A DNA stretch of 64,000 nucleotides from an actinobacterium acAMD-2 (GTDB lineage Bacteria > Actinomycetota > Actinomycetes > UBA12327): NCBI GenBank assembly GCA_000754455.1, contig JNSE01000033.1, forward strand, positions 20,012 to 84,011, in the 5' to 3' direction. Positions 1 through 64,000 of this stretch are shown piece after piece (positions within the stretch are counted from its first letter, which is position 1; each line of letters opens with the position of its first letter). Both the position numbers and the translations under genes were made by a program. Under the pieces are notes generated by a model. That model was not told where the DNA came from. It did not search any database and saw nothing but the letters and a program-made list of their open reading frames with translations.

Positions 1-99
1 GAAGTCATGCAGTCAGGACAAATGGAACGTTCACACCGGCTGCAACGTATGTAGGTTTCCCGGCCGAGATGCTGGTAGCAGGTAGGGCCGGCGGGCGAA

Positions 100-621
100 C
101 TAGTCACGGCTTTCGATCAGCACAGACTCAATCACCACGTCGCTGAGTGGCTTATCGCCTGGTGCCGTTGGAGTCGAGCCGATGGCGTCCACCACATCGC
201 GGCTGGCTTGGTCTTCGACCTCACCGAAAATGGTGTGCTTGAAGTTCAAGTGCGGGGTCTTGCCTACCGTGATGAAAAACTGCGAACCATTCGTCGCGGG
301 ACCAGCATTGGCCATCGCGAGGATATAGGGCTTATCGAACTGCAGCTCTGGGTGAAACTCATCCTCAAAGGTGAAACCCGGTCCGCCGAAGCCCTTACCC
401 AGGGGGTCTCCACCTTGGATCATGAAGCCACCGATGACGCGGTGGAAAATCGTGCCGTCGTAGTACGGACCGCTACCTGGCTTGTTGGTACGCGGATCGA
501 TGTAGTCCTTGGTGCCCTGCGCCAACTCGACAAAGTTGCGAACCGTTTTCGGAGCGTGATCGGCAAACAAGCGGATCACAATGTCGCCCTTATTGGTTTT
601 CAACGTGGCGAACTGAGCCAT
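100..621 (-). CDS. ppiA: peptidyl-prolyl cis-trans isomerase, cyclophilin type
   Basis: ORF 100..657 has cyclophilin motifs (FHRVIGGFMIQGGDP, GSQFFIT). Start moved to the ATG at 621 (MAQFATLKTNKG) because AGGAG lies just upstream. Position near tRNA-Ala matches actinobacterial origin synteny. Confidence 0.9.
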   Translation of the reverse strand: MAQFATLKTNKGDIVIRLFADHAPKTVRNFVELAQGTKDYIDPRTNKPGSGPYYDGTIFHRVIGGFMIQGGDPLGKGFGGPGFTFEDEFHPELQFDKPYILAMANAGPATNGSQFFITVGKTPHLNFKHTIFGEVEDQASRDVVDAIGSTPTAPGDKPLSDVVIESVLIESRD

Positions 622-683
622 GGGAACTCCTGAGTGTGAAGTAGATTGGGGCACCATCCTATGCCGTTTGCTTGGAGCCGCTC

Positions 684-1175
684 ATGACTTCCATCCCCAC
701 CATTGAACGCCCAGGATTTGCGCAGGGATACCAAACCGAGGGTCTGCCCGACTTCGATCCCACCCCATGGCCCGAAGCGCTCGCTCGTATGAATCAGACG
801 TTGAACTGTTGGGTGGCAACTACTCGCGCCGATGGCCGGCCGCACTCAACCCCGGTGTGGGGCTTGATGATGAATGACACTTTTATCTTTAGCACCTCGC
901 CTGAATCCGTCAAAGCACGCAACCTCCAGCGTGATGGTCGCTGTTTGGTCCAAATGCAGGTGGAGGAGGACGTCTTCCTGCTTGAAGGGGTGGCTACTCC
1001 GGCCGATCCGGCGCTCGTGGCAAGCCCAGCGTTCCTTGACCTGTATGAAGCCAAGTACCAGTACCGGCCGGCTCCTGAGGACATGGTGGGCTCTGGCTGG
1101 GTGGTCACCCCGATCACCATTTTGGCTTGGAATGAAAAGTCCATGCTGGAATCCCAGACCCGCTATCGGTTCTGA
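684..1175 (+). CDS. pyridoxamine 5'-phosphate oxidase family (FMN/F420-binding split-barrel) protein
   Basis: ORF 672..1175. TTRADGRPHSTPVWG...FIFSTSPESVKARNLQRDGRC resembles the PPOX class from memory. ATG at 684 preferred because GGAG lies 6 nt upstream. Confidence 0.6.
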   Translation: MTSIPTIERPGFAQGYQTEGLPDFDPTPWPEALARMNQTLNCWVATTRADGRPHSTPVWGLMMNDTFIFSTSPESVKARNLQRDGRCLVQMQVEEDVFLLEGVATPADPALVASPAFLDLYEAKYQYRPAPEDMVGSGWVVTPITILAWNEKSMLESQTRYRF

Positions 1176-1235
1176 TACCGCGCGCGAGGGCTCAAGAGTC
1201 AACGCGTAATCTGTACCCGCCCCGAAATCAGGTCA

Positions 1236-1308
1236 GGGGACGTAGCTCAATTGGCAGAGCACCGCCTTTGCAAGGCGGGGGTTAGGGGTTCGATTCCCCT
1301 CGTCTCCA
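1236..1308 (+). tRNA. tRNA-Ala (anticodon TGC)
   Basis: GGGGACGTAGCTCAATTGGCAGAGCACCGCCTTTGCAAGGCGG...TTCGATTCCCCTCGTCTCCA folds as a cloverleaf. It has the G3:U70 Ala identity pair and anticodon loop TTTGCAA. Confidence 0.9.
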
Positions 1309-1318
1309 CAAGCACATT

Positions 1319-1341
1319 GGCCCCGCACATAGTGTGGGGCC
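1319..1341 (+). terminator. hairpin after tRNA-Ala
   Basis: GGCCCCGCAC-ATA-GTGTGGGGCC forms a 10-bp stem with one G:U pair, followed by ATTTGCTT. Confidence 0.4.
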
Positions 1342-1454
1342 ATTTGCTTGGCGGGGATAAAGCGTGGGGAATCGGGAGGAGCTCACCCCGGGGGTGCGCG
1401 GGCCTTAAGTCCATTTCGTTCACTGGAGGCTGGGCGGGTAGCCACCTTCGTGTC

Positions 1455-2774
1455 ATGCTCACATCAATGACCGGTCCGGTTTCTTCCGATGCACCCCCCA
1501 CCTTGGACCGCTCACTAGGACTGTGGAAGGTCACAGCCAGTGGCGTGGGCATCATCGTGGGGGCAGGCATCTATGTCCTCGTAGGCGAAGCCACCTCCAT
1601 CGCTGGACCACGAGTGTGGATGTCTTTTGTTTTGGCGGCCATCCTGAGTGCCCTCAGCGCATTGAGTTACGCCGAGCTCGCCTCGATGTATCCCAAAGCA
1701 GGAGCTGAATTCGAGTACTCCTCGCATGTTTTCCCCTCGTGGCTTGCCTTTCTGGTCGGGTGGTTGATGTTCGTTGGCCTCATCGTTGCGACAGCCGCAG
1801 TGTCCTTAGGTTTTGGTCGCTACCTCGGCACATTCCTCGATGTCTCTGCACAAACTGGCGCGCTCATCCTGCTGGTCATCATTGGTTGCATCGCATGGTC
1901 CGGCATTCGGCGCTCGGCTACCTTCACCTTGATCCTCAGCATCATTCAAGTCGGCGGGTTGCTCTTCATCATCGCGATTGGCATGCCTTCCGTTGGTTCG
2001 GTGGATGTCACCTCCAGTACCGGCGCCACCGGCAGCCTGCTTGGTGCAGCAGCATTGGTTTTCTTTGCATTCATCGGCTTCGACGAGGTCATCACGCTGG
2101 CCGAGGAAACACGCGATCCCACGCGTACCGTTCCGCGAGCCCTGTTGTTGGCCTTAGCCATTTCTACCTTGCTGTACATCGGTGTGGCCATCACTGCGGT
2201 CAGCGTTGTAGGGGCGGCCACGCTCGGTTCATCCGAACGTCCTTTGGCGGCCGTGGTCGATGCCGTGCTCGGTGGACGAGGGGCCGAGTTCGTGGCGATC
2301 ATCGCGTTAGTAGCCACAACAAATACCGCTTTGCTGTGCTTAACGGCGTCCTCACGGCTTCAATACGGCATGTCTCAAGCCGGCGCACTCCCGGCACGGT
2401 TGAGTGCTCTTGGTCCCCGAAGCCGCGCACCGCGAGTGGCCATCGCCCTGGCACTCCTGGGCGCGACCGCATTCGTTCTGGTCGGCGATCTCAGTGTCAT
2501 CGCCAGCGTCACAAATCTCGCGATCTATCTGGTCTTCATTGCGGTCAACTGCGCCGTCATCATTCTGCGCTTTACCCAACCCACCCTTGAGCGCCCGTTT
2601 CGCACACCGCTGCAGCTTCGGCGCGTACCAGTCCTACCCGTACTGGGACTGCTTTCAGTACTGGTAATGGTTCCTTCGCTTCGTTGGGAAGCGCTTGCGC
2701 TCGGTACAGCCCTATGTTTCGCCGGCCTTGCCGTGTACGCAGTGATGCAGCGAGCTAGCTCACCGACACCTTGA
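1455..2774 (+). CDS. APC-family amino acid permease
   Basis: ORF 1251..2774 is polytopic and hydrophobic, with GVGIIVGAGIYVLVGE and YAELASMYPKAGAEFEY typical of the APC/AA_permease family. The first 68 codons overlap tRNA-Ala, so the start is moved to the ATG at 1455 (MLTSMTG). Confidence 0.8.
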   Translation: MLTSMTGPVSSDAPPTLDRSLGLWKVTASGVGIIVGAGIYVLVGEATSIAGPRVWMSFVLAAILSALSALSYAELASMYPKAGAEFEYSSHVFPSWLAFLVGWLMFVGLIVATAAVSLGFGRYLGTFLDVSAQTGALILLVIIGCIAWSGIRRSATFTLILSIIQVGGLLFIIAIGMPSVGSVDVTSSTGATGSLLGAAALVFFAFIGFDEVITLAEETRDPTRTVPRALLLALAISTLLYIGVAITAVSVVGAATLGSSERPLAAVVDAVLGGRGAEFVAIIALVATTNTALLCLTASSRLQYGMSQAGALPARLSALGPRSRAPRVAIALALLGATAFVLVGDLSVIASVTNLAIYLVFIAVNCAVIILRFTQPTLERPFRTPLQLRRVPVLPVLGLLSVLVMVPSLRWEALALGTALCFAGLAVYAVMQRASSPTP

Positions 2775-3663
2775 CGTAGTCAGCAGCGGAACCTTCGCTG
2801 AGCGAAGCAACCGCTTGCGGATCCTTGTCACTGGCCTTGAACCACACCGCGGTCCAATGGGCTGCAGCTTCAACTGAGCGGCTCTGGTCCAGTGTCATCG
2901 AATTGCGGTCTGGATTAGCCCCTACGGGGTTGTCGCAATCAGTTAAGAAGAAGTGGTTGCCACCCTGGATTTCAATGAAGGCATTGGGTCCTTGGCCCGC
3001 AACCACAGCAAACGTGCGTTCGGCTTGATCCAGTGTCACCACGTCGTCCACTGATCCCTGCATGAAGGCAATGGGCACGATGTTGTTCACCGGCAGGGGG
3101 TCTCCCGTGCGGGGTGGCGGAATGTTGTGCGTTCCGTTAACCACCACGGCTACCAGTTCCTTGGGCACCGACCATTCATCAACCACCAAGCCCGGCTGGC
3201 CAAAGTTACAGGCAATACCCAACGCAGTACCACCACCCATGGAGTGACCAGTCAAGAACACGCGAGTCATATCGAGTCGACCAGCCAGCGGTGAATCGCT
3301 ATTCGCATTCTCTGCCGCAGCGAAATCAACCGACCAGTTAATGAAGGCTTGCTGTGGGTAATGCGCGAAGTCACCAAACAGCTCACGCTTGTGCTCTGGC
3401 GCCACAATGACAAACCCCTGCGAGGCCAAGATGGTGGCATAACGGGTGTACATGCTTGGTTCCGTGTGCGATCCGTGAATAAACGCCACGATGGGCAGGT
3501 TTGCACCCTCAACAGGTGCCCACACATAGACAGCATCACCGTTTGGCAGGGCACTTTTGTACGCAACGACATCATCAGATGTACTCAACGACTTAATCCC
3601 CAAGCACTGACCGCCATTTTCGGCACAGGTTGGGCTAGCAGAAGCAACACAGGGTGAAGTCAT
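2755..3663 (-). CDS. alpha/beta hydrolase (lipase/cutinase/dienelactone-hydrolase-like)
   Basis: 302 aa with nucleophile elbow LTGHSMGGG and plausible Asp (GSVDDVV) and His (GGNHFF) triad members. It starts 35 nt downstream of the peroxidase gene on the same strand. Confidence 0.7.
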   Translation of the reverse strand: MTSPCVASASPTCAENGGQCLGIKSLSTSDDVVAYKSALPNGDAVYVWAPVEGANLPIVAFIHGSHTEPSMYTRYATILASQGFVIVAPEHKRELFGDFAHYPQQAFINWSVDFAAAENANSDSPLAGRLDMTRVFLTGHSMGGGTALGIACNFGQPGLVVDEWSVPKELVAVVVNGTHNIPPPRTGDPLPVNNIVPIAFMQGSVDDVVTLDQAERTFAVVAGQGPNAFIEIQGGNHFFLTDCDNPVGANPDRNSMTLDQSRSVEAAAHWTAVWFKASDKDPQAVASLSEGSAADYVKVSVS

Positions 3664-3698
3664 GATTAGTGAATTCCCATCAGGTGAGTTGGGGCGAT

Positions 3699-5540
3699 TT
3701 AGGACCAGATCGTGAGCGGACGGAAAGCTTCGTCCGGCATGGTTCCTTCGAGGTCGTAGTGACGCAACATCAGATCACGCATGGTGAGCGACTTGATCTG
3801 CGCTAGTTCCTCGGAATCAAACTGATCGTTCTCGTACCAGAATCGATCGGCGGCACGAGTACGACGCAATTCCTCGGACAGGATGTTTTGCATGGTTCGG
3901 CCGACCGCTGACCCCTCAACATGGGGTTCGGCGAGCAAACCAACCATGGGATCAATCGAATCCGCTCGGCGATATACCTCGCGCACCGCTTCAGCGCGAG
4001 CGAGTTCATCGTGCGTTGGATTGGCTGGATCAACAGCGGTAAAGCGCAAGAATGTCTCAATGGGTGTGCGGCGCTCGAGCTTCTTGCCCGCATCAATGAG
4101 TGCGCGCTTTTCCTTTTCACTGATGGTGTCTGCCTGTGCTTCGGAGTCCCACGGGCCTTCGTCGCCAAATTCTCCGTAGGCCATGCGCACGACGTGATAC
4201 GGCGGCAATCCGTTATCGCGGCCACGCGCCAGGTCTAGCGTGAACAAGTCGGTGCCACCACTGACAAAAGCAATGTCATGGATCGCGGTGTGATAAACCA
4301 AGCCCACATCATGGGCTTGCGTGGCCAACATCCCGCGCACCACGTGCTCGGGTGTGCCGCCCGCCAAGGCAATGTGCCCCAATGGCGAAATCGCATTGTT
4401 GACTTGACCAACATTGGGCAACGTTCCATCTTCGGGCATCGCTGGGTGACCGCTGTGCAAGGACAAAGCACCGGATGCATCTCGCGGTGCATAGGGATGC
4501 AATGCCGAGTGCCCAAAGCGCAAGGCCAGCGTGGCAAACGGAACGCTTGTCATGGCATTCGCCGTCTCGTCATAGCCTGAATAAGGGCCCAGCCGCTTAA
4601 CCATGTCGGGGCCAAAGACTGCGGGCAACCACTCATCAAAGAGCAGGTGCTGCCACACCGCGATCGTGCGTCGGCGGGCCTCTTGGAACAAGGTTTCGTC
4701 ATCCCAGTCGGGGTTAGCTTGCTCAAGTTGTGCCGCACGCCAGTTGTGCTCGCGGAAAAACAGAATCTGCATGAGCGTTAAACCGATGTTTTCCGAAGCT
4801 CGAGGATCTCCAGCGGTGACAACTTCGGTGGCGGGCAAGCGCGAGAACGAACTGTCCACCTTCAGGCCTGTTGTGGCCCGACTTGCCGGCAAGTTCTCGA
4901 CATCAAATTCCTTCTTGACCGGGCCAAACTCGGTGCGATACATGGCTTCGCCCACGTAATGCTCAGCCTTGAGGCGACCACCAGCAAATTCACGAAGGGC
5001 TTCATGTGTTTCCGCTTCTGGGCCATAGACCTGTGTCAGATCCAAATAACCACTGGCCAATGTTCCTGGGTGGAACACGCCATCGACGAAATCACCGGTA
5101 CTTGGCTTGAAGGGCAAGCCGCATGGCGTGCCATCGAGCAGTCGGTTTTGTCCGCGGAAGGTGGCGATCGGGTCTTCGGGGTCTAACACCCACACGAATT
5201 GATAGGGCGAGTCAGGAGTAACAAAGCTCTTGTTGTTGTCGATCCAGTGGCCATAAAAATAGTTGTCTTCTTTGTCGTGATTGAGGAACTGGCCAAAAAG
5301 CACCGCGATCATGTTGATGTTGGGGCGTTCCCGCTCGGTGAGGACATCCTGTAGTCCATACAAGCGACGACTAATCGTGCGCTCATTCCCGCGATCGTGG
5401 GGGCGGCGGATGCCGTCAGCGTACGAAAAACCCTCAGGCCCACGGCTCATCACGCCTGGAGCGCTGCCTAAGGCTGGTTGAGCGAGGTTATTCCCGGTGC
5501 CATCCAAGGAACGATATTCAGTAGCGGTCTTGGATGGCAC
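3699..5540 (-). CDS. animal-type haem peroxidase (peroxidase-cyclooxygenase superfamily) protein
   Basis: 613 aa with YRSLDGTGNNL at the N-terminus, distal-site FGQFLNHD and proximal-site RFGHSALHP. GTG start at 5540 with AAGGAG 7 nt upstream. Confidence 0.8.
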   Translation of the reverse strand: MPSKTATEYRSLDGTGNNLAQPALGSAPGVMSRGPEGFSYADGIRRPHDRGNERTISRRLYGLQDVLTERERPNINMIAVLFGQFLNHDKEDNYFYGHWIDNNKSFVTPDSPYQFVWVLDPEDPIATFRGQNRLLDGTPCGLPFKPSTGDFVDGVFHPGTLASGYLDLTQVYGPEAETHEALREFAGGRLKAEHYVGEAMYRTEFGPVKKEFDVENLPASRATTGLKVDSSFSRLPATEVVTAGDPRASENIGLTLMQILFFREHNWRAAQLEQANPDWDDETLFQEARRRTIAVWQHLLFDEWLPAVFGPDMVKRLGPYSGYDETANAMTSVPFATLALRFGHSALHPYAPRDASGALSLHSGHPAMPEDGTLPNVGQVNNAISPLGHIALAGGTPEHVVRGMLATQAHDVGLVYHTAIHDIAFVSGGTDLFTLDLARGRDNGLPPYHVVRMAYGEFGDEGPWDSEAQADTISEKEKRALIDAGKKLERRTPIETFLRFTAVDPANPTHDELARAEAVREVYRRADSIDPMVGLLAEPHVEGSAVGRTMQNILSEELRRTRAADRFWYENDQFDSEELAQIKSLTMRDLMLRHYDLEGTMPDEAFRPLTIWS

Positions 5541-5552
5541 AAAAAACTCCTT

Positions 5553-5699
5553 TTAACGAAGGTCTGGTGATCCCGTGGGTTCATCAGCAAACGACGTGGC
5601 ATCTGTCCACAACGTGTCATAGGCGCGCGAGCGACTAAATTGTTGATAAATCCATGCGAATAATGCGAAAAGACTAATCAGTGCGAGAAACTTCCGCAA
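5553..5699 (-). CDS. small hypothetical membrane protein (48 aa, not in the ORF track)
   Basis: Hand translation gives MRKFLALISLFALFAWIYQQFSRSRAYDTLWTDATSFADEPTGSPDLR. TTG start with GAAGGAGG 6 nt upstream. Its TAA stop abuts the RBS of the peroxidase gene. The segment is AT-rich. Confidence 0.35.
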   Translation of the reverse strand: MRKFLALISLFALFAWIYQQFSRSRAYDTLWTDATSFADEPTGSPDLR

Positions 5700-5732
5700 G
5701 ATATGCCTCCTTCACTTCAACTGATCAAACAC

Positions 5733-5809
5733 TGGTGGGCCTAGGAGGACTTGAACCTCCGACCTCTTCCTTATCAGGGAAGCGCTCTAACCGTCTGAGC
5801 TATAGGCCC
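5733..5809 (-). tRNA. tRNA-Ile (anticodon GAT), CCA encoded
   Basis: Reverse complement GGGCCTATAGCTCAGACGGTTAGAGCGCTTCCCTGATAAGGAAGAGGTCGGAGGTTCAAGTCCTCCTAGGCCCACCA. Anticodon loop is CTGATAA. Confidence 0.9.
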
Positions 5810-5856
5810 GAATGCACGCAAAATCTATCCCACGCCCACAACGGTGGCGTCAGGGG

Positions 5857-6246
5857 CTAGTCCTGGACTAAATCCATTTGTAAACCACCAACGAAATATG
5901 CCGCCAGGTTGTAAAAAGTTGCCAGCAACGCACTCAGTGCTGTCGCCAAGACGACTTGAACAACGGCCACTGCGCCTGCAAGGGTCATGACCTGTCCAAA
6001 ACCAAAGAGTGATTGTGGATCAACACCGCCGCCAAACACTTCGGTCGAGGTCCGGCCTACTGAATCAAAGACCCCGGCTTGGTTAAACAGCAACCACAAC
6101 AAGGCGATGGCTATCACGATCGCTAGGGCGATACCCACCGAGAAAATGAACGCCACCTTGGCCACAGACCAGGGATCGATGCGCTTCAACCGCAATTGAG
6201 CTCGACGAGCACCCGTCGAACCGTCAGCTCCGGTTGCCGAACTCAC
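5857..6246 (-). CDS. DUF3566-like membrane protein (Rv0007-type)
   Basis: 129 aa with [20 protein letters not shown] and two TM segments. It sits immediately downstream of gyrA with a 4-nt overlap, as in other actinobacteria. Confidence 0.7.
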
Positions 6247-8786
6247 GAAGTCGTACCCGCATCTGATGCTTCGGTGGTTTCATCTGCCGACACCGTGGCT
6301 TCATCACCCTCTAGCTCGTCATCAACATCATCGGATTCGGCATTACGAGCGATGCCAAGCACCACATCACCTTCTACCAAGTTCATGTAACGAACGCCCA
6401 TGGTGTCGCGACTCGTCGGATTGACCTCATCCACACGTGAGCGGATAACGCCACCATTGGATGTAACGGCAAGAACTTCATCCGTGGCATCCACCACCAA
6501 TGCACCGGCCAACGCGCCTCGAGCATCCACCAGCTTCATGGCCTTAATGCCCAGGCCCGAACGGTTTTGCACCCGGTACTGCTCGACCGGAGTGCGCTTG
6601 GCAAAGCCACCATCAGTGACGGTAAAGACGAACGCTCCTTCGGTCACCACTGACATCGACAGCAGCGCGTCACCAGCACGGAACTTCATTCCGGTCACAC
6701 CCGCGGTAGCCCGGCCCATCGGACGCAGTTGCGCGTCGTCGGCGGTAAAGCGAACAGACATTCCCTTGCGAGAAACCAAGAGCAGGTCGTCACTCGGCGA
6801 GACCAATTCGGCCCCAATGACTTCATCATCTTCTTGCAGGTTGATGGCAATCAAGCCCCGCGAACGATTGGAGTCGTACTCCTCCAACTTGGTCTTCTTG
6901 ACCTTGCCGTTCTTCGTCGCCAGCACCAGATACGGCGCCTGGCCATAGTCGCGCAAGGTCAATACCTGAGCAATGGATTCATCGGGTTGGAACTCCAGCA
7001 GGTTCGCCACGTGTTGACCACGCGCATCGCGACCAGCTTCTGGCAATTCATAGGACTTCGCGCGATAAACGCGACCACGGTTGGTAAAGAACAGCAACCA
7101 ATGATGTGTCGTCGTGGTGAAGAAGTGCTCGACGATGTCGTCTTGCTTCAACGCCGCACCGCGCACGCCCTTGCCGCCACGCTTTTGCGAGCGATAGAGG
7201 TCAACCTTGGTGCGCTTGGCGTACCCGCCACGCGTAATGGTGACGACCACATCCTCTTCGGCGATAAGGTCTTCGGCGCGCATCTCGCCTTCAGCAGCAA
7301 CAAAGCCGGTCCGGCGCTCATCGCCGTACTTGTCAACGACCTCGGCCAACTCTTCGCTGACGATGTCGCGCTGACGCTGCGGGCTTGCCAAGATCGCGTT
7401 CAACTCAGCGATCTCGCGCTCAATTTCGGCTGCTTCATCGATGATCTTTTGACGCTCAAGGGCTGCCAATCGGCGCAACTGCATGTCCAGAATGGCGGTG
7501 GCCTGAATGTCATCAATGTCGAGCAGTTCAATCAGGCCGTTGCGTGCAATTTCGACGCTCTCACTGCGACGAATTAACGCAATAACGGCATCAAGTGCAT
7601 CTAGTGCCTTGAGGTAGGCCCGCAAAATATGAGCGCGCTCTTCCTTCTTGCGCAACCGGTACTTGGTGCGACGAACAATGACTTCAATTTGGTGAACGAT
7701 GTAGTGCGTGACAAATTCGTCCAAGCGCAACGTACGCGGAACGCCATCAACCAATGCCAACATGTTGGCACCAAAGGTGTCCTGCAGTTGAGTGTGCTTG
7801 TACAAGTTGTTCAAGACCACTTTGGCCACAGCATCACGCTTGAGCACGATCACCAAACGTTGGCCCAGGCGTTCGTTACCTTCGTCTCGCACATCGGCGA
7901 TTCCGGCAACGCGTCCTTCTTTGACCAAGTCTGCAATCTTCAGGGCAAGGTTGTCCGGGTTGACCTGATAGGGGAGTTCACTGACCACCAAGCACGTGCG
8001 GTTGTTGATTTCCTCCACTTCGACAACAGCGCGCATCGTGATCGAGCCACGTCCAGTGCGGTAAGCATCTTCAATGCCAGCGCGGCCAACAATGAGCCCA
8101 CGCGTGGGAAAGTCTGGTCCCTTGACTCGCTCAAGCATGGCTTCCAAGAGCTCATCACTTGAAGCGTCGGGGTTCTGCAATGCCCACTGAACGCCACTGG
8201 CGACTTCCGTCAGGTTGTGCGGCGGAATGTTGGTCGCCATTCCCACAGCGATACCCGAGCTGCCATTGACGAGCAAGTTCGGAAAGCGGCTGGGAAGTAC
8301 GTCGGGTTCTTGTGCTCGGCCGTCGTAGTTCGGCGAGAAATCAACGGTGTCTTCGTCAATGTCGCGCATGGCCTCCATGGCCAGCGGAGCAAGTCGACAT
8401 TCGGTGTAACGCATTGCCGCGGCGGGGTCGTTACCGGGCGAACCAAAGTTGCCGTTGCCGTCAACTAACGGATAGCGCAACGACCACGACTGAGCCAAAC
8501 GAACGAGTGCGTCATAGATAGCGCTGTCACCGTGCGGGTGGTACTGACCCATGACGTCACCCACGACACGCGAACACTTGGAGTATCCGCGATCCGGTCG
8601 ATAGCCGCCATCAAACATCGCGTAGAGCACGCGGCGGTGCACCGGCTTGAGGCCGTCGCGAACGTCGGGCAAAGCACGACCGACGATCACACTCATCGCG
8701 TAGTCCAAGTAGGACCGCTGCATCTCTACTTCGAGATCAACCGGTTCTACGCGCGAAATCGGCGAATCAGTGGGGGTCTGCGTCAC
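6243..8786 (-). CDS. gyrA: DNA gyrase subunit A
   Basis: 847 aa with [14 protein letters not shown], active-site AAAMRYTE and C-terminal beta-pinwheel repeats. Confidence 0.97.
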
Positions 8787-8828
8787 GTCTGTTTTCCTTT
8801 CGGGAGGTCATCGATGTGTAGGACTGGC

Positions 8829-10916
<2,088 letters not shown>

Positions 10917-11008
10917 CTAGTGGTTCAGACCGACCATTAGTGGTCTGAGGGCCTTGATTGCCGTTTTACGGCGAGATACCCCTGATCTTGTGTCCCCCCA
11001 CGCCAATC

Positions 11009-11017
11009 TGTGGATAA
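11009..11017. promoter_or_regulatory. isolated perfect DnaA box (TGTGGATAA) upstream of gyrB
   Basis: Exact 9-mer read in the 260-bp DUF721-gyrB intergenic region. Confidence 0.4.
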
Positions 11018-11077
11018 CCCTTGTGGGTGGATATGGGCCACATTGGGTCAAGTTCCGGTTCGGGCCTCTGAAACCGT

Positions 11078-11593
11078 TTAGCCGTACGTGTCGCGGGGCC
11101 CTCGGCCCGGAACTGAGCGTTGACCGCGCTTCCAGGACGGCGAGCGCGGACCGAGCACCTTGACCTTGGTCACGACACCGACACCCAATTCCTCATCCAA
11201 CCGACGTAAAACCGTGGCGGTGAGAAGACGCATTTGGGTGGCCCATGCCGTCGAGTCGGCTTGAACGACTAACTCATCTGCGCGAAAAGCTTGCGGCGTG
11301 ACATGCGCGGCAACATCATCACCAACGATGGCTGGCCACTGTGTCACGATCGCGCCGATCGACAACGGTGTCACCCATTGTTGTTCTTGACTGAGTTGTT
11401 GAACGACATCGCCCACGCGTTGTGGATCGCGTTGATCGGGACCTGGACCTGAGCGTTGATCATCGGTTGTTTTTCGACGACGATTCAACCACGTAGAGCG
11501 ACGTTGCACCGGTCGGTTGGTTGCTTGCGCACGAGCTTGTGCGAGTGCATCGCTCGCTGCGTCACTTGATGCGTCACTTGATAGATCTGTCAC
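11078..11593 (-). CDS. DUF721 / DciA-like protein (Rv0004-type)
   Basis: 171 aa between recF and gyrB. The C-terminal part LVVQADSTAWATQMRLL is typical of DUF721. It overlaps recF by 4 nt. Confidence 0.7.
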   Translation of the reverse strand: MTDLSSDASSDAASDALAQARAQATNRPVQRRSTWLNRRRKTTDDQRSGPGPDQRDPQRVGDVVQQLSQEQQWVTPLSIGAIVTQWPAIVGDDVAAHVTPQAFRADELVVQADSTAWATQMRLLTATVLRRLDEELGVGVVTKVKVLGPRSPSWKRGQRSVPGRGPRDTYG

Positions 11594-12717
11594 GATGCTT
11601 TACTCACACTTCCGCGGACGACTTCAAAGCGTTGGCCAACCAACAACGTAGGTACATCCTGCGCTACCGCTGCCGTAATTAACACCTGTTCGGCCGAACT
11701 CACCGCATGGGCTAAACGTTCCCGACGTCGGACATCGAGTTCGGCAAAAACATCATCCAAAATCAGTACCGGATCACCGCCACCACGAAGGTCCTCGCGC
11801 AAAATTTCATACGAGGCCAAACGCAGGGCCAGGGCCACCGACCAGGACTCCCCATGACTGGCATAGCCCTTTGCTGGTAAGGATCGAAGGCCTAAAAAGA
11901 CATCATCGCGGTGTGGTCCCACGAGGGACATTCCCCGCTCTAACTCGCTCTTCCGGGCACTGGCCATCGCCTCATAAAAACCCGCTTTGATCGTCTCTAG
12001 CGATGTGCCCACATCATCACCCAAGAAGCTTCGATAGTCGATGGACGTTTCACCCGATTCCGGTGCCAGGTCGGTGTAAGCCGCCAACACCAACGGTCGC
12101 AACTCATCAATGAGCTCCACGCGAGACTGGATGATCTGTGAACCGAAATCGCTCAACTGTTCATCCCAGACCGCGAGTGTTGACTCAAGGTTTTCTTGAG
12201 GTCGCGATGACCGTGCTGATTTCAACAGTGAGTTGCGTTGTTTTAACACGCGATCGTAATCACTACGAATACCTGCGAACCGAGGCAGCCGTGCGGCTAA
12301 CAACTCATCAAGAAATTTCCGTCGCTCGCCAGGTTCACCCTTCACCAACGCTAAATCTTCGGGAGCAAACAAAACAGTTCGCAGTGTTCCCAACACGTCG
12401 CGAGTGCGTGTCACTGGAGCATTATTGAGTCGAGCTCGGTTGGATCCTGAAGCGGTGATTTCAAGATCAACATCAATAGATCGACCCTCACCCACCACAG
12501 TGCAGCGAACAATGGCGCGGTCCGCCCCTTCACGCACCAACGGGGCATCAGTAGCTACTCGGTGGCTCGACAAGCTGCCCACATAACGCAGGGCCTCCAC
12601 CAAATTGGTCTTTCCCTGCCCGTTCAGCCCCACAAAGACGGTAATTCCAGGCTCCAACTCCACCACGGCAGCCGAATACGACCGGTAATCCACCAATTCG
12701 AGGCGTTGGACAAACAC
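11590..12717 (-). CDS. recF: DNA replication and repair protein RecF
   Basis: 375 aa with Walker A GLNGQGKTNLVEAL and an SMC-like signature region. Conserved dnaN-recF order. Confidence 0.95.
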   Translation of the reverse strand: MFVQRLELVDYRSYSAAVVELEPGITVFVGLNGQGKTNLVEALRYVGSLSSHRVATDAPLVREGADRAIVRCTVVGEGRSIDVDLEITASGSNRARLNNAPVTRTRDVLGTLRTVLFAPEDLALVKGEPGERRKFLDELLAARLPRFAGIRSDYDRVLKQRNSLLKSARSSRPQENLESTLAVWDEQLSDFGSQIIQSRVELIDELRPLVLAAYTDLAPESGETSIDYRSFLGDDVGTSLETIKAGFYEAMASARKSELERGMSLVGPHRDDVFLGLRSLPAKGYASHGESWSVALALRLASYEILREDLRGGGDPVLILDDVFAELDVRRRERLAHAVSSAEQVLITAAVAQDVPTLLVGQRFEVVRGSVSKAS

Positions 12718-12746
12718 CGCTTACACCAAAAAACTCAGGGAAAAAA

Positions 12747-13880
12747 TCATCCGGCCATACGAACGGGCATCAAGAGGTAGCGGTAACTGCTATCTGGTTT
12801 TGCATCAGCGTTGAGCATTCCCGTGAGCACGGCCGGCTTACTTGATGAAACAAAAGTCATCGACACGTAATCACCAACAACAGCATTCAAACCATCGACC
12901 AAATACTGCGGGTTGAAAGCAATCAAAATTTCTTCACCAGTGACCTGGGCATCAACCGATTCACTCGCTTGAGCTTCATCACCAGTACCAGCCTCAAGAG
13001 TGAGGCCTTCACTGGAAAAAGACAATCGAATCGGTGTATTGCGTTCAGCCACTAAAGAGACACGCTTTACCGCGTCAATAAATGAAGCTTTTTCAATCTG
13101 TGCTGACGTCGCCGAGTCATCTGGAAACAAGGAGCGGTACTTCGGGAACTCACCATCAATGAGTCGCGTGGTCGTACTACGGCCAGCGCCAGAAAAACCA
13201 ACCAGTGATTCCACTGCTCCATCGCGGGAGCTGAACGCCAACTCAACTTCAGTCGCTGACGTCATGGCTTTTGCGGTTTCATTAAGGGTTCGGCCCAGGA
13301 TTAATGCCGTTGCTGAAATCGAGGATTGTTCAGGTTTCCACGGGATTTCACGCACTGCTAAGCGGTACCTATCGGTGGCCGCCAGAGTGAGGGTGTCACC
13401 CTCAATTTCCAATCGAATACCAGTCAGTGCAGGAAGTGTTTCATCGCGGCCAGCAGCAATGGCTACTTGACTAATCGCTGAGGTAAACGTGGGCCCATCA
13501 ATAAGACCAGAAACGGTCGGCATAGTCGGAAGTGATGGGTAATCCTCGACAGGAAGAGTGAGTAACGTAAATCGTGAACTGCCACATTCAACATTGACGC
13601 GTGGACCATCAGTGGCGATCGTGACTGGTATGTGTGGCAGTGCACGGGTGATGTCAGCTAACAAGCGGCCGGAAACCAAAACGCGACCCGGTTCTTCAAC
13701 ATCGGCGTTAAGAGAAATTTGAGCAGAAACTTCAAGATCAAATCCAGACAACGTTAATGATGATTGCGTTGCTTCAAGGAGAAGGCCAGCCAAAACTGGA
13801 GCGGTTGGGCGCGCTGGCAAACTGCGTGCAGCCCAAGCCACAGCATCAGCTAAGGCACTCGAATCAATCGTGAATTTCAC
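12747..13880 (-). CDS. dnaN: DNA polymerase III beta sliding clamp
   Basis: 377 aa of three-domain clamp-like sequence. GTG start with AAGGAAGGAA upstream. It lies directly downstream of dnaA/oriC. Confidence 0.95.
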   Translation of the reverse strand: MKFTIDSSALADAVAWAARSLPARPTAPVLAGLLLEATQSSLTLSGFDLEVSAQISLNADVEEPGRVLVSGRLLADITRALPHIPVTIATDGPRVNVECGSSRFTLLTLPVEDYPSLPTMPTVSGLIDGPTFTSAISQVAIAAGRDETLPALTGIRLEIEGDTLTLAATDRYRLAVREIPWKPEQSSISATALILGRTLNETAKAMTSATEVELAFSSRDGAVESLVGFSGAGRSTTTRLIDGEFPKYRSLFPDDSATSAQIEKASFIDAVKRVSLVAERNTPIRLSFSSEGLTLEAGTGDEAQASESVDAQVTGEEILIAFNPQYLVDGLNAVVGDYVSMTFVSSSKPAVLTGMLNADAKPDSSYRYLLMPVRMAG

Positions 13881-14001
13881 GTGTGTTCCTTCCTTGCACC
13901 GCAGCGGTACATGTCGCTACCTCACCCGATGTGGCAGACAGTGACTGTGGTGATCATGCCGGATGAGTCGAAGTGGTGTGTATGGAACCTCAAGGTGGGC
14001 T

Positions 14002-14247
14002 CAATCCACATGTTCTGGAATTACACATTGAGTAGATAGATAAATGTCGTAGTAGTACTAGGTGGTGGGGATAATGTGGATAACGTCCAAGTAGGCACGA
14101 ATCTCACTTTTAACCTGGGGAGACACCTGAAGTTTTACTGTGGATAAACTTTAAAAATTGTGGATAACTTACGTACTCCCTGCGGGTTTTACTGTTATCC
14201 ACGGGATTGTCCGGAGCTTTCACCCCAGATACACACGTTTATCCCCA
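14002..14247. promoter_or_regulatory. oriC-type DnaA-box cluster in the dnaA-dnaN intergenic region
   Basis: Perfect TGTGGATAA at 14075, 14139 and 14159. TTATCCACG at 14195, TTATCCCCA at 14239 and CAATCCACA at 14002. AT-rich stretches at about 14026-14060 and 14148-14158. Confidence 0.75.
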
Positions 14248-14276
14248 GGTTGTGTATGAGGCTGGTGAAACAGATG

Positions 14277-15713
14277 TTATTGCTGGGTTTGGGACTTGAT
14301 TCGGTTGGTCAATTCCGATACCTGGTTAAAGACGCTGCGGCGCTCACCCATGAGGGTGCGAATCTTGCGATCTGCGTGCATCACCGTGGTGTGGTCGCGC
14401 CCACCAAATTGTTGGCCAATCTTAGGAAGGGAGAGATCGGTCAATTCTCGACATAAGTACATAGCGATCTGACGAGCATTCACCAGAACACGGGAGCGAG
14501 AGGCCCCGCAGAGGTCGTCAATGGTGAGGCCGAAGTATTGAGCGGTTTGGGCCATGATCGTTGCCGAGGTGATTTCAGGACCCGCGCCATGGGGGAACAA
14601 GTCCTTCAACACGATTTCAGCTAGTGCCATATCGACTGGCTGACGGTTGAGGTTGGCGAACGCGGTGACTCGGATGAGCGCACCTTCAAGTTCTCGAATG
14701 TTGGTTGCCACCTTGGAGGCGATGAACTCCAGGACCTCGGGCGGAGCGGACAACTTTTCTTGCGCCTGCTTCTTTCGCAAAATCGCAATACGCGTCTCGA
14801 GGTCAGGTGCTTGAACATCGGTCATGAGGCCCCACTCGAAGCGTGAGCGCATGCGCTCTTCAAACTGCTCGAGCTGCTTGGGCGGCAAGTCACTGGTGAC
14901 AACGATTTGCTTATTTGCGTTATGCAAGGTGTTAAAAGTGTGAAAGAACTCTTCCTGAGTTTGGACTTTGCCTTGCAGGAATTGCACGTCGTCGACTAAA
15001 AGCACATCAATATCGCGATAGCGCTTTTGAAAAGCTTGGGCTTTGTCGTCACGAATACTGTTAATGAAGTCGTTGGTGAATTCCTCGGAACTGACATATC
15101 GCACACGGGCTCGCGGGTTGAGGTTTCGTGTGTAGTGGCCAATGGCGTGCAACAAGTGGGTCTTACCCAAACCGGATTCACCATAGATAAACAAGGGGTT
15201 GTAGGCCTGGGCGGGAACTTCAGCCACAGCAATGGCGGCCGCGTGAGCGAACCGATTTGACGAGCCAATAACAAAAGTGTCGAAGGTGTATTTCGGATTC
15301 AATCGCGAGGTGTCAGCACCGCGCTGTGTGGGCAACTCACTGGGGGTAGGTGCATCACGACGAGCAGCAGCTAAATCAATAACGACGTCCTGAGCCGCGT
15401 CACTGTTGGTTCCCGATGCATTGTTATCGGTGGGAGTTTCGGTTTCTGCTTCAACAGTGACAGCCAGTCGAACTTCGTGGCCAAGAGCCTGCGACAGTGC
15501 GTTCACCACAACATCACGCAACTTGGTTTCGAGGACTTCTTTGGTCAACTCGTTCGGTGCAGCCAACAGGACGGTGTCACCGACCACCGCAATCGCGTGG
15601 GTCAGATCGAGAAACGCATGCTGGTGACGAGGCAGATCGGCGTCGGCAACACTGGTCAGAACTTGCGACCAAATGTTGTCCAGGTCCACGCTTTGATCAA
15701 CAGACTCGGTCAC
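14277..15713 (-). CDS. dnaA: chromosomal replication initiator DnaA
   Basis: ORF 14277..15731 has Walker [23 protein letters not shown] and the C-terminal DNA-binding domain [14 protein letters not shown] at 15713 preferred because GAGGAAAG lies upstream. Confidence 0.97.
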
Positions 15714-15755
15714 TGGTCCTACTTTCCTCAAACGGTCAAATCGGGCGATACAGGT

Positions 15756-15923
15756 ACATCCACAAAGTTATCCACAGGCTGTGCATGTGGAGCTGGGGAT
15801 TCCCCTAAAACGGGACGCAGTAGGACCTTGAGGGCTTTCGGGGTCTACATCGCTGGTACTAGGGAAGTGCAGCAGAGGCGAAAACCTACCCCTAGGTTGG
15901 ACCGGAAGGCAAGGTTTTCCACA
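15756..15923. promoter_or_regulatory. DnaA boxes upstream of dnaA (dnaA/rpmH divergent region)
   Basis: ACATCCACA at 15756, perfect TTATCCACA at 15768 and TTTTCCACA at 15915. Confidence 0.55.
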
Positions 15924-16131
15924 AGATAACCAAACGCCAGGAAATGCTGATCACCACCCCCTCGCTGACGGGGGATCACCCTCCAGTGGGTTCGTGGGTA
16001 GGTGGTCGACAGGGTCGAACCGCTGAAGATCAGGACAGACGGTGCCCCCACTGACCAGGAGCCAAGGACGGCGCGTATTCTGGACTTTCGTAAATCGTGC
16101 TTTCGGCACGCTACTTCCCTTTGGAGCCATT

Positions 16132-16269
16132 GTGAGTAAGCGCACGTTTCAGCCGAACAACCGGCGTCGCGCCAAGACCCATGGATTCCGTTTGCGCATG
16201 CGTACCCGCGCTGGTCGCGCCATCATCGCGAACCGCCGCGGCAAGGGTCGTTCGAAGCTCACGGCCTAG
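16132..16269 (+). CDS. rpmH: 50S ribosomal protein L34
   Basis: [48 protein letters not shown] at 16132 with GGAG upstream. The longer track ORF 16042..16269 is an upstream extension. Confidence 0.95.
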
Positions 16270-16273
16270 TCCC

Positions 16274-16618
16274 ATGGTGGCCACATCACGGATGCGTCAT
16301 CGCCGTGATTTTCAAGCCGCTCATCAAGGCGTTAAAGTAGCCGGCAAGTATGTGGTGTTGCACCACAAAACCCTTATAAATCAAGGGGATTCCCCAGATC
16401 CTGTTGTGGGATATGTGGTGTCAAAAAAGGTGGGAAATGCTGTGGTGCGCAATCGCGTTCAGCGTCGACTACGTCACCTCATCCACGAAACTCAGCACCG
16501 CATTGCGCAAGGAAGCCTGCTGGTGATCCGAGTGTTACCGAGCGCAGCACAAGCCAACAGTGCAGAGTTAGGTCACGACCTTGATCGACTCTTACAACGG
16601 CTGGAAGCTGGCAGATGA
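16274..16618 (+). CDS. rnpA: ribonuclease P protein component
   Basis: 114 aa and basic (MRHRRDFQAAHQ...VGNAVVRNRVQRRLR). It follows rpmH directly. ATG at 16274 chosen within ORF 16181..16618. Confidence 0.9.
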   Translation: MVATSRMRHRRDFQAAHQGVKVAGKYVVLHHKTLINQGDSPDPVVGYVVSKKVGNAVVRNRVQRRLRHLIHETQHRIAQGSLLVIRVLPSAAQANSAELGHDLDRLLQRLEAGR

Positions 16619-17028
16619 TGACGTTGCTCAGCAAGGTGTTGATTGCTCCCATTCGGTGGTACCAACGATGGATCTCTCCAGCGTTTGCACCGACCTGTCG
16701 GTTCTATCCCTCGTGCTCGGCCTACGCGGTCCGCGCTCTCGAGACCCACGGGCCAGTCATCGGCCTGTATTTGGCTATTCGACGGTTATTGCGGTGCCAC
16801 CCCTGGACTCCTGGCGGAATTGACCAGGTCCCACCCAAGGGACAGTGGTCATCCACGCCGACACCGTATGACCCCGACGAAGACCCGAACAGCAGCAAGC
16901 GAATTATCAGTGATGCAACGAGCATCGAGACAGTGACCCGGTCACACCACGAAAAGGCCAGCGCGACATCCTTAGCACGAGAACTGCGCAACACTGCTTG
17001 CGCCCATCCCTTGACCCAGGGAGCTTGA
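16615..17028 (+). CDS. yidD: membrane protein insertion efficiency factor YidD (with C-terminal extension)
   Basis: IRWYQRWISPAFAPTCRFYPSCSAYAVRALETHG is the YidD signature. It overlaps rnpA by 4 nt. Confidence 0.85.
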   Translation: MMTLLSKVLIAPIRWYQRWISPAFAPTCRFYPSCSAYAVRALETHGPVIGLYLAIRRLLRCHPWTPGGIDQVPPKGQWSSTPTPYDPDEDPNSSKRIISDATSIETVTRSHHEKASATSLARELRNTACAHPLTQGA

Positions 17029-17031
17029 CCC

Positions 17032-17997
17032 GTGGAGTTGATCAATACCGTTTTCGGTCCGCTTGAGTGGATCGTTTCGTTTGTCTTGGTTGCGTTTCAC
17101 AGTGGACTCACTGCACTAGGACTTCCTGCCGATGGCGGCGCGTCATGGACGTTGTCGATTGTCGGCCTAGTGATCTTGATTCGCATCATTTTGATCCCAC
17201 TTTTTGTTCGCCAAATTAAAGCTCAGCGTGGGTTGCAAATTTTGCAACCGAAGATGAAAGAGATTCAAAAGAAGTACAAGGACGACCGCGAAAAGCAGTC
17301 GCAGGAAATGATGAAGCTGTACAAGGAAACGGGCACTAACCCGTTGGCTTCCTGCTTGCCAATTCTGGCGCAATCGCCGATTTTCTTTGCACTTTTCCAG
17401 GTTCTCAATGGGATTGCGACTGGCCAAGCGCGAGGCGTCTTAACTCCTGAGTTGTTGGAGTCTGCACGTAATGCTCGCGTTTTTGGCGCACCGCTTTACG
17501 CCACCTTCGCTAATGCGAACGAGTATGCAGCGCAAGGGGTCTCGGCTACGTCCGTTCGCATCGTCACCGTTATTTTGATCGTACTCATGACGTTCACTAC
17601 GTTCACCACGCAACGTCAATTGATGTTGAAGAACATGCCAACGGACAACCCGATGGCGCAACAACAAAAGATTTTGTTGTACGTCTTTCCGTTGATGTTT
17701 GCTTTCTTCGGTATTAACTTTCCGATCGGTGTGTTGATCTACTGGTTAACCACCAACTTGTGGACCATGGGTCAACAGTTTTATGTCATTCGCAACAACC
17801 CCACACCAGGAACTCCGGCAGAAGCGGCCTACAACGAACGCCAAGCTATTAAGGCTGCACGTGGTGGTTCATTGATTCAGCGCGTGACAGGTCGAGGCCC
17901 AGTAGTCAGCAATGAACCGGTCGAGCAGATCGAAGAACCCAAGGTCGTTCGGCAACAACCCAAGCGCAAACCCAAGAGTGCCCGTAAGAAGCAATAG
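17032..17997 (+). CDS. yidC: membrane protein insertase YidC
   Basis: 321 aa and polytopic, with the 60-kDa-IMP motif region [37 protein letters not shown] and a basic C-terminus. Confidence 0.9.
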
Positions 17998-18070
17998 TCG
18001 TTTTATCCCTTTTGTCCGTTTTACTGTGCGTAGCACCCGGGATCGGGGCTAAGAAAAATGAGGAGTAATC

Positions 18071-18604
18071 ATGAGTGATTCCGTCGAGACCACTGACGCT
18101 GTTGATGCTGAGGTCGCCGAGCAGGCAGAACCAAAGAACCGCCAGTCGCTGTTAGTTCAAGAAGGCGACATTGCCGCTGACTACATCGAAGGCCTCCTGG
18201 ATATCGCTGACCTTGGTGATGATGGCGCTATTGACATGGACGTCGAAGGCGACCGAGCTGTTGTGGCCGTGACCGGCGAAGGCGTGGATGTCTTGGTGGG
18301 CGATAACGGTGAGGTCCTCAATGCCCTGCAGGAACTGACCCGCTTGGCCGTTCTGCGCGAGACCGGCGAGCGCTCCCGCTTGATGCTGGATGTGGCCGGC
18401 TACCGCGCCCAGCGTCGCGAGGTCCTCACCGCCCTAGGAACTGAGGCCGCCGACAAGGTCAAGGCCAGCGGGGAAGCCCTCTCGCTCGAGCCAATGAACG
18501 CCTTTGAGCGCAAGGTCGTCCACGACGCTATCGCTGCCGCGGGCTTGAAGTCAGAATCTGATGGCGTGGAGCCCAATCGCTTCATCGTCGTCCTGCCTGC
18601 TTAA
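18071..18604 (+). CDS. jag: Jag/KhpB RNA-binding protein (KH + R3H)
   Basis: 177 aa with an acidic N-terminus and a C-terminal R3H-like FERKVVHDAI. Conserved yidC-jag-rsmG order. Confidence 0.85.
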   Translation: MSDSVETTDAVDAEVAEQAEPKNRQSLLVQEGDIAADYIEGLLDIADLGDDGAIDMDVEGDRAVVAVTGEGVDVLVGDNGEVLNALQELTRLAVLRETGERSRLMLDVAGYRAQRREVLTALGTEAADKVKASGEALSLEPMNAFERKVVHDAIAAAGLKSESDGVEPNRFIVVLPA

Positions 18605-19218
18605 TGGTTTCACGGGAAACATCGGCACAAGTCGAAGCCATCTTTGGTGACCGGCTACCCCTGATTGAGCGCTATGCCCAGTGGCTGGCCGATCAAGGGG
18701 TGGTGCGTGGGCTCTTAGGTCCGCGGGAGGTCGATCGCATCTGGGATCGGCACATCATCAACAGCGCCCTGGTGAGCGAGTTCATTCCACCAGGTGCCAC
18801 AGTGGCCGACCTGGGTTCGGGTGCTGGTCTGCCAGGAATTCCGTTGGCGTTGGCTCGCCCTGACTTGTCGGTCACCCTGGTTGAGCCCCTGTTGCGTCGG
18901 ATGACGTTTTTGACCGAGGTCCTGGCCGACCTGCAGTCCCTGGCCACGGAACCGTTGAAGGTCGAACTGGTGCGAGGGCGCGCCGAGGAACTGCACGGCA
19001 AGGCCACCTTTGACGTCGTCACGGCTCGAGCCCTTGCTCCCCTGGATCGTTTGGTGGGATGGGCCGCTCCCTTGTTGGGCTCTGGCGGTCAGCTCGTGGC
19101 CCTCAAGGGGAGTTCGGCTGGTGAAGAGATTGAGCAGGCAGCGTCAGCGCTCGCTAAGGCTGGCTTGTCAGCTCGGCGTGAAGCGGGCGAATCCATCACT
19201 GTCGTGATTGCTTCCTAG
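18604..19218 (+). CDS. rsmG: 16S rRNA (guanine527-N7)-methyltransferase
   Basis: 204 aa with SAM motif DLGSGAGLPGIPLAL and the N-terminal VSRET typical of actinobacterial GidB. Confidence 0.9.
   Translation: MVSRETSAQVEAIFGDRLPLIERYAQWLADQGVVRGLLGPREVDRIWDRHIINSALVSEFIPPGATVADLGSGAGLPGIPLALARPDLSVTLVEPLLRRMTFLTEVLADLQSLATEPLKVELVRGRAEELHGKATFDVVTARALAPLDRLVGWAAPLLGSGGQLVALKGSSAGEEIEQAASALAKAGLSARREAGESITVVIAS
18606..18621. promoter_or_regulatory. parS-like site
   Basis: GGTTTCACGGGAAACA against the consensus TGTTTCACGTGAAACA (2 mismatches). It lies in the first codons of rsmG. Confidence 0.65.
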
Positions 19219-19241
19219 CAGGCAATCCGGGGATTGCCTGC
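19218..19241 (+). terminator. hairpin after rsmG
   Basis: GCAGGCAATCC-GG-GGATTGCCTGC is a near-perfect 24-nt palindrome starting at the rsmG stop. There is no T-tract. Confidence 0.35.
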
Positions 19242-19481
19242 ACGCGAGTTATCCGTGCGTGGCAAGATCAGCGCAAGAGAAGTTTTCACGGCATGGGTGA
19301 GGGCACCTGGTGTGCCTGCCGAGACCAGAAAGGTGGGCGAAAAGTTTCGTGAGTACGGAACCAGAGTCCAAGGTCGGATGGCCAGAAAACCCTTCTATCG
19401 CAACGGATAGTGAGCCCCCACAGGCAGCATCCTTCACGTCCTCTGGACTGGGCTGGCCAGCAGAAGTGGGTGGTTCTGAGG

Positions 19482-20429
19482 ATGACTGATACCCCGAACT
19501 ACTTCGGTCCATCCGATGCGGCCTTGCAGGCAGCCGTCGATGTTTCACGGGAAACATTGGGTGGTGGCTCGGATACCCCGATTGCCCAAGCTGCGGCCGC
19601 TGCTGTCCTGGTGGCCTCTGGTCGAGTGGCTGATCAACTCCCCCGTCCTCTGCAGACGCGGATTTTGACGATTTCTAACCAGAAGGGTGGCGTAGGTAAG
19701 ACCACGACCACGGTCAACCTGGCGGCCGGCCTAGCGTTCCAAGGGCTTCGCGTTCTGGTCATTGACCTCGATCCGCAGGGCAACGCCTCCACCGCTTTGG
19801 GCATGCCACATCACGATGAGGTCGATTCCATCTACGAGGTCCTGCTGGAAGATATGCCGCTGGCTCAGGCGGTCCAAAAGGTGGAGCAAATCCCCAATCT
19901 CTATGGCGTTCCAGCCACCTTGGATCTCGCTGGGGCTGAATTGGAGCTGGTCTCGCTGGTCGCGCGAGAAAATCGCCTCAAACGAGCGATCGAAACCTAC
20001 CTGAACCAATCAACTGATAGGTTTGACTTTGTCCTCATCGACTGTCCTCCCTCGCTGGGATTGCTCACGGTCAATGCGCTGGTGGCCGCTACTGAAGTGT
20101 TGATTCCGATTCAATGCGAGTACTACGCACTGGAAGGTTTGGGACAACTCGTACGCAACGTGGAAAAGATTCAAGAGTTTCTCAATCCCAATATTTTTAT
20201 TTCCACGATTTTGCTCACGATGTACGACGGCCGCACGCGTTTGTCTGCGCAAGTGGCGCAAGAAGTGCGTGACTTTTTTGGTGAGCGCGTTTTGCCAACC
20301 GCAATTCCGCGATCAGTTCGTGTGTCTGAAGCACCGTCATTTCAGCAAACGGTGTTGACCTATGACCCAGGTTCGACAGGTGCACAAAGTTACTTACAAG
20401 CCGCTCGCGAATTGGCCTTGCAGGCATGA
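19482..20429 (+). CDS. parA: chromosome partitioning ATPase ParA
   Basis: Deviant Walker [23 protein letters not shown] at 19482 chosen within ORF 19410..20429 because GAGGA lies upstream. Confidence 0.93.
19541..19556. promoter_or_regulatory. parS site
   Basis: TGTTTCACGGGAAACA has one mismatch to TGTTTCACGTGAAACA. It lies inside the 5' part of parA. Confidence 0.75.
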
Positions 20430-20445
20430 AAAGAGTAGGGAAAAA

Positions 20446-21447
20446 ATGAGTGCAAAACAGCGTGGATTAGGTCGTGGTTTGGGCGCTCTTATTCCTACCG
20501 CGCCAGGACCACAAACCAGCGCCGAGACTGGTAGTCAGCCCAGTACTGAGGCGGGTTCCGCAGGTTCGGGGACCGCGGTACCTGGTGCTAGCCGGGGCGC
20601 AAAATTGGCCCAAAATACGGCCTCCTCATCGGTGGAATTTGTCGTTCCCGAGGGCGCCTATTTTGCTGAACTTCCACTGGATTCCATCACACCAAATCCG
20701 CGTCAACCGCGAACAGTTTTTGATCCTGAAGCGCTTGATGAATTGATTCATTCGATTAAAGAAATTGGTTTGCTTCAACCCATTGTTGTTCGTCCCTTGT
20801 CAAACAATCGTTTTGAATTAGTCATGGGTGAGCGTCGTTGGCGCGCACACACTGTTGCAGGTTTAGCAACCATCCCAGCGATTGTTCGCGAGACCGCTGA
20901 CGCAGATTTGTTGCGCGATGCGTTGCTCGAAAACTTGCACCGCAGCCAACTCAATGCGCTCGAAGAAGCGGCGGCCTACAGCCAACTCCTCAACGACTTT
21001 GGCTGCACACACGATGAGTTAGCTCAGCGCATTGGTCGCTCGCGTCCACAAATCTCCAACACCATCCGCTTGTTGAAGCTACCTCCAGTCGTCCAATCCA
21101 AGGTGGCGGCAGGGGTGCTCTCCGCAGGCCACGCACGCGCTCTGCTCGGCCTTGAGGACCCCAAGGCTCAGGAAGCTCTAGCCACCAAGATCGTGGCTGA
21201 GGGCCTGTCGGTGCGCACGGTTGAGGAACTGGTGAGCCTGGGCTTTGCAGGCCCTGCCTCCAAGAAGTCCGGGCGCAAGAAGGCCGGACCGGACTGGTCA
21301 GAGTTGGTCGATCGCCTCGAGGACCGGTTGGATACCAAGGCTGCGATTTCGGCATCAGCCAAGGGCCGGGGCAAAATCACTGTGGAATTTGCCAGTTTTG
21401 AGGACCTTCGCCGCATTGTTGACACCATTGCGGGACCGCAGAAGTAA
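20446..21447 (+). CDS. parB: chromosome partitioning protein ParB
   Basis: [18 protein letters not shown]-terminus, NPRQPR, the [14 protein letters not shown] box and an HTH. ATG at 20446 chosen within ORF 20362..21447. Confidence 0.93.
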
Positions 21448-21459
21448 CTTCCTCGGTCT

Positions 21460-22428
21460 TTAGGCCTGGGCTGAGTGGGCCTCAATCGCATCGTTAACCA
21501 GGGCCAAACACACCTCGGAGAGGTCCAATCCGGCTGCTTCGATGGCCTGCGGAAGTAAGGAAGTTTCGGTCATGCCAGGGGCAACGTTGGCCTCAATGAA
21601 TTGCGGAACACCCTCGCCGTCAATGATGAAATCGGATCGTGAAAATCCCGTTAACCCAAGAATGGTGTGAACGGTCAGGGCGGCATCGGCGACGCGTTGT
21701 GACACCTCGTCACTGATGCGAGCGGGTGCAAAAAATTCGGTAAGACCAGCGGTGTAGCGAGCGTTGTAATCGTAGAACTCGCCGTCGGGAACAATCTCCA
21801 CCGCAGGCAAAGCGATCGGACCATCACCAAGATCGATGACGGAAACCGCAACTTCTGTGCCGGCGATATAGCGTTCAATCACGGCACAATCAGCGTAGGA
21901 AAAGCACGAGACCATGGCAGTCGGAAGTTCGGCAGCGGTGTGAACGATGCTCACACCCAGGGCCGATCCACCCTTGGAAGGCTTAATGACCAGCGGAAAT
22001 CCGAAGGCTTTTTCGACCGCGTCGAGCACCGCCCCAGCGCCTAATTCGCGGAAGGCTTCATGCGGCAAAACCACCATTTCAGGCGTAAATATGCCGTTTC
22101 TGGCCACAATCGTTTTGGCCAGGGGTTTGTCATAGGTCAGTCGGCAGGCCTCGGGATTTGACCCTACGTAGGGCAGCTTCAGTAGATCCAGGACATCGCG
22201 AATCGCACCGTCTTCACCGGCCGCTCCATGGAACATCGGGAAGATGCAGTCGGGTGGATCGGCGATGAGCGAGGGCAACAAATCAATGTCCATGTCGCGC
22301 TCGTCAACGTCGACTCCTCGGTTGCGCAGTGCTTCAGAAATACGACGACCAGAACGCACGGAGACATCGCGCTCGTGGGACAAGCCACCAGCTAGTACTA
22401 CAACACGAAGTGCAGAGTCAGTACTCAT
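21460..22428 (-). CDS. ddl: D-alanine--D-alanine ligase
   Basis: 322 aa with an ATP-grasp pattern (GGLSHERDVSVRSG, PLVIKPSKGGSALGV, IEANVAPGMTETS). Confidence 0.9.
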   Translation of the reverse strand: MSTDSALRVVVLAGGLSHERDVSVRSGRRISEALRNRGVDVDERDMDIDLLPSLIADPPDCIFPMFHGAAGEDGAIRDVLDLLKLPYVGSNPEACRLTYDKPLAKTIVARNGIFTPEMVVLPHEAFRELGAGAVLDAVEKAFGFPLVIKPSKGGSALGVSIVHTAAELPTAMVSCFSYADCAVIERYIAGTEVAVSVIDLGDGPIALPAVEIVPDGEFYDYNARYTAGLTEFFAPARISDEVSQRVADAALTVHTILGLTGFSRSDFIIDGEGVPQFIEANVAPGMTETSLLPQAIEAAGLDLSEVCLALVNDAIEAHSAQA

Positions 22429-23750
22429 TAGACGACATCCGGTCCGGGAGTTGATCCCTGTGATGAAACTGATGGCCGAGCGGCACCGAGGGTGCCGAAG
22501 GTATGCATGAGCTTGAGTTCTTCATTGATCACACCACCGAGGCGACGCACTCCCTCACGGATGCGATCGGGCTCGGGGAAGCTGTAGGACAGTCGAATCG
22601 ATTGCCGGCCGTCCCCATTGATGTAAAAGGCGGTGCCAGGCACGTAGGCCACCCGGGCAGTCACGGCCCGAGGCAGCATCGCGGTGCCATCCATCCCCTC
22701 TGGCAGGGTCACCCAGACGTAGAAACCGCCGGTGGGATGGGTCCAGGTGGTCCCTTCGGGCATGTGCTGGGTCAGGGCTTCGAGGGTGGCGTCGCGACGC
22801 TCGCGGTACACCTCGCGGAAGATCTTGATCTGGTCCATCCACGGTTGCGTGTCCAGGTAGGTCGAAATGGTGAGCTGTGAAAAGGCGGGAGGACATAAGA
22901 CCGCGGACTCCGCAGCCAAGGTCAATTTCTCGCGAACACCGTGCGGGGCAACAGCCCATCCAACGCGAATGCCAGCCGCAAACGTCTTACTGAATGAGCC
23001 GAGATAGATCACACCATCGGAGTCATGCGAGCGGATCGCTTGCGGAATGTGTCCGTCAAAGCCGAGCAAACCGTAGGGGTCATCTTCGATGATGAGCACT
23101 CCCGCGCTTTGACAAATCTGCAGAATTTCCATGCGGCGATCTTGGGGTTGGGACAAGCCCGCGGGGTTGTGAAACGTCGGAATGGTGTAGACGAACTTCG
23201 GAGTTTTGCCTTGTGCTGCAAGGGTTTTGAGGGTTTCGCGTAGCGCTTCAGGATTGAGTCCGTGCTCGTCCATGGCGACGTGTTCGACATCAACCTGGTA
23301 GGCCCTAAAAACACCTAGTGCTCCGACGTACGACGGAGCTTCAGCAATAATCACGTCACCGGGATCGCAGAAAATTCGCGTGATCAGGTCCAAGGCCATT
23401 TGTGATCCAACGGTCACAATGACGTCATCGGGGTGCGGGGCGATTCCTTGCAGCCCGACCATTTCGCAGATTTGTTCGCGCAGTCGTTGGTCACCGTTGC
23501 CGCTGCCGTACTGCAACGCGACCTGTCCTCGAGTGGCCAACATGTTGGCCACGGTGGAGGTGACCGTTTCCATGGAAAGCGCAGCAATATTGGGCATTCC
23601 ACCAGCCAGCGAGACCACTTCAGGGCGGGAGGCCACAGCAAAAAGGGACCGGATCTCACTGGCGGTCATGCCGTGGGTGCGCTTGGCATACCGGGCCAGG
23701 TGAGGGTCAAGCCGGTTTCCCAAAGGGGATTCGCCGGATTGGGGCGCCAT
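22428..23750 (-). CDS. PLP-dependent aminotransferase (class I/II, 2-aminoadipate/MocR-like catalytic domain)
   Basis: ORF 22428..23822 has PLP-lysine context SFSKTFAAGIRVGW and PTFHNPAG. ATG at 23750 preferred. It overlaps the ddl start by 1 nt (TAATG). Confidence 0.8.
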   Translation of the reverse strand: MAPQSGESPLGNRLDPHLARYAKRTHGMTASEIRSLFAVASRPEVVSLAGGMPNIAALSMETVTSTVANMLATRGQVALQYGSGNGDQRLREQICEMVGLQGIAPHPDDVIVTVGSQMALDLITRIFCDPGDVIIAEAPSYVGALGVFRAYQVDVEHVAMDEHGLNPEALRETLKTLAAQGKTPKFVYTIPTFHNPAGLSQPQDRRMEILQICQSAGVLIIEDDPYGLLGFDGHIPQAIRSHDSDGVIYLGSFSKTFAAGIRVGWAVAPHGVREKLTLAAESAVLCPPAFSQLTISTYLDTQPWMDQIKIFREVYRERRDATLEALTQHMPEGTTWTHPTGGFYVWVTLPEGMDGTAMLPRAVTARVAYVPGTAFYINGDGRQSIRLSYSFPEPDRIREGVRRLGGVINEELKLMHTFGTLGAARPSVSSQGSTPGPDVV

Positions 23751-23885
23751 GTCACCTGCCTTCAACGCAGGACGGGAGCCCAAAAACGGCCACCGCCAGG
23801 GGGAATGTCTAGGTCTAAGCATGAAGCATGGGGCCAGCGAACCCGCATTCGGTCCGGTGTGGCGTGTTCAGGCGTAGAACTGTCG

Positions 23886-24986
23886 TCAGTCCTGGGATTC
23901 AGGAGTGAACAGGTGCTGGACTCCAGAGGCGATGGCTTCGGCCACGACGTCGCGAAATCCCGGATCGCTTAACCGAGCCGCGTCGGTGGGGTTGCTCAGG
24001 TATCCAATTTCAACGCGGACCGCTGGCATCGTCGTCCAACGCAATAAGTCCCACGTTTTGCCATGGATGCGACCGTCGGGCAAATCGGTGCGCGCGACGA
24101 TTTCGTCTTGAATCAATTGGGCTAGACGTTGGCCAACCGAAGAGTGCGTCGCCGCGTTGCCAAAAAAGTAGGTCGCTACTCCGCGAGCTGCATCATTTGC
24201 CAGCGCATCGGCATGGATAGAGATCACCAGATCGGCACCAGCGGTGTTACTAAATTCAGCGCGCGCCTGTTCGTCCAGGGCCGTGTCTAGGTCAACGGGT
24301 CGAGTCAGAAAGGCCGTTGCTCCCAGGGCCGTGAGGCGCCCTTCGACGCGAGTGGCGATGTCAAAGGCGATGTTGGCTTCGCTCCACTCCAGTAGATCGG
24401 AGGTGCAGCCGGCGTCGGGTCCGCCGTGACCGGCATCAACGACGATGATGCGCCCAGCCGGTGTTGATCCTTGGCGCAGCAGGGCTTCGTTCTCGCGAAG
24501 GGCTGCGGGTGCTCCCCCGGTGACTGACCTCGAGAGCCGATGCAAGGCCGCCAACGTGGCGGGTCCACACGTTCCATCAGGAGTCAGACCGACGTTGCGT
24601 TGGAAATCGCACACGGCGTCAAACGTCTGATGCCCGAAGATGCCGTCAATGCGCCCCGGGTCAAAACCCATGCCCGTCAATCGCTGTTGCAATTGAGCGA
24701 TGTCATCGCCGCGAAGCAGGTGGCTGACCTGATAGCTCAACAGGCGATCGCCCAAGGCCCAGTGGGCTTCATCGAGGGCTCGCACGGTGTGCGGCCCAAC
24801 AATGCCGTCAACCAACAGCCCACGTTGTTGCTGAAAGTGACGAACCGCGAGGTCTAACCCCTCATCGAAGACGTCACCACCGGCGTCATCGCTGAGGTGC
24901 CCTAAGCCGTTGAGCCGATCGCGAAATTCCAGGATGGCTGTGCCCGAGTCACCGCGACGATAGAGCGTCGGCACAGACGAGGGCAT
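23886..24986 (-). CDS. cwlM: N-acetylmuramoyl-L-alanine amidase family protein with two peptidoglycan-binding repeats (CwlM-like)
   Basis: Two PG_binding_1-like repeats (FQQQRGLLVDGIVGPHT, FQRNVGLTPDGTCGPAT) followed by an Amidase_3 region (VVDAGHGGPDAG). It is adjacent to trxA-trxB as in mycobacteria. Confidence 0.8.
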   Translation of the reverse strand: MPSSVPTLYRRGDSGTAILEFRDRLNGLGHLSDDAGGDVFDEGLDLAVRHFQQQRGLLVDGIVGPHTVRALDEAHWALGDRLLSYQVSHLLRGDDIAQLQQRLTGMGFDPGRIDGIFGHQTFDAVCDFQRNVGLTPDGTCGPATLAALHRLSRSVTGGAPAALRENEALLRQGSTPAGRIIVVDAGHGGPDAGCTSDLLEWSEANIAFDIATRVEGRLTALGATAFLTRPVDLDTALDEQARAEFSNTAGADLVISIHADALANDAARGVATYFFGNAATHSSVGQRLAQLIQDEIVARTDLPDGRIHGKTWDLLRWTTMPAVRVEIGYLSNPTDAARLSDPGFRDVVAEAIASGVQHLFTPESQD

Positions 24987-25006
24987 GGGAAGAGTGTGAC
25001 GAAGGC

Positions 25007-25330
25007 TTAGGCGATGTAGTCAGCGAGGTCTTCGAGCAACTTAGCCTTGGGCTTCGCGCCGACGATTTGCTTGACGACTTCGCCGCCCTGGAAGACGTTC
25101 ATGGTGGGAATTGAGCTCACGCCGTAGTTGGCCGCAATGCTGGGGTTTTCATCCACATTGAGTTTCACGATGGTGAGCTTGTCGCCGTGCTCGTTGGAGA
25201 TTTCTTCCAAGATCGGACCCACCATGCGGCAGGGACCACACCACTCAGCCCAAAAGTCCACGAGCACGGGCTTATCGCTCTGCAAGACATCGGCGGCGAA
25301 ACTGGCGTCGGTCACGTTTTTGGTGGCCAT
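25007..25330 (-). CDS. trxA: thioredoxin
   Basis: 107 aa MATKNVTDASF...WAEWCGPCRM. AGGAG lies upstream of the ATG at 25330. The remainder of ORF 25007..25615 overlaps trxB. Confidence 0.93.
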   Translation of the reverse strand: MATKNVTDASFAADVLQSDKPVLVDFWAEWCGPCRMVGPILEEISNEHGDKLTIVKLNVDENPSIAANYGVSSIPTMNVFQGGEVVKQIVGAKPKAKLLEDLADYIA

Positions 25331-25352
25331 AGGGGTGCTCCTTAGGTGGGGG

Positions 25353-26309
25353 TCAGTGGTCTGAGAGGGCTTGGTGGTCACGGTCGGCAAGAAAGCGTTC
25401 TGCATCCAAGGCTGCGGCACAGCCGGTTCCTGCTGCAGTGATGGCTTGACGATAGCGGTGATCAACGACATCACCGGCAGCGAAAACGCCGATTTGGTTG
25501 GTAGCGGTGGTGGGGTGCTGGACGTGGACGTAGCCTTCGTCGTCGAGATCAATTTGTCCCGCGAGCAGTTCCGAGCGGGGATCATGCCCAATGGCGACGA
25601 ACAAGCCCGTGGCATCCAGGTCTGATTCCACCCCAGTCTTCACGTTACGCACCCGCAACCCGGTGACTTTGTCCTCGCCCAAGACGTCAATGACTTCGGT
25701 GTCCCAGAGGAAGGAAATCTTCTGGTTGGCGATGGCTCGGTCTTGCATGATTTTGGAGGCGCGCAATTCATCGCGGCGATGAACGATGGTGACGGTCTTG
25801 GCAAAGCGGGTCAAGAATGTGGCTTCTTCCATGGCCGTATCTCCACCACCGACAACGACGATGTTTTGTTCCTTAAAGAAGAATCCATCGCAGGTAGCGC
25901 ACCAAGAAACCCCGCGTCCGGACAGGCGCTTTTCGTTCGGAAGCCCAATTTCTCGGTAGCCAGAGCCTGTCGCGATGATCACGCTGTGGGCCTGGTGAGT
26001 CACGCCGTCGCCGTCCACCACGGTCTTAATAGCGCCGGTCAAATCAACGCTTGTGACGTCATCGGTAATGAATTCAGCACCAAATTTTTCGGCTTGCGCG
26101 CGCAAGTCGTTCATCAAGGCCGGGCCCTGAATCCCCTCGGGAAAGCCAGGAAAGTTTTCGACTTCGGTGGTGTTCATCAAGGCTCCACCGGCGGTGACGG
26201 CACCTTCAAAAATCAAAGGAGCCAAATTGGCGCGTGCTGCGTAAATGGCTGCGGTGTAGCCCGATGGCCCGGAGCCAATGATGATGACGTTGCGAACGAC
26301 CTCGCTCAC
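25353..26309 (-). CDS. trxB: thioredoxin-disulfide reductase
   Basis: [18 protein letters not shown] motif and the redox-active CATCDG. GTG at 26309 preferred because AAGGAAA lies upstream. Confidence 0.93.
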
Positions 26310-26440
26310 GGTGATTTTCCTTTGACTCAATGCGGCGTGCACAAGTGGTTGTGCCTGTAAGAACCGATCCTACGGGCGATTTGTTCCCGCGGATCCAGCG
26401 CCCGTTGGCCTAGGGCTGACGGGGGATAAACCGCACCTGT

Positions 26441-27208
26441 TCAGGGACGCTGGATGCGTCCAAACCACAAGATCTCAGGTTCACCGGTCGTGCACGAGGG
26501 GCGAACGACCCAGATGTCGAGCTGCTGGCCGTTGGCTTGGGTGGCAAAGGCGATCAGGGCTGCTGGCTCACTGGAGAACTGCCCGATATCGAGCAGAACT
26601 GGCGAGCGAGAGTCACTGCCCGTGATCTCAACAAAGCACTTGGCACGAGCGATTTCGTCGGCAATGAACAGTTGACTGGCTGGATCCAACACCGATGCTG
26701 ACGTGCCCACTGATGTTTCAGGAGTGGGTTGCACCAGTGAGGTGACCATCGGATCACTGCCGGCAACGGCACCCTTGTCTTGACGTTGAGTAATTAAGGT
26801 TTGCAGTTGTTTGCGAATCGCACCTGGTGTGTATTGCAACCCTGAGGTCGTCACTGTTCGCGCGATGGGCAACGGAGCTGCAACGGATTTTTGGTTCGAT
26901 GGCGTAGCTGCATCACCACTAGCGACGGTAGGTGAGGTAGTCGTTGACGAAACGCTATTAAGAACCACACCGGCAAGAAGTGCCAACGCGGCAATGCTGG
27001 CGACAGCGCCGGCAAGCCGTAGTTGTGGACGTGACCTGCGTTCGGGCGGGCGGGCTGCCTCGTCGTGGAGTTGGGCTATCTGGTCCTGCCAACGAGCCGC
27101 CACAGCCGGCGGAACAGGCCCATCGGACTGCCGGGGCTGCAAGGTTTCACGCACGAATTGCTCGTCATCAGGCCCTAAATCAGGGAAAAGCTCAGGGACA
27201 TCGGCCAT
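26441..27208 (-). CDS. putative anti-sigma factor (single-pass membrane protein)
   Basis: 255 aa immediately downstream of the ECF sigma gene, with one TM segment (LRLAGAVASIAALALLAGVVL). Function is assigned from position only. Confidence 0.5.
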   Translation of the reverse strand: MADVPELFPDLGPDDEQFVRETLQPRQSDGPVPPAVAARWQDQIAQLHDEAARPPERRSRPQLRLAGAVASIAALALLAGVVLNSVSSTTTSPTVASGDAATPSNQKSVAAPLPIARTVTTSGLQYTPGAIRKQLQTLITQRQDKGAVAGSDPMVTSLVQPTPETSVGTSASVLDPASQLFIADEIARAKCFVEITGSDSRSPVLLDIGQFSSEPAALIAFATQANGQQLDIWVVRPSCTTGEPEILWFGRIQRP

Positions 27209-27213
27209 GCGGA

Positions 27214-27846
27214 TTACTCACCTCCCGAGGCAGTTGGCTGTGGCGGTTCAGGCACTGGTGTGACGCTTTCGGTGCCGTCTCGGTTCCGAAGATGCTCAAG
27301 GAGGGGTAATAGGCGGGCCCGCCCTCGAAAGCAGCGACTCTTGACCGTTCCTGCTGGAATGCCCAATAGCTCAGCGGCATCTTCAATGCTGTATCCCAAG
27401 ACATCGACTGCGACGACAGCCGCGCGCTGTTCGGGTGGAAGTTTCTCAAGTGCGGCACGCACATCCAAGGAGATCAACTGATCATCAATGCGGTCGTGCT
27501 GATCGGTAAAGGCTGGGTGATCAGTGAGATCAAGTGCATTGCTGCGCGTCGGGCGCGATTTGTTGCGGCGCATGCGATCGATGCATGCATTCACGACGAT
27601 GCGGTGGAGCCAGGTCGTCACTGCCGCATCACCGCGATAGTTGCTCGCTGAACGAAAAGCAGAGATCAATGCTTCTTGAACCGCATCTGATGCTTCCTGC
27701 GGATCACCCAAGGTGCGCATGGCGATAGCCCATAACCGGTCCTGGTGGCGACGGACAAGTTCACCAAAGGCGTCGGGATTGCCGTTGGTGTGGGCCGCCA
27801 TGAGGGCCCGGTCATCAAGGTCGGAGAAGGCGGTGATGGGATCCAC
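27214..27846 (-). CDS. ECF-family RNA polymerase sigma factor (SigM-like)
   Basis: 210 aa with sigma-70 region 2 (LWAIAMRTLGDPQEASDAVQEALISAF...WLHRIVVNACID) and region 4 (EQRAAVVAVDVLGYSIEDAAELLGIPAGTVKSR). Confidence 0.85.
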   Translation of the reverse strand: MDPITAFSDLDDRALMAAHTNGNPDAFGELVRRHQDRLWAIAMRTLGDPQEASDAVQEALISAFRSASNYRGDAAVTTWLHRIVVNACIDRMRRNKSRPTRSNALDLTDHPAFTDQHDRIDDQLISLDVRAALEKLPPEQRAAVVAVDVLGYSIEDAAELLGIPAGTVKSRCFRGRARLLPLLEHLRNRDGTESVTPVPEPPQPTASGGE

Positions 27847-27947
27847 CGATTCCTCCGATCTAGGCGTAATACGAGTTCCTAGCCTAACGATTTTTGGCGG
27901 TGTGTCGGAACAGCCACAAGGGGGTTGCTGGCGTACCGTTTTTTCAC

Positions 27948-27998
27948 AGGTCCCCCGTCGGGGAGTGGGAGGGGAAGCCCGCTGCCCGACGGGGGCCT
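27948..27998. other. inverted repeat / hairpin between the pseudokinase gene and the sigma gene
   Basis: CCCCCGTCGGG (27952-27962) pairs with CCCGACGGGGG (27985-27995) around a 22-nt loop. A T-tract follows only on the + strand. Confidence 0.3.
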
Positions 27999-28032
27999 TT
28001 TATGTTCTTCATCTTTTGCACGCATGCACGCG

Positions 28033-29037
28033 CTACGGCGACGGCGACGGCGAGCTTTCCGCGGACGCAGGCGGACCAGGTGGCGGTGATCCATCGGGCT
28101 CACTAAATGTTGCATTGAGAACTTGGAACCCAAGAAAAACCAATCCCGCAACAAATACCAAGATCACCGCGACGATGAGTGCGCGAACACCGCGTCGTCG
28201 AAGTTGTTGTGAATTGATGGTTTGAATAGGGCCGGTCGATCGACGACGTTCCAGTCGCTGGGATGCAGTCGTGCCGGAATTGCCAAGAAAGTTGCGCAAC
28301 GCTGCGCTGAGTTCGCGCGCAGTATCAATGGGACCTTCACTGCCAAACGTCTCGCCTAACGCGCGACGGCAAATGCGATCAAGGTTCGCCGAAACGTTGG
28401 CGCGGGCTCGTCGAGGTGGCAAGACACGACCTTTGTCGCGCTGAGCTGGGGGTAAACCAGATGCGCTGTCTAGTGGCCAGCGACTGGTCAAACAGGCATA
28501 CAAAAGGGCCCCCAATTGGCGCACATCCACGAGGGCATCCGCTTGGCTGGCATGCCCCAGAACCCTTGCTACGCCTAGGTCCAGGACCGAAATTTCCCCT
28601 CCGGGAGCAATCAGAATATGGACGGGATCCAGGCAGGTGTGGAACAAGTTTTTGTCGTGGGCCGCCGCCACCGATTCAGCCAGATCGGCGATCAAGTCCG
28701 CTGACTCGATGGCATCTAAGGAACCTTCAACCAAGACATCTGCCAGGAGCTCAGCATCAACGTAGGAACTGACAATGTGTGCAACCGGTGCGTTGTCCCC
28801 GATATCAAGAATGCGAATAAAACCTGCATCGTCGACACCAACAGCTTCGCGCGCAGCATCGAGCACATCAACTGTTAATGGATGCGAGTGATCGAAAGTG
28901 CGCACCGTCACGGGTCGCAATAAAAGTGTGTCTTCGCCAAACCACACGACACACCAATCGCGAGTGTTATCGAGAACTGCTTCGAGTCGATAGCGATCAG
29001 CGATGAGGTCACCAGGACTGACAAGGTGCTCACTCAT
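28033..29037 (-). CDS. protein-kinase-like (probable pseudokinase) membrane protein
   Basis: 334 aa with a kinase-fold-like N-terminal domain whose motifs are degenerate. There is no GxGxxG, HTCLDPVHIL replaces HRDLKPxN, and DLG replaces DFG. A C-terminal TM segment is present. It overlaps the murJ stop by 4 nt. Confidence 0.55.
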   Translation of the reverse strand: MSEHLVSPGDLIADRYRLEAVLDNTRDWCVVWFGEDTLLLRPVTVRTFDHSHPLTVDVLDAAREAVGVDDAGFIRILDIGDNAPVAHIVSSYVDAELLADVLVEGSLDAIESADLIADLAESVAAAHDKNLFHTCLDPVHILIAPGGEISVLDLGVARVLGHASQADALVDVRQLGALLYACLTSRWPLDSASGLPPAQRDKGRVLPPRRARANVSANLDRICRRALGETFGSEGPIDTARELSAALRNFLGNSGTTASQRLERRRSTGPIQTINSQQLRRRGVRALIVAVILVFVAGLVFLGFQVLNATFSEPDGSPPPGPPASAESSPSPSP

Positions 29038-30878
29038 TTTTTGACACGTAACGTTGATAAGCGATCGCGAACAACGTTGGTGACGTCATTGATTTGTTCA
29101 ATGTGCATGATGCGTGCGGCAGCGATGTAGGCACCAGCGCCGATGGCGTAAGCGAACAGCAGCGCCAGTAGCAGGTCGATGCGACTTGATCCCAGACCCT
29201 GAGTGACGAGCGAGAGGACAGCCCAGATAGCGATCCCGGCCAGTACGGCAGCAATGAGCATCCGAACCAGGCCGCGGATGACACCAAAGGTAGGCAAGGG
29301 GCCAGTGGTGCGACTGAGGATTCGCCACGTGATGGGAACGGTAATTAAGTAGCTCAGTGAATACCCCAGCGCCAGTGCCGGAACCTTCCAGCGCACGTCA
29401 ACCACCGAATACAGCGTGACTCCTGCGAGGACGTTGATGCTGTTCATCCCGATATTGATCAGTGCTGGAGTTTTGGTGTCCTCGAAGGAATAGAAACCGC
29501 GAAGCAAAACGTAGAACACAGTAAAGGGAATCAGACCCAGCATGAAGGCTTGCAAGATCACACCGACGAAACGCGCTTCGTCGGCAGATGCTGCACCAAA
29601 ACTAAACAGCACTTGTGCCAAGTACGGGCCACCAAGAAAGAGCGCGACAGCAGCCGGAACGATGACAGCACTGGCCATCAAGGTCCCGTCACCGATATCG
29701 CGGGCCACATCAGATTTACGACCAGCGGCAACCGCTCGACTCATCTGCGGAAGCAAGAAGGTCACGATGGAAACAGTGATGATTGAGTGCGGCAACATGA
29801 AGAGTAAATAAGCGCGCGAGTACGACGTAAATCCAGCAGAAGAAATTGCAGGATCTGCAGAAGCTAAGACGTTTGCTTTTGAGGCAAGTCGCGTGATGAC
29901 CACGTAGGAAATCTGGTTGGTGAGAACGAACAGAAAGGTCCAACCGGCGAGGTAGCGGACCTTTCCTAGGCCAGCCCCAGCAAAATCAAATCGAGGGCTC
30001 CAGCGGTACCCCGCCCGCCTCATAACCGGAATCAGGACCCCAGCCTGGGCGGCAATTCCCAGCGTTGTCCCCAGTCCCAGCAGGGCAATCTGGCCACTGG
30101 TGATGCTTGCCGTGGTGGGGTTGGACGACTGAACCACGCCCAGGAATAGCAAGGCGGTGATGATGACTACGACGTTGTTAACGATGGGTGCGTACATCGG
30201 TGCAGTGAACTGCTTTCGCGCATTGAGCACCTGAGAAAACATCGCGAAGAGTCCATAAAAAATGATTTGCGGAAGACAAAAACGGGCAAACAAGACCGCA
30301 GTATTGACATCATCGCTAGACCACGCAGAGGGACCGTAAATGCCAATGATGAGTGGTGCAAAGGCGACAACAAGAACAGTGACGCCGAGCAGGATGACGG
30401 CGACTAACGTCAGTAGCCGATCGGCATAAATCTTGCCGCCGTCACTGTCGTCGCTCATGTGGCGCACCAGTTGTGGAATGAAAATTGCGTTGAGTGCGCC
30501 ACCAGCAATCAGGATGTAAATGATGTTGGGCACGGTGTTAGCCACTGAGTACGTGTCACCAAATACGCCAAAGCCAATCGCCGCGACGATCGCGATATCG
30601 CGCACCATTCCGGTCAGCCGCGACGAGATGGTTCCGACGGCCATCGCGGCCGAGGATTGCGCCAGGTTGGGTTCGTCGGTGGCGGGAACGGGGAGGTCTG
30701 ACTCGGGGAGGTCCGGGGCCGGCTGCTCCTGCGGTTCTGGTTCTGGTTCCGGTTCGGGTCCAGGTTCGAGATTCTGAGCCGACACCACAGACTCAGTCAG
30801 ATCCGTCGTGCTTTCGTTGTCCTGAGGCTTCGGCTCAAGCGGGATGGGAACCGTGGTGTCGAGGGAATCGTCGCTCAT
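29034..30878 (-). CDS. murJ: lipid II flippase MurJ/MviN
   Basis: 614 aa and polytopic, with the MviN-like pattern (SRLTGMVRDIAIVAAIG, FIPQLV) and an acidic/Pro-rich N-terminus. Confidence 0.88.
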   Translation of the reverse strand: MSDDSLDTTVPIPLEPKPQDNESTTDLTESVVSAQNLEPGPEPEPEPEPQEQPAPDLPESDLPVPATDEPNLAQSSAAMAVGTISSRLTGMVRDIAIVAAIGFGVFGDTYSVANTVPNIIYILIAGGALNAIFIPQLVRHMSDDSDGGKIYADRLLTLVAVILLGVTVLVVAFAPLIIGIYGPSAWSSDDVNTAVLFARFCLPQIIFYGLFAMFSQVLNARKQFTAPMYAPIVNNVVVIITALLFLGVVQSSNPTTASITSGQIALLGLGTTLGIAAQAGVLIPVMRRAGYRWSPRFDFAGAGLGKVRYLAGWTFLFVLTNQISYVVITRLASKANVLASADPAISSAGFTSYSRAYLLFMLPHSIITVSIVTFLLPQMSRAVAAGRKSDVARDIGDGTLMASAVIVPAAVALFLGGPYLAQVLFSFGAASADEARFVGVILQAFMLGLIPFTVFYVLLRGFYSFEDTKTPALINIGMNSINVLAGVTLYSVVDVRWKVPALALGYSLSYLITVPITWRILSRTTGPLPTFGVIRGLVRMLIAAVLAGIAIWAVLSLVTQGLGSSRIDLLLALLFAYAIGAGAYIAAARIMHIEQINDVTNVVRDRLSTLRVKK

Positions 30879-31001
30879 GCCAGCTCATCACCGATGGGGC
30901 TATTTGCGGACATGACTTAGACCCTACGGTCCCGCATCCCTCCTTGGGCGTCAGACCTGCCTAGGGTTGGGGTGCTGAGTTCGTGAATTGATGGAGGTCT
31001 G

Positions 31002-32426
31002 GTGTCCGCTGAGCAACATGCGCTGGTTAGCCGTGTTGTCGCCGCCAACCCGGTCATTGGGGAACTAGGTGAGCGCTTTACGGCTGCCGGGTTTGAGCTG
31101 TCGCTGGTCGGCGGCAGTGTGCGCGATGCGCTGTTGGGCCGATTGGGCCATGACCTGGATTTCACCACGAATGCTCGCCCCGATGACATCACAAAGTTGA
31201 TCACTGGTTGGGCTGATGCCATTTGGGATGTCGGCCGTGAGTTCGGAACGATTGCTGCACGACGAGGTGATTTCGATATCGAGATCACCACGTACCGCAG
31301 TGAAGAGTATGACCCTGATTCACGCAAACCAGCCGTTGAGTACGGCGACACCTTGGTCGGAGACCTAGGTCGTCGTGACTTCACTGTGAACTCTATGGCT
31401 TTTACTTTGGGAGTTAACGAACTCGTCGATCCGTTTAACGGAACGAGCGATCTGCACGAGCGTCGATTAATGACGCCCGCAGCACCCGAGCAATCGTTTA
31501 GTGATGACCCATTGCGGATGATGCGCGCGGCCCGATTCGCGGCGCAACTGGGGTTTGATGTCGCAGAGGACGTCGTCACGGCGATGACGTCGATGAACGA
31601 ACGAATTTCGATCATTTCGGCTGAGCGAGTTCGTGACGAAATCATCAAATTGGTGATGGCCGATTTTCCGCGAAAAGGCTTGGAATTACTGGGCTCCACG
31701 GGCTTGGCCGAGCATGTCCTGCCCGAAATTGTGGGCATGAAAACCACGGTTGATGAACATAAGCGGCACAAGGACGTTTATGAGCACACTTTGATGGTGG
31801 TGGAACAAGCCATTGACTTAGAAAAGTCCCACGAGCCAACGAGCGGACCTGATTTTATTTTGCGCTTTGCAGCTCTGATGCACGATATTGGTAAACCAAA
31901 AACGCGTCGCTTTGAAGGCGCCAACCGTGTGACATTTCATCATCACGAAGTGGTGGGAGCCAAGATGACGCGCAAGCGCATGAAGGCTCTGCGATTTAGT
32001 AACGATGAAATTGATCAAGTCTCAACATTGGTTGAGCTGCACTTGCGCTTTCACGGTTACGGTTCAGGTGAATGGACCGACTCGGCGGTGCGACGCTATG
32101 TTCGCGATGCCGGTGATCAATTGGTGCGTTTACACAAGCTCACGCGCGCTGACTGCACCACGCGTAATGCGCGCAAGGCCGCAGCACTGGCGCGCACCTA
32201 TGACAGTTTGGAAGCGCGAATTGCCGACCTCGCAGCGCATGAAGAATTGGCATCTATTCGCCCCGACCTCGACGGCGAACAAATCATGGAAATCCTGGGA
32301 ATTGGACCAGGTCGCGAGGTAGGCCAGGCCTACCGGTTCTTGCTTGATTTACGCCTAGATCGAGGCCCGCTCGATGCGGAGATGGCCAAGGAGGCCTTGT
32401 TGGCCTGGTGGGCAGCTCGGCCCTGA
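31002..32426 (+). CDS. cca: CCA tRNA nucleotidyltransferase / poly(A) polymerase family, HD domain
   Basis: 474 aa with GGSVRDALLGR, DLDFTT and an HD region (LMHDIGKP). Confidence 0.85.
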   Translation: MSAEQHALVSRVVAANPVIGELGERFTAAGFELSLVGGSVRDALLGRLGHDLDFTTNARPDDITKLITGWADAIWDVGREFGTIAARRGDFDIEITTYRSEEYDPDSRKPAVEYGDTLVGDLGRRDFTVNSMAFTLGVNELVDPFNGTSDLHERRLMTPAAPEQSFSDDPLRMMRAARFAAQLGFDVAEDVVTAMTSMNERISIISAERVRDEIIKLVMADFPRKGLELLGSTGLAEHVLPEIVGMKTTVDEHKRHKDVYEHTLMVVEQAIDLEKSHEPTSGPDFILRFAALMHDIGKPKTRRFEGANRVTFHHHEVVGAKMTRKRMKALRFSNDEIDQVSTLVELHLRFHGYGSGEWTDSAVRRYVRDAGDQLVRLHKLTRADCTTRNARKAAALARTYDSLEARIADLAAHEELASIRPDLDGEQIMEILGIGPGREVGQAYRFLLDLRLDRGPLDAEMAKEALLAWWAARP

Positions 32427-32453
32427 TCGAGCCAGCCAGCACCAGGGCGAGGA

Positions 32454-33737
32454 CTAGGTCGTGGTGGGTTTTCTCCGCCACCAGAGAACGATTGCCGTCC
32501 CGGCGTAGAGACCCGCCACCACGAGGTTGGTGAGCAATGACCGGCCAGAGGCCGGAAGCACGATCGCGCCGACCGAAGCTGCGGCGACGAAGGCGACGTT
32601 GAACACGACGTCATACAAACTGAAGGTGCGCCCACGAAATTCATCGGGGATGGTTCGTTGCAAGATGGAATCAACACACACCTTGGTGACCTGTGCACTG
32701 ATCCCAACAAAGAACACGCCAATGAGTAGTGGTGTCTTTGTTTGTGGAGTGGCGATGATCAGTTGCGTGATGGCAGCGAACGACAGTGCAGAGATCAAAA
32801 TATTTATGGGTGATAAGTACCGGGAGAGTTCGGGAGTGAGCACGGCGCCAACAAAAAATCCAGCGCCCGCAATCAGGACCACTTGCGCCAGCAAAGCCAA
32901 TCCAGCGTCAGGGTTGAGTGGATCCGAAAATGTGTTACGTGCCAGAAGGACGGCGGTCACTGAAGCAAGGCCAAAGCAGAATCGCTGAATGGCCGTGACG
33001 ACAAAGGCTGTGGAAGCGGTGTGATGACGACGGATTTGACCGACGCCGGCGGCCAATTCGCGCGCGACCTCAATGACCGCCTTGAGAGCGGCAGGAAGCT
33101 CAGCGGCGGGCTCAGGGCCTAAGGCCCGACGGCCCAGTCGCAGGGCCAACGAACCAGCCGCGACGTAGAGACCGGCTGCCACAGCGATCAACATCGCATC
33201 GTTGGTGTCGGTAGCCCCGCCAAAAAGCGAGCGCAGGTACACGCCCAGCCCGGCGCCAAGGACGGTGCTGAGAGTCCCGAGGGTCGGAGCGATGGCATTA
33301 GCAGTGACGACGTTGTCGAGTGGAACAACGCGAGGCACTGATGCACCGAGCGCAGATAACACCAATCGATTAATGCTCACAGCAAGGACGCCAACACTCA
33401 GCAGGGCAATTTCCGGTGCTGAACTCAATGCGATGAGCGCGATGGAAGCGACAAGCGTCGCGCGGGCAAAGTTGGCGATCAACAAAATTTGTCGGCGTTG
33501 CCAACGGTCAATGAACACACCAACAAAAGGCCCAATGACGCAGTAGGGCAAAATCAAGATGGCGAATGCGCTGGCGATGGATTGCGCATCGGCCTGACGT
33601 TCCGGTGAAAACAGGACGTACGAGGCGAGGGCAGTTTGGAAAACCCCATCAGCAAACTGCCCAGCCATACGCACGCTGAGCAGCCGGCGAAAGCCGGAGC
33701 CACGAACAACTGTGGCCACATCGCTGATGTAACTCAC
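32454..33737 (-). CDS. MFS transporter
   Basis: 427 aa with about 12 predicted TM segments and the loop FIDRWQRR typical of the MFS 2-3 loop. Confidence 0.8.
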   Translation of the reverse strand: MSYISDVATVVRGSGFRRLLSVRMAGQFADGVFQTALASYVLFSPERQADAQSIASAFAILILPYCVIGPFVGVFIDRWQRRQILLIANFARATLVASIALIALSSAPEIALLSVGVLAVSINRLVLSALGASVPRVVPLDNVVTANAIAPTLGTLSTVLGAGLGVYLRSLFGGATDTNDAMLIAVAAGLYVAAGSLALRLGRRALGPEPAAELPAALKAVIEVARELAAGVGQIRRHHTASTAFVVTAIQRFCFGLASVTAVLLARNTFSDPLNPDAGLALLAQVVLIAGAGFFVGAVLTPELSRYLSPINILISALSFAAITQLIIATPQTKTPLLIGVFFVGISAQVTKVCVDSILQRTIPDEFRGRTFSLYDVVFNVAFVAAASVGAIVLPASGRSLLTNLVVAGLYAGTAIVLWWRRKPTTT

Positions 33738-33747
33738 AGGGGAAGTA

Positions 33748-34827
33748 TTACCGTTCGATGTCGCCTGCGATGAATTGCTCCACCTTGTTGCGGCAGATGT
33801 CGTCCGCGTACTGCTCCGGTGGGCTCTTCATAAAGTAGGAAGAAGCCGACAGAATCGGGCCTCCGATGCCACGGTCGAGGGCAATTTTGGCCGCCCGAAT
33901 CGCGTCAATGATGATTCCGGCCGAGTTGGGCGAGTCCCACACCTCAAGCTTGTATTCCAAGGACAGAGGGACGTCTCCGAAGGCGCGACCCTCAAGGCGG
34001 ACGAAGGCCCACTTGCGGTCATCGAGCCAGGCCACGTAGTCGGATGGTCCGATGTGAACGTTGCGTGGAGCGATGGGGTCACGCAACTGCGAGGTGACGG
34101 ACTGTGTTTTGGAGATCTTCTTTGACTCCAAGCGCTCGCGCTCGAGCATGTTCATGAAGTCCATGTTTCCACCAACGTTGAGTTGGTAAGTGCGATCAAC
34201 CGTGACGCCGCGGTCTTCGAACAACTTGGCGAGCACGCGGTGGGTGATGGTGGCACCGACTTGAGACTTGATGTCATCGCCAACGATCGGCACGCCCGCT
34301 GCCGTGAACTTGTCAGCCCATTCCTTGGTGCCGGCGATGAAGACGGGAAGTGCATTCACGAACGCGACGCCCGCGTCGATGGCGCACTGTGCGTAGTACT
34401 TGGCTGCTTGCTCTGAACCCACGGGCAAGTAGCACACCAAAACGTCAGCCTTGGTTGCCTTGAGTTCAGCAACGATGTCCACTGGCTCTGCATCGGACTC
34501 AACGACCATCTCGCGGTAGTACTTGCCGAGACCGTCGTAGGTGTGACCGCGCTGAACCTTCACACCGGTAGGTGGAACGTCACAAATCTTGATGGTGTTG
34601 TTTTCGCTGGCACCGATGGCGTCAGCGATGTCAAGGCCGACCTTTTTGGAGTCAACGTCGAAGGCAGCGACGAACTCAACGTCGGAGACGTGGTACTCGC
34701 CGAATTGCACGTGCATCAAGCCAGGAACGGCCTGGGTGGGGTCGGCGTCCTTGTAATATTCGACACCCTGAACAAGTGATGCGGCGCAGTTTCCTACACC
34801 GATGATCGCTACGCGAACCGAACCCAT
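33748..34827 (-). CDS. ino1: inositol-3-phosphate synthase
   Basis: 359 aa with [21 protein letters not shown] and [10 protein letters not shown], characteristic of actinobacterial Ino1. Confidence 0.93.
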
Positions 34828-34832
34828 GATCG

Positions 34833-35432
34833 TTACTCCTTGTTATTTCTTTGCTGCGCTGGGGCGTCCAACGCAGCCTTTGATCCACGCGACGACGGGC
34901 TGTCTTCGCGCTCTGTTGCAATGAGTTCGTTGAGCCAGCGCACTTCTCGCTCAACAGATTCCAAACCATGCTCCTGAAGTGCCAGGGTGTAGCTATCTAC
35001 ACGTTCGCTTGCTTGACGAAGTGAAGTGCGCAATGTGTCCAAACGCTCTTCGAGTCGTGAGCGACGTCCTTCAAGAATGCGCAGTCGGACGTCCTTATTG
35101 GTGCGAGCAAAAAAGGCCAGGTGCACACCGAAGGCTTCGTCTTCCCACGACGCGGGGCCGGATTCACTGACCAGTTCTTGAAAGCGTTCTTTGCCATCAG
35201 CGGTCAACCGGTAAACGATTTTCGAGCGACGACCAGCGCCACTGGCATCGTCAGCGGCAATGAGTCCCTCGGATGTCATGGTCTTGAGCGCGGGATACAA
35301 CGAGCCGTACGAGTAAGCCCGGAAAGTCCCCAGGGCGCTACCGATGCGCTTGCGCAATTCGTAGCCGTGCATCGGGGAATCGTGGAGTAAACCCAGCACA
35401 GCGAACTCGAGCACTCCGCTCGATCGCGCCAT
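34833..35432 (-). CDS. PadR family transcriptional regulator
   Basis: 199 aa with [23 protein letters not shown]...SLYPALKTM and a coiled C-terminal domain. It lies upstream of ino1. Confidence 0.85.
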
Positions 35433-35536
35433 GGTTACCCCTTATCGCCGAACGGGGAACATTCGGGTTGACCGGTTGAACTGATGTATCAGAACGATAC
35501 ATCAAGTTGAACCTATAGGGCGGTCGGGGTCCGGCG

Positions 35537-36034
35537 ATGCAGATAGTGAGCAGATCGGGCGGCCTAGGCACGGCTCGCCCTCAGCCGAACGGATCTGTGC
35601 CGGCAGGCGTAAAAGGGATTACGCTCGCGGCTGTGTGGTCCCAGCGATCGGTCGTGGTTTACGGCCTCCAGCGTCGAGCCGCCCTGGAAGAGCTCTTCCA
35701 CGGGGGCGCCTTTCGCAGCGACCTGTGCGATGCCGATCCCTACACCTTGCGGGCTGCCAAGCATCACGGTGAAGCGACGCAACGCTTGTGTCCGGTTTGT
35801 CGTAAGGAAAATCTGACCCACTTGACCTATGTCTTCGGTGACGAGCTGGGGCACTTGTCTGGACGCATTCGTGCGACGCGTGAACTTGAACCGATGGCAC
35901 ATGAATACGGGGAATTCACTGTCTACGTGATTGAGGTCTGCCAGAACTGTGAGTGGAACCACATGACGATGTCGTTCGTCTTAGGTGATGGCGTAGCAAG
36001 AGGAATTCCCCGACGTCGCCGTGCGGAGGCATAG
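35537..36034 (+). CDS. DUF5318-like protein (Rv0049-type)
   Basis: CDADPYTLRAAKHHGE...CPVCRKE...VCQNCEWNH matches my memory of the Rv0049 family. The true start may be the GTG at 35633. Confidence 0.7.
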   Translation: MQIVSRSGGLGTARPQPNGSVPAGVKGITLAAVWSQRSVVVYGLQRRAALEELFHGGAFRSDLCDADPYTLRAAKHHGEATQRLCPVCRKENLTHLTYVFGDELGHLSGRIRATRELEPMAHEYGEFTVYVIEVCQNCEWNHMTMSFVLGDGVARGIPRRRRAEA

Positions 36035-36035
36035 C

Positions 36036-38087
36036 GTGCGCATCAATTACCCACGCTCGGAGCGCGATGGAGTCATGCGCTTTATTCCTTCGGGACGCCA
36101 ATTCTTGGCGCTTGTGGGCATGGGTTTTGGCTTGCTCCTGCTGGCCTTTTTGGTCCTTTATGCGCTGGTTAAAGTGCCAACTCCCAATGAGTTTTCGACG
36201 GCTCAGGCCACGGTTGTGACCTATGCAGATAGCAAGACAGAGATCGCTCGAGTGGCCGATGCCAATCGCACCTCAATCCCACTGAGCGATGTCCCTCTCG
36301 TCGTTCAACGCGAAGTCTTGGCTGCCGAAGATCGCAACTTTTATGAACATGGCGGGTTTTCTGCATCGGGAATTGCTCGTGCTGCCTGGAACAACGTGAT
36401 TGGTGGATCAACGCAGGGTGGATCAACGATCACCCAGCAATACGCGAAGAATGCGTATTTGACCCAGGATCGCACCTTGACGCGCAAGGCCAAGGAATTG
36501 GTGCTGTCGATCAAGCTCAGTCAAACGCGGAGCAAAGAACGCATCCTCGAGGATTACCTCAACACCATTTACTTTGGCCGCGGCGCGTACGGCATCGAGG
36601 CGGCATCGCAGGCGTACTTCAAGATCCCCGCATCGAAGTTGACCGGAACCCAGGGCGCGGTTTTGGCATCGCTGATTCGCTCGCCTGCGGGCTATGCACC
36701 GGAAACAAACAAGGATCGCCTGCGCGGTCGATGGAATTACGTCCTTGACGCCATGGTGGCTAAGGAATGGATTACCGAGAAGTCACGAGACCGTCAAAAA
36801 TTCCCCAAGATTGCCAAGCGAGGAAGCGGTAATCGTCTAGAAGGTGACAACGGTTTCCTGGTGGATATGGCACGCCGTGAATTATCGGCCTTGGGCTTTA
36901 GTGAAGAAGAAGTCGCGCGCGGCGGTTATCGAATCACTACCACTTTTGACCAAAAAGCAATGAACGCTGCGCGGACTGCTGTCGAAGAAAAGGGCCCGGA
37001 GACTGGGGTGAAGGGATTGCGCATTGGCATTGCTGCAGTTCAACCTGGTACTGGTGCGGTATTGGCGATTTATGGTGGGGACGACTACCTCACCGACCAG
37101 TTCAACAACGCCACGCAAGGCACCGTGCAGGCGGGCTCAACGTTTAAGCCTTTTGCGTTGGCCGCGGCCCTGGAAAACGACATTTCGTTATACGACAGGT
37201 TTAGTGGAGTAAACGGTGCCACCTTCACATTCCCTGGATTTGCGCCCTATCGGGTCAACAACTTTGATGGATACAACGCCGGCGGGTCGATCTCGTTGCT
37301 CCGTGCGACTCAGTCGTCGGTCAACACCGCCTATGTTGACTTAGAAAATGAGATCACTCCAGAAGCTGTTGTTGATTCGGCTATCCGAGCTGGAATTCCT
37401 GGGGCAACAGCGGGATTAAATGCCGGACCAACGACGGTTTTAGGCACCTCATCGCCTCACACCCTTGATATGGCTGCGGCCTATGCCACTTTTGCCGCTC
37501 GTGGCTTGCAAGCCAATCCGTATGTCATCGCCAGCGTCCGGAATGCCAACGGTGGGTTGTTGTATTCCAAGCGCCCTGAAGTTTCGCGCGCGTATGACGC
37601 TGACATCGCTAGCCAAGTCACCTATGCGCTCACCCAAGTGGTGAAAAACGGTTCAGGATTTGCCGCTCAGGACCTGGGTCGACCAGCCGCTGGTAAAACC
37701 GGAACCACCAACTCAAACCTGTCGGCATGGTTTGTGGGGTACACCCCTGAAATTTCTGTTGCCGTATCAATGGCTAAGTCCACCGAGTCGGGTGGCTTGA
37801 AAACGTTGCGCGGAACGGGTGGGCTGACCCGCGTCACGGGCGGTTCCTTCCCTGCCCGCATGTGGACCGCGATGGTCAAGGCGTTCTTGAAGGACACACC
37901 GGTTCAACAATTTGATGGCACGACATTCAATTCCGGCGGTTATAGCGGGGGCGGTTCGTCTAGCTCCAAGTCGACGAAGTCACCAAAGGCAACGTCAACG
38001 GCCAAGCCCACGGCTGTGCCCACGACTAATGCACCAACTCCAGAACCCACGGTGCCACCTGCCACTTCGCCCGCTGCCACGCCATAA
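36036..38087 (+). CDS. ponA: bifunctional class A penicillin-binding protein (transglycosylase/transpeptidase)
   Basis: GT51 motifs EDRNFYEHGG and GGSTITQQ. Transpeptidase motifs STFKP and KTGTT. Pro/Thr-rich tail. GTG at 36036 preferred because GGAGG lies 6 nt upstream. Confidence 0.9.
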   Translation: MRINYPRSERDGVMRFIPSGRQFLALVGMGFGLLLLAFLVLYALVKVPTPNEFSTAQATVVTYADSKTEIARVADANRTSIPLSDVPLVVQREVLAAEDRNFYEHGGFSASGIARAAWNNVIGGSTQGGSTITQQYAKNAYLTQDRTLTRKAKELVLSIKLSQTRSKERILEDYLNTIYFGRGAYGIEAASQAYFKIPASKLTGTQGAVLASLIRSPAGYAPETNKDRLRGRWNYVLDAMVAKEWITEKSRDRQKFPKIAKRGSGNRLEGDNGFLVDMARRELSALGFSEEEVARGGYRITTTFDQKAMNAARTAVEEKGPETGVKGLRIGIAAVQPGTGAVLAIYGGDDYLTDQFNNATQGTVQAGSTFKPFALAAALENDISLYDRFSGVNGATFTFPGFAPYRVNNFDGYNAGGSISLLRATQSSVNTAYVDLENEITPEAVVDSAIRAGIPGATAGLNAGPTTVLGTSSPHTLDMAAAYATFAARGLQANPYVIASVRNANGGLLYSKRPEVSRAYDADIASQVTYALTQVVKNGSGFAAQDLGRPAAGKTGTTNSNLSAWFVGYTPEISVAVSMAKSTESGGLKTLRGTGGLTRVTGGSFPARMWTAMVKAFLKDTPVQQFDGTTFNSGGYSGGGSSSSKSTKSPKATSTAKPTAVPTTNAPTPEPTVPPATSPAATP

Positions 38088-38110
38088 TTCTTAGTAGGAG
38101 GTTTGCCCTG

Positions 38111-38446
38111 ATGTTTGGTTCTTCATCCGTTCCATCAATGTCGTTAGCTGATCTATCCGATGAGTTGTTCTTGCTTGATGTGCGCGAGGACGACGAATGG
38201 GAAGCCGGACATGCACCAACAGCGGTGCATGCAGCTATGTCGTTACAAGCAGGAATTCTTGATCTGCTTCCGGCTGAGGGGACAATTGCGGTGATTTGTA
38301 AAGCCGGCAGTCGATCGGCCAAAGTTACGCAGTTCCTGGTTGATCAGGGCCGCGAGGCAATCAATGTGGAGGGCGGAATGATGGGTTGGGCTGCTGCTGG
38401 TCGCCCGGTCATCACTAATCAAGGCGACGAGGGCTTCGTTCTTTGA
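38111..38446 (+). CDS. rhodanese-like domain protein
   Basis: 111 aa with LLDVREDDEWEAGHAP and the active-site loop CKAGSRS. Confidence 0.8.
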   Translation: MFGSSSVPSMSLADLSDELFLLDVREDDEWEAGHAPTAVHAAMSLQAGILDLLPAEGTIAVICKAGSRSAKVTQFLVDQGREAINVEGGMMGWAAAGRPVITNQGDEGFVL

Positions 38447-39753
38447 GTTCGCTACTCCTAGCGGACCTAGCAGACGTTGTCGGAGCTGAGCACGTTCTCA
38501 CCGACCCCGATGTCACACAATCGTTTGGCACCGACTGGACGCGGGCCTGGTCAAGCATCCCGCTTGCGGTGATTCGGCCGGCTTCAACAGCCGAGGTAGC
38601 GGCCGTCATGACGTTGTGTCACACCCATGGAACGCCGGTGGTCGCACAAGGTGGCAATACCGGTCTGGTGGGTGGCGGTGTTCCCCATGGTGATCGCACG
38701 TCTGTTGTTGTGTCGATGACGCGACTGAACTCCATCGCAGCAGTGGATCGAGCAACGCAAACCGTGGAAGTGGGCGCCGGTGTGACGTTGTCACAGTTGC
38801 AAGCTCACGCCAGCGCTGCAGGATTTCGTTATGCCGTTGATTTAGCAGCGCGAGACTCAGCCACGGTGGGTGGAATGGTGGCAACCAACGCGGGTGGATT
38901 GCGCGTCGTGGGACTGGGCGACACCCGCGCGCAAGTCATGGGCGTAGAAGCAGTGCTGGCCGATGGCACCATCATTCGTCGGTTGGAGCCGTTAGCTAAA
39001 GACAACGGTGGCTACAACCTCAGCCAACTGATGACCGGATCCGAAGGCACGCTGGGTGTGATCACGGCGGCTCGCTTGCGCTTAGTGCGTCAACCCGCAG
39101 AACCAGAAGTGGTCACGTTGATTGGTCTGCCGGATGTGGAATCAGCCGTTGATTTGGTGGCATCGGCTCGCCAGCGTGGTGACCTCACAGCGGCGGAAAT
39201 GATCCGCGCCGAGGGGATGGCGATCGTTCGGGCCGTATGTGGGCTCACGCAGCCTCTAGCCCGTGAACACCCGGTATATTTATTGCTTGAAACTGCGACA
39301 CTGCCGGATCTTCCTGACGATGTTGATGCCGCTGTCGATCCACGCATGTGGGAATACCGCGATCGCCAGGCCGAAGCCGTGGCCACCTTAGGGATTCCGT
39401 TCAAGCTGGATGTGTGTTTACCCATTGCGTCCATTCCAGAATTCTTGAACAAGATGGATCAACTGCCCGACACCCATGGACGCGAAGTCCATGTCTATGC
39501 ACACCTTGGTGATGGCAACCTGCACATTAATTTGGTGGATATCGATGAACCAACGAGTGAGCGACTGGATGAGCAAGTGCTCACTCTCGTTGCGCAATTC
39601 GGTGGCTCTATTGCAGCCGAACATGGGGTGGGAGTTCACAAGACCAAGTGGCTGCACTTGTCCCGCAGTAGTGCCGAAATTGCGACCATGAAGGCGATCA
39701 AGAACACCCTCGATCCGACCGGGATTCTCAACCCCGGGGTTTTGTTGCCCTAG
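38443..39753 (+). CDS. FAD-linked oxidase (GlcD/D-lactate dehydrogenase-like)
   Basis: 436 aa with an FAD_binding_4 pattern (VVAQGGNTGLVGG, GGMVATNAGG) and the C-terminal AEHGVG. Confidence 0.8.
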   Translation: MSSLLLADLADVVGAEHVLTDPDVTQSFGTDWTRAWSSIPLAVIRPASTAEVAAVMTLCHTHGTPVVAQGGNTGLVGGGVPHGDRTSVVVSMTRLNSIAAVDRATQTVEVGAGVTLSQLQAHASAAGFRYAVDLAARDSATVGGMVATNAGGLRVVGLGDTRAQVMGVEAVLADGTIIRRLEPLAKDNGGYNLSQLMTGSEGTLGVITAARLRLVRQPAEPEVVTLIGLPDVESAVDLVASARQRGDLTAAEMIRAEGMAIVRAVCGLTQPLAREHPVYLLLETATLPDLPDDVDAAVDPRMWEYRDRQAEAVATLGIPFKLDVCLPIASIPEFLNKMDQLPDTHGREVHVYAHLGDGNLHINLVDIDEPTSERLDEQVLTLVAQFGGSIAAEHGVGVHKTKWLHLSRSSAEIATMKAIKNTLDPTGILNPGVLLP

Positions 39754-39773
39754 TTCTTCCCGGAGTCCGCACT

Positions 39774-40295
39774 GTGTCGTTCCCGCAGTTTGATGCGTAT
39801 TCGCGCGAGCATGGCAACGTGGCAAAACAACGGTCGTGGCCCTTAGTTCTTATCGGCGCAGTGGTGGCTTTGGCTGTGGGCGCCTTGGTATGGGTGGTGT
39901 GGCTCGCCCCTGGTCAGCCCACCGTTGATCAACCGGTGGCTACTGCTTCTGCGTCGCCTTCTGCGGAGGAGACGCCAGAACAAACCCCCAGTGCAACTCC
40001 CACCGGTACACCAACCCTGACTGCCTCGCCCACCCCCACCGATGAGGTGGACAACCCCATTGATGACGCCATCGTGGGTTACCCAGGTTCGCCTATCAAG
40101 CCATCGGCTGTCGCGCGCGATGTCGTGCGGGTGATTCAGCAACGCATTGTTGATTTGGGAACCAAGCTCACTGTTGATGGCGTCTACGGAACCCGAACGA
40201 CCACTGCGGTAAAGGCATTTCAAAAAGACAATGGTTTGCCGGTGACCGGAATCGTTGATCGAGACACCTGGGGGGCGTTGTTCACATCGGATTAG
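39774..40295 (+). CDS. membrane-anchored peptidoglycan-binding domain protein
   Basis: 173 aa with an N-terminal TM segment, a Pro/Thr-rich linker and a C-terminal PG_binding_1-like AVKAFQKDNGLPVTGIVDRDTW. Confidence 0.65.
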   Translation: MSFPQFDAYSREHGNVAKQRSWPLVLIGAVVALAVGALVWVVWLAPGQPTVDQPVATASASPSAEETPEQTPSATPTGTPTLTASPTPTDEVDNPIDDAIVGYPGSPIKPSAVARDVVRVIQQRIVDLGTKLTVDGVYGTRTTTAVKAFQKDNGLPVTGIVDRDTWGALFTSD

Positions 40296-40456
40296 TAAGA
40301 ATCTCTTGACCTGAATTTGACCAAAGATTGGTTTCCTCAAGAGGATTGTTCTGTCCGGTATGGGTAGATTTTGATTACCCGGGTGTCGTCGCATCCCCCG
40401 TCGGCGGCACTCGGGCCCTTTAACTACGCCATGCCACTGGCCTTGTTTTTACGGGT

Positions 40457-41092
40457 TTACCCGGCGAAGACTTCGGCGATCGCGCTGCCGGCCAAGATTG
40501 CCAAAACCCCAGCGCTAATGAAACGCACGCGATGCAGCGGGACTCTGCTGAAGATCCAGCGGCCGGCCAAGACAGCCAGCCCAGCGACCAGGACAAGAGC
40601 TAGCCATGCACCAATGAAGACTGAGACAGGCTCACCGGTTCTCGCAGACTGACTGGCGGTCAAGAGCTGGGACAGGTCTCCCCACTCGGCGACAAACAGG
40701 ACGACAAAGGACGTCGTCGCCATCTTCCACGCGGAGGTGGGCGTAGCGGCCTTGGTGATCGCCTCTTCTTCCTCAGCCAGCAAAGCGTCAGCCTCGGCTT
40801 TGGCCACTTGACGACTTTTCATGGCGCCCTTGAACAAGATGGCTGCGCCAGCGGCGAAAATCACTGCTGCCACCCCGGCCACTAGTGCTGGGGGAAGTAG
40901 GGAGAGCAGCCCCCCCAAGGAAACGGCGATGGCTGTTTGGACAAAGAACGCGGTACTGACCCCGAGCCACACAGGCAAATGGCGAAATCGCGTGGCCAGA
41001 ATCAACGTGGCAATAAACGTCTTGTCTGGCAATTCAGCCGGCACGATGAGGGCGAAAGTGCTCAGCGTCGCGCCCAGATCAAGAACAGCCAT
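40457..41092 (-). CDS. UPF0016/GDT1 (TMEM165) family cation transporter
   Basis: Two E-x-G-D-(K/L)-(T/S) motifs (ELPDKTF, EWGDLSQ). ATG at 41092 preferred by family N-terminal length. The track ORF extends to a TTG at 41140. Confidence 0.75.
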   Translation of the reverse strand: MAVLDLGATLSTFALIVPAELPDKTFIATLILATRFRHLPVWLGVSTAFFVQTAIAVSLGGLLSLLPPALVAGVAAVIFAAGAAILFKGAMKSRQVAKAEADALLAEEEEAITKAATPTSAWKMATTSFVVLFVAEWGDLSQLLTASQSARTGEPVSVFIGAWLALVLVAGLAVLAGRWIFSRVPLHRVRFISAGVLAILAGSAIAEVFAG

Positions 41093-41176
41093 GCGGTGAA
41101 CAGTATTGGATCGAGGGTGGGGCACTACGCTGACGCACAACCGATCCTGCTGGGAGCAGCTGTGGAATTAAGCACG

Positions 41177-41653
41177 ATGACCCTCGAGGTCCTAGCGATT
41201 GCTGGAACTGTCTTGGGCCTGCTGGCGTTTATTCTCGCCCTGGTTGCACAGTTGCGGTTTCGCCGAATGCGCCGTGAATATCAGGTGTTGCAGGGCGAGG
41301 ACGATCAGTCCACTTTTGTAGCTTCGGTGGCACGTCACGTCGACGAAGTAGACAAACTCCGAGTAGATATCGCTAAGCAGCGTGAAGTCATCACGCAATT
41401 GCAGACGGACCTCCACGACGCCATCCGGCATGTTGCGGTTGTTCGTTACGACGCCTTTGGCGACATGGGTGGTCGCTACTCGTTCTCGCTGGCCTTGCTG
41501 GACGATGACGGTGATGGCTTGGTGCTCACGGCCATTCACGCGCGCAGCGATACCCGTACCTACTTCAAGGGTGTGCGTTCTGGGGCAAGCGATGAGCCGC
41601 TCTCTCCTGAGGAACTGCGCGTGATCGCTCTAGCTCAAGGCAAAGAGGAATGA
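41177..41653 (+). CDS. DUF4446-like membrane-anchored protein
   Basis: ATG at 41177 within ORF 40937..41653. N-terminal TM segment and VRYDAFGDMGGRYSFSLALLDDDGDGLVLT, as I recall for DUF4446. Confidence 0.65.
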   Translation: MTLEVLAIAGTVLGLLAFILALVAQLRFRRMRREYQVLQGEDDQSTFVASVARHVDEVDKLRVDIAKQREVITQLQTDLHDAIRHVAVVRYDAFGDMGGRYSFSLALLDDDGDGLVLTAIHARSDTRTYFKGVRSGASDEPLSPEELRVIALAQGKEE

Positions 41654-42570
41654 CCCGGATTGCCTACCTAGGTCCGGCCGGCACGTTTACTGAGCGGGCC
41701 GCCAGCCAGGTACAGGATGCAGACGCAGAACTGGTTCCCTTTCATACGGTCCTGGCTGAATTGGATGCTCTACGTGCCGGCGAAGTGGACGTCGCCGTGG
41801 TTGCTTTTGAAAACTCGGTAGAAGGCTCGGTCGCTATTTCGCTTGATGGCTTGGCCTTCGGGGAACCACTGGTGATCACCGATGAGGTGGTACTGCCCGT
41901 TTCCTTCGCGCTTCTTGTTCGCCCTGGCACAGCCCTGGCTGACATAAAGACCGTGGCCGCCCATTCACATGCCGAGCCGCAGTGCCGTAACTGGCTGAAG
42001 GCCACCATTCCGGATGCGGTTTTTGAACCCTCGGCGAGTAATGCAGATGCTGCGCGCGAAGTGCAGTCCGGACGTTGGGATGCAGCCCTAGCAGGCGCGT
42101 TTGCTGCTCCTCGCTACGGATTGGACGTCTTGGCTGACGAGATTCATGATGTTGAGGGAGCCGAAACTCGCTTTGTCGTGGTGCGGCGCCCGCAGGCTCC
42201 ACCAGCGCCAACGGGAAGCGACAAGACGACGTTGGTGTTGTTCCCGCAGGATGATCACCCGGGCGGACTGCTGGAAATTTTGGCCGAGTTTGCTAACCAG
42301 GGCATCAACCTCGAGCGACTCGAGTCTCGACCTACCGGCGATGGTTTGGGGCAGTACTGCTTCAGCATGGACGCAGAGGGTCACATCAATGACCAGGCGA
42401 TGGGTGCTGCATTGATGGGACTGCGCGCCCTGTGTGCTGACATTCGCTATTTGGGTTCGTACCCCAGGGCCCATTCGACAGCTTCGAGTGATCGTCGCGC
42501 GCCTCGCACGGGATCCGGTGTTGATTCGGTCACCTGGCTAGAGCAATTGCGTCAGGGCCACACTTCGTAG
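41650..42570 (+). CDS. pheA: prephenate dehydratase
   Basis: 306 aa with IAYLGPAGTF, TRFVVV and the ACT-domain LESRP motif. Confidence 0.9.
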   Translation: MTRIAYLGPAGTFTERAASQVQDADAELVPFHTVLAELDALRAGEVDVAVVAFENSVEGSVAISLDGLAFGEPLVITDEVVLPVSFALLVRPGTALADIKTVAAHSHAEPQCRNWLKATIPDAVFEPSASNADAAREVQSGRWDAALAGAFAAPRYGLDVLADEIHDVEGAETRFVVVRRPQAPPAPTGSDKTTLVLFPQDDHPGGLLEILAEFANQGINLERLESRPTGDGLGQYCFSMDAEGHINDQAMGAALMGLRALCADIRYLGSYPRAHSTASSDRRAPRTGSGVDSVTWLEQLRQGHTS

Positions 42571-42628
42571 TTCGCCTCGCGTGCCTCCGTCCACAAGGGC
42601 ACAGCCCAACGCTTGTAGGGTCTAACAC

Positions 42629-43894
42629 GTGATTGATGTCCAGCTCCTGCGCAATTCCCCTGACACCCTGCGCGCTTCCCAGCGGGATCGAGGCGAAGAC
42701 GTAGCCCTGGTGGATGAAGTCCTTCACCTCGATGAAGAACGTCGAACCGCTGGCACTGCCTTTGACGAACTTCGGGCTGCGCAAAAGAACATCGGCAAGG
42801 ATGTCGCAAAAGCCCAAGGCGAGGAAAAGACTGCGCTCCTTGAACAGGCCAAGACTCTTGCTGATGAAGTGAAGGCAGCTCAAGAGCGTCGCGATGTCAT
42901 TGCTTCAGATTTTGACACCAAAGTGTTGGCCATTTCCAATGTCGTGGACGATGCGGCACCACGCGGTGGTGAAGAAGACTTCGTCGTCTTGGAAGAGGTC
43001 GGTACGCCACGTACTTTTGATTTTGAACCTCGCGACCACCTCGAACTTGGCGAAATGCTCGGCGCTATTGATGTCGAGCGCGCTGCCAAGGTCTCGGGTT
43101 CACGGTTCTATTACCTAACCGGTGTTGGCGCTCAACTGGAGTTTGCGTTAGTCAACATGGCGATGGATCTGGCGATGGATGCTGGATTCACCCTGATGGT
43201 GCCGCCCGTTTTGGTGAAGCCAACTGCCATGGAAGGCACGGGATTCCTGGGCCAAGCGGCAGAAAACGTCTACCGCGTGGAAAGCGACGACCTTTACCTC
43301 GTGGGCACCGCTGAAGTCCCCTTGGCGGCGTATCACAGCGACGAAATCCTGGATGCCAAACAACTTCCGCTGCGCTATGCCGCGTTTTCGTCGTGTTTTC
43401 GCCGTGAAGCGGGAACATATGGCAAAGACACCCGAGGCATTATTCGTGTTCACCAGTTCGACAAAGTCGAAATGTTTGCCTTCGTCGATCCCGCTGATGC
43501 ACTTGCCGAACATCAACGACTCCTGGCGTGGGAAAAAGACTTCTTGAATCTGCTGGAAGTCCCCTACCGCGTAATTGATGTCGCCACCGGTGACCTAGGC
43601 GCATCAGCGACTCGCAAGTTTGACTGCGAAGCATGGATCCCGACACAGGGCAAGTACCGCGAAGTCACGTCGGCGTCGAATTGCACGCAATTCCAAGCTC
43701 GTCGTTTGGGCGTGCGCATGCGTGGTGCAGATCAAACCCAACCCGTGTCAACATTGAACGGAACGTTGTGTGCCATTCCGCGCACGATCGTTTCGATTTT
43801 GGAGAACCATCAAAATGCTGATGGTTCTGTCACTTTGCCGGCCGCCCTTCGTCCTTACATGCGTAATCGCTCCACCTTGGACCCGATTGCGTGA
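42629..43894 (+). CDS. serS: serine--tRNA ligase
   Basis: 421 aa with an N-terminal coiled-coil arm and class II motifs ([27 protein letters not shown]). Confidence 0.95.
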
Positions 43895-44778
43895 GTGATT
43901 TCGCGCTGGTTGCCACTGACCTTGATGGCACCTTGATTGATCCGCAGGGGCGGATTAGTGATTTCACGCGTGAAACCCTTCGGGCTGTTGAAGAAAGTGG
44001 CCGACTTCTCGTTTTCGTGACGGGTCGTCCGCCACGCTGGATGGCGCCCATTGTTGAGGAAACCGGGCATCGAGGAATCGCCATCTGTGCCAATGGCGCG
44101 GTGGTGATGGACCTGCATACCGAGCACATTGATGTGGCGCATGTCATGGACGAGCGCGAAGCGCTCGAAATCACCCGCCGAATCCGCGCGCTCTTGCCCA
44201 CGGTGGGATTTGCTGTGGAGCGCGTAGGAGTGAATCGTCGCGCTGACGTGGAGTTTGGTCGCGAACCGCATTACATTCCACGTTGGCCCACGCCGGACAA
44301 GCCACCGCTAGCTCCCATTGATGAGTTAGTCATTGGCGGTGGATTGATCAAAATTTTGGCGCGCGTTCCGCAGGAGTTTGAGCCACCGAGCGATCCGCAC
44401 GCGCTAGGTCCGGACCCAACGCGAGGATTTGATGCATCACCTCTGGTTGATGAATTCCTGGCTTCAGCGCAGGAAGTCCTCGCGGACCTCGCGACAGTCA
44501 CGCATTCCAATCCCAATGACACCTTGTTGGAAATCAGCGCTCCAGGGATCACCAAGGCGACAGCGCTGGCGGGTTTTGCGGCCGAGCGTGGGATTTCAGC
44601 CGATCAGGTCATCGCGTTTGGCGATCAGCCCAATGACTTGCCCATGTTGGCGTGGGCGGGGCGAGCCATTGCAGTCGAAAACGCCCACCCAGCAGTTCTA
44701 GGCGCTGTGGCTGAACGAGCGGGCTCGGTGCACGCCGATGGGGTGGCCCATGCCCTGCGGGCCATCTTGAGTTTGTAA
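43891..44778 (+). CDS. HAD-superfamily (Cof-type) hydrolase
   Basis: 295 aa with DLDGTL motif I and [10 protein letters not shown] motif IV. It overlaps the serS stop by 4 nt. Confidence 0.8.
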
Positions 44779-44919
44779 CGAATGTGCACACCCACCCCTC
44801 ACATCGGGGGGACTTAGTGGCACCATTGTCGTTCCGTTACGCATGTGGCGGGAGTTTTACGACCAGCGCGGACTTCCCCCCGCTGGGACCGATCAAGCAT
44901 CGTGCGAACGAGGTGCCGT

Positions 44920-45450
44920 ATGGACATGAGTTGGCTGTCGCCACTAGCGGAAGCAAATCCAGCTGGCGAAAAGGGCTGGGGCTCATTTGCCACTGTTGAT
45001 ATTCCCGCCGGAACAACGGTTGCCGCTTTTGGTGGCTTCGTCACCTCGGGTGAAGTGTTAGCCACTTTTGATGATGTACGCCAGAGTCGCTCAATTCAAA
45101 TCGACGATGACTTGTTTTTGGTGAGTTCGGAATCACCCGAGCCTGGCGACATGCTCAATCATTCGTGTGAACCCACGTGTGGGTTGATGGGTTCGGCGAT
45201 GTTGGTCACGATGCGTGATGTCGCAGCCGGCGAAGAGTTGACTTTCGATTACGCGACGTGTGACACCGCCGACTACGACGAGTTCCGTTGCATGTGTGGT
45301 ACATCCTCTTGTCGAGGAACGATTACTGGTCGCGACTGGAAGCGTCCAGACTTGCAAGCCAAGTACGACGGATGGTTTTCGCCTTACATCGTTCGTCGCA
45401 TTGCGGCAGCAACGTTAAGTGATGCAGCGTCAACCCACGACCACGCATAA
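44920..45450 (+). CDS. SET-domain protein (putative lysine methyltransferase)
   Basis: NHSCEPTC, ELTFDY and the post-SET-like CMCGTSSCRG. ATG at 44920 has GAGGTG upstream, within ORF 44845..45450. Confidence 0.75.
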   Translation: MDMSWLSPLAEANPAGEKGWGSFATVDIPAGTTVAAFGGFVTSGEVLATFDDVRQSRSIQIDDDLFLVSSESPEPGDMLNHSCEPTCGLMGSAMLVTMRDVAAGEELTFDYATCDTADYDEFRCMCGTSSCRGTITGRDWKRPDLQAKYDGWFSPYIVRRIAAATLSDAASTHDHA

Positions 45451-45470
45451 CACCTCGCGCGATTGATCCT

Positions 45471-46040
45471 TTACAGGTACGGACCCGATCGGTGATCGGG
45501 AGCGCGATCCATCTCGCCTGACTCCGCACCCATGGGCAAGGCGCTGCGACGCATCTGTTCAAACTGAGCCTGTGCGGCCATTTGTTGAGCAAATAACGCT
45601 GTTTGAATCCCGTGGAACAGGCCCTCAAGCCAGCCGACGAGCTGGGCTTGGGCAATGCGCAACTCAGCGTCACTGGGGATGGAGTCTTCAGTGAACGGCA
45701 AGGTCAATCGCTCCAGCTCGTCGATGAGTTCGGGCGCAAGCCCTGCTTCGAGCTCGGAAATTGACCGACGGTGTATCTCGCGAAGTTGAGCACGTGACGC
45801 CTCATCTAATGGTGCGTTGCGTACTTCGTCTAAGAGTTGCTTAATCATGCTGCCGATGCGCATGACCTTGGCAGGCTGTGAAACCAAGTCGGTGAGGTCC
45901 TCGCCCTCATGAGCCGAGGGGAGCGGAATCATTGCATCAGGTTCGCCATCGCCGTCGGTATCCACCGGAACCCCGCGTAGCGGTTCGCCACCGGGACCGA
46001 TAACGACACCGTCATCATGGGGGTTTGCTGAATCACTCAT
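45471..46040 (-). CDS. bacterial proteasome activator (Bpa/PafE, DUF2587)-like protein
   Basis: 189 aa with helical repeats (MIKQLLDEVRNAPLDEASRAQLREIHRRSISELE). The C-terminus ends in PYL, reminiscent of the GQYL tail of mycobacterial Bpa (from memory). Confidence 0.6.
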   Translation of the reverse strand: MSDSANPHDDGVVIGPGGEPLRGVPVDTDGDGEPDAMIPLPSAHEGEDLTDLVSQPAKVMRIGSMIKQLLDEVRNAPLDEASRAQLREIHRRSISELEAGLAPELIDELERLTLPFTEDSIPSDAELRIAQAQLVGWLEGLFHGIQTALFAQQMAAQAQFEQMRRSALPMGAESGEMDRAPDHRSGPYL

Positions 46041-46052
46041 GAGCCCATCCTC

Positions 46053-47057
46053 TCAGACTTGGTCGGCGGGGGTCATCGTCAAGATGATCTTGCCAATGTG
46101 TTCGCTAGCTTCCATGCGGTCATGAGCTTGAGCGATTTTGGTGATGGGTAGGCGTTGATCGATAACCGGCTTAATGGTGCCTTGTTCAATCAAGGGCCAC
46201 ACATGTTCAAGGACTGAGTCCACGATGGCGGCTTTTTCGCCGACCGGACGCCCACGCAACGATGTGGCAAGGACGGCAGCTCGTTTGGTGAGGAGTCGGT
46301 TCAGGTCCAACTCGCCCTTGGTGCCGCCCTGTAGGCCGATGACTACCAGGCGACCGTTGGCTGCCAAGGATCGAACATTGGGCTCGAGGTACTTGGCGCC
46401 CATGACGTCCAAAATCACATCGACGCCGTTGCCGTCGGTGAGCGCTTGAACTTCCTCGGCAAAATCGCTCTCGCGGTAGTTGATCGCGTGGTCGGCACCT
46501 AGACCCAGGGCGGCTTCCACCTTGGCTTGTGTTCCACAGGTGACGATGGTGCGCGCGCCTAATTCACGAGCAATTTGAATAGCCATCGTCCCGATCCCAG
46601 AGGTTCCCCCATGGATCAGCAGGGTTTCGCCCTCGCGCAGGTGTGCCAACATCGCCAGGTTTGACCACACCGTTGCCACCACTTCCGGAAGGGCGGCCGA
46701 ATCAATCAAGCTGACGTTGTGGGGAACGCGCAGTAACTGTCCCGCGGGTATAGCCACTTTTTGCGCGTAGCCACCGCCGGTGAGTAGCGCGCATACTTCG
46801 TCGCCGACCTTCCAGTCGGTGACGTCGGAACCAACTTCAGCGATGACGCCGGAGCATTCCAAGCCGAGGTACTCGCTAGCACCAGCAGGAGGTGGGTAGA
46901 AACCTTTGCGCTGCAAGATGTCAGCGCGGTTGAGTCCAACAGCGACAACCGCAACGACGACTTCGCCCTTGGCGGCGATCGGATCGGCGACTTCGGTCCA
47001 TTGCATGACCTCAGTTCCACCGGGTTGAGAACAAACGATTGCGTGCATAACGCTCAA
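46053..47057 (-). CDS. NAD(P)H:quinone oxidoreductase (zeta-crystallin/MDR family)
   Basis: 334 aa with the MDR fold pattern and the Rossmann motif HGGTSGIGTMAIQIA. Confidence 0.85.
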   Translation of the reverse strand: MSVMHAIVCSQPGGTEVMQWTEVADPIAAKGEVVVAVVAVGLNRADILQRKGFYPPPAGASEYLGLECSGVIAEVGSDVTDWKVGDEVCALLTGGGYAQKVAIPAGQLLRVPHNVSLIDSAALPEVVATVWSNLAMLAHLREGETLLIHGGTSGIGTMAIQIARELGARTIVTCGTQAKVEAALGLGADHAINYRESDFAEEVQALTDGNGVDVILDVMGAKYLEPNVRSLAANGRLVVIGLQGGTKGELDLNRLLTKRAAVLATSLRGRPVGEKAAIVDSVLEHVWPLIEQGTIKPVIDQRLPITKIAQAHDRMEASEHIGKIILTMTPADQV

Positions 47058-47096
47058 GAGTAGATGGCGCGCTTAATCGTGTTCAGGTGCAGGCTT

Positions 47097-47999
47097 TTAG
47101 CCGATGCGCTTTCCACTGGGCGGTGCGGAACGGCCGGCTACCGGAGCTGACGTAGGTGGTGGCGGAGGAAGAAGGGGCTCAGCCATGACCGGAGGGGGCA
47201 GATCAGGAGCCGCGCCGGTGATCGGAGGCGTCGTTGGGGGTGCCAAGGTCGCCACGGAAGCACCCTGGGTGGGTTCGGGTAATGCGGCGGGGGCTGGGCC
47301 ACCAACAGGTGCGATGAGGGCAGCCGGCGACGGTGCGCGCAAAGCCGTCCCGCCACGCTTTTCAGTAATGGGAGTTCCGGCCGGTGGTGGGAAGAGTCGT
47401 GTCATACCGGCTTCGATGGCTCGGCGTCCAGCTTCCAAACGTGCGTTACGAATCTTGATCGCGCGCTTAGTGGTTCGGGTGACTCGACCAGAGACCCACA
47501 CGATGCGCGCGGTGATCAAGACGAAAAATAGTGCGACCAACGTGAAGGCGACAACCAACGCTGTGCTGGTGCCTGGGTCCGGAGGGCTTGGTGCGGTTCC
47601 GCCAGGACGCAGTTCCTGAATACCACCTTCAGCTAACGGCCACGTGGCGTTCGTTTGAATTTGGCCAGCGCGCACGGTGACGCTCAAGTTCGCGGGAGTT
47701 GTTCCCAACGGAATTTGAGCAGACGTGCTTTCATTCGGAAGGATTTGTCCGAGGGCCAATTCCGGGATAGAAATCGGGATCCCATCGGTTGAGGTGCCAC
47801 TCACACTCACCACGGGAGCAACTTGATTGGTCAAGGTGTTGGTTAGCCGAAAGAAGACCAACTGGCCTTGGACGTCGAGTGTGGAGATAGAAATCCCGGG
47901 TGGGTTTTGGGTAGCGGCTTGTGCGCCGGTTGCTCCCAAACCAAGAACGGCCGTAAGCGATACGACAGCGACAAGAAGAAGTCGGATGCTGCGTGACAT
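47097..47999 (-). CDS. hypothetical single-pass membrane protein with Pro-rich tail
   Basis: ATG at 47999 gives the signal peptide MSRSIRLLLVAVVSLTAVLGLGATGAQA. A central TM segment and a Pro-rich C-terminus follow. No recognisable family. Confidence 0.5.
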   Translation of the reverse strand: MSRSIRLLLVAVVSLTAVLGLGATGAQAATQNPPGISISTLDVQGQLVFFRLTNTLTNQVAPVVSVSGTSTDGIPISIPELALGQILPNESTSAQIPLGTTPANLSVTVRAGQIQTNATWPLAEGGIQELRPGGTAPSPPDPGTSTALVVAFTLVALFFVLITARIVWVSGRVTRTTKRAIKIRNARLEAGRRAIEAGMTRLFPPPAGTPITEKRGGTALRAPSPAALIAPVGGPAPAALPEPTQGASVATLAPPTTPPITGAAPDLPPPVMAEPLLPPPPPTSAPVAGRSAPPSGKRIG

Positions 48000-48207
48000 C
48001 GCACGGATAGCGCCATCGCGGGTTGCCGGGCAACTCGTGGGCGCATATCGAAAACTCACTGGTGCCCAAGGGCCCATATGAGGGGGAAGCCACATAAGGT
48101 GAAAAAGATACCGTTGGTGCCCGTGGGAATGTAACCCCACTGGGATGATTGGTTCGTAGCCAGATGGCCATTTTTGTCCGTTTTGTGCTCAATTTAGCGA
48201 TGATGAA

Positions 48208-49203
48208 GTGGGGCGAGCCGTGAATCGGGGACAACTAGGCGTTGCGCTGGGCTTAGTAGCGCTACTTGCTGGGTGTGGAACATCGACGCCGGCTAGTGCG
48301 CCAGAGACGCTGATCACCACAGCGGCTGAGCAACTCCCGCCGCCTCCGGCCAGCCCAATTCCAGAAGTTGTTGCTCCACCACAGTCATCAGCACCAGCTC
48401 CTGCACCTCCGGTCAGCAGCACATCAGCACTGTCAGTTTTGGGGACGTTGCGCGTTGCCGGTCGCGGCCCTAAAACGGGTTACGCGCGCGCAGAGTTTGG
48501 ACAAGCCTGGGCCGACGTTGATCGCAATGGGTGCGATACGCGCAACGACATTTTGCAACGAGACCTCACGTCCATTGTGGTGCGTTCTGGAAGCAGTGGG
48601 TGCGTGGTTACCTCAGGGCGATTAGCTGATCCGTACACCGGCACAACCGTGATTTTTGTTCGCGGAGCATCCAAGGTCGATATAGATCACGTCGTTGCCT
48701 TGTCAAATGCTTGGCAAAGCGGAGCGGCTCGGTGGACGTTTAACAAACGCATCGCGATAGCAAACGACCCGTTGAATTTGTTGGCTGTCGACTCAAGCCA
48801 AAATCGACAAAAGGGTGACGGTGATGCGGCGACATGGCTGCCGGATAACCGCCGATTTTGGTGCCAATACGCCGCTCGACAAATTGGTGTGAAGTCAAAG
48901 TACGGATTGAGCGTTACTAGCGCCGAGCGTGATGCGTTGACACAAGTTTTGCAACGTTGCCCTAGCCAACAAGTGATCACCGGTGGCGGCCCGACGTCGG
49001 TGAGCGGTTTCAGCGATCCCACAGCTAATTCCGGCAGTTCGGGGAGCTCCTCATCGGGAACAACCAGTGGTGCCGGCCTTGATCCGCGATTTGGTACCTG
49101 TTCGGCGGCGAAGGCCGCCGGCTTTGGCCCGTACTACCGCGGGCGGGATGGCGAGTATTCCTGGTATCGCGATCGTGATGGCGACGGCGCAGTCTGTGAA
49201 TGA
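48208..49203 (+). CDS. secreted lipoprotein: DUF1524 (HNH/His-Me nuclease-like) + Excalibur Ca-binding domain
   Basis: Lipobox LLAGC. DIDHVVALSNAW and SQNRQKGD are DUF1524-like. The C-terminal RDRDGDGAVCE is Excalibur-like. Confidence 0.7.
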   Translation: MGRAVNRGQLGVALGLVALLAGCGTSTPASAPETLITTAAEQLPPPPASPIPEVVAPPQSSAPAPAPPVSSTSALSVLGTLRVAGRGPKTGYARAEFGQAWADVDRNGCDTRNDILQRDLTSIVVRSGSSGCVVTSGRLADPYTGTTVIFVRGASKVDIDHVVALSNAWQSGAARWTFNKRIAIANDPLNLLAVDSSQNRQKGDGDAATWLPDNRRFWCQYAARQIGVKSKYGLSVTSAERDALTQVLQRCPSQQVITGGGPTSVSGFSDPTANSGSSGSSSSGTTSGAGLDPRFGTCSAAKAAGFGPYYRGRDGEYSWYRDRDGDGAVCE

Positions 49204-49221
49204 GTCAGTGACCACATCGCT

Positions 49222-49734
49222 CTAGGCGATGGGAACAACAACCTCGTTGCGTCGAATGAACGACGGCTTCCAGGGTGGATCAAAGCGCGCAAAGCGTGGT
49301 TTTCCTACAACCGTGTAACCGGCGTCTTCAATGTTGGCGATCAGTCGGGCTACATGTTTGTTGTAGTTATCTTCCGTCCATCGTCCGGAGTACATCGATA
49401 CAGCTGCGAGGGTTTCTGGCACCTCAATCAGGCTCACTCCATTGCCACCGGGCGCAGGTAAGTCATCCAGCGTTGAGTTGGCCGGCATCACGAAGGACAC
49501 GTGATAGGTCATCGGCTCGTCCAACGGTTCTTGAATCACCGGGGCCGTCATAGCAACTTTGGTACCGCTGCGATTGCGACCACTGATGTAGGAAACCAAG
49601 GGACCAAACCCAGCATTGCCGGCTCGTTCGAAGGGCCCGACCATGGTGACTTCAGCCACGACGTGGGGTGCGTACTTACGGACTTCAAATCCACGTTTGA
49701 CGTCAATGCGTTCGTACACCTGTTGTTCGGTCAT
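49222..49734 (-). CDS. SOUL haem-binding family protein
   Basis: 170 aa. YEVRKYAP...AFGPLVSYISGRN...VAMTAPV and the C-terminal PPWKPSFIRRNEV match the SOUL/HBP pattern from memory. Confidence 0.65.
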   Translation of the reverse strand: MTEQQVYERIDVKRGFEVRKYAPHVVAEVTMVGPFERAGNAGFGPLVSYISGRNRSGTKVAMTAPVIQEPLDEPMTYHVSFVMPANSTLDDLPAPGGNGVSLIEVPETLAAVSMYSGRWTEDNYNKHVARLIANIEDAGYTVVGKPRFARFDPPWKPSFIRRNEVVVPIA

Positions 49735-49821
49735 ATTTTCACCCTAGGCGGGTGTAGCGAATTCGCAACTTGGTGAAGACCTCAGGTAAGCGCTGGGCAC
49801 GAAACCGGTACGGTTTGCGGT

Positions 49822-49912
49822 GGAGGGCTCGCATAGTGGCCTAGTGCGGCGGTCTTGAAAACCGCTGTTGAGTGATCCTCAACCGTGGGTTCGAATCCCA
49901 CGCCCTCCGCCA
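49822..49912 (+). tRNA. tRNA-Ser (anticodon TGA), CCA encoded
   Basis: GGAGGGC acceptor stem, anticodon loop CTTGAAA, long variable arm, T-arm GTGGGTTCGAATCCCAC and 3' GCCCTCCGCCA. Confidence 0.9.
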
Positions 49913-49949
49913 TTTAAGGCTCGCACTCCGAAGGGGTGCGGGCCTTAAA
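49913..49949 (+). terminator. strong hairpin directly after tRNA-Ser(TGA)
   Basis: TTTAAGGCTCGCAC / GTGCGGGCCTTAAA forms a 14-bp stem (one G:U) with a 9-nt loop. Confidence 0.45.
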
Positions 49950-50024
49950 TCATGCGAGCTTGGGGATTCGGGAGGAGCGCATGCGACGGCTCTCACTTTT
50001 TGCCCACATGTGGGACGATGAGGT

Positions 50025-51071
50025 ATGCAAATTGACATCATCTTGGAGCCCGACCTTTCGCCCGCTGAAGTAGCGGAAATTGCTGTTGCTGCGGAAAATT
50101 ACGGCTTCCGAACGTTGTGGCATTCGAACTACCACCAAAATCCCGATGCCTTTGTTGCGCTGGCACCAGCCGCGATGGCCACGTCACGCATTCGCCTGGG
50201 AATCTTGGCGGTCAGCCCCTACGAAATGCAGCCACTGAAAATTGGCAATGCACTTTTGACTCTCAACGAGATCAGCAATGGACGAGCTGTTGTCGCTATC
50301 GGTGGTGGCGGATCGCTGATGAGTGCCATTGGCATTGAGCAAAACCCCACCAAGCTGCGCATGGTGCGCGGCGTACGAGAAGCCGTAGAGATCAGTAAAG
50401 CTGTCGTTTCGGGCGAACCATCACGTGGCTATCCCGGCGAAGTCTTCAAAGTCGCTCGCCCCTTCCACCACAAGTGGAAAAGCGCTCCAACCGCCAAGGT
50501 GTTCACGTGTTCTACGGGAGACAAGATGCTCGAGATGGCGGGCCGGGTCGCCGACGGAACGCAAATGAGTGATGTCACACCGGAGAAAATTGATCACCAC
50601 ATGGCGGCCCTGCGCAAGGGTTTGGCTGAGCGCGAGATCCCCCTCGAAGATTTCCGCGTCGGCAACTTTTGGGCCTGGCACATTAAGGAAGACTTCGAGA
50701 AGTCGATGTATGAAGCACGTCGCGAGTTGGTTTTCCGCGCCGAGCTCTTGCCGCCCAAGTACGACATGGTTCCTTACGTGACCGAAGAAGAGCGTGCGTT
50801 GGTTATTGAGAAGTGGGCCAACTTCGCAAAGGCATTTTGGACGCGCTCGGGCGTGATCGAGGCTGTGCCTGAAGATATCGTTAACCGGCTGGTTGATGCG
50901 TGTTCGTCAGCCGGCGACCTGAGTGCAGTGGATGAGCAAATTGAGCGCTTTAGAATATTTGAAAAGGCTGGCTTGACCGAGCTATCGATTCGACTCTTTG
51001 ACGACCCGATGGAAGGTCTGAAGCTCGTGGCCGAAAACGTCCTTCCGCACTTTGAAAAGTTCGAAGGCTAA
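50025..51071 (+). CDS. LLM-class (luciferase-like) flavin/F420-dependent oxidoreductase
   Basis: 348 aa of TIM-barrel LLM-like sequence (FRTLWHSNYH, GRAVVAIGGGGS), resembling Mer/F420-dependent reductases. Confidence 0.65.
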   Translation: MQIDIILEPDLSPAEVAEIAVAAENYGFRTLWHSNYHQNPDAFVALAPAAMATSRIRLGILAVSPYEMQPLKIGNALLTLNEISNGRAVVAIGGGGSLMSAIGIEQNPTKLRMVRGVREAVEISKAVVSGEPSRGYPGEVFKVARPFHHKWKSAPTAKVFTCSTGDKMLEMAGRVADGTQMSDVTPEKIDHHMAALRKGLAEREIPLEDFRVGNFWAWHIKEDFEKSMYEARRELVFRAELLPPKYDMVPYVTEEERALVIEKWANFAKAFWTRSGVIEAVPEDIVNRLVDACSSAGDLSAVDEQIERFRIFEKAGLTELSIRLFDDPMEGLKLVAENVLPHFEKFEG

Positions 51072-51076
51072 GCCCG

Positions 51077-53791
51077 TCACAGCACTGGCTTAAGGCGTTC
51101 TTCAATAGCGGCGATGACGCGCTCGCTGGCTTTGCCATCTCGGCTGGGGAACGTGGAATCAATGCGCTTGGCGTAGAGCTGGGATTGGCTGCTGGTGTCA
51201 TCAAGCAATTCGTGGACTGATCGCACGACATCGTTGACGGTTTCGACCACCGGACCGAATCCATTTTCCGGGTACTTGTAGTAACCAGCGCGACCCACGT
51301 GGCCCCCGTTGAGCACCTTGTCGGCGTCAAACTGGAAGTAGACGCTCGGAGTGTTCAGGTATGCCAAGTTAAAGGCCACTGACGAGTAATCCGTGATGCC
51401 GATTTTGGCGCGGGCGAAAATCGAACGAACATCCGTGTCTTCATAGGTCATCAACTGCACCCACGACGGAACCGTGATTCCCTCGAAGGCTTGTTCCAAG
51501 TTCGGGTGGGCCAAAATCGCGATCTGCAATCCCGCTGCTGCTGCAGCATCACGCAGTTCCGTTGATTCCAGCAGTCCCATCCAGTTGGAAAAGAACTCCG
51601 AATCCTTGAATGTGTCGACCGCGAGGCGTTCTTGGGTCCCCGCAATGTCGTCCTTAACCAACCAGTGGCGCCAGGTCGGACACAGCAAGAGGAGATCTTG
51701 TTTCTTGATCGAGTCTTTGGCACGCAAGAGATCATCAAAACGTGGCAACCCAGTCAGCGCGACTTCCTTGTCGCTGAATCGGTACGAGGTGCCGCTGGCA
51801 GCGATGGATTCGTATTCATTCGGTGTGCTGACGACAAAGAGGAACATCTCTTTGGGATTGAGCCACGCCGAAAGGTCGTCTTTGATGACGCCGTGTTGCA
51901 AAAAGGCGAATTTCCAGCGTGGGACAAAGTGTTCAATGAACTTCGGTGGGTTGGCTTGAGGCGGTCCCGCGTGTGAGGAGGCCAGCAACGTCGTGCGGAA
52001 CATCAACGCCATCCACTTCAGCGATCCGTAGGCCACAAGGCGCGAACCGAACCCTTCTTTGCGCAGGCGCTTCCAGGTCGCAGTGTCCTTGTCAACAACA
52101 AACCAAGCGTTGATGTCTTTGCGTTGGGCACGCGCGTATTTGAACAAGATTTCGCCGCTGTCATCAGCATTACGCACGCGATCCATAAACACCCACGAGC
52201 CACGGAACTTCTTGCGCGCCCATGGCGTGCGAACGTAGATGTTGTAAAACAGCGAGGTAGCGACTTCTCGCAAGGGTTGATTGAAAATCTCATCACCGGG
52301 CGCGGTGTACGGAATACCAATCCGGGTGGGCCCAGTACGCATTTGGATGGGGCGCAAGCGGACGGATCGCTCATTGGTTTCTTCGGTGCGCAGTTCCCAC
52401 GGTTGACCGTTGAGCTGCAGTCGCACCATGCGCCCTGCTGGCACCCACAGGATGCGTTCTTTCATCACCGTGCGGTCGAAGTACACGACATCGCGGTCCT
52501 TAGTAAAGACGGGATCGACCACATCGGTGCCCGAGATGATGCGCTCACTAGGCCGCTCACCGGTGTAGCGGTAGGTGATCAGGGCGAGCTTCATCTGCTT
52601 GTCAAAGTGTCGGAAGACCGCGTATTCCATGTGCCATGGCTCGTCTGACCACGCATGCAGGAGGCATTGGCGCCAAATTCCGCGAAACAAACTAATGGTG
52701 AAGTCGGAAATTTGTGTCTTCTCTAAATACCGAACCAATTCTGCCATCGTGGCATGGAATTCATCGGCTATTTCACCTCTGGCGGCAGTGGCATTTCCCG
52801 CTGAATCCTCCGCTTTGAAGTAATGCGAGAGTTCATACAAGATCATGTTTTGTAGCCACGCCGGTGCAACACCATTGTTGGCTTTTGCAGCATCTTTCAA
52901 GATCGCCAGGTAACCGATACGAGGAACGACGAGGTAGCGTCGTGGGTCCATCGTGCTGTTATTCAAGGTTGATGATTGATCAGCGCGCTTGCGGTAGATA
53001 TAGCGCGCGTTTGACAAGAATCCGACAAGAGGCTCGCTAGCCAACATGTAACGACAGCAGAATTCACCGTCTTCGAAGTTTGGCCGAATGGCTTCGTTAA
53101 ACCGCAAGCCGTTGTCTATCAACCGCGCGCGCTTGACGAATGCAGCTGGGGCACTGCCATGAAAAAATTCTGGAGTAATCGAAAGATCGGTGAGGCGATT
53201 GCCACCGGCGAACAGTCGTTTCAGTGGGTGGGTTTCTTCGATCAGGCCAGTGTCTTCAAAAAACATGATGCGGTTGGTCGCAAACATTTCGGCCTGTGGC
53301 CACAGCTCAATGTGATCGGCCACCACCCGCAGGTAGTCCGATTCCAAGATGTCATCGGGATCGGGGAAGGTCACCCAGGTGCCCTGGGCTACCTCAATAC
53401 CGGTGTTGCGAGCAGCCCCTTGGCCGGCATTTTCCTGGTTAATCACGCGCACCGCGTAGTCAGTGCTGGATTGGAATTGCTCAAGGAGCGAAAGCGAATT
53501 GTCGAGCGAGCCATCGTTGACCAAGATCAGTTCAACGCGGGAATGATCAAAGGTTTGTTGAGCCAGTGATTCCAGGAATTCAGGCAAGTATTGCTCAACG
53601 TTGTAGATCGCTGAGACCACCGAGAAAAGGGGCGCAGTCACGTCTGACACGAGAGCGTAATCTCCTGATTCGCTACGGATTTTTGTGCGGTCCTGGGTGC
53701 CTAAGAAGTTGCTGAAACCGTACCACGGAGGGGCTTTCAGCTTCGGGATCATGAAAGAATGAGGGCACGACTTCATGCCTGGTGAAGTCAT
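51077..53791 (-). CDS. bifunctional glycosyltransferase family 2 / CDP-glycerol glycerophosphotransferase (TagF-like)
   Basis: The N-terminal GT2 region has FSVVSAIYNVEQYLPEFLESL...LILVNDGSLDNS. The C-terminal half is TagB/TagF-like (LLCPTWRHW, ITDYSSVAFN). The start is uncertain, with ATGs at 53791, 53776 and 53752. The track start at 53935 would overlap the divergent gene. Confidence 0.8.
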   Translation of the reverse strand: MTSPGMKSCPHSFMIPKLKAPPWYGFSNFLGTQDRTKIRSESGDYALVSDVTAPLFSVVSAIYNVEQYLPEFLESLAQQTFDHSRVELILVNDGSLDNSLSLLEQFQSSTDYAVRVINQENAGQGAARNTGIEVAQGTWVTFPDPDDILESDYLRVVADHIELWPQAEMFATNRIMFFEDTGLIEETHPLKRLFAGGNRLTDLSITPEFFHGSAPAAFVKRARLIDNGLRFNEAIRPNFEDGEFCCRYMLASEPLVGFLSNARYIYRKRADQSSTLNNSTMDPRRYLVVPRIGYLAILKDAAKANNGVAPAWLQNMILYELSHYFKAEDSAGNATAARGEIADEFHATMAELVRYLEKTQISDFTISLFRGIWRQCLLHAWSDEPWHMEYAVFRHFDKQMKLALITYRYTGERPSERIISGTDVVDPVFTKDRDVVYFDRTVMKERILWVPAGRMVRLQLNGQPWELRTEETNERSVRLRPIQMRTGPTRIGIPYTAPGDEIFNQPLREVATSLFYNIYVRTPWARKKFRGSWVFMDRVRNADDSGEILFKYARAQRKDINAWFVVDKDTATWKRLRKEGFGSRLVAYGSLKWMALMFRTTLLASSHAGPPQANPPKFIEHFVPRWKFAFLQHGVIKDDLSAWLNPKEMFLFVVSTPNEYESIAASGTSYRFSDKEVALTGLPRFDDLLRAKDSIKKQDLLLLCPTWRHWLVKDDIAGTQERLAVDTFKDSEFFSNWMGLLESTELRDAAAAAGLQIAILAHPNLEQAFEGITVPSWVQLMTYEDTDVRSIFARAKIGITDYSSVAFNLAYLNTPSVYFQFDADKVLNGGHVGRAGYYKYPENGFGPVVETVNDVVRSVHELLDDTSSQSQLYAKRIDSTFPSRDGKASERVIAAIEERLKPVL

Positions 53792-53805
53792 GGTGAGGGA
53801 CTGAG

Positions 53806-54237
53806 ATGCTGAACAAGGGTCGTTGGGTTGCTGTCGTTGCATCCTTGGTTGTTGTTGGTTTAGTGGTCGGTGTTTTCGTATCGGTTGGTGTGTCGTTACC
53901 CGCAAAGAAATCCGATCTACCAACTGTTGGTCCAACAGCCAATGAACTCGAGCAACTGGCTGCCGACCTTTCGAGTGGAAAGCCGGATCGCATTTTGGCG
54001 TCTATTGCCGATCTGCCACCAGGTGCCGAAAAAGACGTCCTGAAAACTTTTACCAACATTAAGTTTGTGGATTTCAATACGCAGACAGTTCGCTTTGACA
54101 AGGCCACCGGAGCTGCCGTCGTGGATGCGCGGCTGACACCACGCAAGGGCCCGCCCACCTATGAGCGCGAAGCCTTGGTCAAACGTGGGACGCGCTGGCT
54201 GTTGTATTCCTCCTTGCCAAACCCGAAAGCGACCTGA
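53806..54237 (+). CDS. hypothetical membrane-anchored protein
   Basis: 143 aa with GGTGAGGGA upstream of the ATG and an N-terminal TM segment (WVAVVASLVVVGLVVGVFVSVGV). No family recognised. Confidence 0.45.
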   Translation: MLNKGRWVAVVASLVVVGLVVGVFVSVGVSLPAKKSDLPTVGPTANELEQLAADLSSGKPDRILASIADLPPGAEKDVLKTFTNIKFVDFNTQTVRFDKATGAAVVDARLTPRKGPPTYEREALVKRGTRWLLYSSLPNPKAT

Positions 54238-54301
54238 TACCCTCTTACATCGAGAGAGAGCCTCTCTCGCATAGTAATAAAACGTGAAATGGAGTCGTTC
54301 G

Positions 54302-55534
54302 ATGTCCGATCGCAAACAAGTGGTCATCGCCGGTGCAGGTCCGGTGGGAATGGTTGCAGCGCTAAAGCTCGCGCAAGCAGGTCTTGACGTCACCATTTAC
54401 GAAATGGGCGATGATCTCTCGGTTGACTCCAAGGCTTCCACGTTCCACATCCCCACGCTGGAACTGTGCGACGAACTCGGATTGATTGACGACATGCTCG
54501 AGCAGGGACTGATGGTTCCGCTCTTCCAGCAACGCGATCGCAAGGGTGGCGTTATCGCTCAACTTGATTTGTCGCTGTTAAAGGATGAAACCAAGTATCC
54601 CTACCGACTCCAACTTGAACAGTCAAAGTTCACCCGCCTAGTTCGCAAGCACCTAGACAAGTTCCCCAACGCGCACCTTTTCTATGGCGCTGGAGTGGCT
54701 ACTGCAGAGGATCACACTGATTACGCCGTAGCAATTTTGAACGATGGCACACGCGTGGAGTGTGACTGGCTTATTGGGTGCGATGGTGCCAACTCCATGG
54801 TGCGCCAATCCTTTGGTTTTGAATTCCCTGGTGAGACCTTTGCCGAGCGCTTCTTGGTGATGTCAACCACCTATGAATTCCGAGATGTCATGACCGATCT
54901 GGCCGAAGTTGCTTACATCACTGACCCTGACGAGTGGATGGTCTTGCTCAAGACCCCTGACCATTGGCGTTGCTTGATGGCAGTGAGTCCAGATGAGGAC
55001 GATGACGTAGCCGTGACCGATGAGCGGATTCAGGAACGACTAAACAGTGTTCTGGCTGACCTTGGTCACGAGCACGTTGATTTTCCCTTGGTCGGAAAGT
55101 CCTTGTATCGCGTCAATCAACGCGTGGCCAAGAACTTTGCTATCAATCGCATTCTGTTGGCGGGCGATTCAGCGCACATGAATAACCCGCTGGGCGGTTT
55201 TGGTATGAACAGTGGAATTCATGACGCTTGGTCTGCAGGTGATGTGATCGAAGCGGTGGAACTTCGCGGAGCAGATGCACACAAGGCAGCGCAAATTCAT
55301 GGTGTCGTTCGTAGCGAAGTGTGTCACTCGTACGTTCAAGCCAACACCAAGAAAAACTTCAAGGACATGCAGGAAAAGGATGAAGCCGCTCGCCAGGCCC
55401 GCAATGCGATGCTGCGAGCGTTGCAAGATGACGTTGAAGCGCAAAAGGAATACCTGCGAGGGACGTCAATGCTCACGTCAGCCCATGAAGCTATCGCGCG
55501 AGTTCGCAACGAATTGGCTGCGCTGAGTTCTTAA
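54302..55534 (+). CDS. FAD-dependent monooxygenase (aromatic-ring hydroxylase family)
   Basis: VVIAGAGPVGMVAALKL dinucleotide fold and LLAGDSAHMNNPLGGFGMNSGIHD. ATG at 54302 has GGAG upstream. Confidence 0.8.
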   Translation: MSDRKQVVIAGAGPVGMVAALKLAQAGLDVTIYEMGDDLSVDSKASTFHIPTLELCDELGLIDDMLEQGLMVPLFQQRDRKGGVIAQLDLSLLKDETKYPYRLQLEQSKFTRLVRKHLDKFPNAHLFYGAGVATAEDHTDYAVAILNDGTRVECDWLIGCDGANSMVRQSFGFEFPGETFAERFLVMSTTYEFRDVMTDLAEVAYITDPDEWMVLLKTPDHWRCLMAVSPDEDDDVAVTDERIQERLNSVLADLGHEHVDFPLVGKSLYRVNQRVAKNFAINRILLAGDSAHMNNPLGGFGMNSGIHDAWSAGDVIEAVELRGADAHKAAQIHGVVRSEVCHSYVQANTKKNFKDMQEKDEAARQARNAMLRALQDDVEAQKEYLRGTSMLTSAHEAIARVRNELAALSS

Positions 55535-55553
55535 AGCGCCCGGTTCTTAAAAC

Positions 55554-55601
55554 GCTGAGTACCTAAGAAGCTGAGTACCTAAGAAGCTGAGTACCTAACA
55601 A
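55554..55601. repeat. 3 x 16-bp tandem direct repeat (GCTGAGTACCTAAGAA)
   Basis: Units lie at 55554, 55570 and 55586, and the third has one mismatch. They sit in the convergent intergenic region between the monooxygenase and IclR genes. Confidence 0.85.
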
Positions 55602-55621
55602 ATCGTGGAGTGACGGCTCAA

Positions 55622-56401
55622 TCAGTCACTGATGTGGGTCATGGCAGCGCTGATGGCCTGCGCGCTGGCTCGTACCTGCTTAATCACGGTGGCTCGACGC
55701 TTGTCATCGAGTCGGTGGATGGGACCCGCAGTTCCAAGGGCGGCAACGACGTGTCCGTTGACTTCGATCGCGGCAGCGCATCCCCAGATGCCGGCGTCAA
55801 CTTCTTCGTAGGACTGCGTCCAGGTAGCTCGACGAACATCGTCGAGTGCGGTGGGCGTGAGTAGGTCTAGGCGATCAACAGCAATCTCATCGCGTCGAGC
55901 TTCGAGGTAGGCCAGTCGTTCGCGAGTGGGCATGCTGGCCAGGAGGACTCGTGCCACCGAACCCGAGTGCAACGGCATTGCTTGTCCGACCGCAAACTGC
56001 AGTCGAACCGGGTGTGAGGATTCTTCGCGCGCGACGCAGTAGGCGTTTTCACCACCGCGACGGGCGATCAGAACAGTCTCGTCGATGAGGTCGCGCAGAC
56101 TCACCAGCTCGTTGGACGCAGCTTCCAGCAGAGTGGTTCGGCCAGCATCGGCTGCCGCATTGAGGCCCACCACTGCGTCGGTGAGGCGGAATCGACCGTC
56201 ACCGATCGGCTCAACCAATCCGGTTTCGCGCAAGAGCGAGATGTAGCGATACATCGTTGACACCGGCACTTCAACGCGTGCCGCGAGTTCATTAATCGTG
56301 GGGGTGGGGTGCTCCGCGGTGAAGGTCAGCACGGTGGTGATGAGTTTGCGCGCGCTACTGGTGCCAGGCGTTCGGCGGTTGGCTGGCTTACTCGGGCTCA
56401 C
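55622..56401 (-). CDS. IclR family transcriptional regulator
   Basis: 259 aa with an N-terminal wHTH (INELAARVEVPVSTMYRYISLLRETGLVE) and a C-terminal IclR effector-domain pattern. Confidence 0.85.
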   Translation of the reverse strand: MSPSKPANRRTPGTSSARKLITTVLTFTAEHPTPTINELAARVEVPVSTMYRYISLLRETGLVEPIGDGRFRLTDAVVGLNAAADAGRTTLLEAASNELVSLRDLIDETVLIARRGGENAYCVAREESSHPVRLQFAVGQAMPLHSGSVARVLLASMPTRERLAYLEARRDEIAVDRLDLLTPTALDDVRRATWTQSYEEVDAGIWGCAAAIEVNGHVVAALGTAGPIHRLDDKRRATVIKQVRASAQAISAAMTHISD

Positions 56402-56521
56402 ATTCGTCAGCCTATCTGTCTTTCATCTGGTGAGAAACGCGTGCGCTGAAGCCAACAGTGGGGGGCTGGCGCGCTTCGGGTAGCCTTCACCTCGCACTCA
56501 TCGCTTCGGCTGTGGGTGCGG

Positions 56522-56614
56522 GGAGGCGTCGCCTAGTCCGGTCTATGGCGCCGCACTGCTAATGCGGTTTGGGTTTATCGCCCATCGAGAGTTCAAATCT
56601 CTCCGCCTCCGCCA
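56522..56614 (+). tRNA. tRNA-Ser (anticodon GCT), CCA encoded
   Basis: GGAGGCG acceptor stem, anticodon loop CTGCTAA, long variable arm, T-arm GAGAGTTCAAATCTCTC and 3' CGCCTCCGCCA. Confidence 0.9.
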
Positions 56615-56781
56615 CGTGTTGTAGCCGGCGGTAGCAGGCGCACAACACGTCTGCGAGCGCTCGAGATTTGGGAGGAGCGCAGCGACGGGTCTCTCCGCCT
56701 CCGCCACGTGTTGTAGCCGGCGGTAGCCGGCGCACAACACGTCTGCGAGCGCTCGAGATTTGGGAGGAGCGCAGCGACTGG
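56598..56781. repeat. 2 x 92-bp tandem direct repeat that begins inside the T-loop of tRNA-Ser(GCT)
   Basis: 56598-56689 and 56690-56781 differ at 2 positions (56636/56728 and 56687/56779). Each copy holds the last 17 nt of the tRNA, a hairpin and a GGGAGGAGCGCAGCGAC motif. Confidence 0.9.
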
Positions 56782-56867
56782 CCTCACCGCGTCGCAAACC
56801 GAGCGCTCACGCCTGCTGATGGTTGGTCATGCGCGCGCCTGTATGCTTTCGCAGGCTTCACAGCCAC

Positions 56868-56940
56868 GCGCCTGTAGCTCAACGGATAGAGCATCTGACT
56901 ACGGATCAGAAGGTTTGGGGTTCGAATCCCTACAGGCGCA
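56868..56940 (+). tRNA. tRNA-Arg (anticodon ACG)
   Basis: GCGCCTGTAGCTCAACGGATAGAGCATCTGACTACGGATCAGAAGGTTTGGGGTTCGAATCCCTACAGGCGCA. Anticodon loop is CTACGGA. CCA is not encoded. Confidence 0.9.
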
Positions 56941-56956
56941 CTCTTCATTCCACGGA

Positions 56957-57697
56957 CTAGGAAGCGGCGATCACGCGTCGGGTAGGTCCAAGCGGGCGAG
57001 CCGAATCCAAAGCGCTGATTACGGCCTCTACGGACTCCGCAGTCGATTGCCGATCAGTCCACACGTCAACGTCATAGACCAGACCGTGGGAATGGCACAG
57101 CTCGTTGCTGCGTCGGGCCAAGCCGCGGGGGCGTCCTTCTAATCCGCCATCTGCGCGGGCTGATTCGCGTCTTTCAAGCTCCTCTACAGAGCAGTGGACA
57201 CCTACCAGTAGGACGTTGGCATGGGCGGCTTGCAAAACATCAAGGACCTCATCGCACCAGTCAGCGTCCTGGATGAAGTGGTCAATGATCAAGTGAGTGC
57301 CCAGGCGCAGATGTTCGCCCCAACTTCGGTGAAGCCCCGTCAATAGCAGCCGTGTGTGTGGGCTCGTTGCCAGTCGCATACGAGGGATTTCATCGCCAGC
57401 AACGTCGCTGACGTATTCCCAGGCTGCTCGACCATCGTGGGGTTCGCGGGATGCCAGGGTGCTGGTATCACGACCCTGTAATTGCACAAAGCTGATGGGG
57501 TAGAGCGAATCCGCAATCATCAAGACCATGTCGTCGAAGGCAACTCGGAAGAAAGCTCTTGATTGATCGCCACCCGAATCACTGACTAGACGTTCCTGCA
57601 GTGCTTTGCACAATGTCGACTTGCCCGACGAACTGGGACCGTTGACCAGAATCGCAAGAGGCGCTTGCTGACTCTTGTTTTGCGAATCCTGGGTCAT
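56957..57697 (-). CDS. chloramphenicol-phosphotransferase-like (CPT family) P-loop kinase
   Basis: ATG at 57697 within ORF 56957..57832. P-loop VNGPSSSGKST, and the overall pattern (LIIDHF..., VGVHCSVEELERRESAR, YDVDVWT) resembles S. venezuelae CPT from memory. Confidence 0.65.
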   Translation of the reverse strand: MTQDSQNKSQQAPLAILVNGPSSSGKSTLCKALQERLVSDSGGDQSRAFFRVAFDDMVLMIADSLYPISFVQLQGRDTSTLASREPHDGRAAWEYVSDVAGDEIPRMRLATSPHTRLLLTGLHRSWGEHLRLGTHLIIDHFIQDADWCDEVLDVLQAAHANVLLVGVHCSVEELERRESARADGGLEGRPRGLARRSNELCHSHGLVYDVDVWTDRQSTAESVEAVISALDSARPLGPTRRVIAAS

Positions 57698-57911
57698 CAC
57701 ATTCCTGTCAGTTGGAGTCGCCGTAGGTCCGCCACTACTTGGTGGTCTTTCACAGGGTAGTCCAGTTGTAGTCGTTGAGAACGTGCGTGCGCACGTCTGG
57801 GATCCCAGCGCTGCGGCCTCGTTGCCCTGCACAACCCGAGGTGGTCAGCCATACTGACGATGCTTGCTTGTGGCCTTTGCGCCCACTAACGACTTCGCCG
57901 GAGGCTTACGC

Positions 57912-58712
57912 ATGACCACAACTGCTAACACGCACACCTCACGTCAACGCGACATTGTTCGACAACTGTCCGTGCTGGTGAGTGTGGTCATTGCTGTTGT
58001 GGTGTCATTCTTGGGATCTGGTGCTGTGGTTGGCACGCCGGTGAGTGAAGTGGCCAATGGAGTCCTTGATAGTGATGCCACCTTGGTCGCTCCAGGTGGT
58101 GCCGCCTTCATTATTTGGGGTGTTATCTACACCGGCCTCCTTCTGTTGGGTATCAACCAACTCATGCCGTGGCGCGCTCAGGATTCCCGTCAGCGTCGCG
58201 CGGGTTGGCTAATTGTTGCTTCGGCGCTGTTGAACGCCGCGTGGATCGCTGCCGTTCAGTTGGCGTGGCTCGTTGCCAGTGTGCTGCTCTTGGTGGCCCT
58301 GGTGGCAGTGCTTGTTTTGATCCTCGCTCGACTTAACGAGCAACCTGCTACCACGCGTTACGAACGCGTCGTGATTGACGGAACTCTTGGTCTATACCTG
58401 GGATGGGCGTGCATCGCCACGGTTGCCAACTCGGCTGCCGCGGGGATTAGCGTGGGAATCGATGCGCTGGGCACTCTCGCAACTTCGTTGGCCGTGGTTG
58501 TCTTGGTTGTCGCAGCCGTCGTGGGGATTGTGTTAGCGATTGGTTTAAAGGGCCGCATTGCACCGGCTATTGGTTTGGCGTGGGGTTTGGCGTGGGTAGC
58601 AGTTGAACGCGCTAGCGGAATTCCCGAATCAACAGTGGTCGCTGTCTTCGCAGCTCTGGCAGCAGTGGTGACTGTGGTTGCTGCCGTGACTGTGCGTGCT
58701 CGAAGGAGCTAG
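57912..58712 (+). CDS. polytopic membrane protein, possibly TspO/MBR-related
   Basis: ATG at 57912 has GGAGG upstream. There are about 7 hydrophobic segments and Trp-rich loops (FIIWGVIYTGLL, LNAAWIAAVQLAWL). The family call is tentative. Confidence 0.4.
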   Translation: MTTTANTHTSRQRDIVRQLSVLVSVVIAVVVSFLGSGAVVGTPVSEVANGVLDSDATLVAPGGAAFIIWGVIYTGLLLLGINQLMPWRAQDSRQRRAGWLIVASALLNAAWIAAVQLAWLVASVLLLVALVAVLVLILARLNEQPATTRYERVVIDGTLGLYLGWACIATVANSAAAGISVGIDALGTLATSLAVVVLVVAAVVGIVLAIGLKGRIAPAIGLAWGLAWVAVERASGIPESTVVAVFAALAAVVTVVAAVTVRARRS

Positions 58713-58739
58713 CGTAAAGGGGATTGGCCCGGCCGCGAA

Positions 58740-59060
58740 CTACTGAGCGAGTCGAGCGGTGGGCTCCGAAAAGATGTCCAACAGTTCACTGACCTTGTGG
58801 CCGGCTTCGACCGGGTGGCGGAATTTCAAACTGTCGTGCAGTTCGTAGTGGTTTCGGCGACCGATTTTTGTCTTGGTGACATAACCGTCGGCTTCTAGGT
58901 CAGACAAGATCGCCTGGGCAGCTCGCTCGGTAATGCCAACGACCTCGGCAATATCGCGGATCCGTGCGTCTGGGTGGCTATTGAGGTAGATGATCGCGTG
59001 GCCATGGTTGGTCAAAAACGTCCATTGGCGTGAACTGCGCGACGATGGGGCCTCAGTCAT
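58740..59060 (-). CDS. winged helix-turn-helix transcriptional regulator (ArsR/MarR-like)
   Basis: 106 aa with IRDIAEVVGITERAAQAILSDLEADGYVTKTKIGRRNHYEL. It is divergent from the 59485 cluster. Confidence 0.65.
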   Translation of the reverse strand: MTEAPSSRSSRQWTFLTNHGHAIIYLNSHPDARIRDIAEVVGITERAAQAILSDLEADGYVTKTKIGRRNHYELHDSLKFRHPVEAGHKVSELLDIFSEPTARLAQ

Positions 59061-59484
59061 ATGACAACCCTACCTCGTAACCGGACAATCTAATCAGCAT
59101 TTTTATTGCAGGTAATAGTTGGCAGGAAGTCAACTTCATCACGGCAACTTCACCTGTCTCATGCACGCCGATTGGACTTGGCTGGTGCGTTCAACTTCAG
59201 CATGTGCGCTCGCGGTCGATTGGTCCGTGGAGTGACCCGAGCTATACCTAAAGCGTGGTGACAACGGTGTAACTCAACCTTTCGGTGGATGCTGTTTCAC
59301 CGTTTGGCTAGTTGATGGCTACAACCGTTCGTTTTAGTTAAAGATGTCTAAAGGTGCTATCGCCTTTGTCCGACTGTGCGATTACGCAGACCTGTATTTC
59401 TTGATGTAGTTGGCATGTCCGCATCCGTGGACACACAACTGTCACTAATCCTCTAGGGCTAGTGCACACATCAAGGAGAAAACA

Positions 59485-59952
59485 ATGGAGTTCGCAAAGA
59501 CCAAGCGTGGCACCTTGCTCGTCGCTTCACTCGCAACCGCCCTTCTCGTCGGCGGCGGCGTTGCATTCGCATACTGGACCACCACTGGTTCGGGTACTGG
59601 TTCGGCCGCAGCTGGCGACAGCAGCCCCGTCGACGTTACTCAGACCAACACCGTGACCGGTTTGTACCCCGGAGGTCCTGCACAGGACATCGACCTGAAC
59701 ATTGACAACAGCAACGATGCTGATCAGTACCTGGCCAAGGTTACCGTTTCTGTTTCTAGCACCTCTAACGCTGGCTGCACCGCCGCTGACTTCACCGTCA
59801 CCGACGCCACCATCGGCGCTGAGGTTCCTTCTGGCTCCACAAACGCCTACGCCGGCTCCGACACTGGTGCCAGCATCAAGATGAACAACGCTGCCACCAG
59901 CCAGGACGCTTGCAAGAACGCCACGATCAACCTCGCGTTCAACGCCAGCTGA
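59485..59952 (+). CDS. small exported protein with SipW/TasA-class-like leader and two-Cys beta-rich domain (hypothetical)
   Basis: 155 aa with AAGGAG 7 nt upstream. Leader KTKRGTLLVASLATALLVGGGVAFAYWTTTGSGTGSA. Mature part has LYPGG...NIDNSN...GC...SQDACKNATINLAFNAS. The coding call is solid. The function is inference. Confidence 0.8.
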   Translation: MEFAKTKRGTLLVASLATALLVGGGVAFAYWTTTGSGTGSAAAGDSSPVDVTQTNTVTGLYPGGPAQDIDLNIDNSNDADQYLAKVTVSVSSTSNAGCTAADFTVTDATIGAEVPSGSTNAYAGSDTGASIKMNNAATSQDACKNATINLAFNAS

Positions 59953-59994
59953 TCTGTTCTTCCGAAGTAATAGCAAAGCCCTAGAGGAGAAGTA

Positions 59995-60963
59995 ATGAAC
60001 AAGCCCAACAAGCTTCAGGTCGGCCGTGCGCCGCTTGAACTTGTTGGGCTTGTTCTACTCGCTGGGGTTTTCGTCCTGTTAGCCGTTATCTCAACCGCCA
60101 ACCGTGGTGGAAATAACGACGGCACGATCGCTCTGCCGCCGTCCGCAGTTGAGCCGACGCAGAGCATTGATGATCCACTGGCGGACCCCGTTAAGCGGTC
60201 GACCGTCAAGGTGGCCGGCACCCCTGTAGAAGTGGGTGTCAGCACCGGTGGTGGATCAGGAACAGCAGAAACCGGTGGCGACGAATTGATTGCTACCGGC
60301 CCTGATGGACAGCCACTTCCAAAGAACCCAGCTCTTGAGCCAGGGGACGCAGTTACTTTGCGCTTTGGTGGGTTTGCTCCGCAGGCCAGCGTGGGAGTTG
60401 TGCTTCGCTCGACTCCACGCAACCTTGGTTCGATTCTTGCTGACAACGACGGAGCTGTGACCTACAGCTTCACCGTTCCGGCAGACCTTGAGCCAGGTCG
60501 TCACACCGTGACATTCACCGGCAATGCCACGGATCTTTCTACCGCTTCGTCGTCACGCATTTCTGCAGCGACTGTTTCAAATGGCGTTAACACCGTGGTG
60601 TTTGACTTCACCAACTCTGTTGACGTCATTGATTTGACGCTGAGCTCGACGGTGAGTGGTCCGCTCCTGCCGGGTGTTTCCCGGACCCTCTTGGTGACGG
60701 TGAACAACCCCAACCCCTACCCCGCCAACCTGTACCGGGTTGACGTGGAAGTGGGAACCCCCGACGTGGCTGGCTGCCAGGCTGACTGGGTCAGTGCCGG
60801 TAATTACCTGTACTCATCCGGCCCCCAGCAGGTGATCCCAGCCAATTCAAGTATTTCGGTCGAATTGCCGATCCAACTACTGGATCTGTCTTCGACGGAT
60901 CAAAGTGCTTGCCGGGGCGCGACTTTCCCATTAACGCTGTTTGGACAAGGAGTGGGCGACTAA
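59995..60963 (+). CDS. membrane-anchored protein; C-terminal domain paralogous to the 59485 protein (hypothetical)
   Basis: 322 aa with GAGGAG upstream and an N-terminal TM anchor (LVGLVLLAGVFVLLAVI). A central Ig-like segment (EPGRHTVTFTG) is followed by the C-terminal LLPG...VNNPN...GC...DQSACRGATFPLTLF. Confidence 0.8.
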   Translation: MNKPNKLQVGRAPLELVGLVLLAGVFVLLAVISTANRGGNNDGTIALPPSAVEPTQSIDDPLADPVKRSTVKVAGTPVEVGVSTGGGSGTAETGGDELIATGPDGQPLPKNPALEPGDAVTLRFGGFAPQASVGVVLRSTPRNLGSILADNDGAVTYSFTVPADLEPGRHTVTFTGNATDLSTASSSRISAATVSNGVNTVVFDFTNSVDVIDLTLSSTVSGPLLPGVSRTLLVTVNNPNPYPANLYRVDVEVGTPDVAGCQADWVSAGNYLYSSGPQQVIPANSSISVELPIQLLDLSSTDQSACRGATFPLTLFGQGVGD

Positions 60964-63900
60964 TGCTTAATGCCACCCGCTCCATTTTCACCGGGATGTT
61001 CCGCCGTTTTGGCCTAGGAACCATCGCCGGTGTTGTTCTCGTTTTGGGAATGGGTGTCGCAGCATTTGCTTACTGGACCACTGTTGGTACTGGAGCAGGC
61101 TCTGCTTCAGCATCGGGATTGAATCCACCTACCAACGTTTCACTTGCTGTCGATGACAGCGCAGTGACGGTTTCGTTCACAGGCGTGACGCCGACGAACG
61201 GCACGTTGAGTGGGTACTACGTGCAGCGCAACAACGGCAGTGTCACCAGCAACGCCTGTGGCACAAACCCGGCTACCCCTAGTTCGCTCTTGTCGCTTAG
61301 CGCCACGAGCTGTGTTGACTCCAGTGTCCCTAATGGCACCTACACCTACACGGTCACCTCGGTCTTGAACACGTGGAAAGCAACGAGTGAGCCAAGCTCC
61401 TCTCTGGTCGTCACTGGTGACACTCATGCGCCGAGCCAAGTTGTCTCCATGACGAGCTCGAATGCACTTAAGACGGGTAACACGATTTACTTCCGCGCTG
61501 CTGCTGCTGGGTCTTTGACCTTGAGCGCAGCGGTGACCGATGGCATCTCCGGCCCAGCCTCAGCGACCTTCCCAGCGATCTCAACCACTGGTTGGACTCA
61601 CGCCAGTGAAACCGTTACCACTGGATCGGGCACCAACCCGAAGACCTTTACCTCGAGTACTTTCACGTGGAACGCGGATGCTGCCACGCCAAGTACCTAT
61701 GGAGTCGTTGGTAAAGACGTGGTGGGCAACCAAACCACGACAGACTTAACTTTCGTTGCAGACAACGCTGGGCCTACGGGCGGAACCTTGACCGTGAATG
61801 GCACGACGGGTACCTCAGATGGTGCGGTTAACGTCATCACGACGGGCGCTAACTTCACTGGATCCAAGACGGACTTTAGTGCTGACGCAGGTAGCGGTTA
61901 CCTGTCCACAACGCTTACTCGTGAAGCCTCCACCTCCGATACCTGCACGGCTTGGAGTTCAGCCACGACCATCTCTTCCATTAGCGAAGATGGTTCGGGA
62001 AGCGGCATGACGGTGACCGAGGACAGGTGTTACCGCTACACCTTGACGGGCACTGACAAGTTGGGGAATACCTCGATCCGCAGGGTCACCGTGTCATTTG
62101 TTGATACAACGAACCCGACGCAGGTGATGTCCATTTCCAATGCCACTAATGCGGTTTTAGTTGGCAGGAAGTTGTACTACAACAGCACAAGGGCTGGCGA
62201 GTTTGTCCTAAGTTCAACGGTTACGGACGGTTCGTCGGGGCCAGACAGGGTCATCTTTTCTGCCATTGCCACGGCTGGTTGGAACCACGATGTGGAGACT
62301 GTTACCACCGGCGTTGGCGTCAACCCCAAGACTTTTACGTCCTCTAGGTACTGGTGGACAGCAAATCCGTCTAACCCCAGTGGGCCAGTGCGCGAGATTA
62401 AGGCATACGACAAGGCTGGCAACGAGAAAAAGGATAATCTTGAAACAACGGTCGATAACGCTGGTCCGGCTGTTTCTGGTGCGTTGACGGTTAATGGTGC
62501 GGGTGGTTCTGCTGGTGGTACTACTTCGTACACCAACTCCTCGTTCTCGGGTTCGAAGACTGACTTCACGGATGCTGGTGCGGGTATTTCCACCAATGTT
62601 TTGACCCGTGAATTCGCCACGATCGCTGATGGTGTGTGTGCCAGCTTCGATCCAGCCACGGAGATTGCCAGTATTAGTGAGACCAGCCCGGCTGGTGGTT
62701 GTTACCGCTACACGTTGACTGCCACTGACTTGTTGGGCAACGTTTCGGTGCTCAAGACCACGGTCATGGTTGATCTCACGGCTCCTTCGTCGGTGGTTGT
62801 TTCTGAAACTGGTTCGGCTGGGTACCTGAGTGGTTCGACGTTGTATTTCCGTAGTGGTGTGTCTGGGTCGTTGACGTTGAGTGCTGCGGTTACGGATGCG
62901 TTCCCTGGTGCTGCTTCTGCCACGTTCCCGGCGATTTCGACCACGAACTGGACGCACAACGCTGAGACGATCACTTCTGGTTCGGGTTCTAACCCGGTTA
63001 CTTACACCTCGAGCAGTTTCTCGTGGACTTCTGCCGCTGTTGCTCCTTCGGGTACGCGCACGATCAGTGGTGCTGACAAGGCGGGTAACTCCACGAACGC
63101 CACCCCGATTTCCTTTGTCGCTGACGCTTCGGCTCCCACCGGTGGTGCGTTGACGGTTGCTGGCACGCCGGGTACTTCTGGTGGTGCCACGGTGGCTACG
63201 AACTCGGCGTTGTTCTCTGGTTCTTACACCGACTTCGATGCTGATGCTGGTTCTGGTTTTGCCTCGTCTGTGTTGGTGCGTGAGACGGCCACGTTGACCT
63301 CTGGTGCTTGTGGCGGCTTTGGTAACTCCTCAACGATCACCAGTATTTCTGAGTCGGCGTTGGCTACGGGTTGTTACCGCTACACCCTGACCGGTACTGA
63401 CAATGTGGGTAACACCTCGGTGTTGCGCACCATCGTCCAGGTCGATGTCACTGCTCCTACCGTTGTAGTCACCGCAAATGGTGCGAACTCTAGGCAGACT
63501 GGTTCGACGATTTATTACCGTGGCGACCTGGCTTCGTCGTTGACCCTTGGCGCCGCGGTTACTGATGCTGCTTCTGGTGCTGCCTCGGCCACGTTCCCAG
63601 CTGTTGCCACCACGGGTTGGACGCACAACGCTGAGACGATCTCGTCGGCTGCTTCGACCTCGGGCACGACTAAGACGTACAACTCGTCGAACTTCTCCTG
63701 GACCGCTAGCCCCTCTAACCCGGGTTCTTACACCGTGACCGGTACTGACGCTGCTGGTAACACGGGCACCAGTGCGGTGAGCTTCACCTCTGACACCACC
63801 GGTCCTACCGGCGGAACACTGACCGTTGATGGCGTTACCGCAACATCTGATGGCAAGGCCGTACGTGTTATTACTGATGAAGATGACAACTTCTCTGGTT

Positions 63901-64000
63901 CGAAAACTAACTACAGCGCTGATGCTGGCAGTGGTTACGCCTCGACCACGCTCACGCGTGAGGTGTCGACCAGTAGCTCGTGCCAAAGCTTTAGTTCGCT
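60963..64000 (+). CDS. giant repeat-rich surface protein, 5' partial (continues beyond the window); absent from the supplied ORF track
   Basis: Hand translation from the ATG at 60963 (TAATG overlap with the previous stop, AAGGAG upstream) shows no stop codon in 1012 codons to the window end. Leader GMGVAAFAYWTTVGTGAGSA, an FN3-like segment, then 224-codon modules. Confidence 0.85.
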   Translation, partial: MLNATRSIFTGMFRRFGLGTIAGVVLVLGMGVAAFAYWTTVGTGAGSASASGLNPPTNVSLAVDDSAVTVSFTGVTPTNGTLSGYYVQRNNGSVTSNACGTNPATPSSLLSLSATSCVDSSVPNGTYTYTVTSVLNTWKATSEPSSSLVVTGDTHAPSQVVSMTSSNALKTGNTIYFRAAAAGSLTLSAAVTDGISGPASATFPAISTTGWTHASETVTTGSGTNPKTFTSSTFTWNADAATPSTYGVVGKDVVGNQTTTDLTFVADNAGPTGGTLTVNGTTGTSDGAVNVITTGANFTGSKTDFSADAGSGYLSTTLTREASTSDTCTAWSSATTISSISEDGSGSGMTVTEDRCYRYTLTGTDKLGNTSIRRVTVSFVDTTNPTQVMSISNATNAVLVGRKLYYNSTRAGEFVLSSTVTDGSSGPDRVIFSAIATAGWNHDVETVTTGVGVNPKTFTSSRYWWTANPSNPSGPVREIKAYDKAGNEKKDNLETTVDNAGPAVSGALTVNGAGGSAGGTTSYTNSSFSGSKTDFTDAGAGISTNVLTREFATIADGVCASFDPATEIASISETSPAGGCYRYTLTATDLLGNVSVLKTTVMVDLTAPSSVVVSETGSAGYLSGSTLYFRSGVSGSLTLSAAVTDAFPGAASATFPAISTTNWTHNAETITSGSGSNPVTYTSSSFSWTSAAVAPSGTRTISGADKAGNSTNATPISFVADASAPTGGALTVAGTPGTSGGATVATNSALFSGSYTDFDADAGSGFASSVLVRETATLTSGACGGFGNSSTITSISESALATGCYRYTLTGTDNVGNTSVLRTIVQVDVTAPTVVVTANGANSRQTGSTIYYRGDLASSLTLGAAVTDAASGAASATFPAVATTGWTHNAETISSAASTSGTTKTYNSSNFSWTASPSNPGSYTVTGTDAAGNTGTSAVSFTSDTTGPTGGTLTVDGVTATSDGKAVRVITDEDDNFSGSKTNYSADAGSGYASTTLTREVSTSSSCQSFSS
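61419..64000 (+). repeat. tandem coding repeats of about 672 bp (about 3.8 copies in the window)
   Basis: The 14-mer TGTTACCGCTACAC recurs at 62028, 62700 and 63372, exactly 672 bp apart. Module starts (D-T-x-A/N-P) lie at 61419, 62103, 62772 and 63444. Confidence 0.9.

Follow-up and report, generated by a model that had tools for sequence, protein, structure and literature searches.

A leader motif shared by two putative surface proteins of an actinobacterial operon, and its relation to SipW-cognate leaders

The locus and its question

Why should the first and the third gene of a small operon, but not the one between them, carry much the same string of fifteen residues at the end of their hydrophobic N-terminal segments? 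The question is raised by a 64-kb window (the whole stretch of DNA analysed, 64,000 nucleotides) of the freshwater actinobacterium acAMD-2, where the relevant features lie as follows.

58740 to 59060, minus strand: helix-turn-helix gene, an open reading frame of 106 residues, divergent from the operon and upstream of it
59485 to 59952, plus strand: gene 1, a small exported protein of 155 residues (open reading frame with a Shine-Dalgarno sequence, AAGGAG)
59563 to 59607, plus strand: motif copy 1, read directly as A27-F-A-Y-W-T-T-T-G-S-G-T-G-S-A41, residues 27-41 of gene 1
59995 to 60963, plus strand: gene 2, 322 residues, with a hydrophobic N-terminal segment and without the A-x-A-Y-W motif
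60963 to 64000, plus strand: gene 3, running past the end of the window, 1,733 residues in full, with a motif-bearing leader
61062 to 61106, plus strand: motif copy 2, read directly as A34-F-A-Y-W-T-T-V-G-T-G-A-G-S-A48, residues 34-48 of gene 3

The answer that we favour, with a probability of roughly one half, is that the shared residues join the end of a specialised Sec leader to the first dozen residues of the mature proteins. The leader would mark the exported subunits of a three- to four-gene module, and the mature N-terminus would attach these subunits.

Two copies of one motif

Translation of bases 59563-59607 gives AFAYWTTTGSGTGSA and that of bases 61062-61106 gives AFAYWTTVGTGAGSA, exactly at the coordinates and residue numbers assigned to them in a sequence-only reading of this DNA. 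That reading had called the two copies identical. The pattern that it wrote down, A-F-A-Y-W-T-T-x-G-x-G-x-G-S-A, is indeed common to genes 1 and 3, but identity is limited to 12 of the 15 residues, the three x positions being different. At the DNA level 32 of the 45 bases are the same, with five identical codons, seven synonymous differences and three non-synonymous ones, so that the many synonymous differences claimed earlier are really there. Seven changes of this kind in 12 conserved codons argue that selection acts on the peptide. Such a match lies well outside what chance would give: when every 15-mer in the six reading frames of the window is compared with the gene 1 motif, the best after gene 3 shares seven of 15 residues, and regular-expression scans of the window found the motif in these two genes and nowhere else.

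In an alignment of 32 diverse homologues of gene 1 (alignment A1), A27 is conserved in at least 90% of the sequences, while A29, W31, G35 and G39 are invariant, and orthologues keep the motif down to about 42% identity. Fixed positions include those expected to matter for signal peptidase I, with Ala at -3 (at least 90%) and at -1 (invariant), together with the invariant W at +2. N-termini related to the second copy are found in homologues and in syntenic large proteins, GALAYWTTQGTGSAS and AAWAYWSAGSVPGGNG being cases in point. The motif is retained in orthologues across Actinomycetota, where its loss had been named beforehand as a sign against a special role. Nor is it a generic Sec leader, as a leader HMM run against 9,285 open reading frames (80 loci and the window) matched module proteins and one TIGR04089 protein only. 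The A-x-A rule and the example of TasA (PMC9674648) lead us to expect a signal-peptidase cut in the product of gene 1 at A29/Y30, between bases 59571 and 59572. The cut predicted in gene 3 falls at A36/Y37, between bases 61070 and 61071.

Three proteins and the domain that two of them share

The product of gene 1, probably the major subunit, begins with a leader (residues 1-29) and continues through a segment rich in Gly, Ser and Thr (30-45) into a beta-sandwich core (46-155) that ends in ...NLAFNAS. An AlphaFold monomer prediction gives the core a pLDDT above 90 and the N-terminal 45 residues a low confidence. Within the core, Cys98 and Cys143 are conserved, Q140 and K144 invariant, N75 and D102 near-invariant. 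We collected 270 homologues, and at 50% identity the family comprises at least 6,042 cluster representatives; gene 1 has no Pfam or NCBIfam match and its family has no model in either collection. A Foldseek search of the predicted structure against the PDB returned nothing at E < 1e-3, the top matches being macroglobulin and arrestin-type sandwiches, and TasA and ABP were missing from the top 50. A search with PF12389 (Peptidase_M73) gave no match at E <= 1, controls on two other contigs (L031 and L063) scoring 27.6 and 33.3 bits. On the predicted model, then, the core is not detectably TasA-like.

In gene 2 a middle region precedes a C-terminal domain that spans residues 212-315 (bases 60628-60939) and is homologous to the core of gene 1, as seen both by BLASTP (E 6e-6, with both cysteines aligned) and with the core-domain HMM (E 1.1e-6). 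The protein ends in ...GQGVGD and is probably a membrane-proximal partner or anchor. Its stop codon overlaps the start of gene 3 (TAATG, 60961-60965). The full length of gene 3 was obtained from a Logan contig (L001) that matches the window without a difference over 7,089 bases. After the leader with its motif comes a domain resembling FN3, then seven repeats of about 225 residues, and the N-terminal hydrophobic segment is the only one in the protein. The complete sequence, which ends in ...VYIRKR, has neither LPXTG nor a C-terminal anchor, and a search with the core-domain HMM detected no gene-1-type core in it. A distal adhesin is the probable role of this protein.

This organization recalls the SpaA/B/C-type sortase pili of Gram-positive bacteria, which in Actinomycetota follow the same operon logic, combining a major subunit with a minor or basal one and a large adhesin for the tip. 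The Ig-like domains, with conserved Cys, Lys and Asn residues in alignment A1, are a further resemblance. Assignment to sortase-dependent pilins was nevertheless rejected, the LPXTG sorting signal or C-terminal anchor being absent from all three proteins; no sortase motif was found in the credible open reading frames of the window or in the modules.

A module across Actinomycetota

The arrangement is syntenic over 77 loci. A small motif protein is followed by a protein with a hydrophobic N-terminus and the same beta-sandwich domain but no motif, often by a second small motif protein, and then by a motif protein of 600-2,000 residues. In at least 54 of the 77 loci the gene 1 homologue has a motif-less, core-only gene downstream of it, and at least 55 have a large motif-bearing open reading frame. 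One domain is common to genes 1, 2 and the extra small genes, which are paralogues. Cultured hosts include Angustibacter, Promicromonospora, Knoellia, Arthrobacter, Glaciihabitans and Cryobacterium. Taken together, the motif leader probably marks a large unnamed family of operons for cell-surface fibres or adhesins in Actinomycetota.

A putative divergent SipW-cognate leader

Judged from sequence profiles, the leader is probably a divergent member of a class that NCBIfam already models, the SipW-cognate or 'alternate-type' leaders of TasA/camelysin-like fibre proteins, and is not new in kind. The class pattern consists of a basic n-region, a hydrophobic stretch, small-x-Ala, an aromatic residue, [FW], [ST] and usually Asp; the module leaders conserve A-x-A-[YF]-W-[TS] but have another residue in place of the Asp. 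The sole NCBIfam match of the gene 1 N-terminus is TIGR04089 (exp_by_SipW_III; E 0.023, profile positions 9-43), at 14.8 bits, below the 60-bit cut-off of this 179-position HMM and therefore outside formal membership. TIGR04088 (34 positions, cut-off 19 bits) stays below threshold too, matching neither the full proteins at E <= 1 nor the N-terminal peptides at E <= 10. Positive controls on L031, a Nocardioides contig, reached 127.9 bits with the first model and 33.8 and 28.2 bits with the second.

With hhalign, the gene 1 family aligns to one TIGR04089 protein at E 4.6e-6 and to a 27-member TIGR04089 alignment at E 2.6e-6 (probability 88.7%), both alignments being limited to the leader and AYWT segment (41 leader columns in the second case). 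At E < 0.1, the gene 1 leader HMM recovered 22 of the 27 TIGR04089 proteins and none of the generic signal peptides among the 9,285 open reading frames. Hence the earlier suggestion that the motif is recognized by a peptidase or serves in assembly gains from a statistical relation to the SipW-cognate class, and what was seen is a variant of something already modelled.

Likeness and difference are both plain at the residue level. Module leaders and TIGR04089 leaders have in common a basic n-region and a hydrophobic stretch that ends Gly-rich, followed by [GA]-x-x-A-[YF]-W-[TS]; the verified TIGR04089 neighbour in L031, LLGGAGTLAYWTDTGTVSG, is alike in this respect to gene 1, LVGGGVAFAYWTTTGSGTG. 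By contrast, the canonical Asp after [FW]-[ST] is replaced by Thr, Asn or Ser in the module, and an invariant G-x-G-x-G comes after the replacing residue. Between the mature domains of TIGR04089 proteins and that of gene 1 no homology could be detected: the best fold match of the TIGR04089 model is, weakly, the TasA fibre (8aur, E 0.016), whereas TasA is absent from the gene 1 list.

Nocardioides-type genomes have a canonical SipW-type cluster and the AYWT module at the same pdxS...pdxT site. In L031 the gene 1 homologue directly follows a verified canonical cluster, made of the TIGR04089 protein that scored 127.9 bits (leader ...GAGTLAYWTDTGTVSG), two TIGR02228 SipW-like peptidases and a Peptidase_M73 protein. 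Such proximity is the exception: a SipW-like peptidase (TIGR02228) lies within 10 kb in four of 79 loci and in none of the other 75, and a motif scan and phmmer found no SipW-like or other S26 peptidase motif in the 64-kb window.

How the subunits might be joined

The favoured reading can be put as a sequence of steps. The products of genes 1 and 3 would be exported by Sec and cut after A-F-A by a type I signal peptidase, which could be the housekeeping enzyme or a SipW-like one of archaeal type with its gene elsewhere. The new N-terminus, Y-W-T-T-x-G-x-G-x-G, would then attach the subunits to a domain of the gene 1 type, perhaps as the donor strand does in TasA and in archaeal bundling pili, threads and tafi. 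Assembly would be polar: gene 2, which has the domain alone, at the cell; gene 1, with both N-terminal element and domain, as the unit that repeats; and gene 3, which has only the N-terminal element, at the tip.

The closest precedent is the TasA-TapA-SipW system of Bacillus subtilis, likewise a small operon whose exported proteins, one a small major subunit and the other accessory, have a common special leader. In TasA the leader is cut by SipW, and residues 28-38, which follow immediately, serve as donor strand (PMC9674648); the N-terminus of TapA is similar (PMC9674648, PMC10151520). The module differs in that its operon and the window have no sipW, Peptidase_M73 is not matched and the predicted fold is another one; its third component is a repeat protein of 1,733 residues, and its fibre is only predicted. 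Archaeal chaperone-free donor-strand filaments (ABP, threads, tafi) are similar in their export through signal peptidase I, their conserved mature N-terminus and their multi-subunit operons. In the threads of Sulfolobus (Saci_0406/0405) the first seven residues past the signal-peptidase site are identical among homologues (PMC9715654), ABP pili (AbpA/AbpB) have no dedicated peptidase (PMC9245690), and tafi are modelled as a chain of donor strands running through tip, adaptor, core and anchor (PMC11821415). The haloarchaeal tafi (TafA/C/E/F, with peptidase TafD) use the Tat pathway, whereas Sec export is predicted for the module. All these filaments belong to another domain of life and have no sequence similarity to the module, and structures exist for them, whereas the module is known from sequence and monomer predictions.

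One feature speaks against a donor strand. Classical donor strands have an alternating hydrophobic pattern, which the post-cleavage segment of gene 1 does not resemble, being rich in Gly, Ser and Thr with Y and W as its sole hydrophobic residues. A bolder version of the main reading, which we consider rather doubtful, would have the module encode an undescribed pilus or fibre of Actinomycetota that is built without sortase or chaperone and extends even to streamlined freshwater lineages. Each subunit would fix its processed Y-W-T-T-G-x-G-x-G N-terminus in the disulfide-bonded beta-sandwich of the following one. The order would be set, with the domain-only protein at the membrane, the protein having both elements repeating and the giant, which has only the N-terminal element, at the tip. 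The lock might even be covalent, a conceivable role for Q140 and K144, which are invariant, and for the near-invariant N75 and D102.

An unlikely alternative, though the one that survives best, is that the hydrophobic segment is not cut. The products of genes 1 and 3 would be anchored in the membrane by their N-termini, and A-x-A-Y-W-T-T-G-x-G-x-G would be a juxtamembrane element in which a glycine-rich hinge or GxxxG-type contact comes after an aromatic interface belt, and through which the three proteins would associate at the membrane surface. A stretch of some 20 uncharged residues is enough to span the membrane; its median length is 20 residues in gene 1 leaders and 19 in the motif-less proteins of the gene 2 type, so that length alone cannot separate a cleaved leader from an anchor. 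Y and W are typical of membrane interfaces, G35-x-x-x-G39 is invariant, and a dedicated peptidase is absent nearby in most loci (within 10 kb, 75 of 79). Moreover, with no other anchor in gene 3, an uncleaved N-terminus would be the simplest account of retention at the cell. However, a domain of 110 residues on a tether of 15 is too short to reach beyond the actinobacterial wall. The near-invariant A27 and the invariant A29 also fit the small -3 and -1 residues of the signal peptidase I rule, whereas proteins of the gene 2 type have no conserved pair of this sort, and the leader aligns specifically with TIGR04089 leaders, a class that includes the SipW-processed TasA (PMC9674648).

Somewhat less likely again, the leader could be cut by an ordinary signal peptidase and play no further part. 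Its conservation would reflect the common descent of paralogous N-terminal modules, under no constraint beyond export and efficient cleavage, and the Thr/Ser/Gly stretch would be a flexible and possibly O-glycosylated linker. Such segments after signal peptides are common in Actinomycetota, as linkers and sites of O-mannosylation. The paralogy of genes 1, 2 and the extra small genes agrees with this account, as does the lack of a dedicated peptidase in most loci. It sits badly, however, with the invariance of W31, G35 and G39 even at 42% identity, with the synonymous changes in seven of 12 conserved codons, and with a glycine spacing too regular to be expected of a pure linker. Furthermore, the motif is also found on giants of the gene 3 type that lack the core, and the leader on TIGR04089 proteins whose mature parts are unrelated as far as can be detected, which implies that it travels independently of its cargo.

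Finally, type IV pilin-like subunits, with a prepilin peptidase cutting upstream of a hydrophobic segment retained as filament core, are very improbable: K-R-G directly precedes the hydrophobic stretch of gene 1 and a Sulfolobus adhesive pilus comes at Foldseek rank 5 (non-significant, E 0.019, TM-score 0.18), but KKR-F and KRR-F are common in homologues, neither Gly/Ala at -1 nor Glu at +5 of a class III signal peptide is conserved in alignment A1, and prepilin peptidase and pilus ATPase were not seen in related loci.

Consequences for genome annotation and experiment

If the processed-leader reading is true, a large unnamed family becomes readable as subunits of surface fibres or adhesins in Actinomycetota, tied to the TasA/SipW way of building extracellular fibres. 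The 'alternate' leader class would extend past the reach of current HMMs, and its divergent members would therefore be missed by genome annotation. Freshwater actinobacteria such as acAMD-2 would have an unrecognised route to attachment or cell-cell contact. The cut site, W31 and the G-x-G-x-G spacing offer handles for experiment. The helix-turn-helix product of the divergent upstream gene is a possible local regulator, with weak precomputed Pfam matches to MarR_2 and HTH_24 on the contig identical to the window.

Architecture of the operon

The motif leader described here marks a large, unannotated, syntenic module, which probably serves Actinomycetota as a surface fibre or adhesin system independent of sortase. 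At the right end of the window, three genes share one orientation, and the first and third encode near their N-termini a common pattern, A-F-A-Y-W-T-T-x-G-x-G-x-G-S-A. The remainder of gene 3, which runs past the window, was taken from a public Logan contig (L001) that is identical to the window across 7,089 bases.

Features of the operon
59485-59952, + strand: gene 1, 155 aa
59563-59607, + strand: motif copy 1, encoding AFAYWTTTGSGTGSA, gene 1 residues 27-41
59995-60963, + strand: gene 2, 322 aa
From 60963 past the window end, + strand: gene 3, 1,733 aa in full (from L001, 4052-9253)
61062-61106, + strand: motif copy 2, encoding AFAYWTTVGTGAGSA, gene 3 residues 34-48

The two copies agree at 12 of 15 residues and at 32 of 45 bases; counted by codon, five are identical, seven differ synonymously and three non-synonymously. 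The sequence-only reading that reported the pair was correct in coordinates and residues. After this 12/15 match, no six-frame 15-mer of the window fits the gene 1 motif at more than 7/15 identities, and pattern scans recovered no further copy in the 64 kb. It also rightly saw that the DNA of the copies differs at synonymous sites. The shared pattern stands; calling the motif "identical" was too strong. The shared motif is a real feature, and it is under selection.

Pfam and NCBIfam yielded no meaningful match for genes 1-3, and in the databases gene 1 has an exact protein entry, listed as hypothetical and assigned to "actinobacterium acAMD-2". The core of this protein (residues 46-155) is modelled by AlphaFold as a beta-sandwich with pLDDT > 90, residues 1-45 being of low confidence; searched with the family profile, PDB sequences gave nothing below E 0.4. 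Gene 2 begins with a hydrophobic segment and lacks the A-x-A-Y-W motif. Over its last 104 residues it shows homology to the core of gene 1 (BLASTP E 6e-6; core HMM E 1.1e-6), and the two cysteines line up. Its stop codon overlaps the start of gene 3 as TAATG (60961-60965), which suggests translational coupling of a domain-only protein with a giant one.

In gene 3 the leader is followed by an FN3-like stretch and then by seven repeats of about 225 aa, recognisable by TTGWTH and CYRYTLTGTD motifs, each repeat ending in a C-Y-R-Y-T-L-T-G-T-D-like motif. At the DNA level, TRF found no tandem repeat above background. Thr makes up 19% and Ser 15% of the protein, which contains 16 cysteines, and its only hydrophobic segment is N-terminal. 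Over its full length there is no LPXTG, the core HMM finds no gene-1-type domain, and Pfam matches (Big_3_3, GspA_SrpA_N) are all sub-threshold; its first 200 residues, used as a query, found only six homologues, all fragmentary.

A promoter and terminator scan of 58700-61200 gave nothing above background. Genes for tRNA-Ser(GCT) (56522-56614) and tRNA-Arg(ACG) (56868-56941) precede the operon by about 2.5 kb and are separated from it by a CPT/AAA-like kinase gene, a gene for a multi-pass membrane protein of 282 aa and a small HTH gene. GC content is not deviant.

Conservation and synteny

A word-indexed search retrieved 270 homologues of gene 1, of about 150-165 aa, and with an exhaustive profile search the family grew to 6,042 cluster representatives (50% identity) at E <= 1e-3 (2,585 of them at E <= 1e-10). 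A single homologue, P0082, bears a functional name, the JGI label 'ABC-type transporter Mla subunit MlaD', which looks like an annotation artefact because the remaining named members are all 'hypothetical protein'. Among 32 diverse members, down to 42% identity, A29, W31, G35, G39, P62, G63, C98, Q140, C143 and K144 are invariant, and A27, T32 and G37 reach 90% conservation or more: the motif is retained in orthologues.

Scanning one genome per species identified 79 related loci; nearly all belong to Actinomycetota, and one lies in a Chloroflexi MAG. In 77 of the 79, one gene combines motif and core. Downstream, at least 54 of these 77 loci carry a gene that has the core but not the motif, at least 37 a further small motif gene, and at least 55 an ORF of 500 aa or more whose N-terminal A-x-A-[YF]-W leads into a Gly-rich stretch, all counts being lower bounds since many contigs are short. 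Cultured carriers include Angustibacter sp. McL0619, Knoellia pratensis and Arthrobacter bambusae. Between taxa, the large proteins are less uniform in their motif (AWAYWSAGSVPGGNG is one example), so that the near-identity of the two copies in the acAMD-2 genome lies at the high end. All-against-all clustering of neighbours over the 79 loci revealed no conserved dedicated enzyme near the module; response regulators, sensor kinases, ABC ATPases and pdxS recur, each in at most 10 loci.

A 4.6-kb contig (CALQPL010000113.1, L002) labelled as a Bifidobacterium breve MAG holds a near-identical copy of the operon, its gene 1 being 88% identical to ours and its gene 3 having the N-terminal leader and motif of the window copy; the contig probably comes from a freshwater actinobacterium and was mis-binned. 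In the Chloroflexi MAG fen_1042 (L037, 4414-8910), where a SipW-like peptidase lies about 3 kb downstream, the module reflects either horizontal transfer or a binning error.

Kinship with SipW-cognate leaders

The only NCBIfam match to the gene 1 N-terminus is a weak one (E 0.023, 14.8 bits, for a curated cut-off of 60 bits) to TIGR04089, "alternate-type signal peptide domain-containing protein", and the proteins of the operon fall below the curated thresholds of both TIGR04088 and TIGR04089. We found no paper covering the actinobacterial class under these leader names. A more direct link came from a Nocardioides MAG (L031), where the four genes directly upstream of the gene 1 homologue form a canonical cluster.

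Canonical cluster genes in L031
TIGR04089 protein, verified at 127.9 bits, leader ...LLGGAGTLAYWTDTGTVSG
TIGR02228 archaeal-type (SipW-like) signal peptidase
Peptidase_M73/TIGR04088 protein, ...GATGTFAFWTDD...
Second SipW-like peptidase

With hhalign, the gene 1 family matches the single TIGR04089 protein at E 4.6e-6 and a 27-member TIGR04089 alignment at E 2.6e-6 (88.7% probability), both alignments being limited to the leader and the AYWT segment; against the camelysin-type protein of L031 the probability is 6.7%, giving no evidence for kinship beyond the leader. To gauge specificity, we searched 9,285 ORFs, drawn from all loci and from the window, with a leader HMM; apart from module proteins, its sole match was the L031 TIGR04089 protein, so the motif is not a generic Sec leader. 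Within the TIGR04089 family, 22 of 27 members are matched at E < 0.1. Compared with the canonical leader, the gene 1 type has Thr, Asn or Ser in place of Asp, followed by the invariant G-x-G-x-G.

The two gene sets also share a genomic site. Nocardioides-type genomes carry the canonical SipW/TIGR04089/camelysin cluster between pdxS and pdxT-yebC-ruvCAB; L022, L071 and L074 have the AYWT module there instead, and in L031 the two stand side by side. The stretch in question (L031 1960-5907; L081 8001-11286; L083 8001-10336) varies between genomes, be it a true insertion site or otherwise.

Judging from the models, the cargoes appear to differ in fold. For gene 1, Foldseek finds only generic Ig-like sandwiches, of macroglobulin and arrestin type, all non-significant and none at E < 1e-3; a TasA-like fold can therefore not be claimed for this protein. 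The TIGR04089 model has the TasA fibre 8aur as best match (E 0.016) and ABP as third, again non-significant. Taken with the leader-only profile match, the specificity of the HMM and the shared site, this points to a mobile, cargo-independent leader which, on sequence grounds, is a divergent variant of the known SipW-cognate export kind. The sequence-only reading had proposed that the mature N-terminus may act in recognition or assembly, which is partly supported: the motif is real, selected and non-generic, and its leader is kin to the SipW-cognate class. Neither of the outcomes that this reading had named as counting against it was observed.

A possible route to assembly

The best-supported reading is that the products of genes 1 and 3 are exported by Sec. 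A peptidase would then act on both, cutting after A-x-A (A29|Y30 in gene 1, A36|Y37 in gene 3), and the new N-terminus would attach subunits to the gene-1-type domain, perhaps by insertion. The distribution of elements, with the domain only in gene 2, both elements in gene 1 and the N-terminal element only, without another anchor, in gene 3, fits a chain that would be polar. If a processed N-terminus does assemble fibres, the interest of the module rises from moderate to high.

There are precedents. The donor strand of TasA consists of residues 28-38, which come directly after the site cut by SipW; the TapA N-terminus is similar (PMC9674648, PMC10151520). The first seven residues past the signal-peptidase site are identical among homologues of archaeal threads (PMC9715654), and tafi have been modelled as a chain of tip, adaptor, core and anchor (PMC11821415). 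Unlike a classical donor strand, however, the segment after the predicted cut is Gly/Ser/Thr-rich and hydrophobic at Y and W only.

The chief alternative is that the hydrophobic segment stays uncleaved and anchors the protein in the membrane, with the motif in a juxtamembrane position. Leader length is uninformative as to cleaved signal or anchor, the medians being 20 residues for the gene 1 leader and 19 for the motif-less gene-2-type proteins, but the alanines at -3 and -1 are fixed and the leader is related to a class known to be cleaved, so that this alternative is disfavoured. Type IV pilin and sortase-pilin readings were rejected, their defining motifs being missing.

As to the peptidase of the cleavage reading, no S26 enzyme of any kind is detectable in the 64-kb window, and a SipW-like peptidase lies within 10 kb at four of 79 loci (L031, L037, L063, L075). 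A rough estimate puts this several-fold above expectation for a gene present in one or two copies, but canonical clusters are far more tightly linked. TasA-like fibres can use the general signal peptidase, as does archaeal ABP (PMC9245690).

Finally, besides its cysteine pair, the gene 1 family keeps Q140 and K144 without exception and N75 and D102 nearly so, a set of residues that calls to mind the Lys-Asn/Asp isopeptide bonds found in Gram-positive pilins.

What the first reader, a model, noticed from the sequence alone, without database searches (positions are those of the whole stretch)
60963..64000. A giant open reading frame is missing from the supplied ORF track
Seen:
- I translated codon by codon from the ATG at 60963 (frame 3, overlapping the previous TAA as TAATG) and found no stop codon through position 64000. 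That is 1012 codons plus 2 nt.
- For this 3-kb stretch the ORF track lists only short minus-strand ORFs.
- The track probably omits the frame because it has no stop inside the window.
- The product starts with a signal/anchor sequence and an FN3-like segment (PPTNVSLAV...GYYVQR...YTYTVTSV). It is rich in Thr, Ser, Gly and Ala.
Basis: seen in the sequence. Interest (0 to 1): 0.65.

Follow-up and report, generated by a model that had tools for sequence, protein, structure and literature searches.

The report
Giant surface protein in fibre-like operon
The open frame is real: it is the first 1012 codons of a 1733-residue secreted protein built from a string of immunoglobulin-like domains, encoded with two small partner proteins in an unnamed three-gene operon that is widespread in Actinomycetota and may build a surface fibre with this protein at its tip.

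Summary
Observation confirmed. ATG 60963 overlaps the upstream stop as TAATG, follows an AAGGAG ribosome-binding site, and opens 1012 stop-free codons to 64000. The ORF lister omits it only because it runs off the window.

A 100%-identical public contig completes the gene: 1733 aa and no C-terminal anchor. The layout is:
- a signal peptide ending AFA|YW;
- a Gly-rich N-terminal motif, YWTTVGTGAGSASA;
- an FN3-like domain;
- seven ~225-aa repeats, each two beta-sandwich domains.

AlphaFold and Foldseek support tandem FN3/Ig-like domains. No curated Pfam or NCBIfam family passes threshold.

The gene is last in a conserved operon:
- a 155-aa secreted protein with the same motif plus a ~105-aa beta-sandwich "body";
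- a 322-aa protein with an N-terminal hydrophobic segment and the body, but no motif.

The small-protein family has about 6000 cluster representatives and is unnamed. It has weak, in-register resemblance to TasA.

Inferred model (about 0.45): the motif is a donor strand and the body its acceptor. This would give a membrane base, a small-subunit stalk and the giant protein as a donor-only tip, with no sortase or dedicated peptidase. This is not demonstrated.

The ORF itself is ordinary; the operon is moderately interesting.

The parts
58740..59060 (-). Divergently transcribed 106-aa winged-helix (MarR/HTH_24-like) regulator. It is a context gene and a possible regulator of the operon.
   Evidence: ORF. 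Weak precomputed Pfam MarR_2/HTH_24 hits on the identical gene in L001 and L002. PHROG MarR-type hits at E 5e-5. A regulatory link to the operon is inferred from position only.
59061..59484 (+). 424-nt leader and promoter region upstream of the operon.
   Evidence: One sigma-70-like site at 59061-59089, which is not above the shuffle expectation. No Rfam family at E<=1. RNA fold z-score -1.65, not significant. AAGGAGA Shine-Dalgarno sequence 5 nt before ATG 59485.
59485..59952 (+). Gene 1: 155-aa secreted 'mini-subunit'. It has a signal peptide ending A-F-A, the N-terminal motif YWTTTGSGTGSAAAG, and a ~105-aa beta-sandwich 'body' with one conserved Cys pair.
   Evidence: Identical to P0121, 'hypothetical protein GM44_4210 [actinobacterium acAMD-2]'. 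Alignment A1 of 45 homologs has invariant A29, W31, G35, G39, P62, C98, Q140, C143 and K144. AF2 pLDDT is 80.6 overall, the core 50-155 is >90 and the motif has low confidence. The exhaustive profile search finds 6013 cluster representatives at E<=1e-3. 20 of 45 members give sub-threshold PF12389 (TasA/camelysin) hits.
59995..60963 (+). Gene 2: 322-aa protein. It has an N-terminal hydrophobic segment (aa ~16-33), which is either a membrane anchor or an uncleaved signal. A middle Ig-like region follows, then a C-terminal 'body' domain (aa 212-315) homologous to that of gene 1. It lacks the AxA-YW motif.
   Evidence: hhalign of A1 against this protein: probability 94%, E 9e-8, A1 residues 49-152 aligned to 212-315. 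No match to the donor HMM or regex. In 59 of 65 body-only orthologues a hydrophobic N-terminal segment precedes the body. GAGGAG Shine-Dalgarno sequence before the ATG.
60963..64000 (+). Gene 3, the finding: the first 1012 of 1733 codons of the giant protein. The gene runs 2164 nt past the window end, including the stop codon.
   Evidence: 168 homologs at E<=1e-3, the closest 85% identical and 1747 aa long.
60963..61070 (+). Signal peptide of the giant protein, aa 1-36, with predicted cleavage A-F-A|Y.
   Evidence: Sequence. AF2 helix at 13-29. hhalign of A1 positions 16-44 against giant 23-51 gives probability 94.6%. Cleavage itself is inferred from the -3/-1 Ala rule.
61071..61115 (+). Shared N-terminal motif YWTTVGTGAGSASAS (aa 37-51), proposed to be a donor strand.
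   Evidence: Same motif as gene 1. Disordered in the monomer model, with pLDDT <55 over 29-55. Every large homolog whose N-terminus was recovered carries an A-x-A-[YF]-W... motif after its signal peptide, 26 of 32 ORFs examined. The donor-strand role is inferred.
61131..61412 (+). FN3-like beta-sandwich domain (aa 57-150) with a Cys99-Cys117 pair.
   Evidence: AF2 pLDDT >90. Foldseek matches to tandem FN3 arrays. Conserved in homologs, A2 consensus GYxVTR...C...C.D..VPDGTYTYTVTAV.
61422..62099 (+). Repeat 1 (aa 154-379), made of sub-domain A (158-266) and sub-domain B (272-379, Cys328-Cys356).
   Evidence: Repeat alignment. AF2 shows two confident beta-sandwiches.
62100..62771 (+). Repeat 2 (aa 380-603).
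62772..63443 (+). Repeat 3 (aa 604-827).
63444..64000 (+). Repeat 4, cut by the window end (aa 828-1012 of 828-1059). Repeats 5-7 (aa 1060-1732) lie outside the window.

Best explanation
Shown:
- The frame is a genuine gene for a 1733-residue exported protein of the freshwater actinobacterium acAMD-2.
- It has an N-terminal signal peptide, a conserved Gly-rich N-terminal motif, one FN3-like domain and seven tandem ~225-aa repeats.
- Each repeat is two Ig/FN3-like beta-sandwich domains. The second of the two carries a Cys pair.
- There is no C-terminal anchor.
- It is the last gene of a three-gene operon that is conserved across Actinomycetota.
- The parts are modular. Gene 1 has the motif plus the body domain. 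Gene 2 has a hydrophobic N-terminus plus the body domain and no motif. Gene 3 has the motif plus a long domain array and no body domain.

Inferred:
- After signal-peptidase cleavage at AxA|YW, the freed motif acts as a donor beta-strand. It completes or binds the body domain of another subunit, as the N-terminal strand of TasA does and as TapA's N-terminus does for TasA.
- Gene 2 would then be the acceptor-only, membrane-proximal base.
- Gene 1 would polymerise head-to-tail as a stalk.
- The giant protein, which can donate but not accept, would cap the distal end.
- This would display about 15 beta-sandwich domains, roughly 50-60 nm if extended, as an adhesin-like tip.
- In the minimal case the giant protein plugs directly into gene 2.
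- Assembly would need no sortase, chaperone or dedicated peptidase.

The ligand or target of the repeats is unknown.
For: Real gene and architecture:
- Open frame, Shine-Dalgarno sequence and TAATG coupling.
- Identical contig carrying the full gene.
- 168 homologs.
- Seven repeats at 31-58% pairwise identity and 16 Cys in 8 intradomain pairs.
- AF2 pLDDT 87 with three beta-sandwich domains.
- Foldseek matches to FN3/Ig arrays, the Deinococcus HPI S-layer protein and RTX-adhesin extender repeats.

Operon and modularity:
- The body of gene 1 is homologous to the C-terminal domain of gene 2 (hhalign 94%, E 9e-8).
- The giant protein shares only the signal peptide plus motif with gene 1 (94.6%).
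- In 62 genome loci with at least 5 kb downstream, 40 have a body-only gene next. 48 have a protein of at least 500 aa bearing the motif within 3.5 kb. 25 of those have the same A+B repeats.

The motif is more than a cleavage site:
- W(+2), G(+6) and G(+10) are invariant and G(+8) and G(+15) nearly so, in a family with 39% mean column identity.
- It is unstructured in the giant-protein monomer model.

Pairing signal:
- Large proteins whose motif resembles the small protein's occur without an extra small paralog: 0 of 7 loci have one.
- Large proteins with a variant motif (AWAYWSAGSxPGGxG and similar) come with a second motif-bearing small paralog in about 17 of 20 loci. The raw Fisher p is 1.4e-4, the counts are partly hand-corrected, and there is no phylogenetic correction.

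Precedent:
- TasA polymerises through the N-terminal strand that starts right after the signal-peptide cleavage site, with F29 at +2.
- TapA carries a similar N-terminus and donates it (PMC9674648; PMC10151520).
- Some TasA-superfamily filaments assemble without a chaperone or dedicated peptidase (PMC12518558).

Weak in-register similarity to TasA:
- 20 of 45 members hit PF12389 below threshold, best E 2.5e-5.
- hhalign of A1 against a TasA family alignment gives probability 44%, E 2.3e-4, over 96 columns. It aligns A29 and W31 with TasA A27 (-1) and F29 (+2).

No alternative machinery:
- No conserved extra gene family within +-10 kb.
- By simple sequence-motif (regex) scans: no S26 peptidase with both signature boxes in any of the 84 sources scanned (83 loci plus the window segment), the sortase TLxTC motif in 3, and an LPXTG signal in 1.
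Against: - No multimer prediction or experiment was possible, so strand donation is an inference from modularity and analogy.
- Foldseek of the small-protein model finds only generic beta-sandwiches (complement MG domains, arrestin, TRAP) at E>=0.01. TasA is not among them.
- A profile search of PDB sequences does not find TasA.
- hhalign against a single TasA sequence gives 3% probability. The paralog set A3 against the TasA family also gives 4%.
- The Pfam similarity includes the signal peptide and an 'L-x-PG...N-x-G' strand pattern that is common to many beta-sandwich families. It may therefore be generic.
- The motif has Gly at alternate positions and polar Thr/Ser between them. It lacks the alternating hydrophobic residues typical of known donor strands.
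- In some loci gene 2 looks like a normally cleaved secreted protein rather than an anchor. Some gene-2 proteins keep a degenerate Gly-rich motif. 'Acceptor-only membrane base' is therefore not universal.
- The motif-type versus paralog correlation is confounded by phylogeny.
Confidence: 0.5

Rival explanations
1. A stand-alone secreted or loosely wall-associated Ig-like repeat adhesin or S-layer-like protein. In this reading the shared N-terminal motif is only a specialised signal-peptide cleavage region. Alternatively it is a site for post-translocational modification, such as O-glycosylation of the Thr/Ser run, or for wall association. The two small proteins are co-secreted matrix or accessory proteins, and there is no strand exchange.
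For: The motif sits directly at a canonical AxA site. Thr/Ser-rich N-termini are typical targets of actinobacterial O-mannosylation; this rests on my own knowledge and was not tested. Foldseek also matches S-layer proteins: HPI 8cka at E 2e-7 and SbsB. There is no significant structural match of the small protein to TasA.
Against: This does not explain why the body domain occurs once with the motif and once without it in adjacent genes. It does not explain why Gly at +6 and +10 is invariant and Gly at +8 and +15 nearly so, when a cleavage site needs only positions -3 and -1. It does not explain why the type of motif on the large protein tracks the presence of an extra small paralog. No anchoring mechanism for a 1733-aa protein with a cleaved signal and no C-terminal anchor is offered.
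Confidence: 0.3
2. A one-to-one anchoring pair rather than a fibre. The giant protein is tethered to the membrane by its N-terminal motif binding the body domain of the 322-aa protein. The 155-aa protein is a competitor, a chaperone-like cap or a regulator of that interaction and does not polymerise.
For: The same modular evidence as for the best explanation. TapA acts only as an initiator or chaperone by strand donation and does not enter the filament (PMC10151520).
Against: Gene 1 has both donor and acceptor elements, which is the hallmark of a self-polymerising subunit. It is the most conserved and most widespread member: 6013 representatives, and often present without a detected large protein.
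Confidence: 0.12
3. A sortase-assembled Gram-positive pilus or an LPXTG-anchored adhesin. This is the known way in which Actinomycetota build pili and anchor large adhesins.
For: Tandem Ig-like domains and an N-terminal signal peptide are shared with such proteins.
Against: The full-length protein ends ...TVYIRKR. It has no LPXTG and no C-terminal hydrophobic segment; the only LPXTG-like match is LAGTS at position 1571. The sortase TLxTC motif occurs in 3 of the 84 sources scanned and an LPXTG signal in 1. No conserved extra family is found nearby.
Confidence: 0.02
4. A chance open frame or pseudogene, or a phage or mobile-element tail-fibre-like gene inserted next to the tRNA genes.
For: tRNA-Ser and tRNA-Arg lie 4 kb upstream. 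A related contig, L002, has an 11-nt indel that breaks the frame.
Against: 1733 stop-free codons against 13-68 stops in the other frames. 168 homologs with conserved domain landmarks. A confident AF2 model. No PHROG hit for the giant or the small protein. No integrase or phage genes in L001. The same operon occurs in varied chromosomal contexts.
Confidence: 0.01

Closest known systems
TasA / TapA / SipW biofilm-fibre system of Bacillus subtilis (Pfam PF12389 Peptidase_M73/camelysin; TasA superfamily)
   Same: - A small secreted beta-sandwich subunit whose mature N-terminus begins right after an AxA-type cleavage site, with an aromatic residue at +2 (W31 here, F29 in TasA).
- A second operon protein (TapA there, the giant protein here) carries the same N-terminal segment on an otherwise unrelated body.
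- There is weak, in-register profile similarity over the signal peptide, the donor segment and the first strands (PMC9674648; PMC10151520).
   Different: - The subunit core is about 105 aa, against about 210 aa for the TasA jelly-roll.
- No hit passes the Pfam threshold for the window protein. Foldseek and PDB searches do not find TasA.
- There is no adjacent SipW-type peptidase.
- The motif is Gly-rich and polar.
- An extra acceptor-only gene is present.
- The motif-bearing partner is a protein of 1000-2000 aa built from Ig repeats, not a 25-kDa initiator.
Archaeal TasA-superfamily donor-strand filaments (AbpA bundling pili, Saci_0406 threads, CanX cannulae, AbpX)
   Same: Secreted beta-sandwich subunits exported through Sec and signal peptidase I. 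Assembly is proposed to be chaperone-free, by N-terminal donor-strand complementation. Some lack a dedicated peptidase in the neighbourhood (PMC12518558; bioRxiv 10.64898/2026.01.04.697558).
   Different: No detectable sequence link was tested or found here. Those filaments are homopolymers with no giant donor-only partner. They are archaeal or thermophilic.
Chaperone-usher (type 1/P) pili of Gram-negative bacteria
   Same: The logic of the parts is shared. Polymerising subunits carry both an N-terminal extension and an acceptor groove. Special subunits lacking one of the two elements sit at the ends: the tip adhesin FimH has a groove only, and there are terminator subunits.
   Different: The polarity is reversed, because here the adhesin-like end would be donor-only. 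There is no periplasmic chaperone, no usher and no outer membrane. No homology was detected.
Giant Ig-like repeat adhesins and S-layer proteins (Big_13-containing RTX adhesins such as 6xi1; Deinococcus HPI 8cka; SbsB 4aq1)
   Same: Long arrays of Ig/FN3-like beta-sandwich 'extender' domains. The B sub-domain gives sub-threshold Big_13 matches: PF19077 at 23 bits against a cutoff of 27, in 5 stretches. Several homologs carry precomputed PF19077 hits.
   Different: - No type I secretion signal and no RTX repeats.
- No C-terminal anchor and no SLH domain.
- The repeat unit is a fixed A+B pair with a disulfide in B.
- The N-terminal motif is shared with operon partners.
Sortase-assembled pili of Actinomycetota (SpaA-type)
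   Same: Same phylum. Surface fibres are made of Ig-like subunits with a distinct tip protein.
   Different: No LPXTG, no pilin motif and no sortase. The defining features were tested and not met.

Membership tests
TasA superfamily / Pfam PF12389 (tested on gene 1, the 155-aa protein) | Sequence match to the family profile above the curated threshold | tested here: inconclusive
   The window protein gives no hit even at E<=10. 20 of 45 family members hit PF12389 at E<=1, best 2.5e-5. hhalign of A1 against the TasA family alignment A4 gives probability 44%, E 2.3e-4, over 96 columns. The paralog set A3 gives only 4%.
TasA superfamily / Pfam PF12389 | Jelly-roll/beta-sandwich fold similar to TasA (5OF1, 8AUR) | tested here: not met
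   The AF2 model is a beta-sandwich. Foldseek against PDB returns only generic sandwiches at E>=0.01, with no TasA in the top 50. The core is about half the size of TasA.
TasA superfamily / Pfam PF12389 | Sec signal peptide followed immediately by an N-terminal strand with an aromatic residue at +2 | tested here: met
   A27-x-A29|Y30-W31 is invariant or nearly so. It aligns with TasA A27|A28-F29. The role of F29 is described in PMC9674648.
TasA superfamily / Pfam PF12389 | Adjacent dedicated SipW-type signal peptidase (typical, not universal) | tested here: not met
   No conserved extra family within +-10 kb of 79 loci. No ORF carries both S26 signature boxes, by a simple regex scan. None was seen in the 64-kb window by motif scan.
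TasA superfamily / Pfam PF12389 | Polymerisation by donor-strand complementation | not testable with these tools
Sortase-dependent (LPXTG) surface proteins and pilins | C-terminal LPXTG, hydrophobic segment and basic tail; a sortase gene nearby | tested here: not met
   The C-terminus is ...TVYIRKR with no LPXTG. Sortase and LPXTG motifs are essentially absent from the 84 sources scanned.
Big_13 bacterial Ig-like domain (PF19077), tested on sub-domain B of the repeats | Pfam match above the gathering score | tested here: not met
   23.0 bits against a cutoff of 27, E 1.2e-4, 5 stretches. The best stretch is 1461-1514 aligned to profile positions 42-101 of 102. Several homologs have precomputed PF19077 hits. 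It is best described as a divergent relative.
Fibronectin type III (PF00041), tested on aa 57-150 | FN3 fold and/or a Pfam match | tested here: inconclusive
   There is no Pfam hit in this protein. One homolog, P0010, has PF00041. The fold is supported by AF2 and by Foldseek top hits to FN3 tandems.
Phage tail-fibre or receptor-binding proteins | Match to phage protein families or a phage gene context | tested here: not met
   No PHROG hit at E<=0.01. The neighbours are chromosomal.

The most novel reading that the evidence does not exclude
The operon encodes a previously unrecognised pilus class of Actinomycetota that needs no sortase and no chaperone. A ~105-aa TasA-like mini-subunit polymerises by N-terminal donor-strand complementation. 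An acceptor-only subunit, retained in the membrane by an uncleaved signal, forms the base. A donor-only protein of 1000-2000 aa built from Ig repeats forms the tip adhesin. Loci with variant tip motifs use a dedicated adaptor paralog. The subunit family (about 6000 clusters at 50% identity) would then mark a major unannotated surface organelle of soil and freshwater actinobacteria.
Probability: 0.35. Interest if true: 0.75.

Novelty: new variant of a known kind. Interest (0 to 1): 0.5.

Why it matters
The giant ORF by itself is an ordinary edge-of-window artefact hiding an ordinary kind of protein, a large Ig-repeat surface protein.

The value lies in its context:
- The ORF and its two partners belong to families that public annotation calls 'hypothetical'.
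- The small-protein family is very large: 6013 cluster representatives, and 194 species-level genomes, including cultured Arthrobacter, Knoellia, Promicromonospora, Agrococcus, Cryobacterium and Actinoplanes.
- The three proteins have a donor/acceptor modularity that matches the logic of donor-strand-complemented filaments.

If the model holds, it would add an actinobacterial branch with a giant tip protein to the TasA-like filament world, which is currently being mapped in Bacillota and Archaea. It would also explain how large adhesins with no C-terminal anchor stay on actinobacterial cells. The prediction is concrete and cheap to test in cultured carriers.

Tried and rejected
- **Curated families.** Pfam, NCBIfam and PHROGs gave nothing above threshold for the three operon proteins, even at E<=10 for NCBIfam.
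- **PDB sequence searches.** These found nothing for the giant protein and nothing meaningful for the small-protein profile.
- **Tandem Repeats Finder.** It sees no DNA-level array, because the repeats are only 31-58% identical at protein level.
- **First self-BLAST of the giant protein.** This gave no usable rows. I replaced it with motif-anchored slicing and MAFFT.
- **Dedicated signal peptidase.** I looked in the window by motif and in 79 loci by clustering and found none.
- **Riboswitch in the leader.** I looked for a known riboswitch, such as c-di-GMP, in the 424-nt leader and found none. The fold is not significant.
- **Direct TasA link.** hhalign against a single TasA sequence is not significant. 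Against a TasA family alignment it is suggestive only. Foldseek is negative.
- **Literature.** A search for actinobacterial TasA-like or camelysin pili found no paper describing this operon.
- **Tat export.** The n-region FRRFGLG resembles a twin-arginine motif. Arg-rich n-regions are common in high-GC actinobacteria and homologs vary, so this is left undecided.
- **Fused-chain AF2 test.** I considered testing strand insertion with a fused-chain construct.

Full report
**1. The observation**

Translating 60963-64000 gives 1012 codons and no stop. The start context is ...AAGGAGTGGGCGACTAATG. The ATG shares its A with the TAA of the upstream ORF 59995..60963, and a strong Shine-Dalgarno sequence lies 10 nt upstream. 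The other five frames of the same stretch contain 13-68 stops.

The ORF lister shows nothing for this frame. By its own description it does not list ORFs that run off an end. What it does list there are five short minus-strand ORFs and one 90-aa plus-strand ORF in another frame.

**2. Completing the gene**

I looked up the exact 322-aa product of the upstream ORF in public assemblies.
- It returned a 24.8-kb Logan contig, L001, which is 100% identical to the window over the shared 7089 nt.
- On L001 the gene runs 4052-9253 and encodes 1733 aa ending ...TVYIRKR*.
- There is no LPXTG, no C-terminal hydrophobic segment and no SLH-type domain.
- A second hit, L002 (GCA_003476305.1), is 99.4% identical but has an 11-nt gap that breaks the frame. 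That contig also ends inside the repeats.

The small upstream protein is identical to 'hypothetical protein GM44_4210 [actinobacterium acAMD-2]'. The window therefore comes from that uncultured freshwater actinomycete.

**3. Anatomy of the giant protein**

| Residues | Feature |
|---|---|
| 1-36 | Signal peptide: basic n-region, helix 13-29 in the model, A-F-A\|Y site |
| 37-51 | Motif YWTTVGTGAGSASAS |
| 57-150 | Beta-sandwich with a Cys99/Cys117 pair |
| 154-1732 | Seven tandem units of 219-232 aa, 31-58% identical to one another |

Each repeat unit has two halves.
- Half A carries landmarks such as SGPxSATFPAIxTTGWTH and a DxAGN turn.
- Half B carries GGxLTVNG...TDFxADAGSG...C...SISE...GCYRYTLTGTDNxGNTS and a conserved Cys pair.

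The protein is 55% Thr+Ser+Gly+Ala, is acidic, and has 16 Cys in eight intradomain pairs.

AlphaFold2 on residues 1-380, with a 36-sequence alignment, gives pLDDT 87.
- It shows three confident beta-sandwich domains at 57-150, 158-266 and 272-379.
- The motif region 29-55 is unstructured, with pLDDT below 55.

Foldseek against the PDB returns tandem FN3/Ig arrays:
- contactin FN1-FN3, E 3e-8;
- titin FnIII tandems;
- the Deinococcus HPI S-layer protein, E 2e-7;
- an RTX-adhesin extender segment;
- SbsB.

No curated family passes threshold. The nearest is Big_13 (PF19077) at 23 bits against a cutoff of 27, on the second half of the B sub-domains. Sequence search of the PDB finds nothing, and PHROGs finds nothing.

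There are 168 homologs at E<=1e-3.
- The closest is 85% identical and 1747 aa long.
- Many are about 980-aa versions with fewer repeats and an extra C-terminal domain.
- Their source names are 'hypothetical protein', 'beta strand repeat-containing protein' and the like.

**4. The operon**

Three plus-strand genes, each with a good Shine-Dalgarno sequence, follow a 424-nt leader. They are divergent from a small winged-helix regulator.

Gene 1 (59485..59952, 155 aa) has a signal peptide ending A-F-A and the motif YWTTTGSGTGSAAAG.
- It then has a ~105-aa domain that AF2 models as a beta-sandwich, with core pLDDT above 90.
- In an alignment of 45 homologs the invariant positions are A29, W31, G35, G39, P62, C98, Q140, C143 and K144.
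- That set covers the -1 cleavage residue (with -3 nearly invariant), the +2 Trp, Gly at +6 and +10 (with +8 and +15 nearly invariant), and a Cys pair.

Gene 2 (59995..60963, 322 aa) has an N-terminal hydrophobic segment and a middle Ig-like stretch.
- Its C-terminal domain (212-315) is homologous to the gene-1 body (hhalign 94%, E 9e-8).
- It has no AxA-YW motif.

The giant protein shares only the signal peptide and the motif with gene 1 (hhalign 94.6% over 29 columns). Within the 64-kb window the motif occurs only in these two genes.

**5. Conservation of the operon**

A scan of one genome per species found relatives of gene 1 in 194 species.
- Nearly all are Actinomycetota: Actinomycetes, Acidimicrobiia and Thermoleophilia.
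- They include cultured Promicromonospora, Angustibacter, Agrococcus, Knoellia, Cryobacterium, Glaciihabitans, Arthrobacter, Actinoplanes and a Streptomyces.

An exhaustive profile search finds 6013 cluster representatives at E<=1e-3 and 2561 at E<=1e-10.

I ran local HMMs for the motif region, the body and the A+B repeat over 79 loci.
- The recurring order is motif+body, then body-only, then often a second motif+body paralog, then a large motif-bearing protein.
- Of 62 loci with at least 5 kb downstream, 40 have the body-only gene next.
- 48 have a protein of at least 500 aa with A-x-A-[YF]-W within 3.5 kb, and 25 of those have the same repeats.
- Every large homolog whose N-terminus I could recover starts with a signal peptide, the motif and the FN3-like domain.
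- The 'third' genes are full-length paralogs of gene 1 (hhalign 99.5%).

All-against-all clustering of neighbourhood ORFs found no other family conserved across loci. By simple sequence-motif (regex) scans, S26 peptidase boxes, the sortase TLxTC motif and LPXTG signals are essentially absent.

**6. How it probably works**

Two things are shown: the export signals and the modular distribution of two elements, the N-terminal motif and the body domain. Three combinations occur: both elements (gene 1), body only (gene 2), and motif only on a long domain array (gene 3).

This is the part-list logic of a donor-strand-complemented fibre. One strand-plus-acceptor subunit can polymerise. One acceptor-only and one donor-only protein then cap the two ends, leaving no unsatisfied strand or groove.

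The closest precedent is TasA.
- Its fibre forms because the N-terminal strand (residues 28-38, directly after the SipW site, with F29 buried) completes the next subunit.
- TapA carries a similar N-terminus and is proposed to donate it (PMC9674648; PMC10151520).
- Related archaeal filaments assemble without chaperones, and some lack a dedicated peptidase (PMC12518558; bioRxiv 10.64898/2026.01.04.697558).

Four observations go beyond analogy.
- The motif is far more conserved than a cleavage site requires.
- It is not part of any folded domain in the giant-protein model.
- The type of motif on the large protein tracks the presence of an extra small paralog. Motifs like the small protein's (WTTxGxG) come without one (0 of 7 loci). 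Variant motifs (AWAYWSAGSxPGGxG, AWSYWLAAVTAGSAGS and others) come with one in about 17 of 20 loci. The raw Fisher p is 1.4e-4. The counts are partly hand-corrected, and there is no phylogenetic correction.
- Profile comparison with a TasA family alignment, although only 44% probable, places the cleavage site and the +2 aromatic residue in register. In addition, 20 of 45 members give sub-threshold PF12389 hits.

I therefore propose the following.
- Gene 2 is the membrane-proximal base.
- Gene 1 is the stalk.
- The giant protein is a donor-only distal cap that presents about 15 beta-sandwich domains.
- Direct one-to-one docking of the giant protein on gene 2 is the minimal variant.

**7. Weaknesses**

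Nothing here shows strand insertion. No multimer prediction was available.
- The small-protein model matches only generic beta-sandwiches, not TasA.
- The PDB profile search misses TasA.
- Comparisons with a single TasA sequence, and of the paralog set with the TasA family, are not significant.
- Part of the Pfam similarity lies in the signal peptide and in an L-x-PG...N-x-G strand pattern common to many sandwich families.
- The motif is Gly-rich and polar rather than alternately hydrophobic.
- Some gene-2 orthologues look like ordinary cleaved secreted proteins, and some keep a degenerate Gly-rich segment. In the window protein this is STGGGSGTAETGGD at aa 83-96.

The main rival is that the motif is a specialised cleavage, modification or wall-association signal on co-secreted proteins. 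It keeps appreciable weight (0.3).

**8. Comparison and novelty**

As a protein, the giant ORF is a new member of a familiar kind, the large Ig/FN3-repeat surface protein.

As a system, the operon works most like TasA/TapA and other donor-strand filaments. However, it fails or leaves open the membership tests: profile threshold not met, fold match not found, no SipW. It also has features not described for those systems:
- a half-size subunit;
- an acceptor-only partner;
- an adaptor paralog in many loci;
- a giant donor-only partner.

Literature searches found no description of it. I rate it a new variant of a known kind.

Confidence is about 0.97 that the gene and its architecture are as described. 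It is about 0.9 that it belongs to the conserved operon. It is about 0.45-0.5 for the donor-strand mechanism.

**9. Verdict**

The finding is true and its stated cause is mundane: a window-edge artefact. The gene it uncovers sits in a widespread, unannotated and mechanistically suggestive operon. Interest is 0.5.

Noticed in passing
L002:2400-4045 (NCBI GCA_003476305.1, DMUO01000188.1), corresponding to window ~60900-62520: This public MAG contig is 99.4% identical to the window but has one 11-nt gap. The gap splits the giant ORF into two pieces, and the contig ends inside the repeats. It is either an assembly error in repetitive DNA or a real frameshift in a sister strain.
   Followed up: partly
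L005 (CALQPL010000113.1, 4576 nt): A contig deposited as 'MAG: Bifidobacterium breve' carries the same three-gene operon. Its small protein is 88% identical, and its 322-aa protein and giant N-terminus are near-identical. This is almost certainly a mis-binned freshwater actinobacterial contig.
   Followed up: no
window 56522-56614 and 56868-56941: tRNA-Ser(GCT) and tRNA-Arg(ACG) lie about 2.5-3 kb upstream of the operon. G+C rises locally to 0.60-0.62 around 55500-57500, against about 0.55 elsewhere. No integrase was seen.
   Followed up: partly
window 60241-60282 (aa 83-96 of the 322-aa protein); also L037:10375-11049 and L056:901-1428: Body-only (gene 2) proteins often carry a degenerate Gly-rich segment after their hydrophobic N-terminus: STGGGSGTAETGGD here, FGLWNRGGAGAGGGG in L037 and HWASSGVGVG in L056. 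They look like gene-1 duplicates whose cleavage site and motif have decayed, which would leave an uncleaved signal-anchor.
   Followed up: partly
window 60990-61010 (aa 10-18 of the giant protein): The n-region reads TGMFRRFGLG, which resembles a twin-arginine (Tat) motif. Many homologs also have RR before the hydrophobic core. Export by Sec or by Tat was not resolved.
   Followed up: no
A2 consensus (homologs P0009-P0034, ~980 aa), C-terminal ~200 residues: The common ~980-aa homologs end in a distinct, conserved C-terminal domain (...VTLTNxGAGNDT...CTLNxGxLxLGSTAYTT...). The window protein lacks it and ends directly after repeat 7.
   Followed up: no
window 51077-53935 (-): A 952-aa fusion of a family-2 glycosyltransferase with a CDP-glycerol glycerophosphotransferase domain (Pfam E 3e-27 and 7e-31). 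This is teichoic-acid-type wall polymer synthesis a few kb from the surface-protein operon.
   Followed up: no
L004:712-4279 (-) and 4515-7253 (+): Upstream of a homologous operon in another MAG lie three tandem paralogous ~390-400-aa multi-pass membrane proteins with a conserved C-terminal cytoplasmic tail. A 912-aa BTAD/AAA/TPR regulator is also there. In that locus no body-only gene was detected between the small gene and the 1853-aa large gene.
   Followed up: no
L025:562-3376 and 10001-17658; L050:9935-13427 and 18675-20224: Some genomes carry two copies of the cassette within 20 kb, so the system duplicates locally.
   Followed up: no
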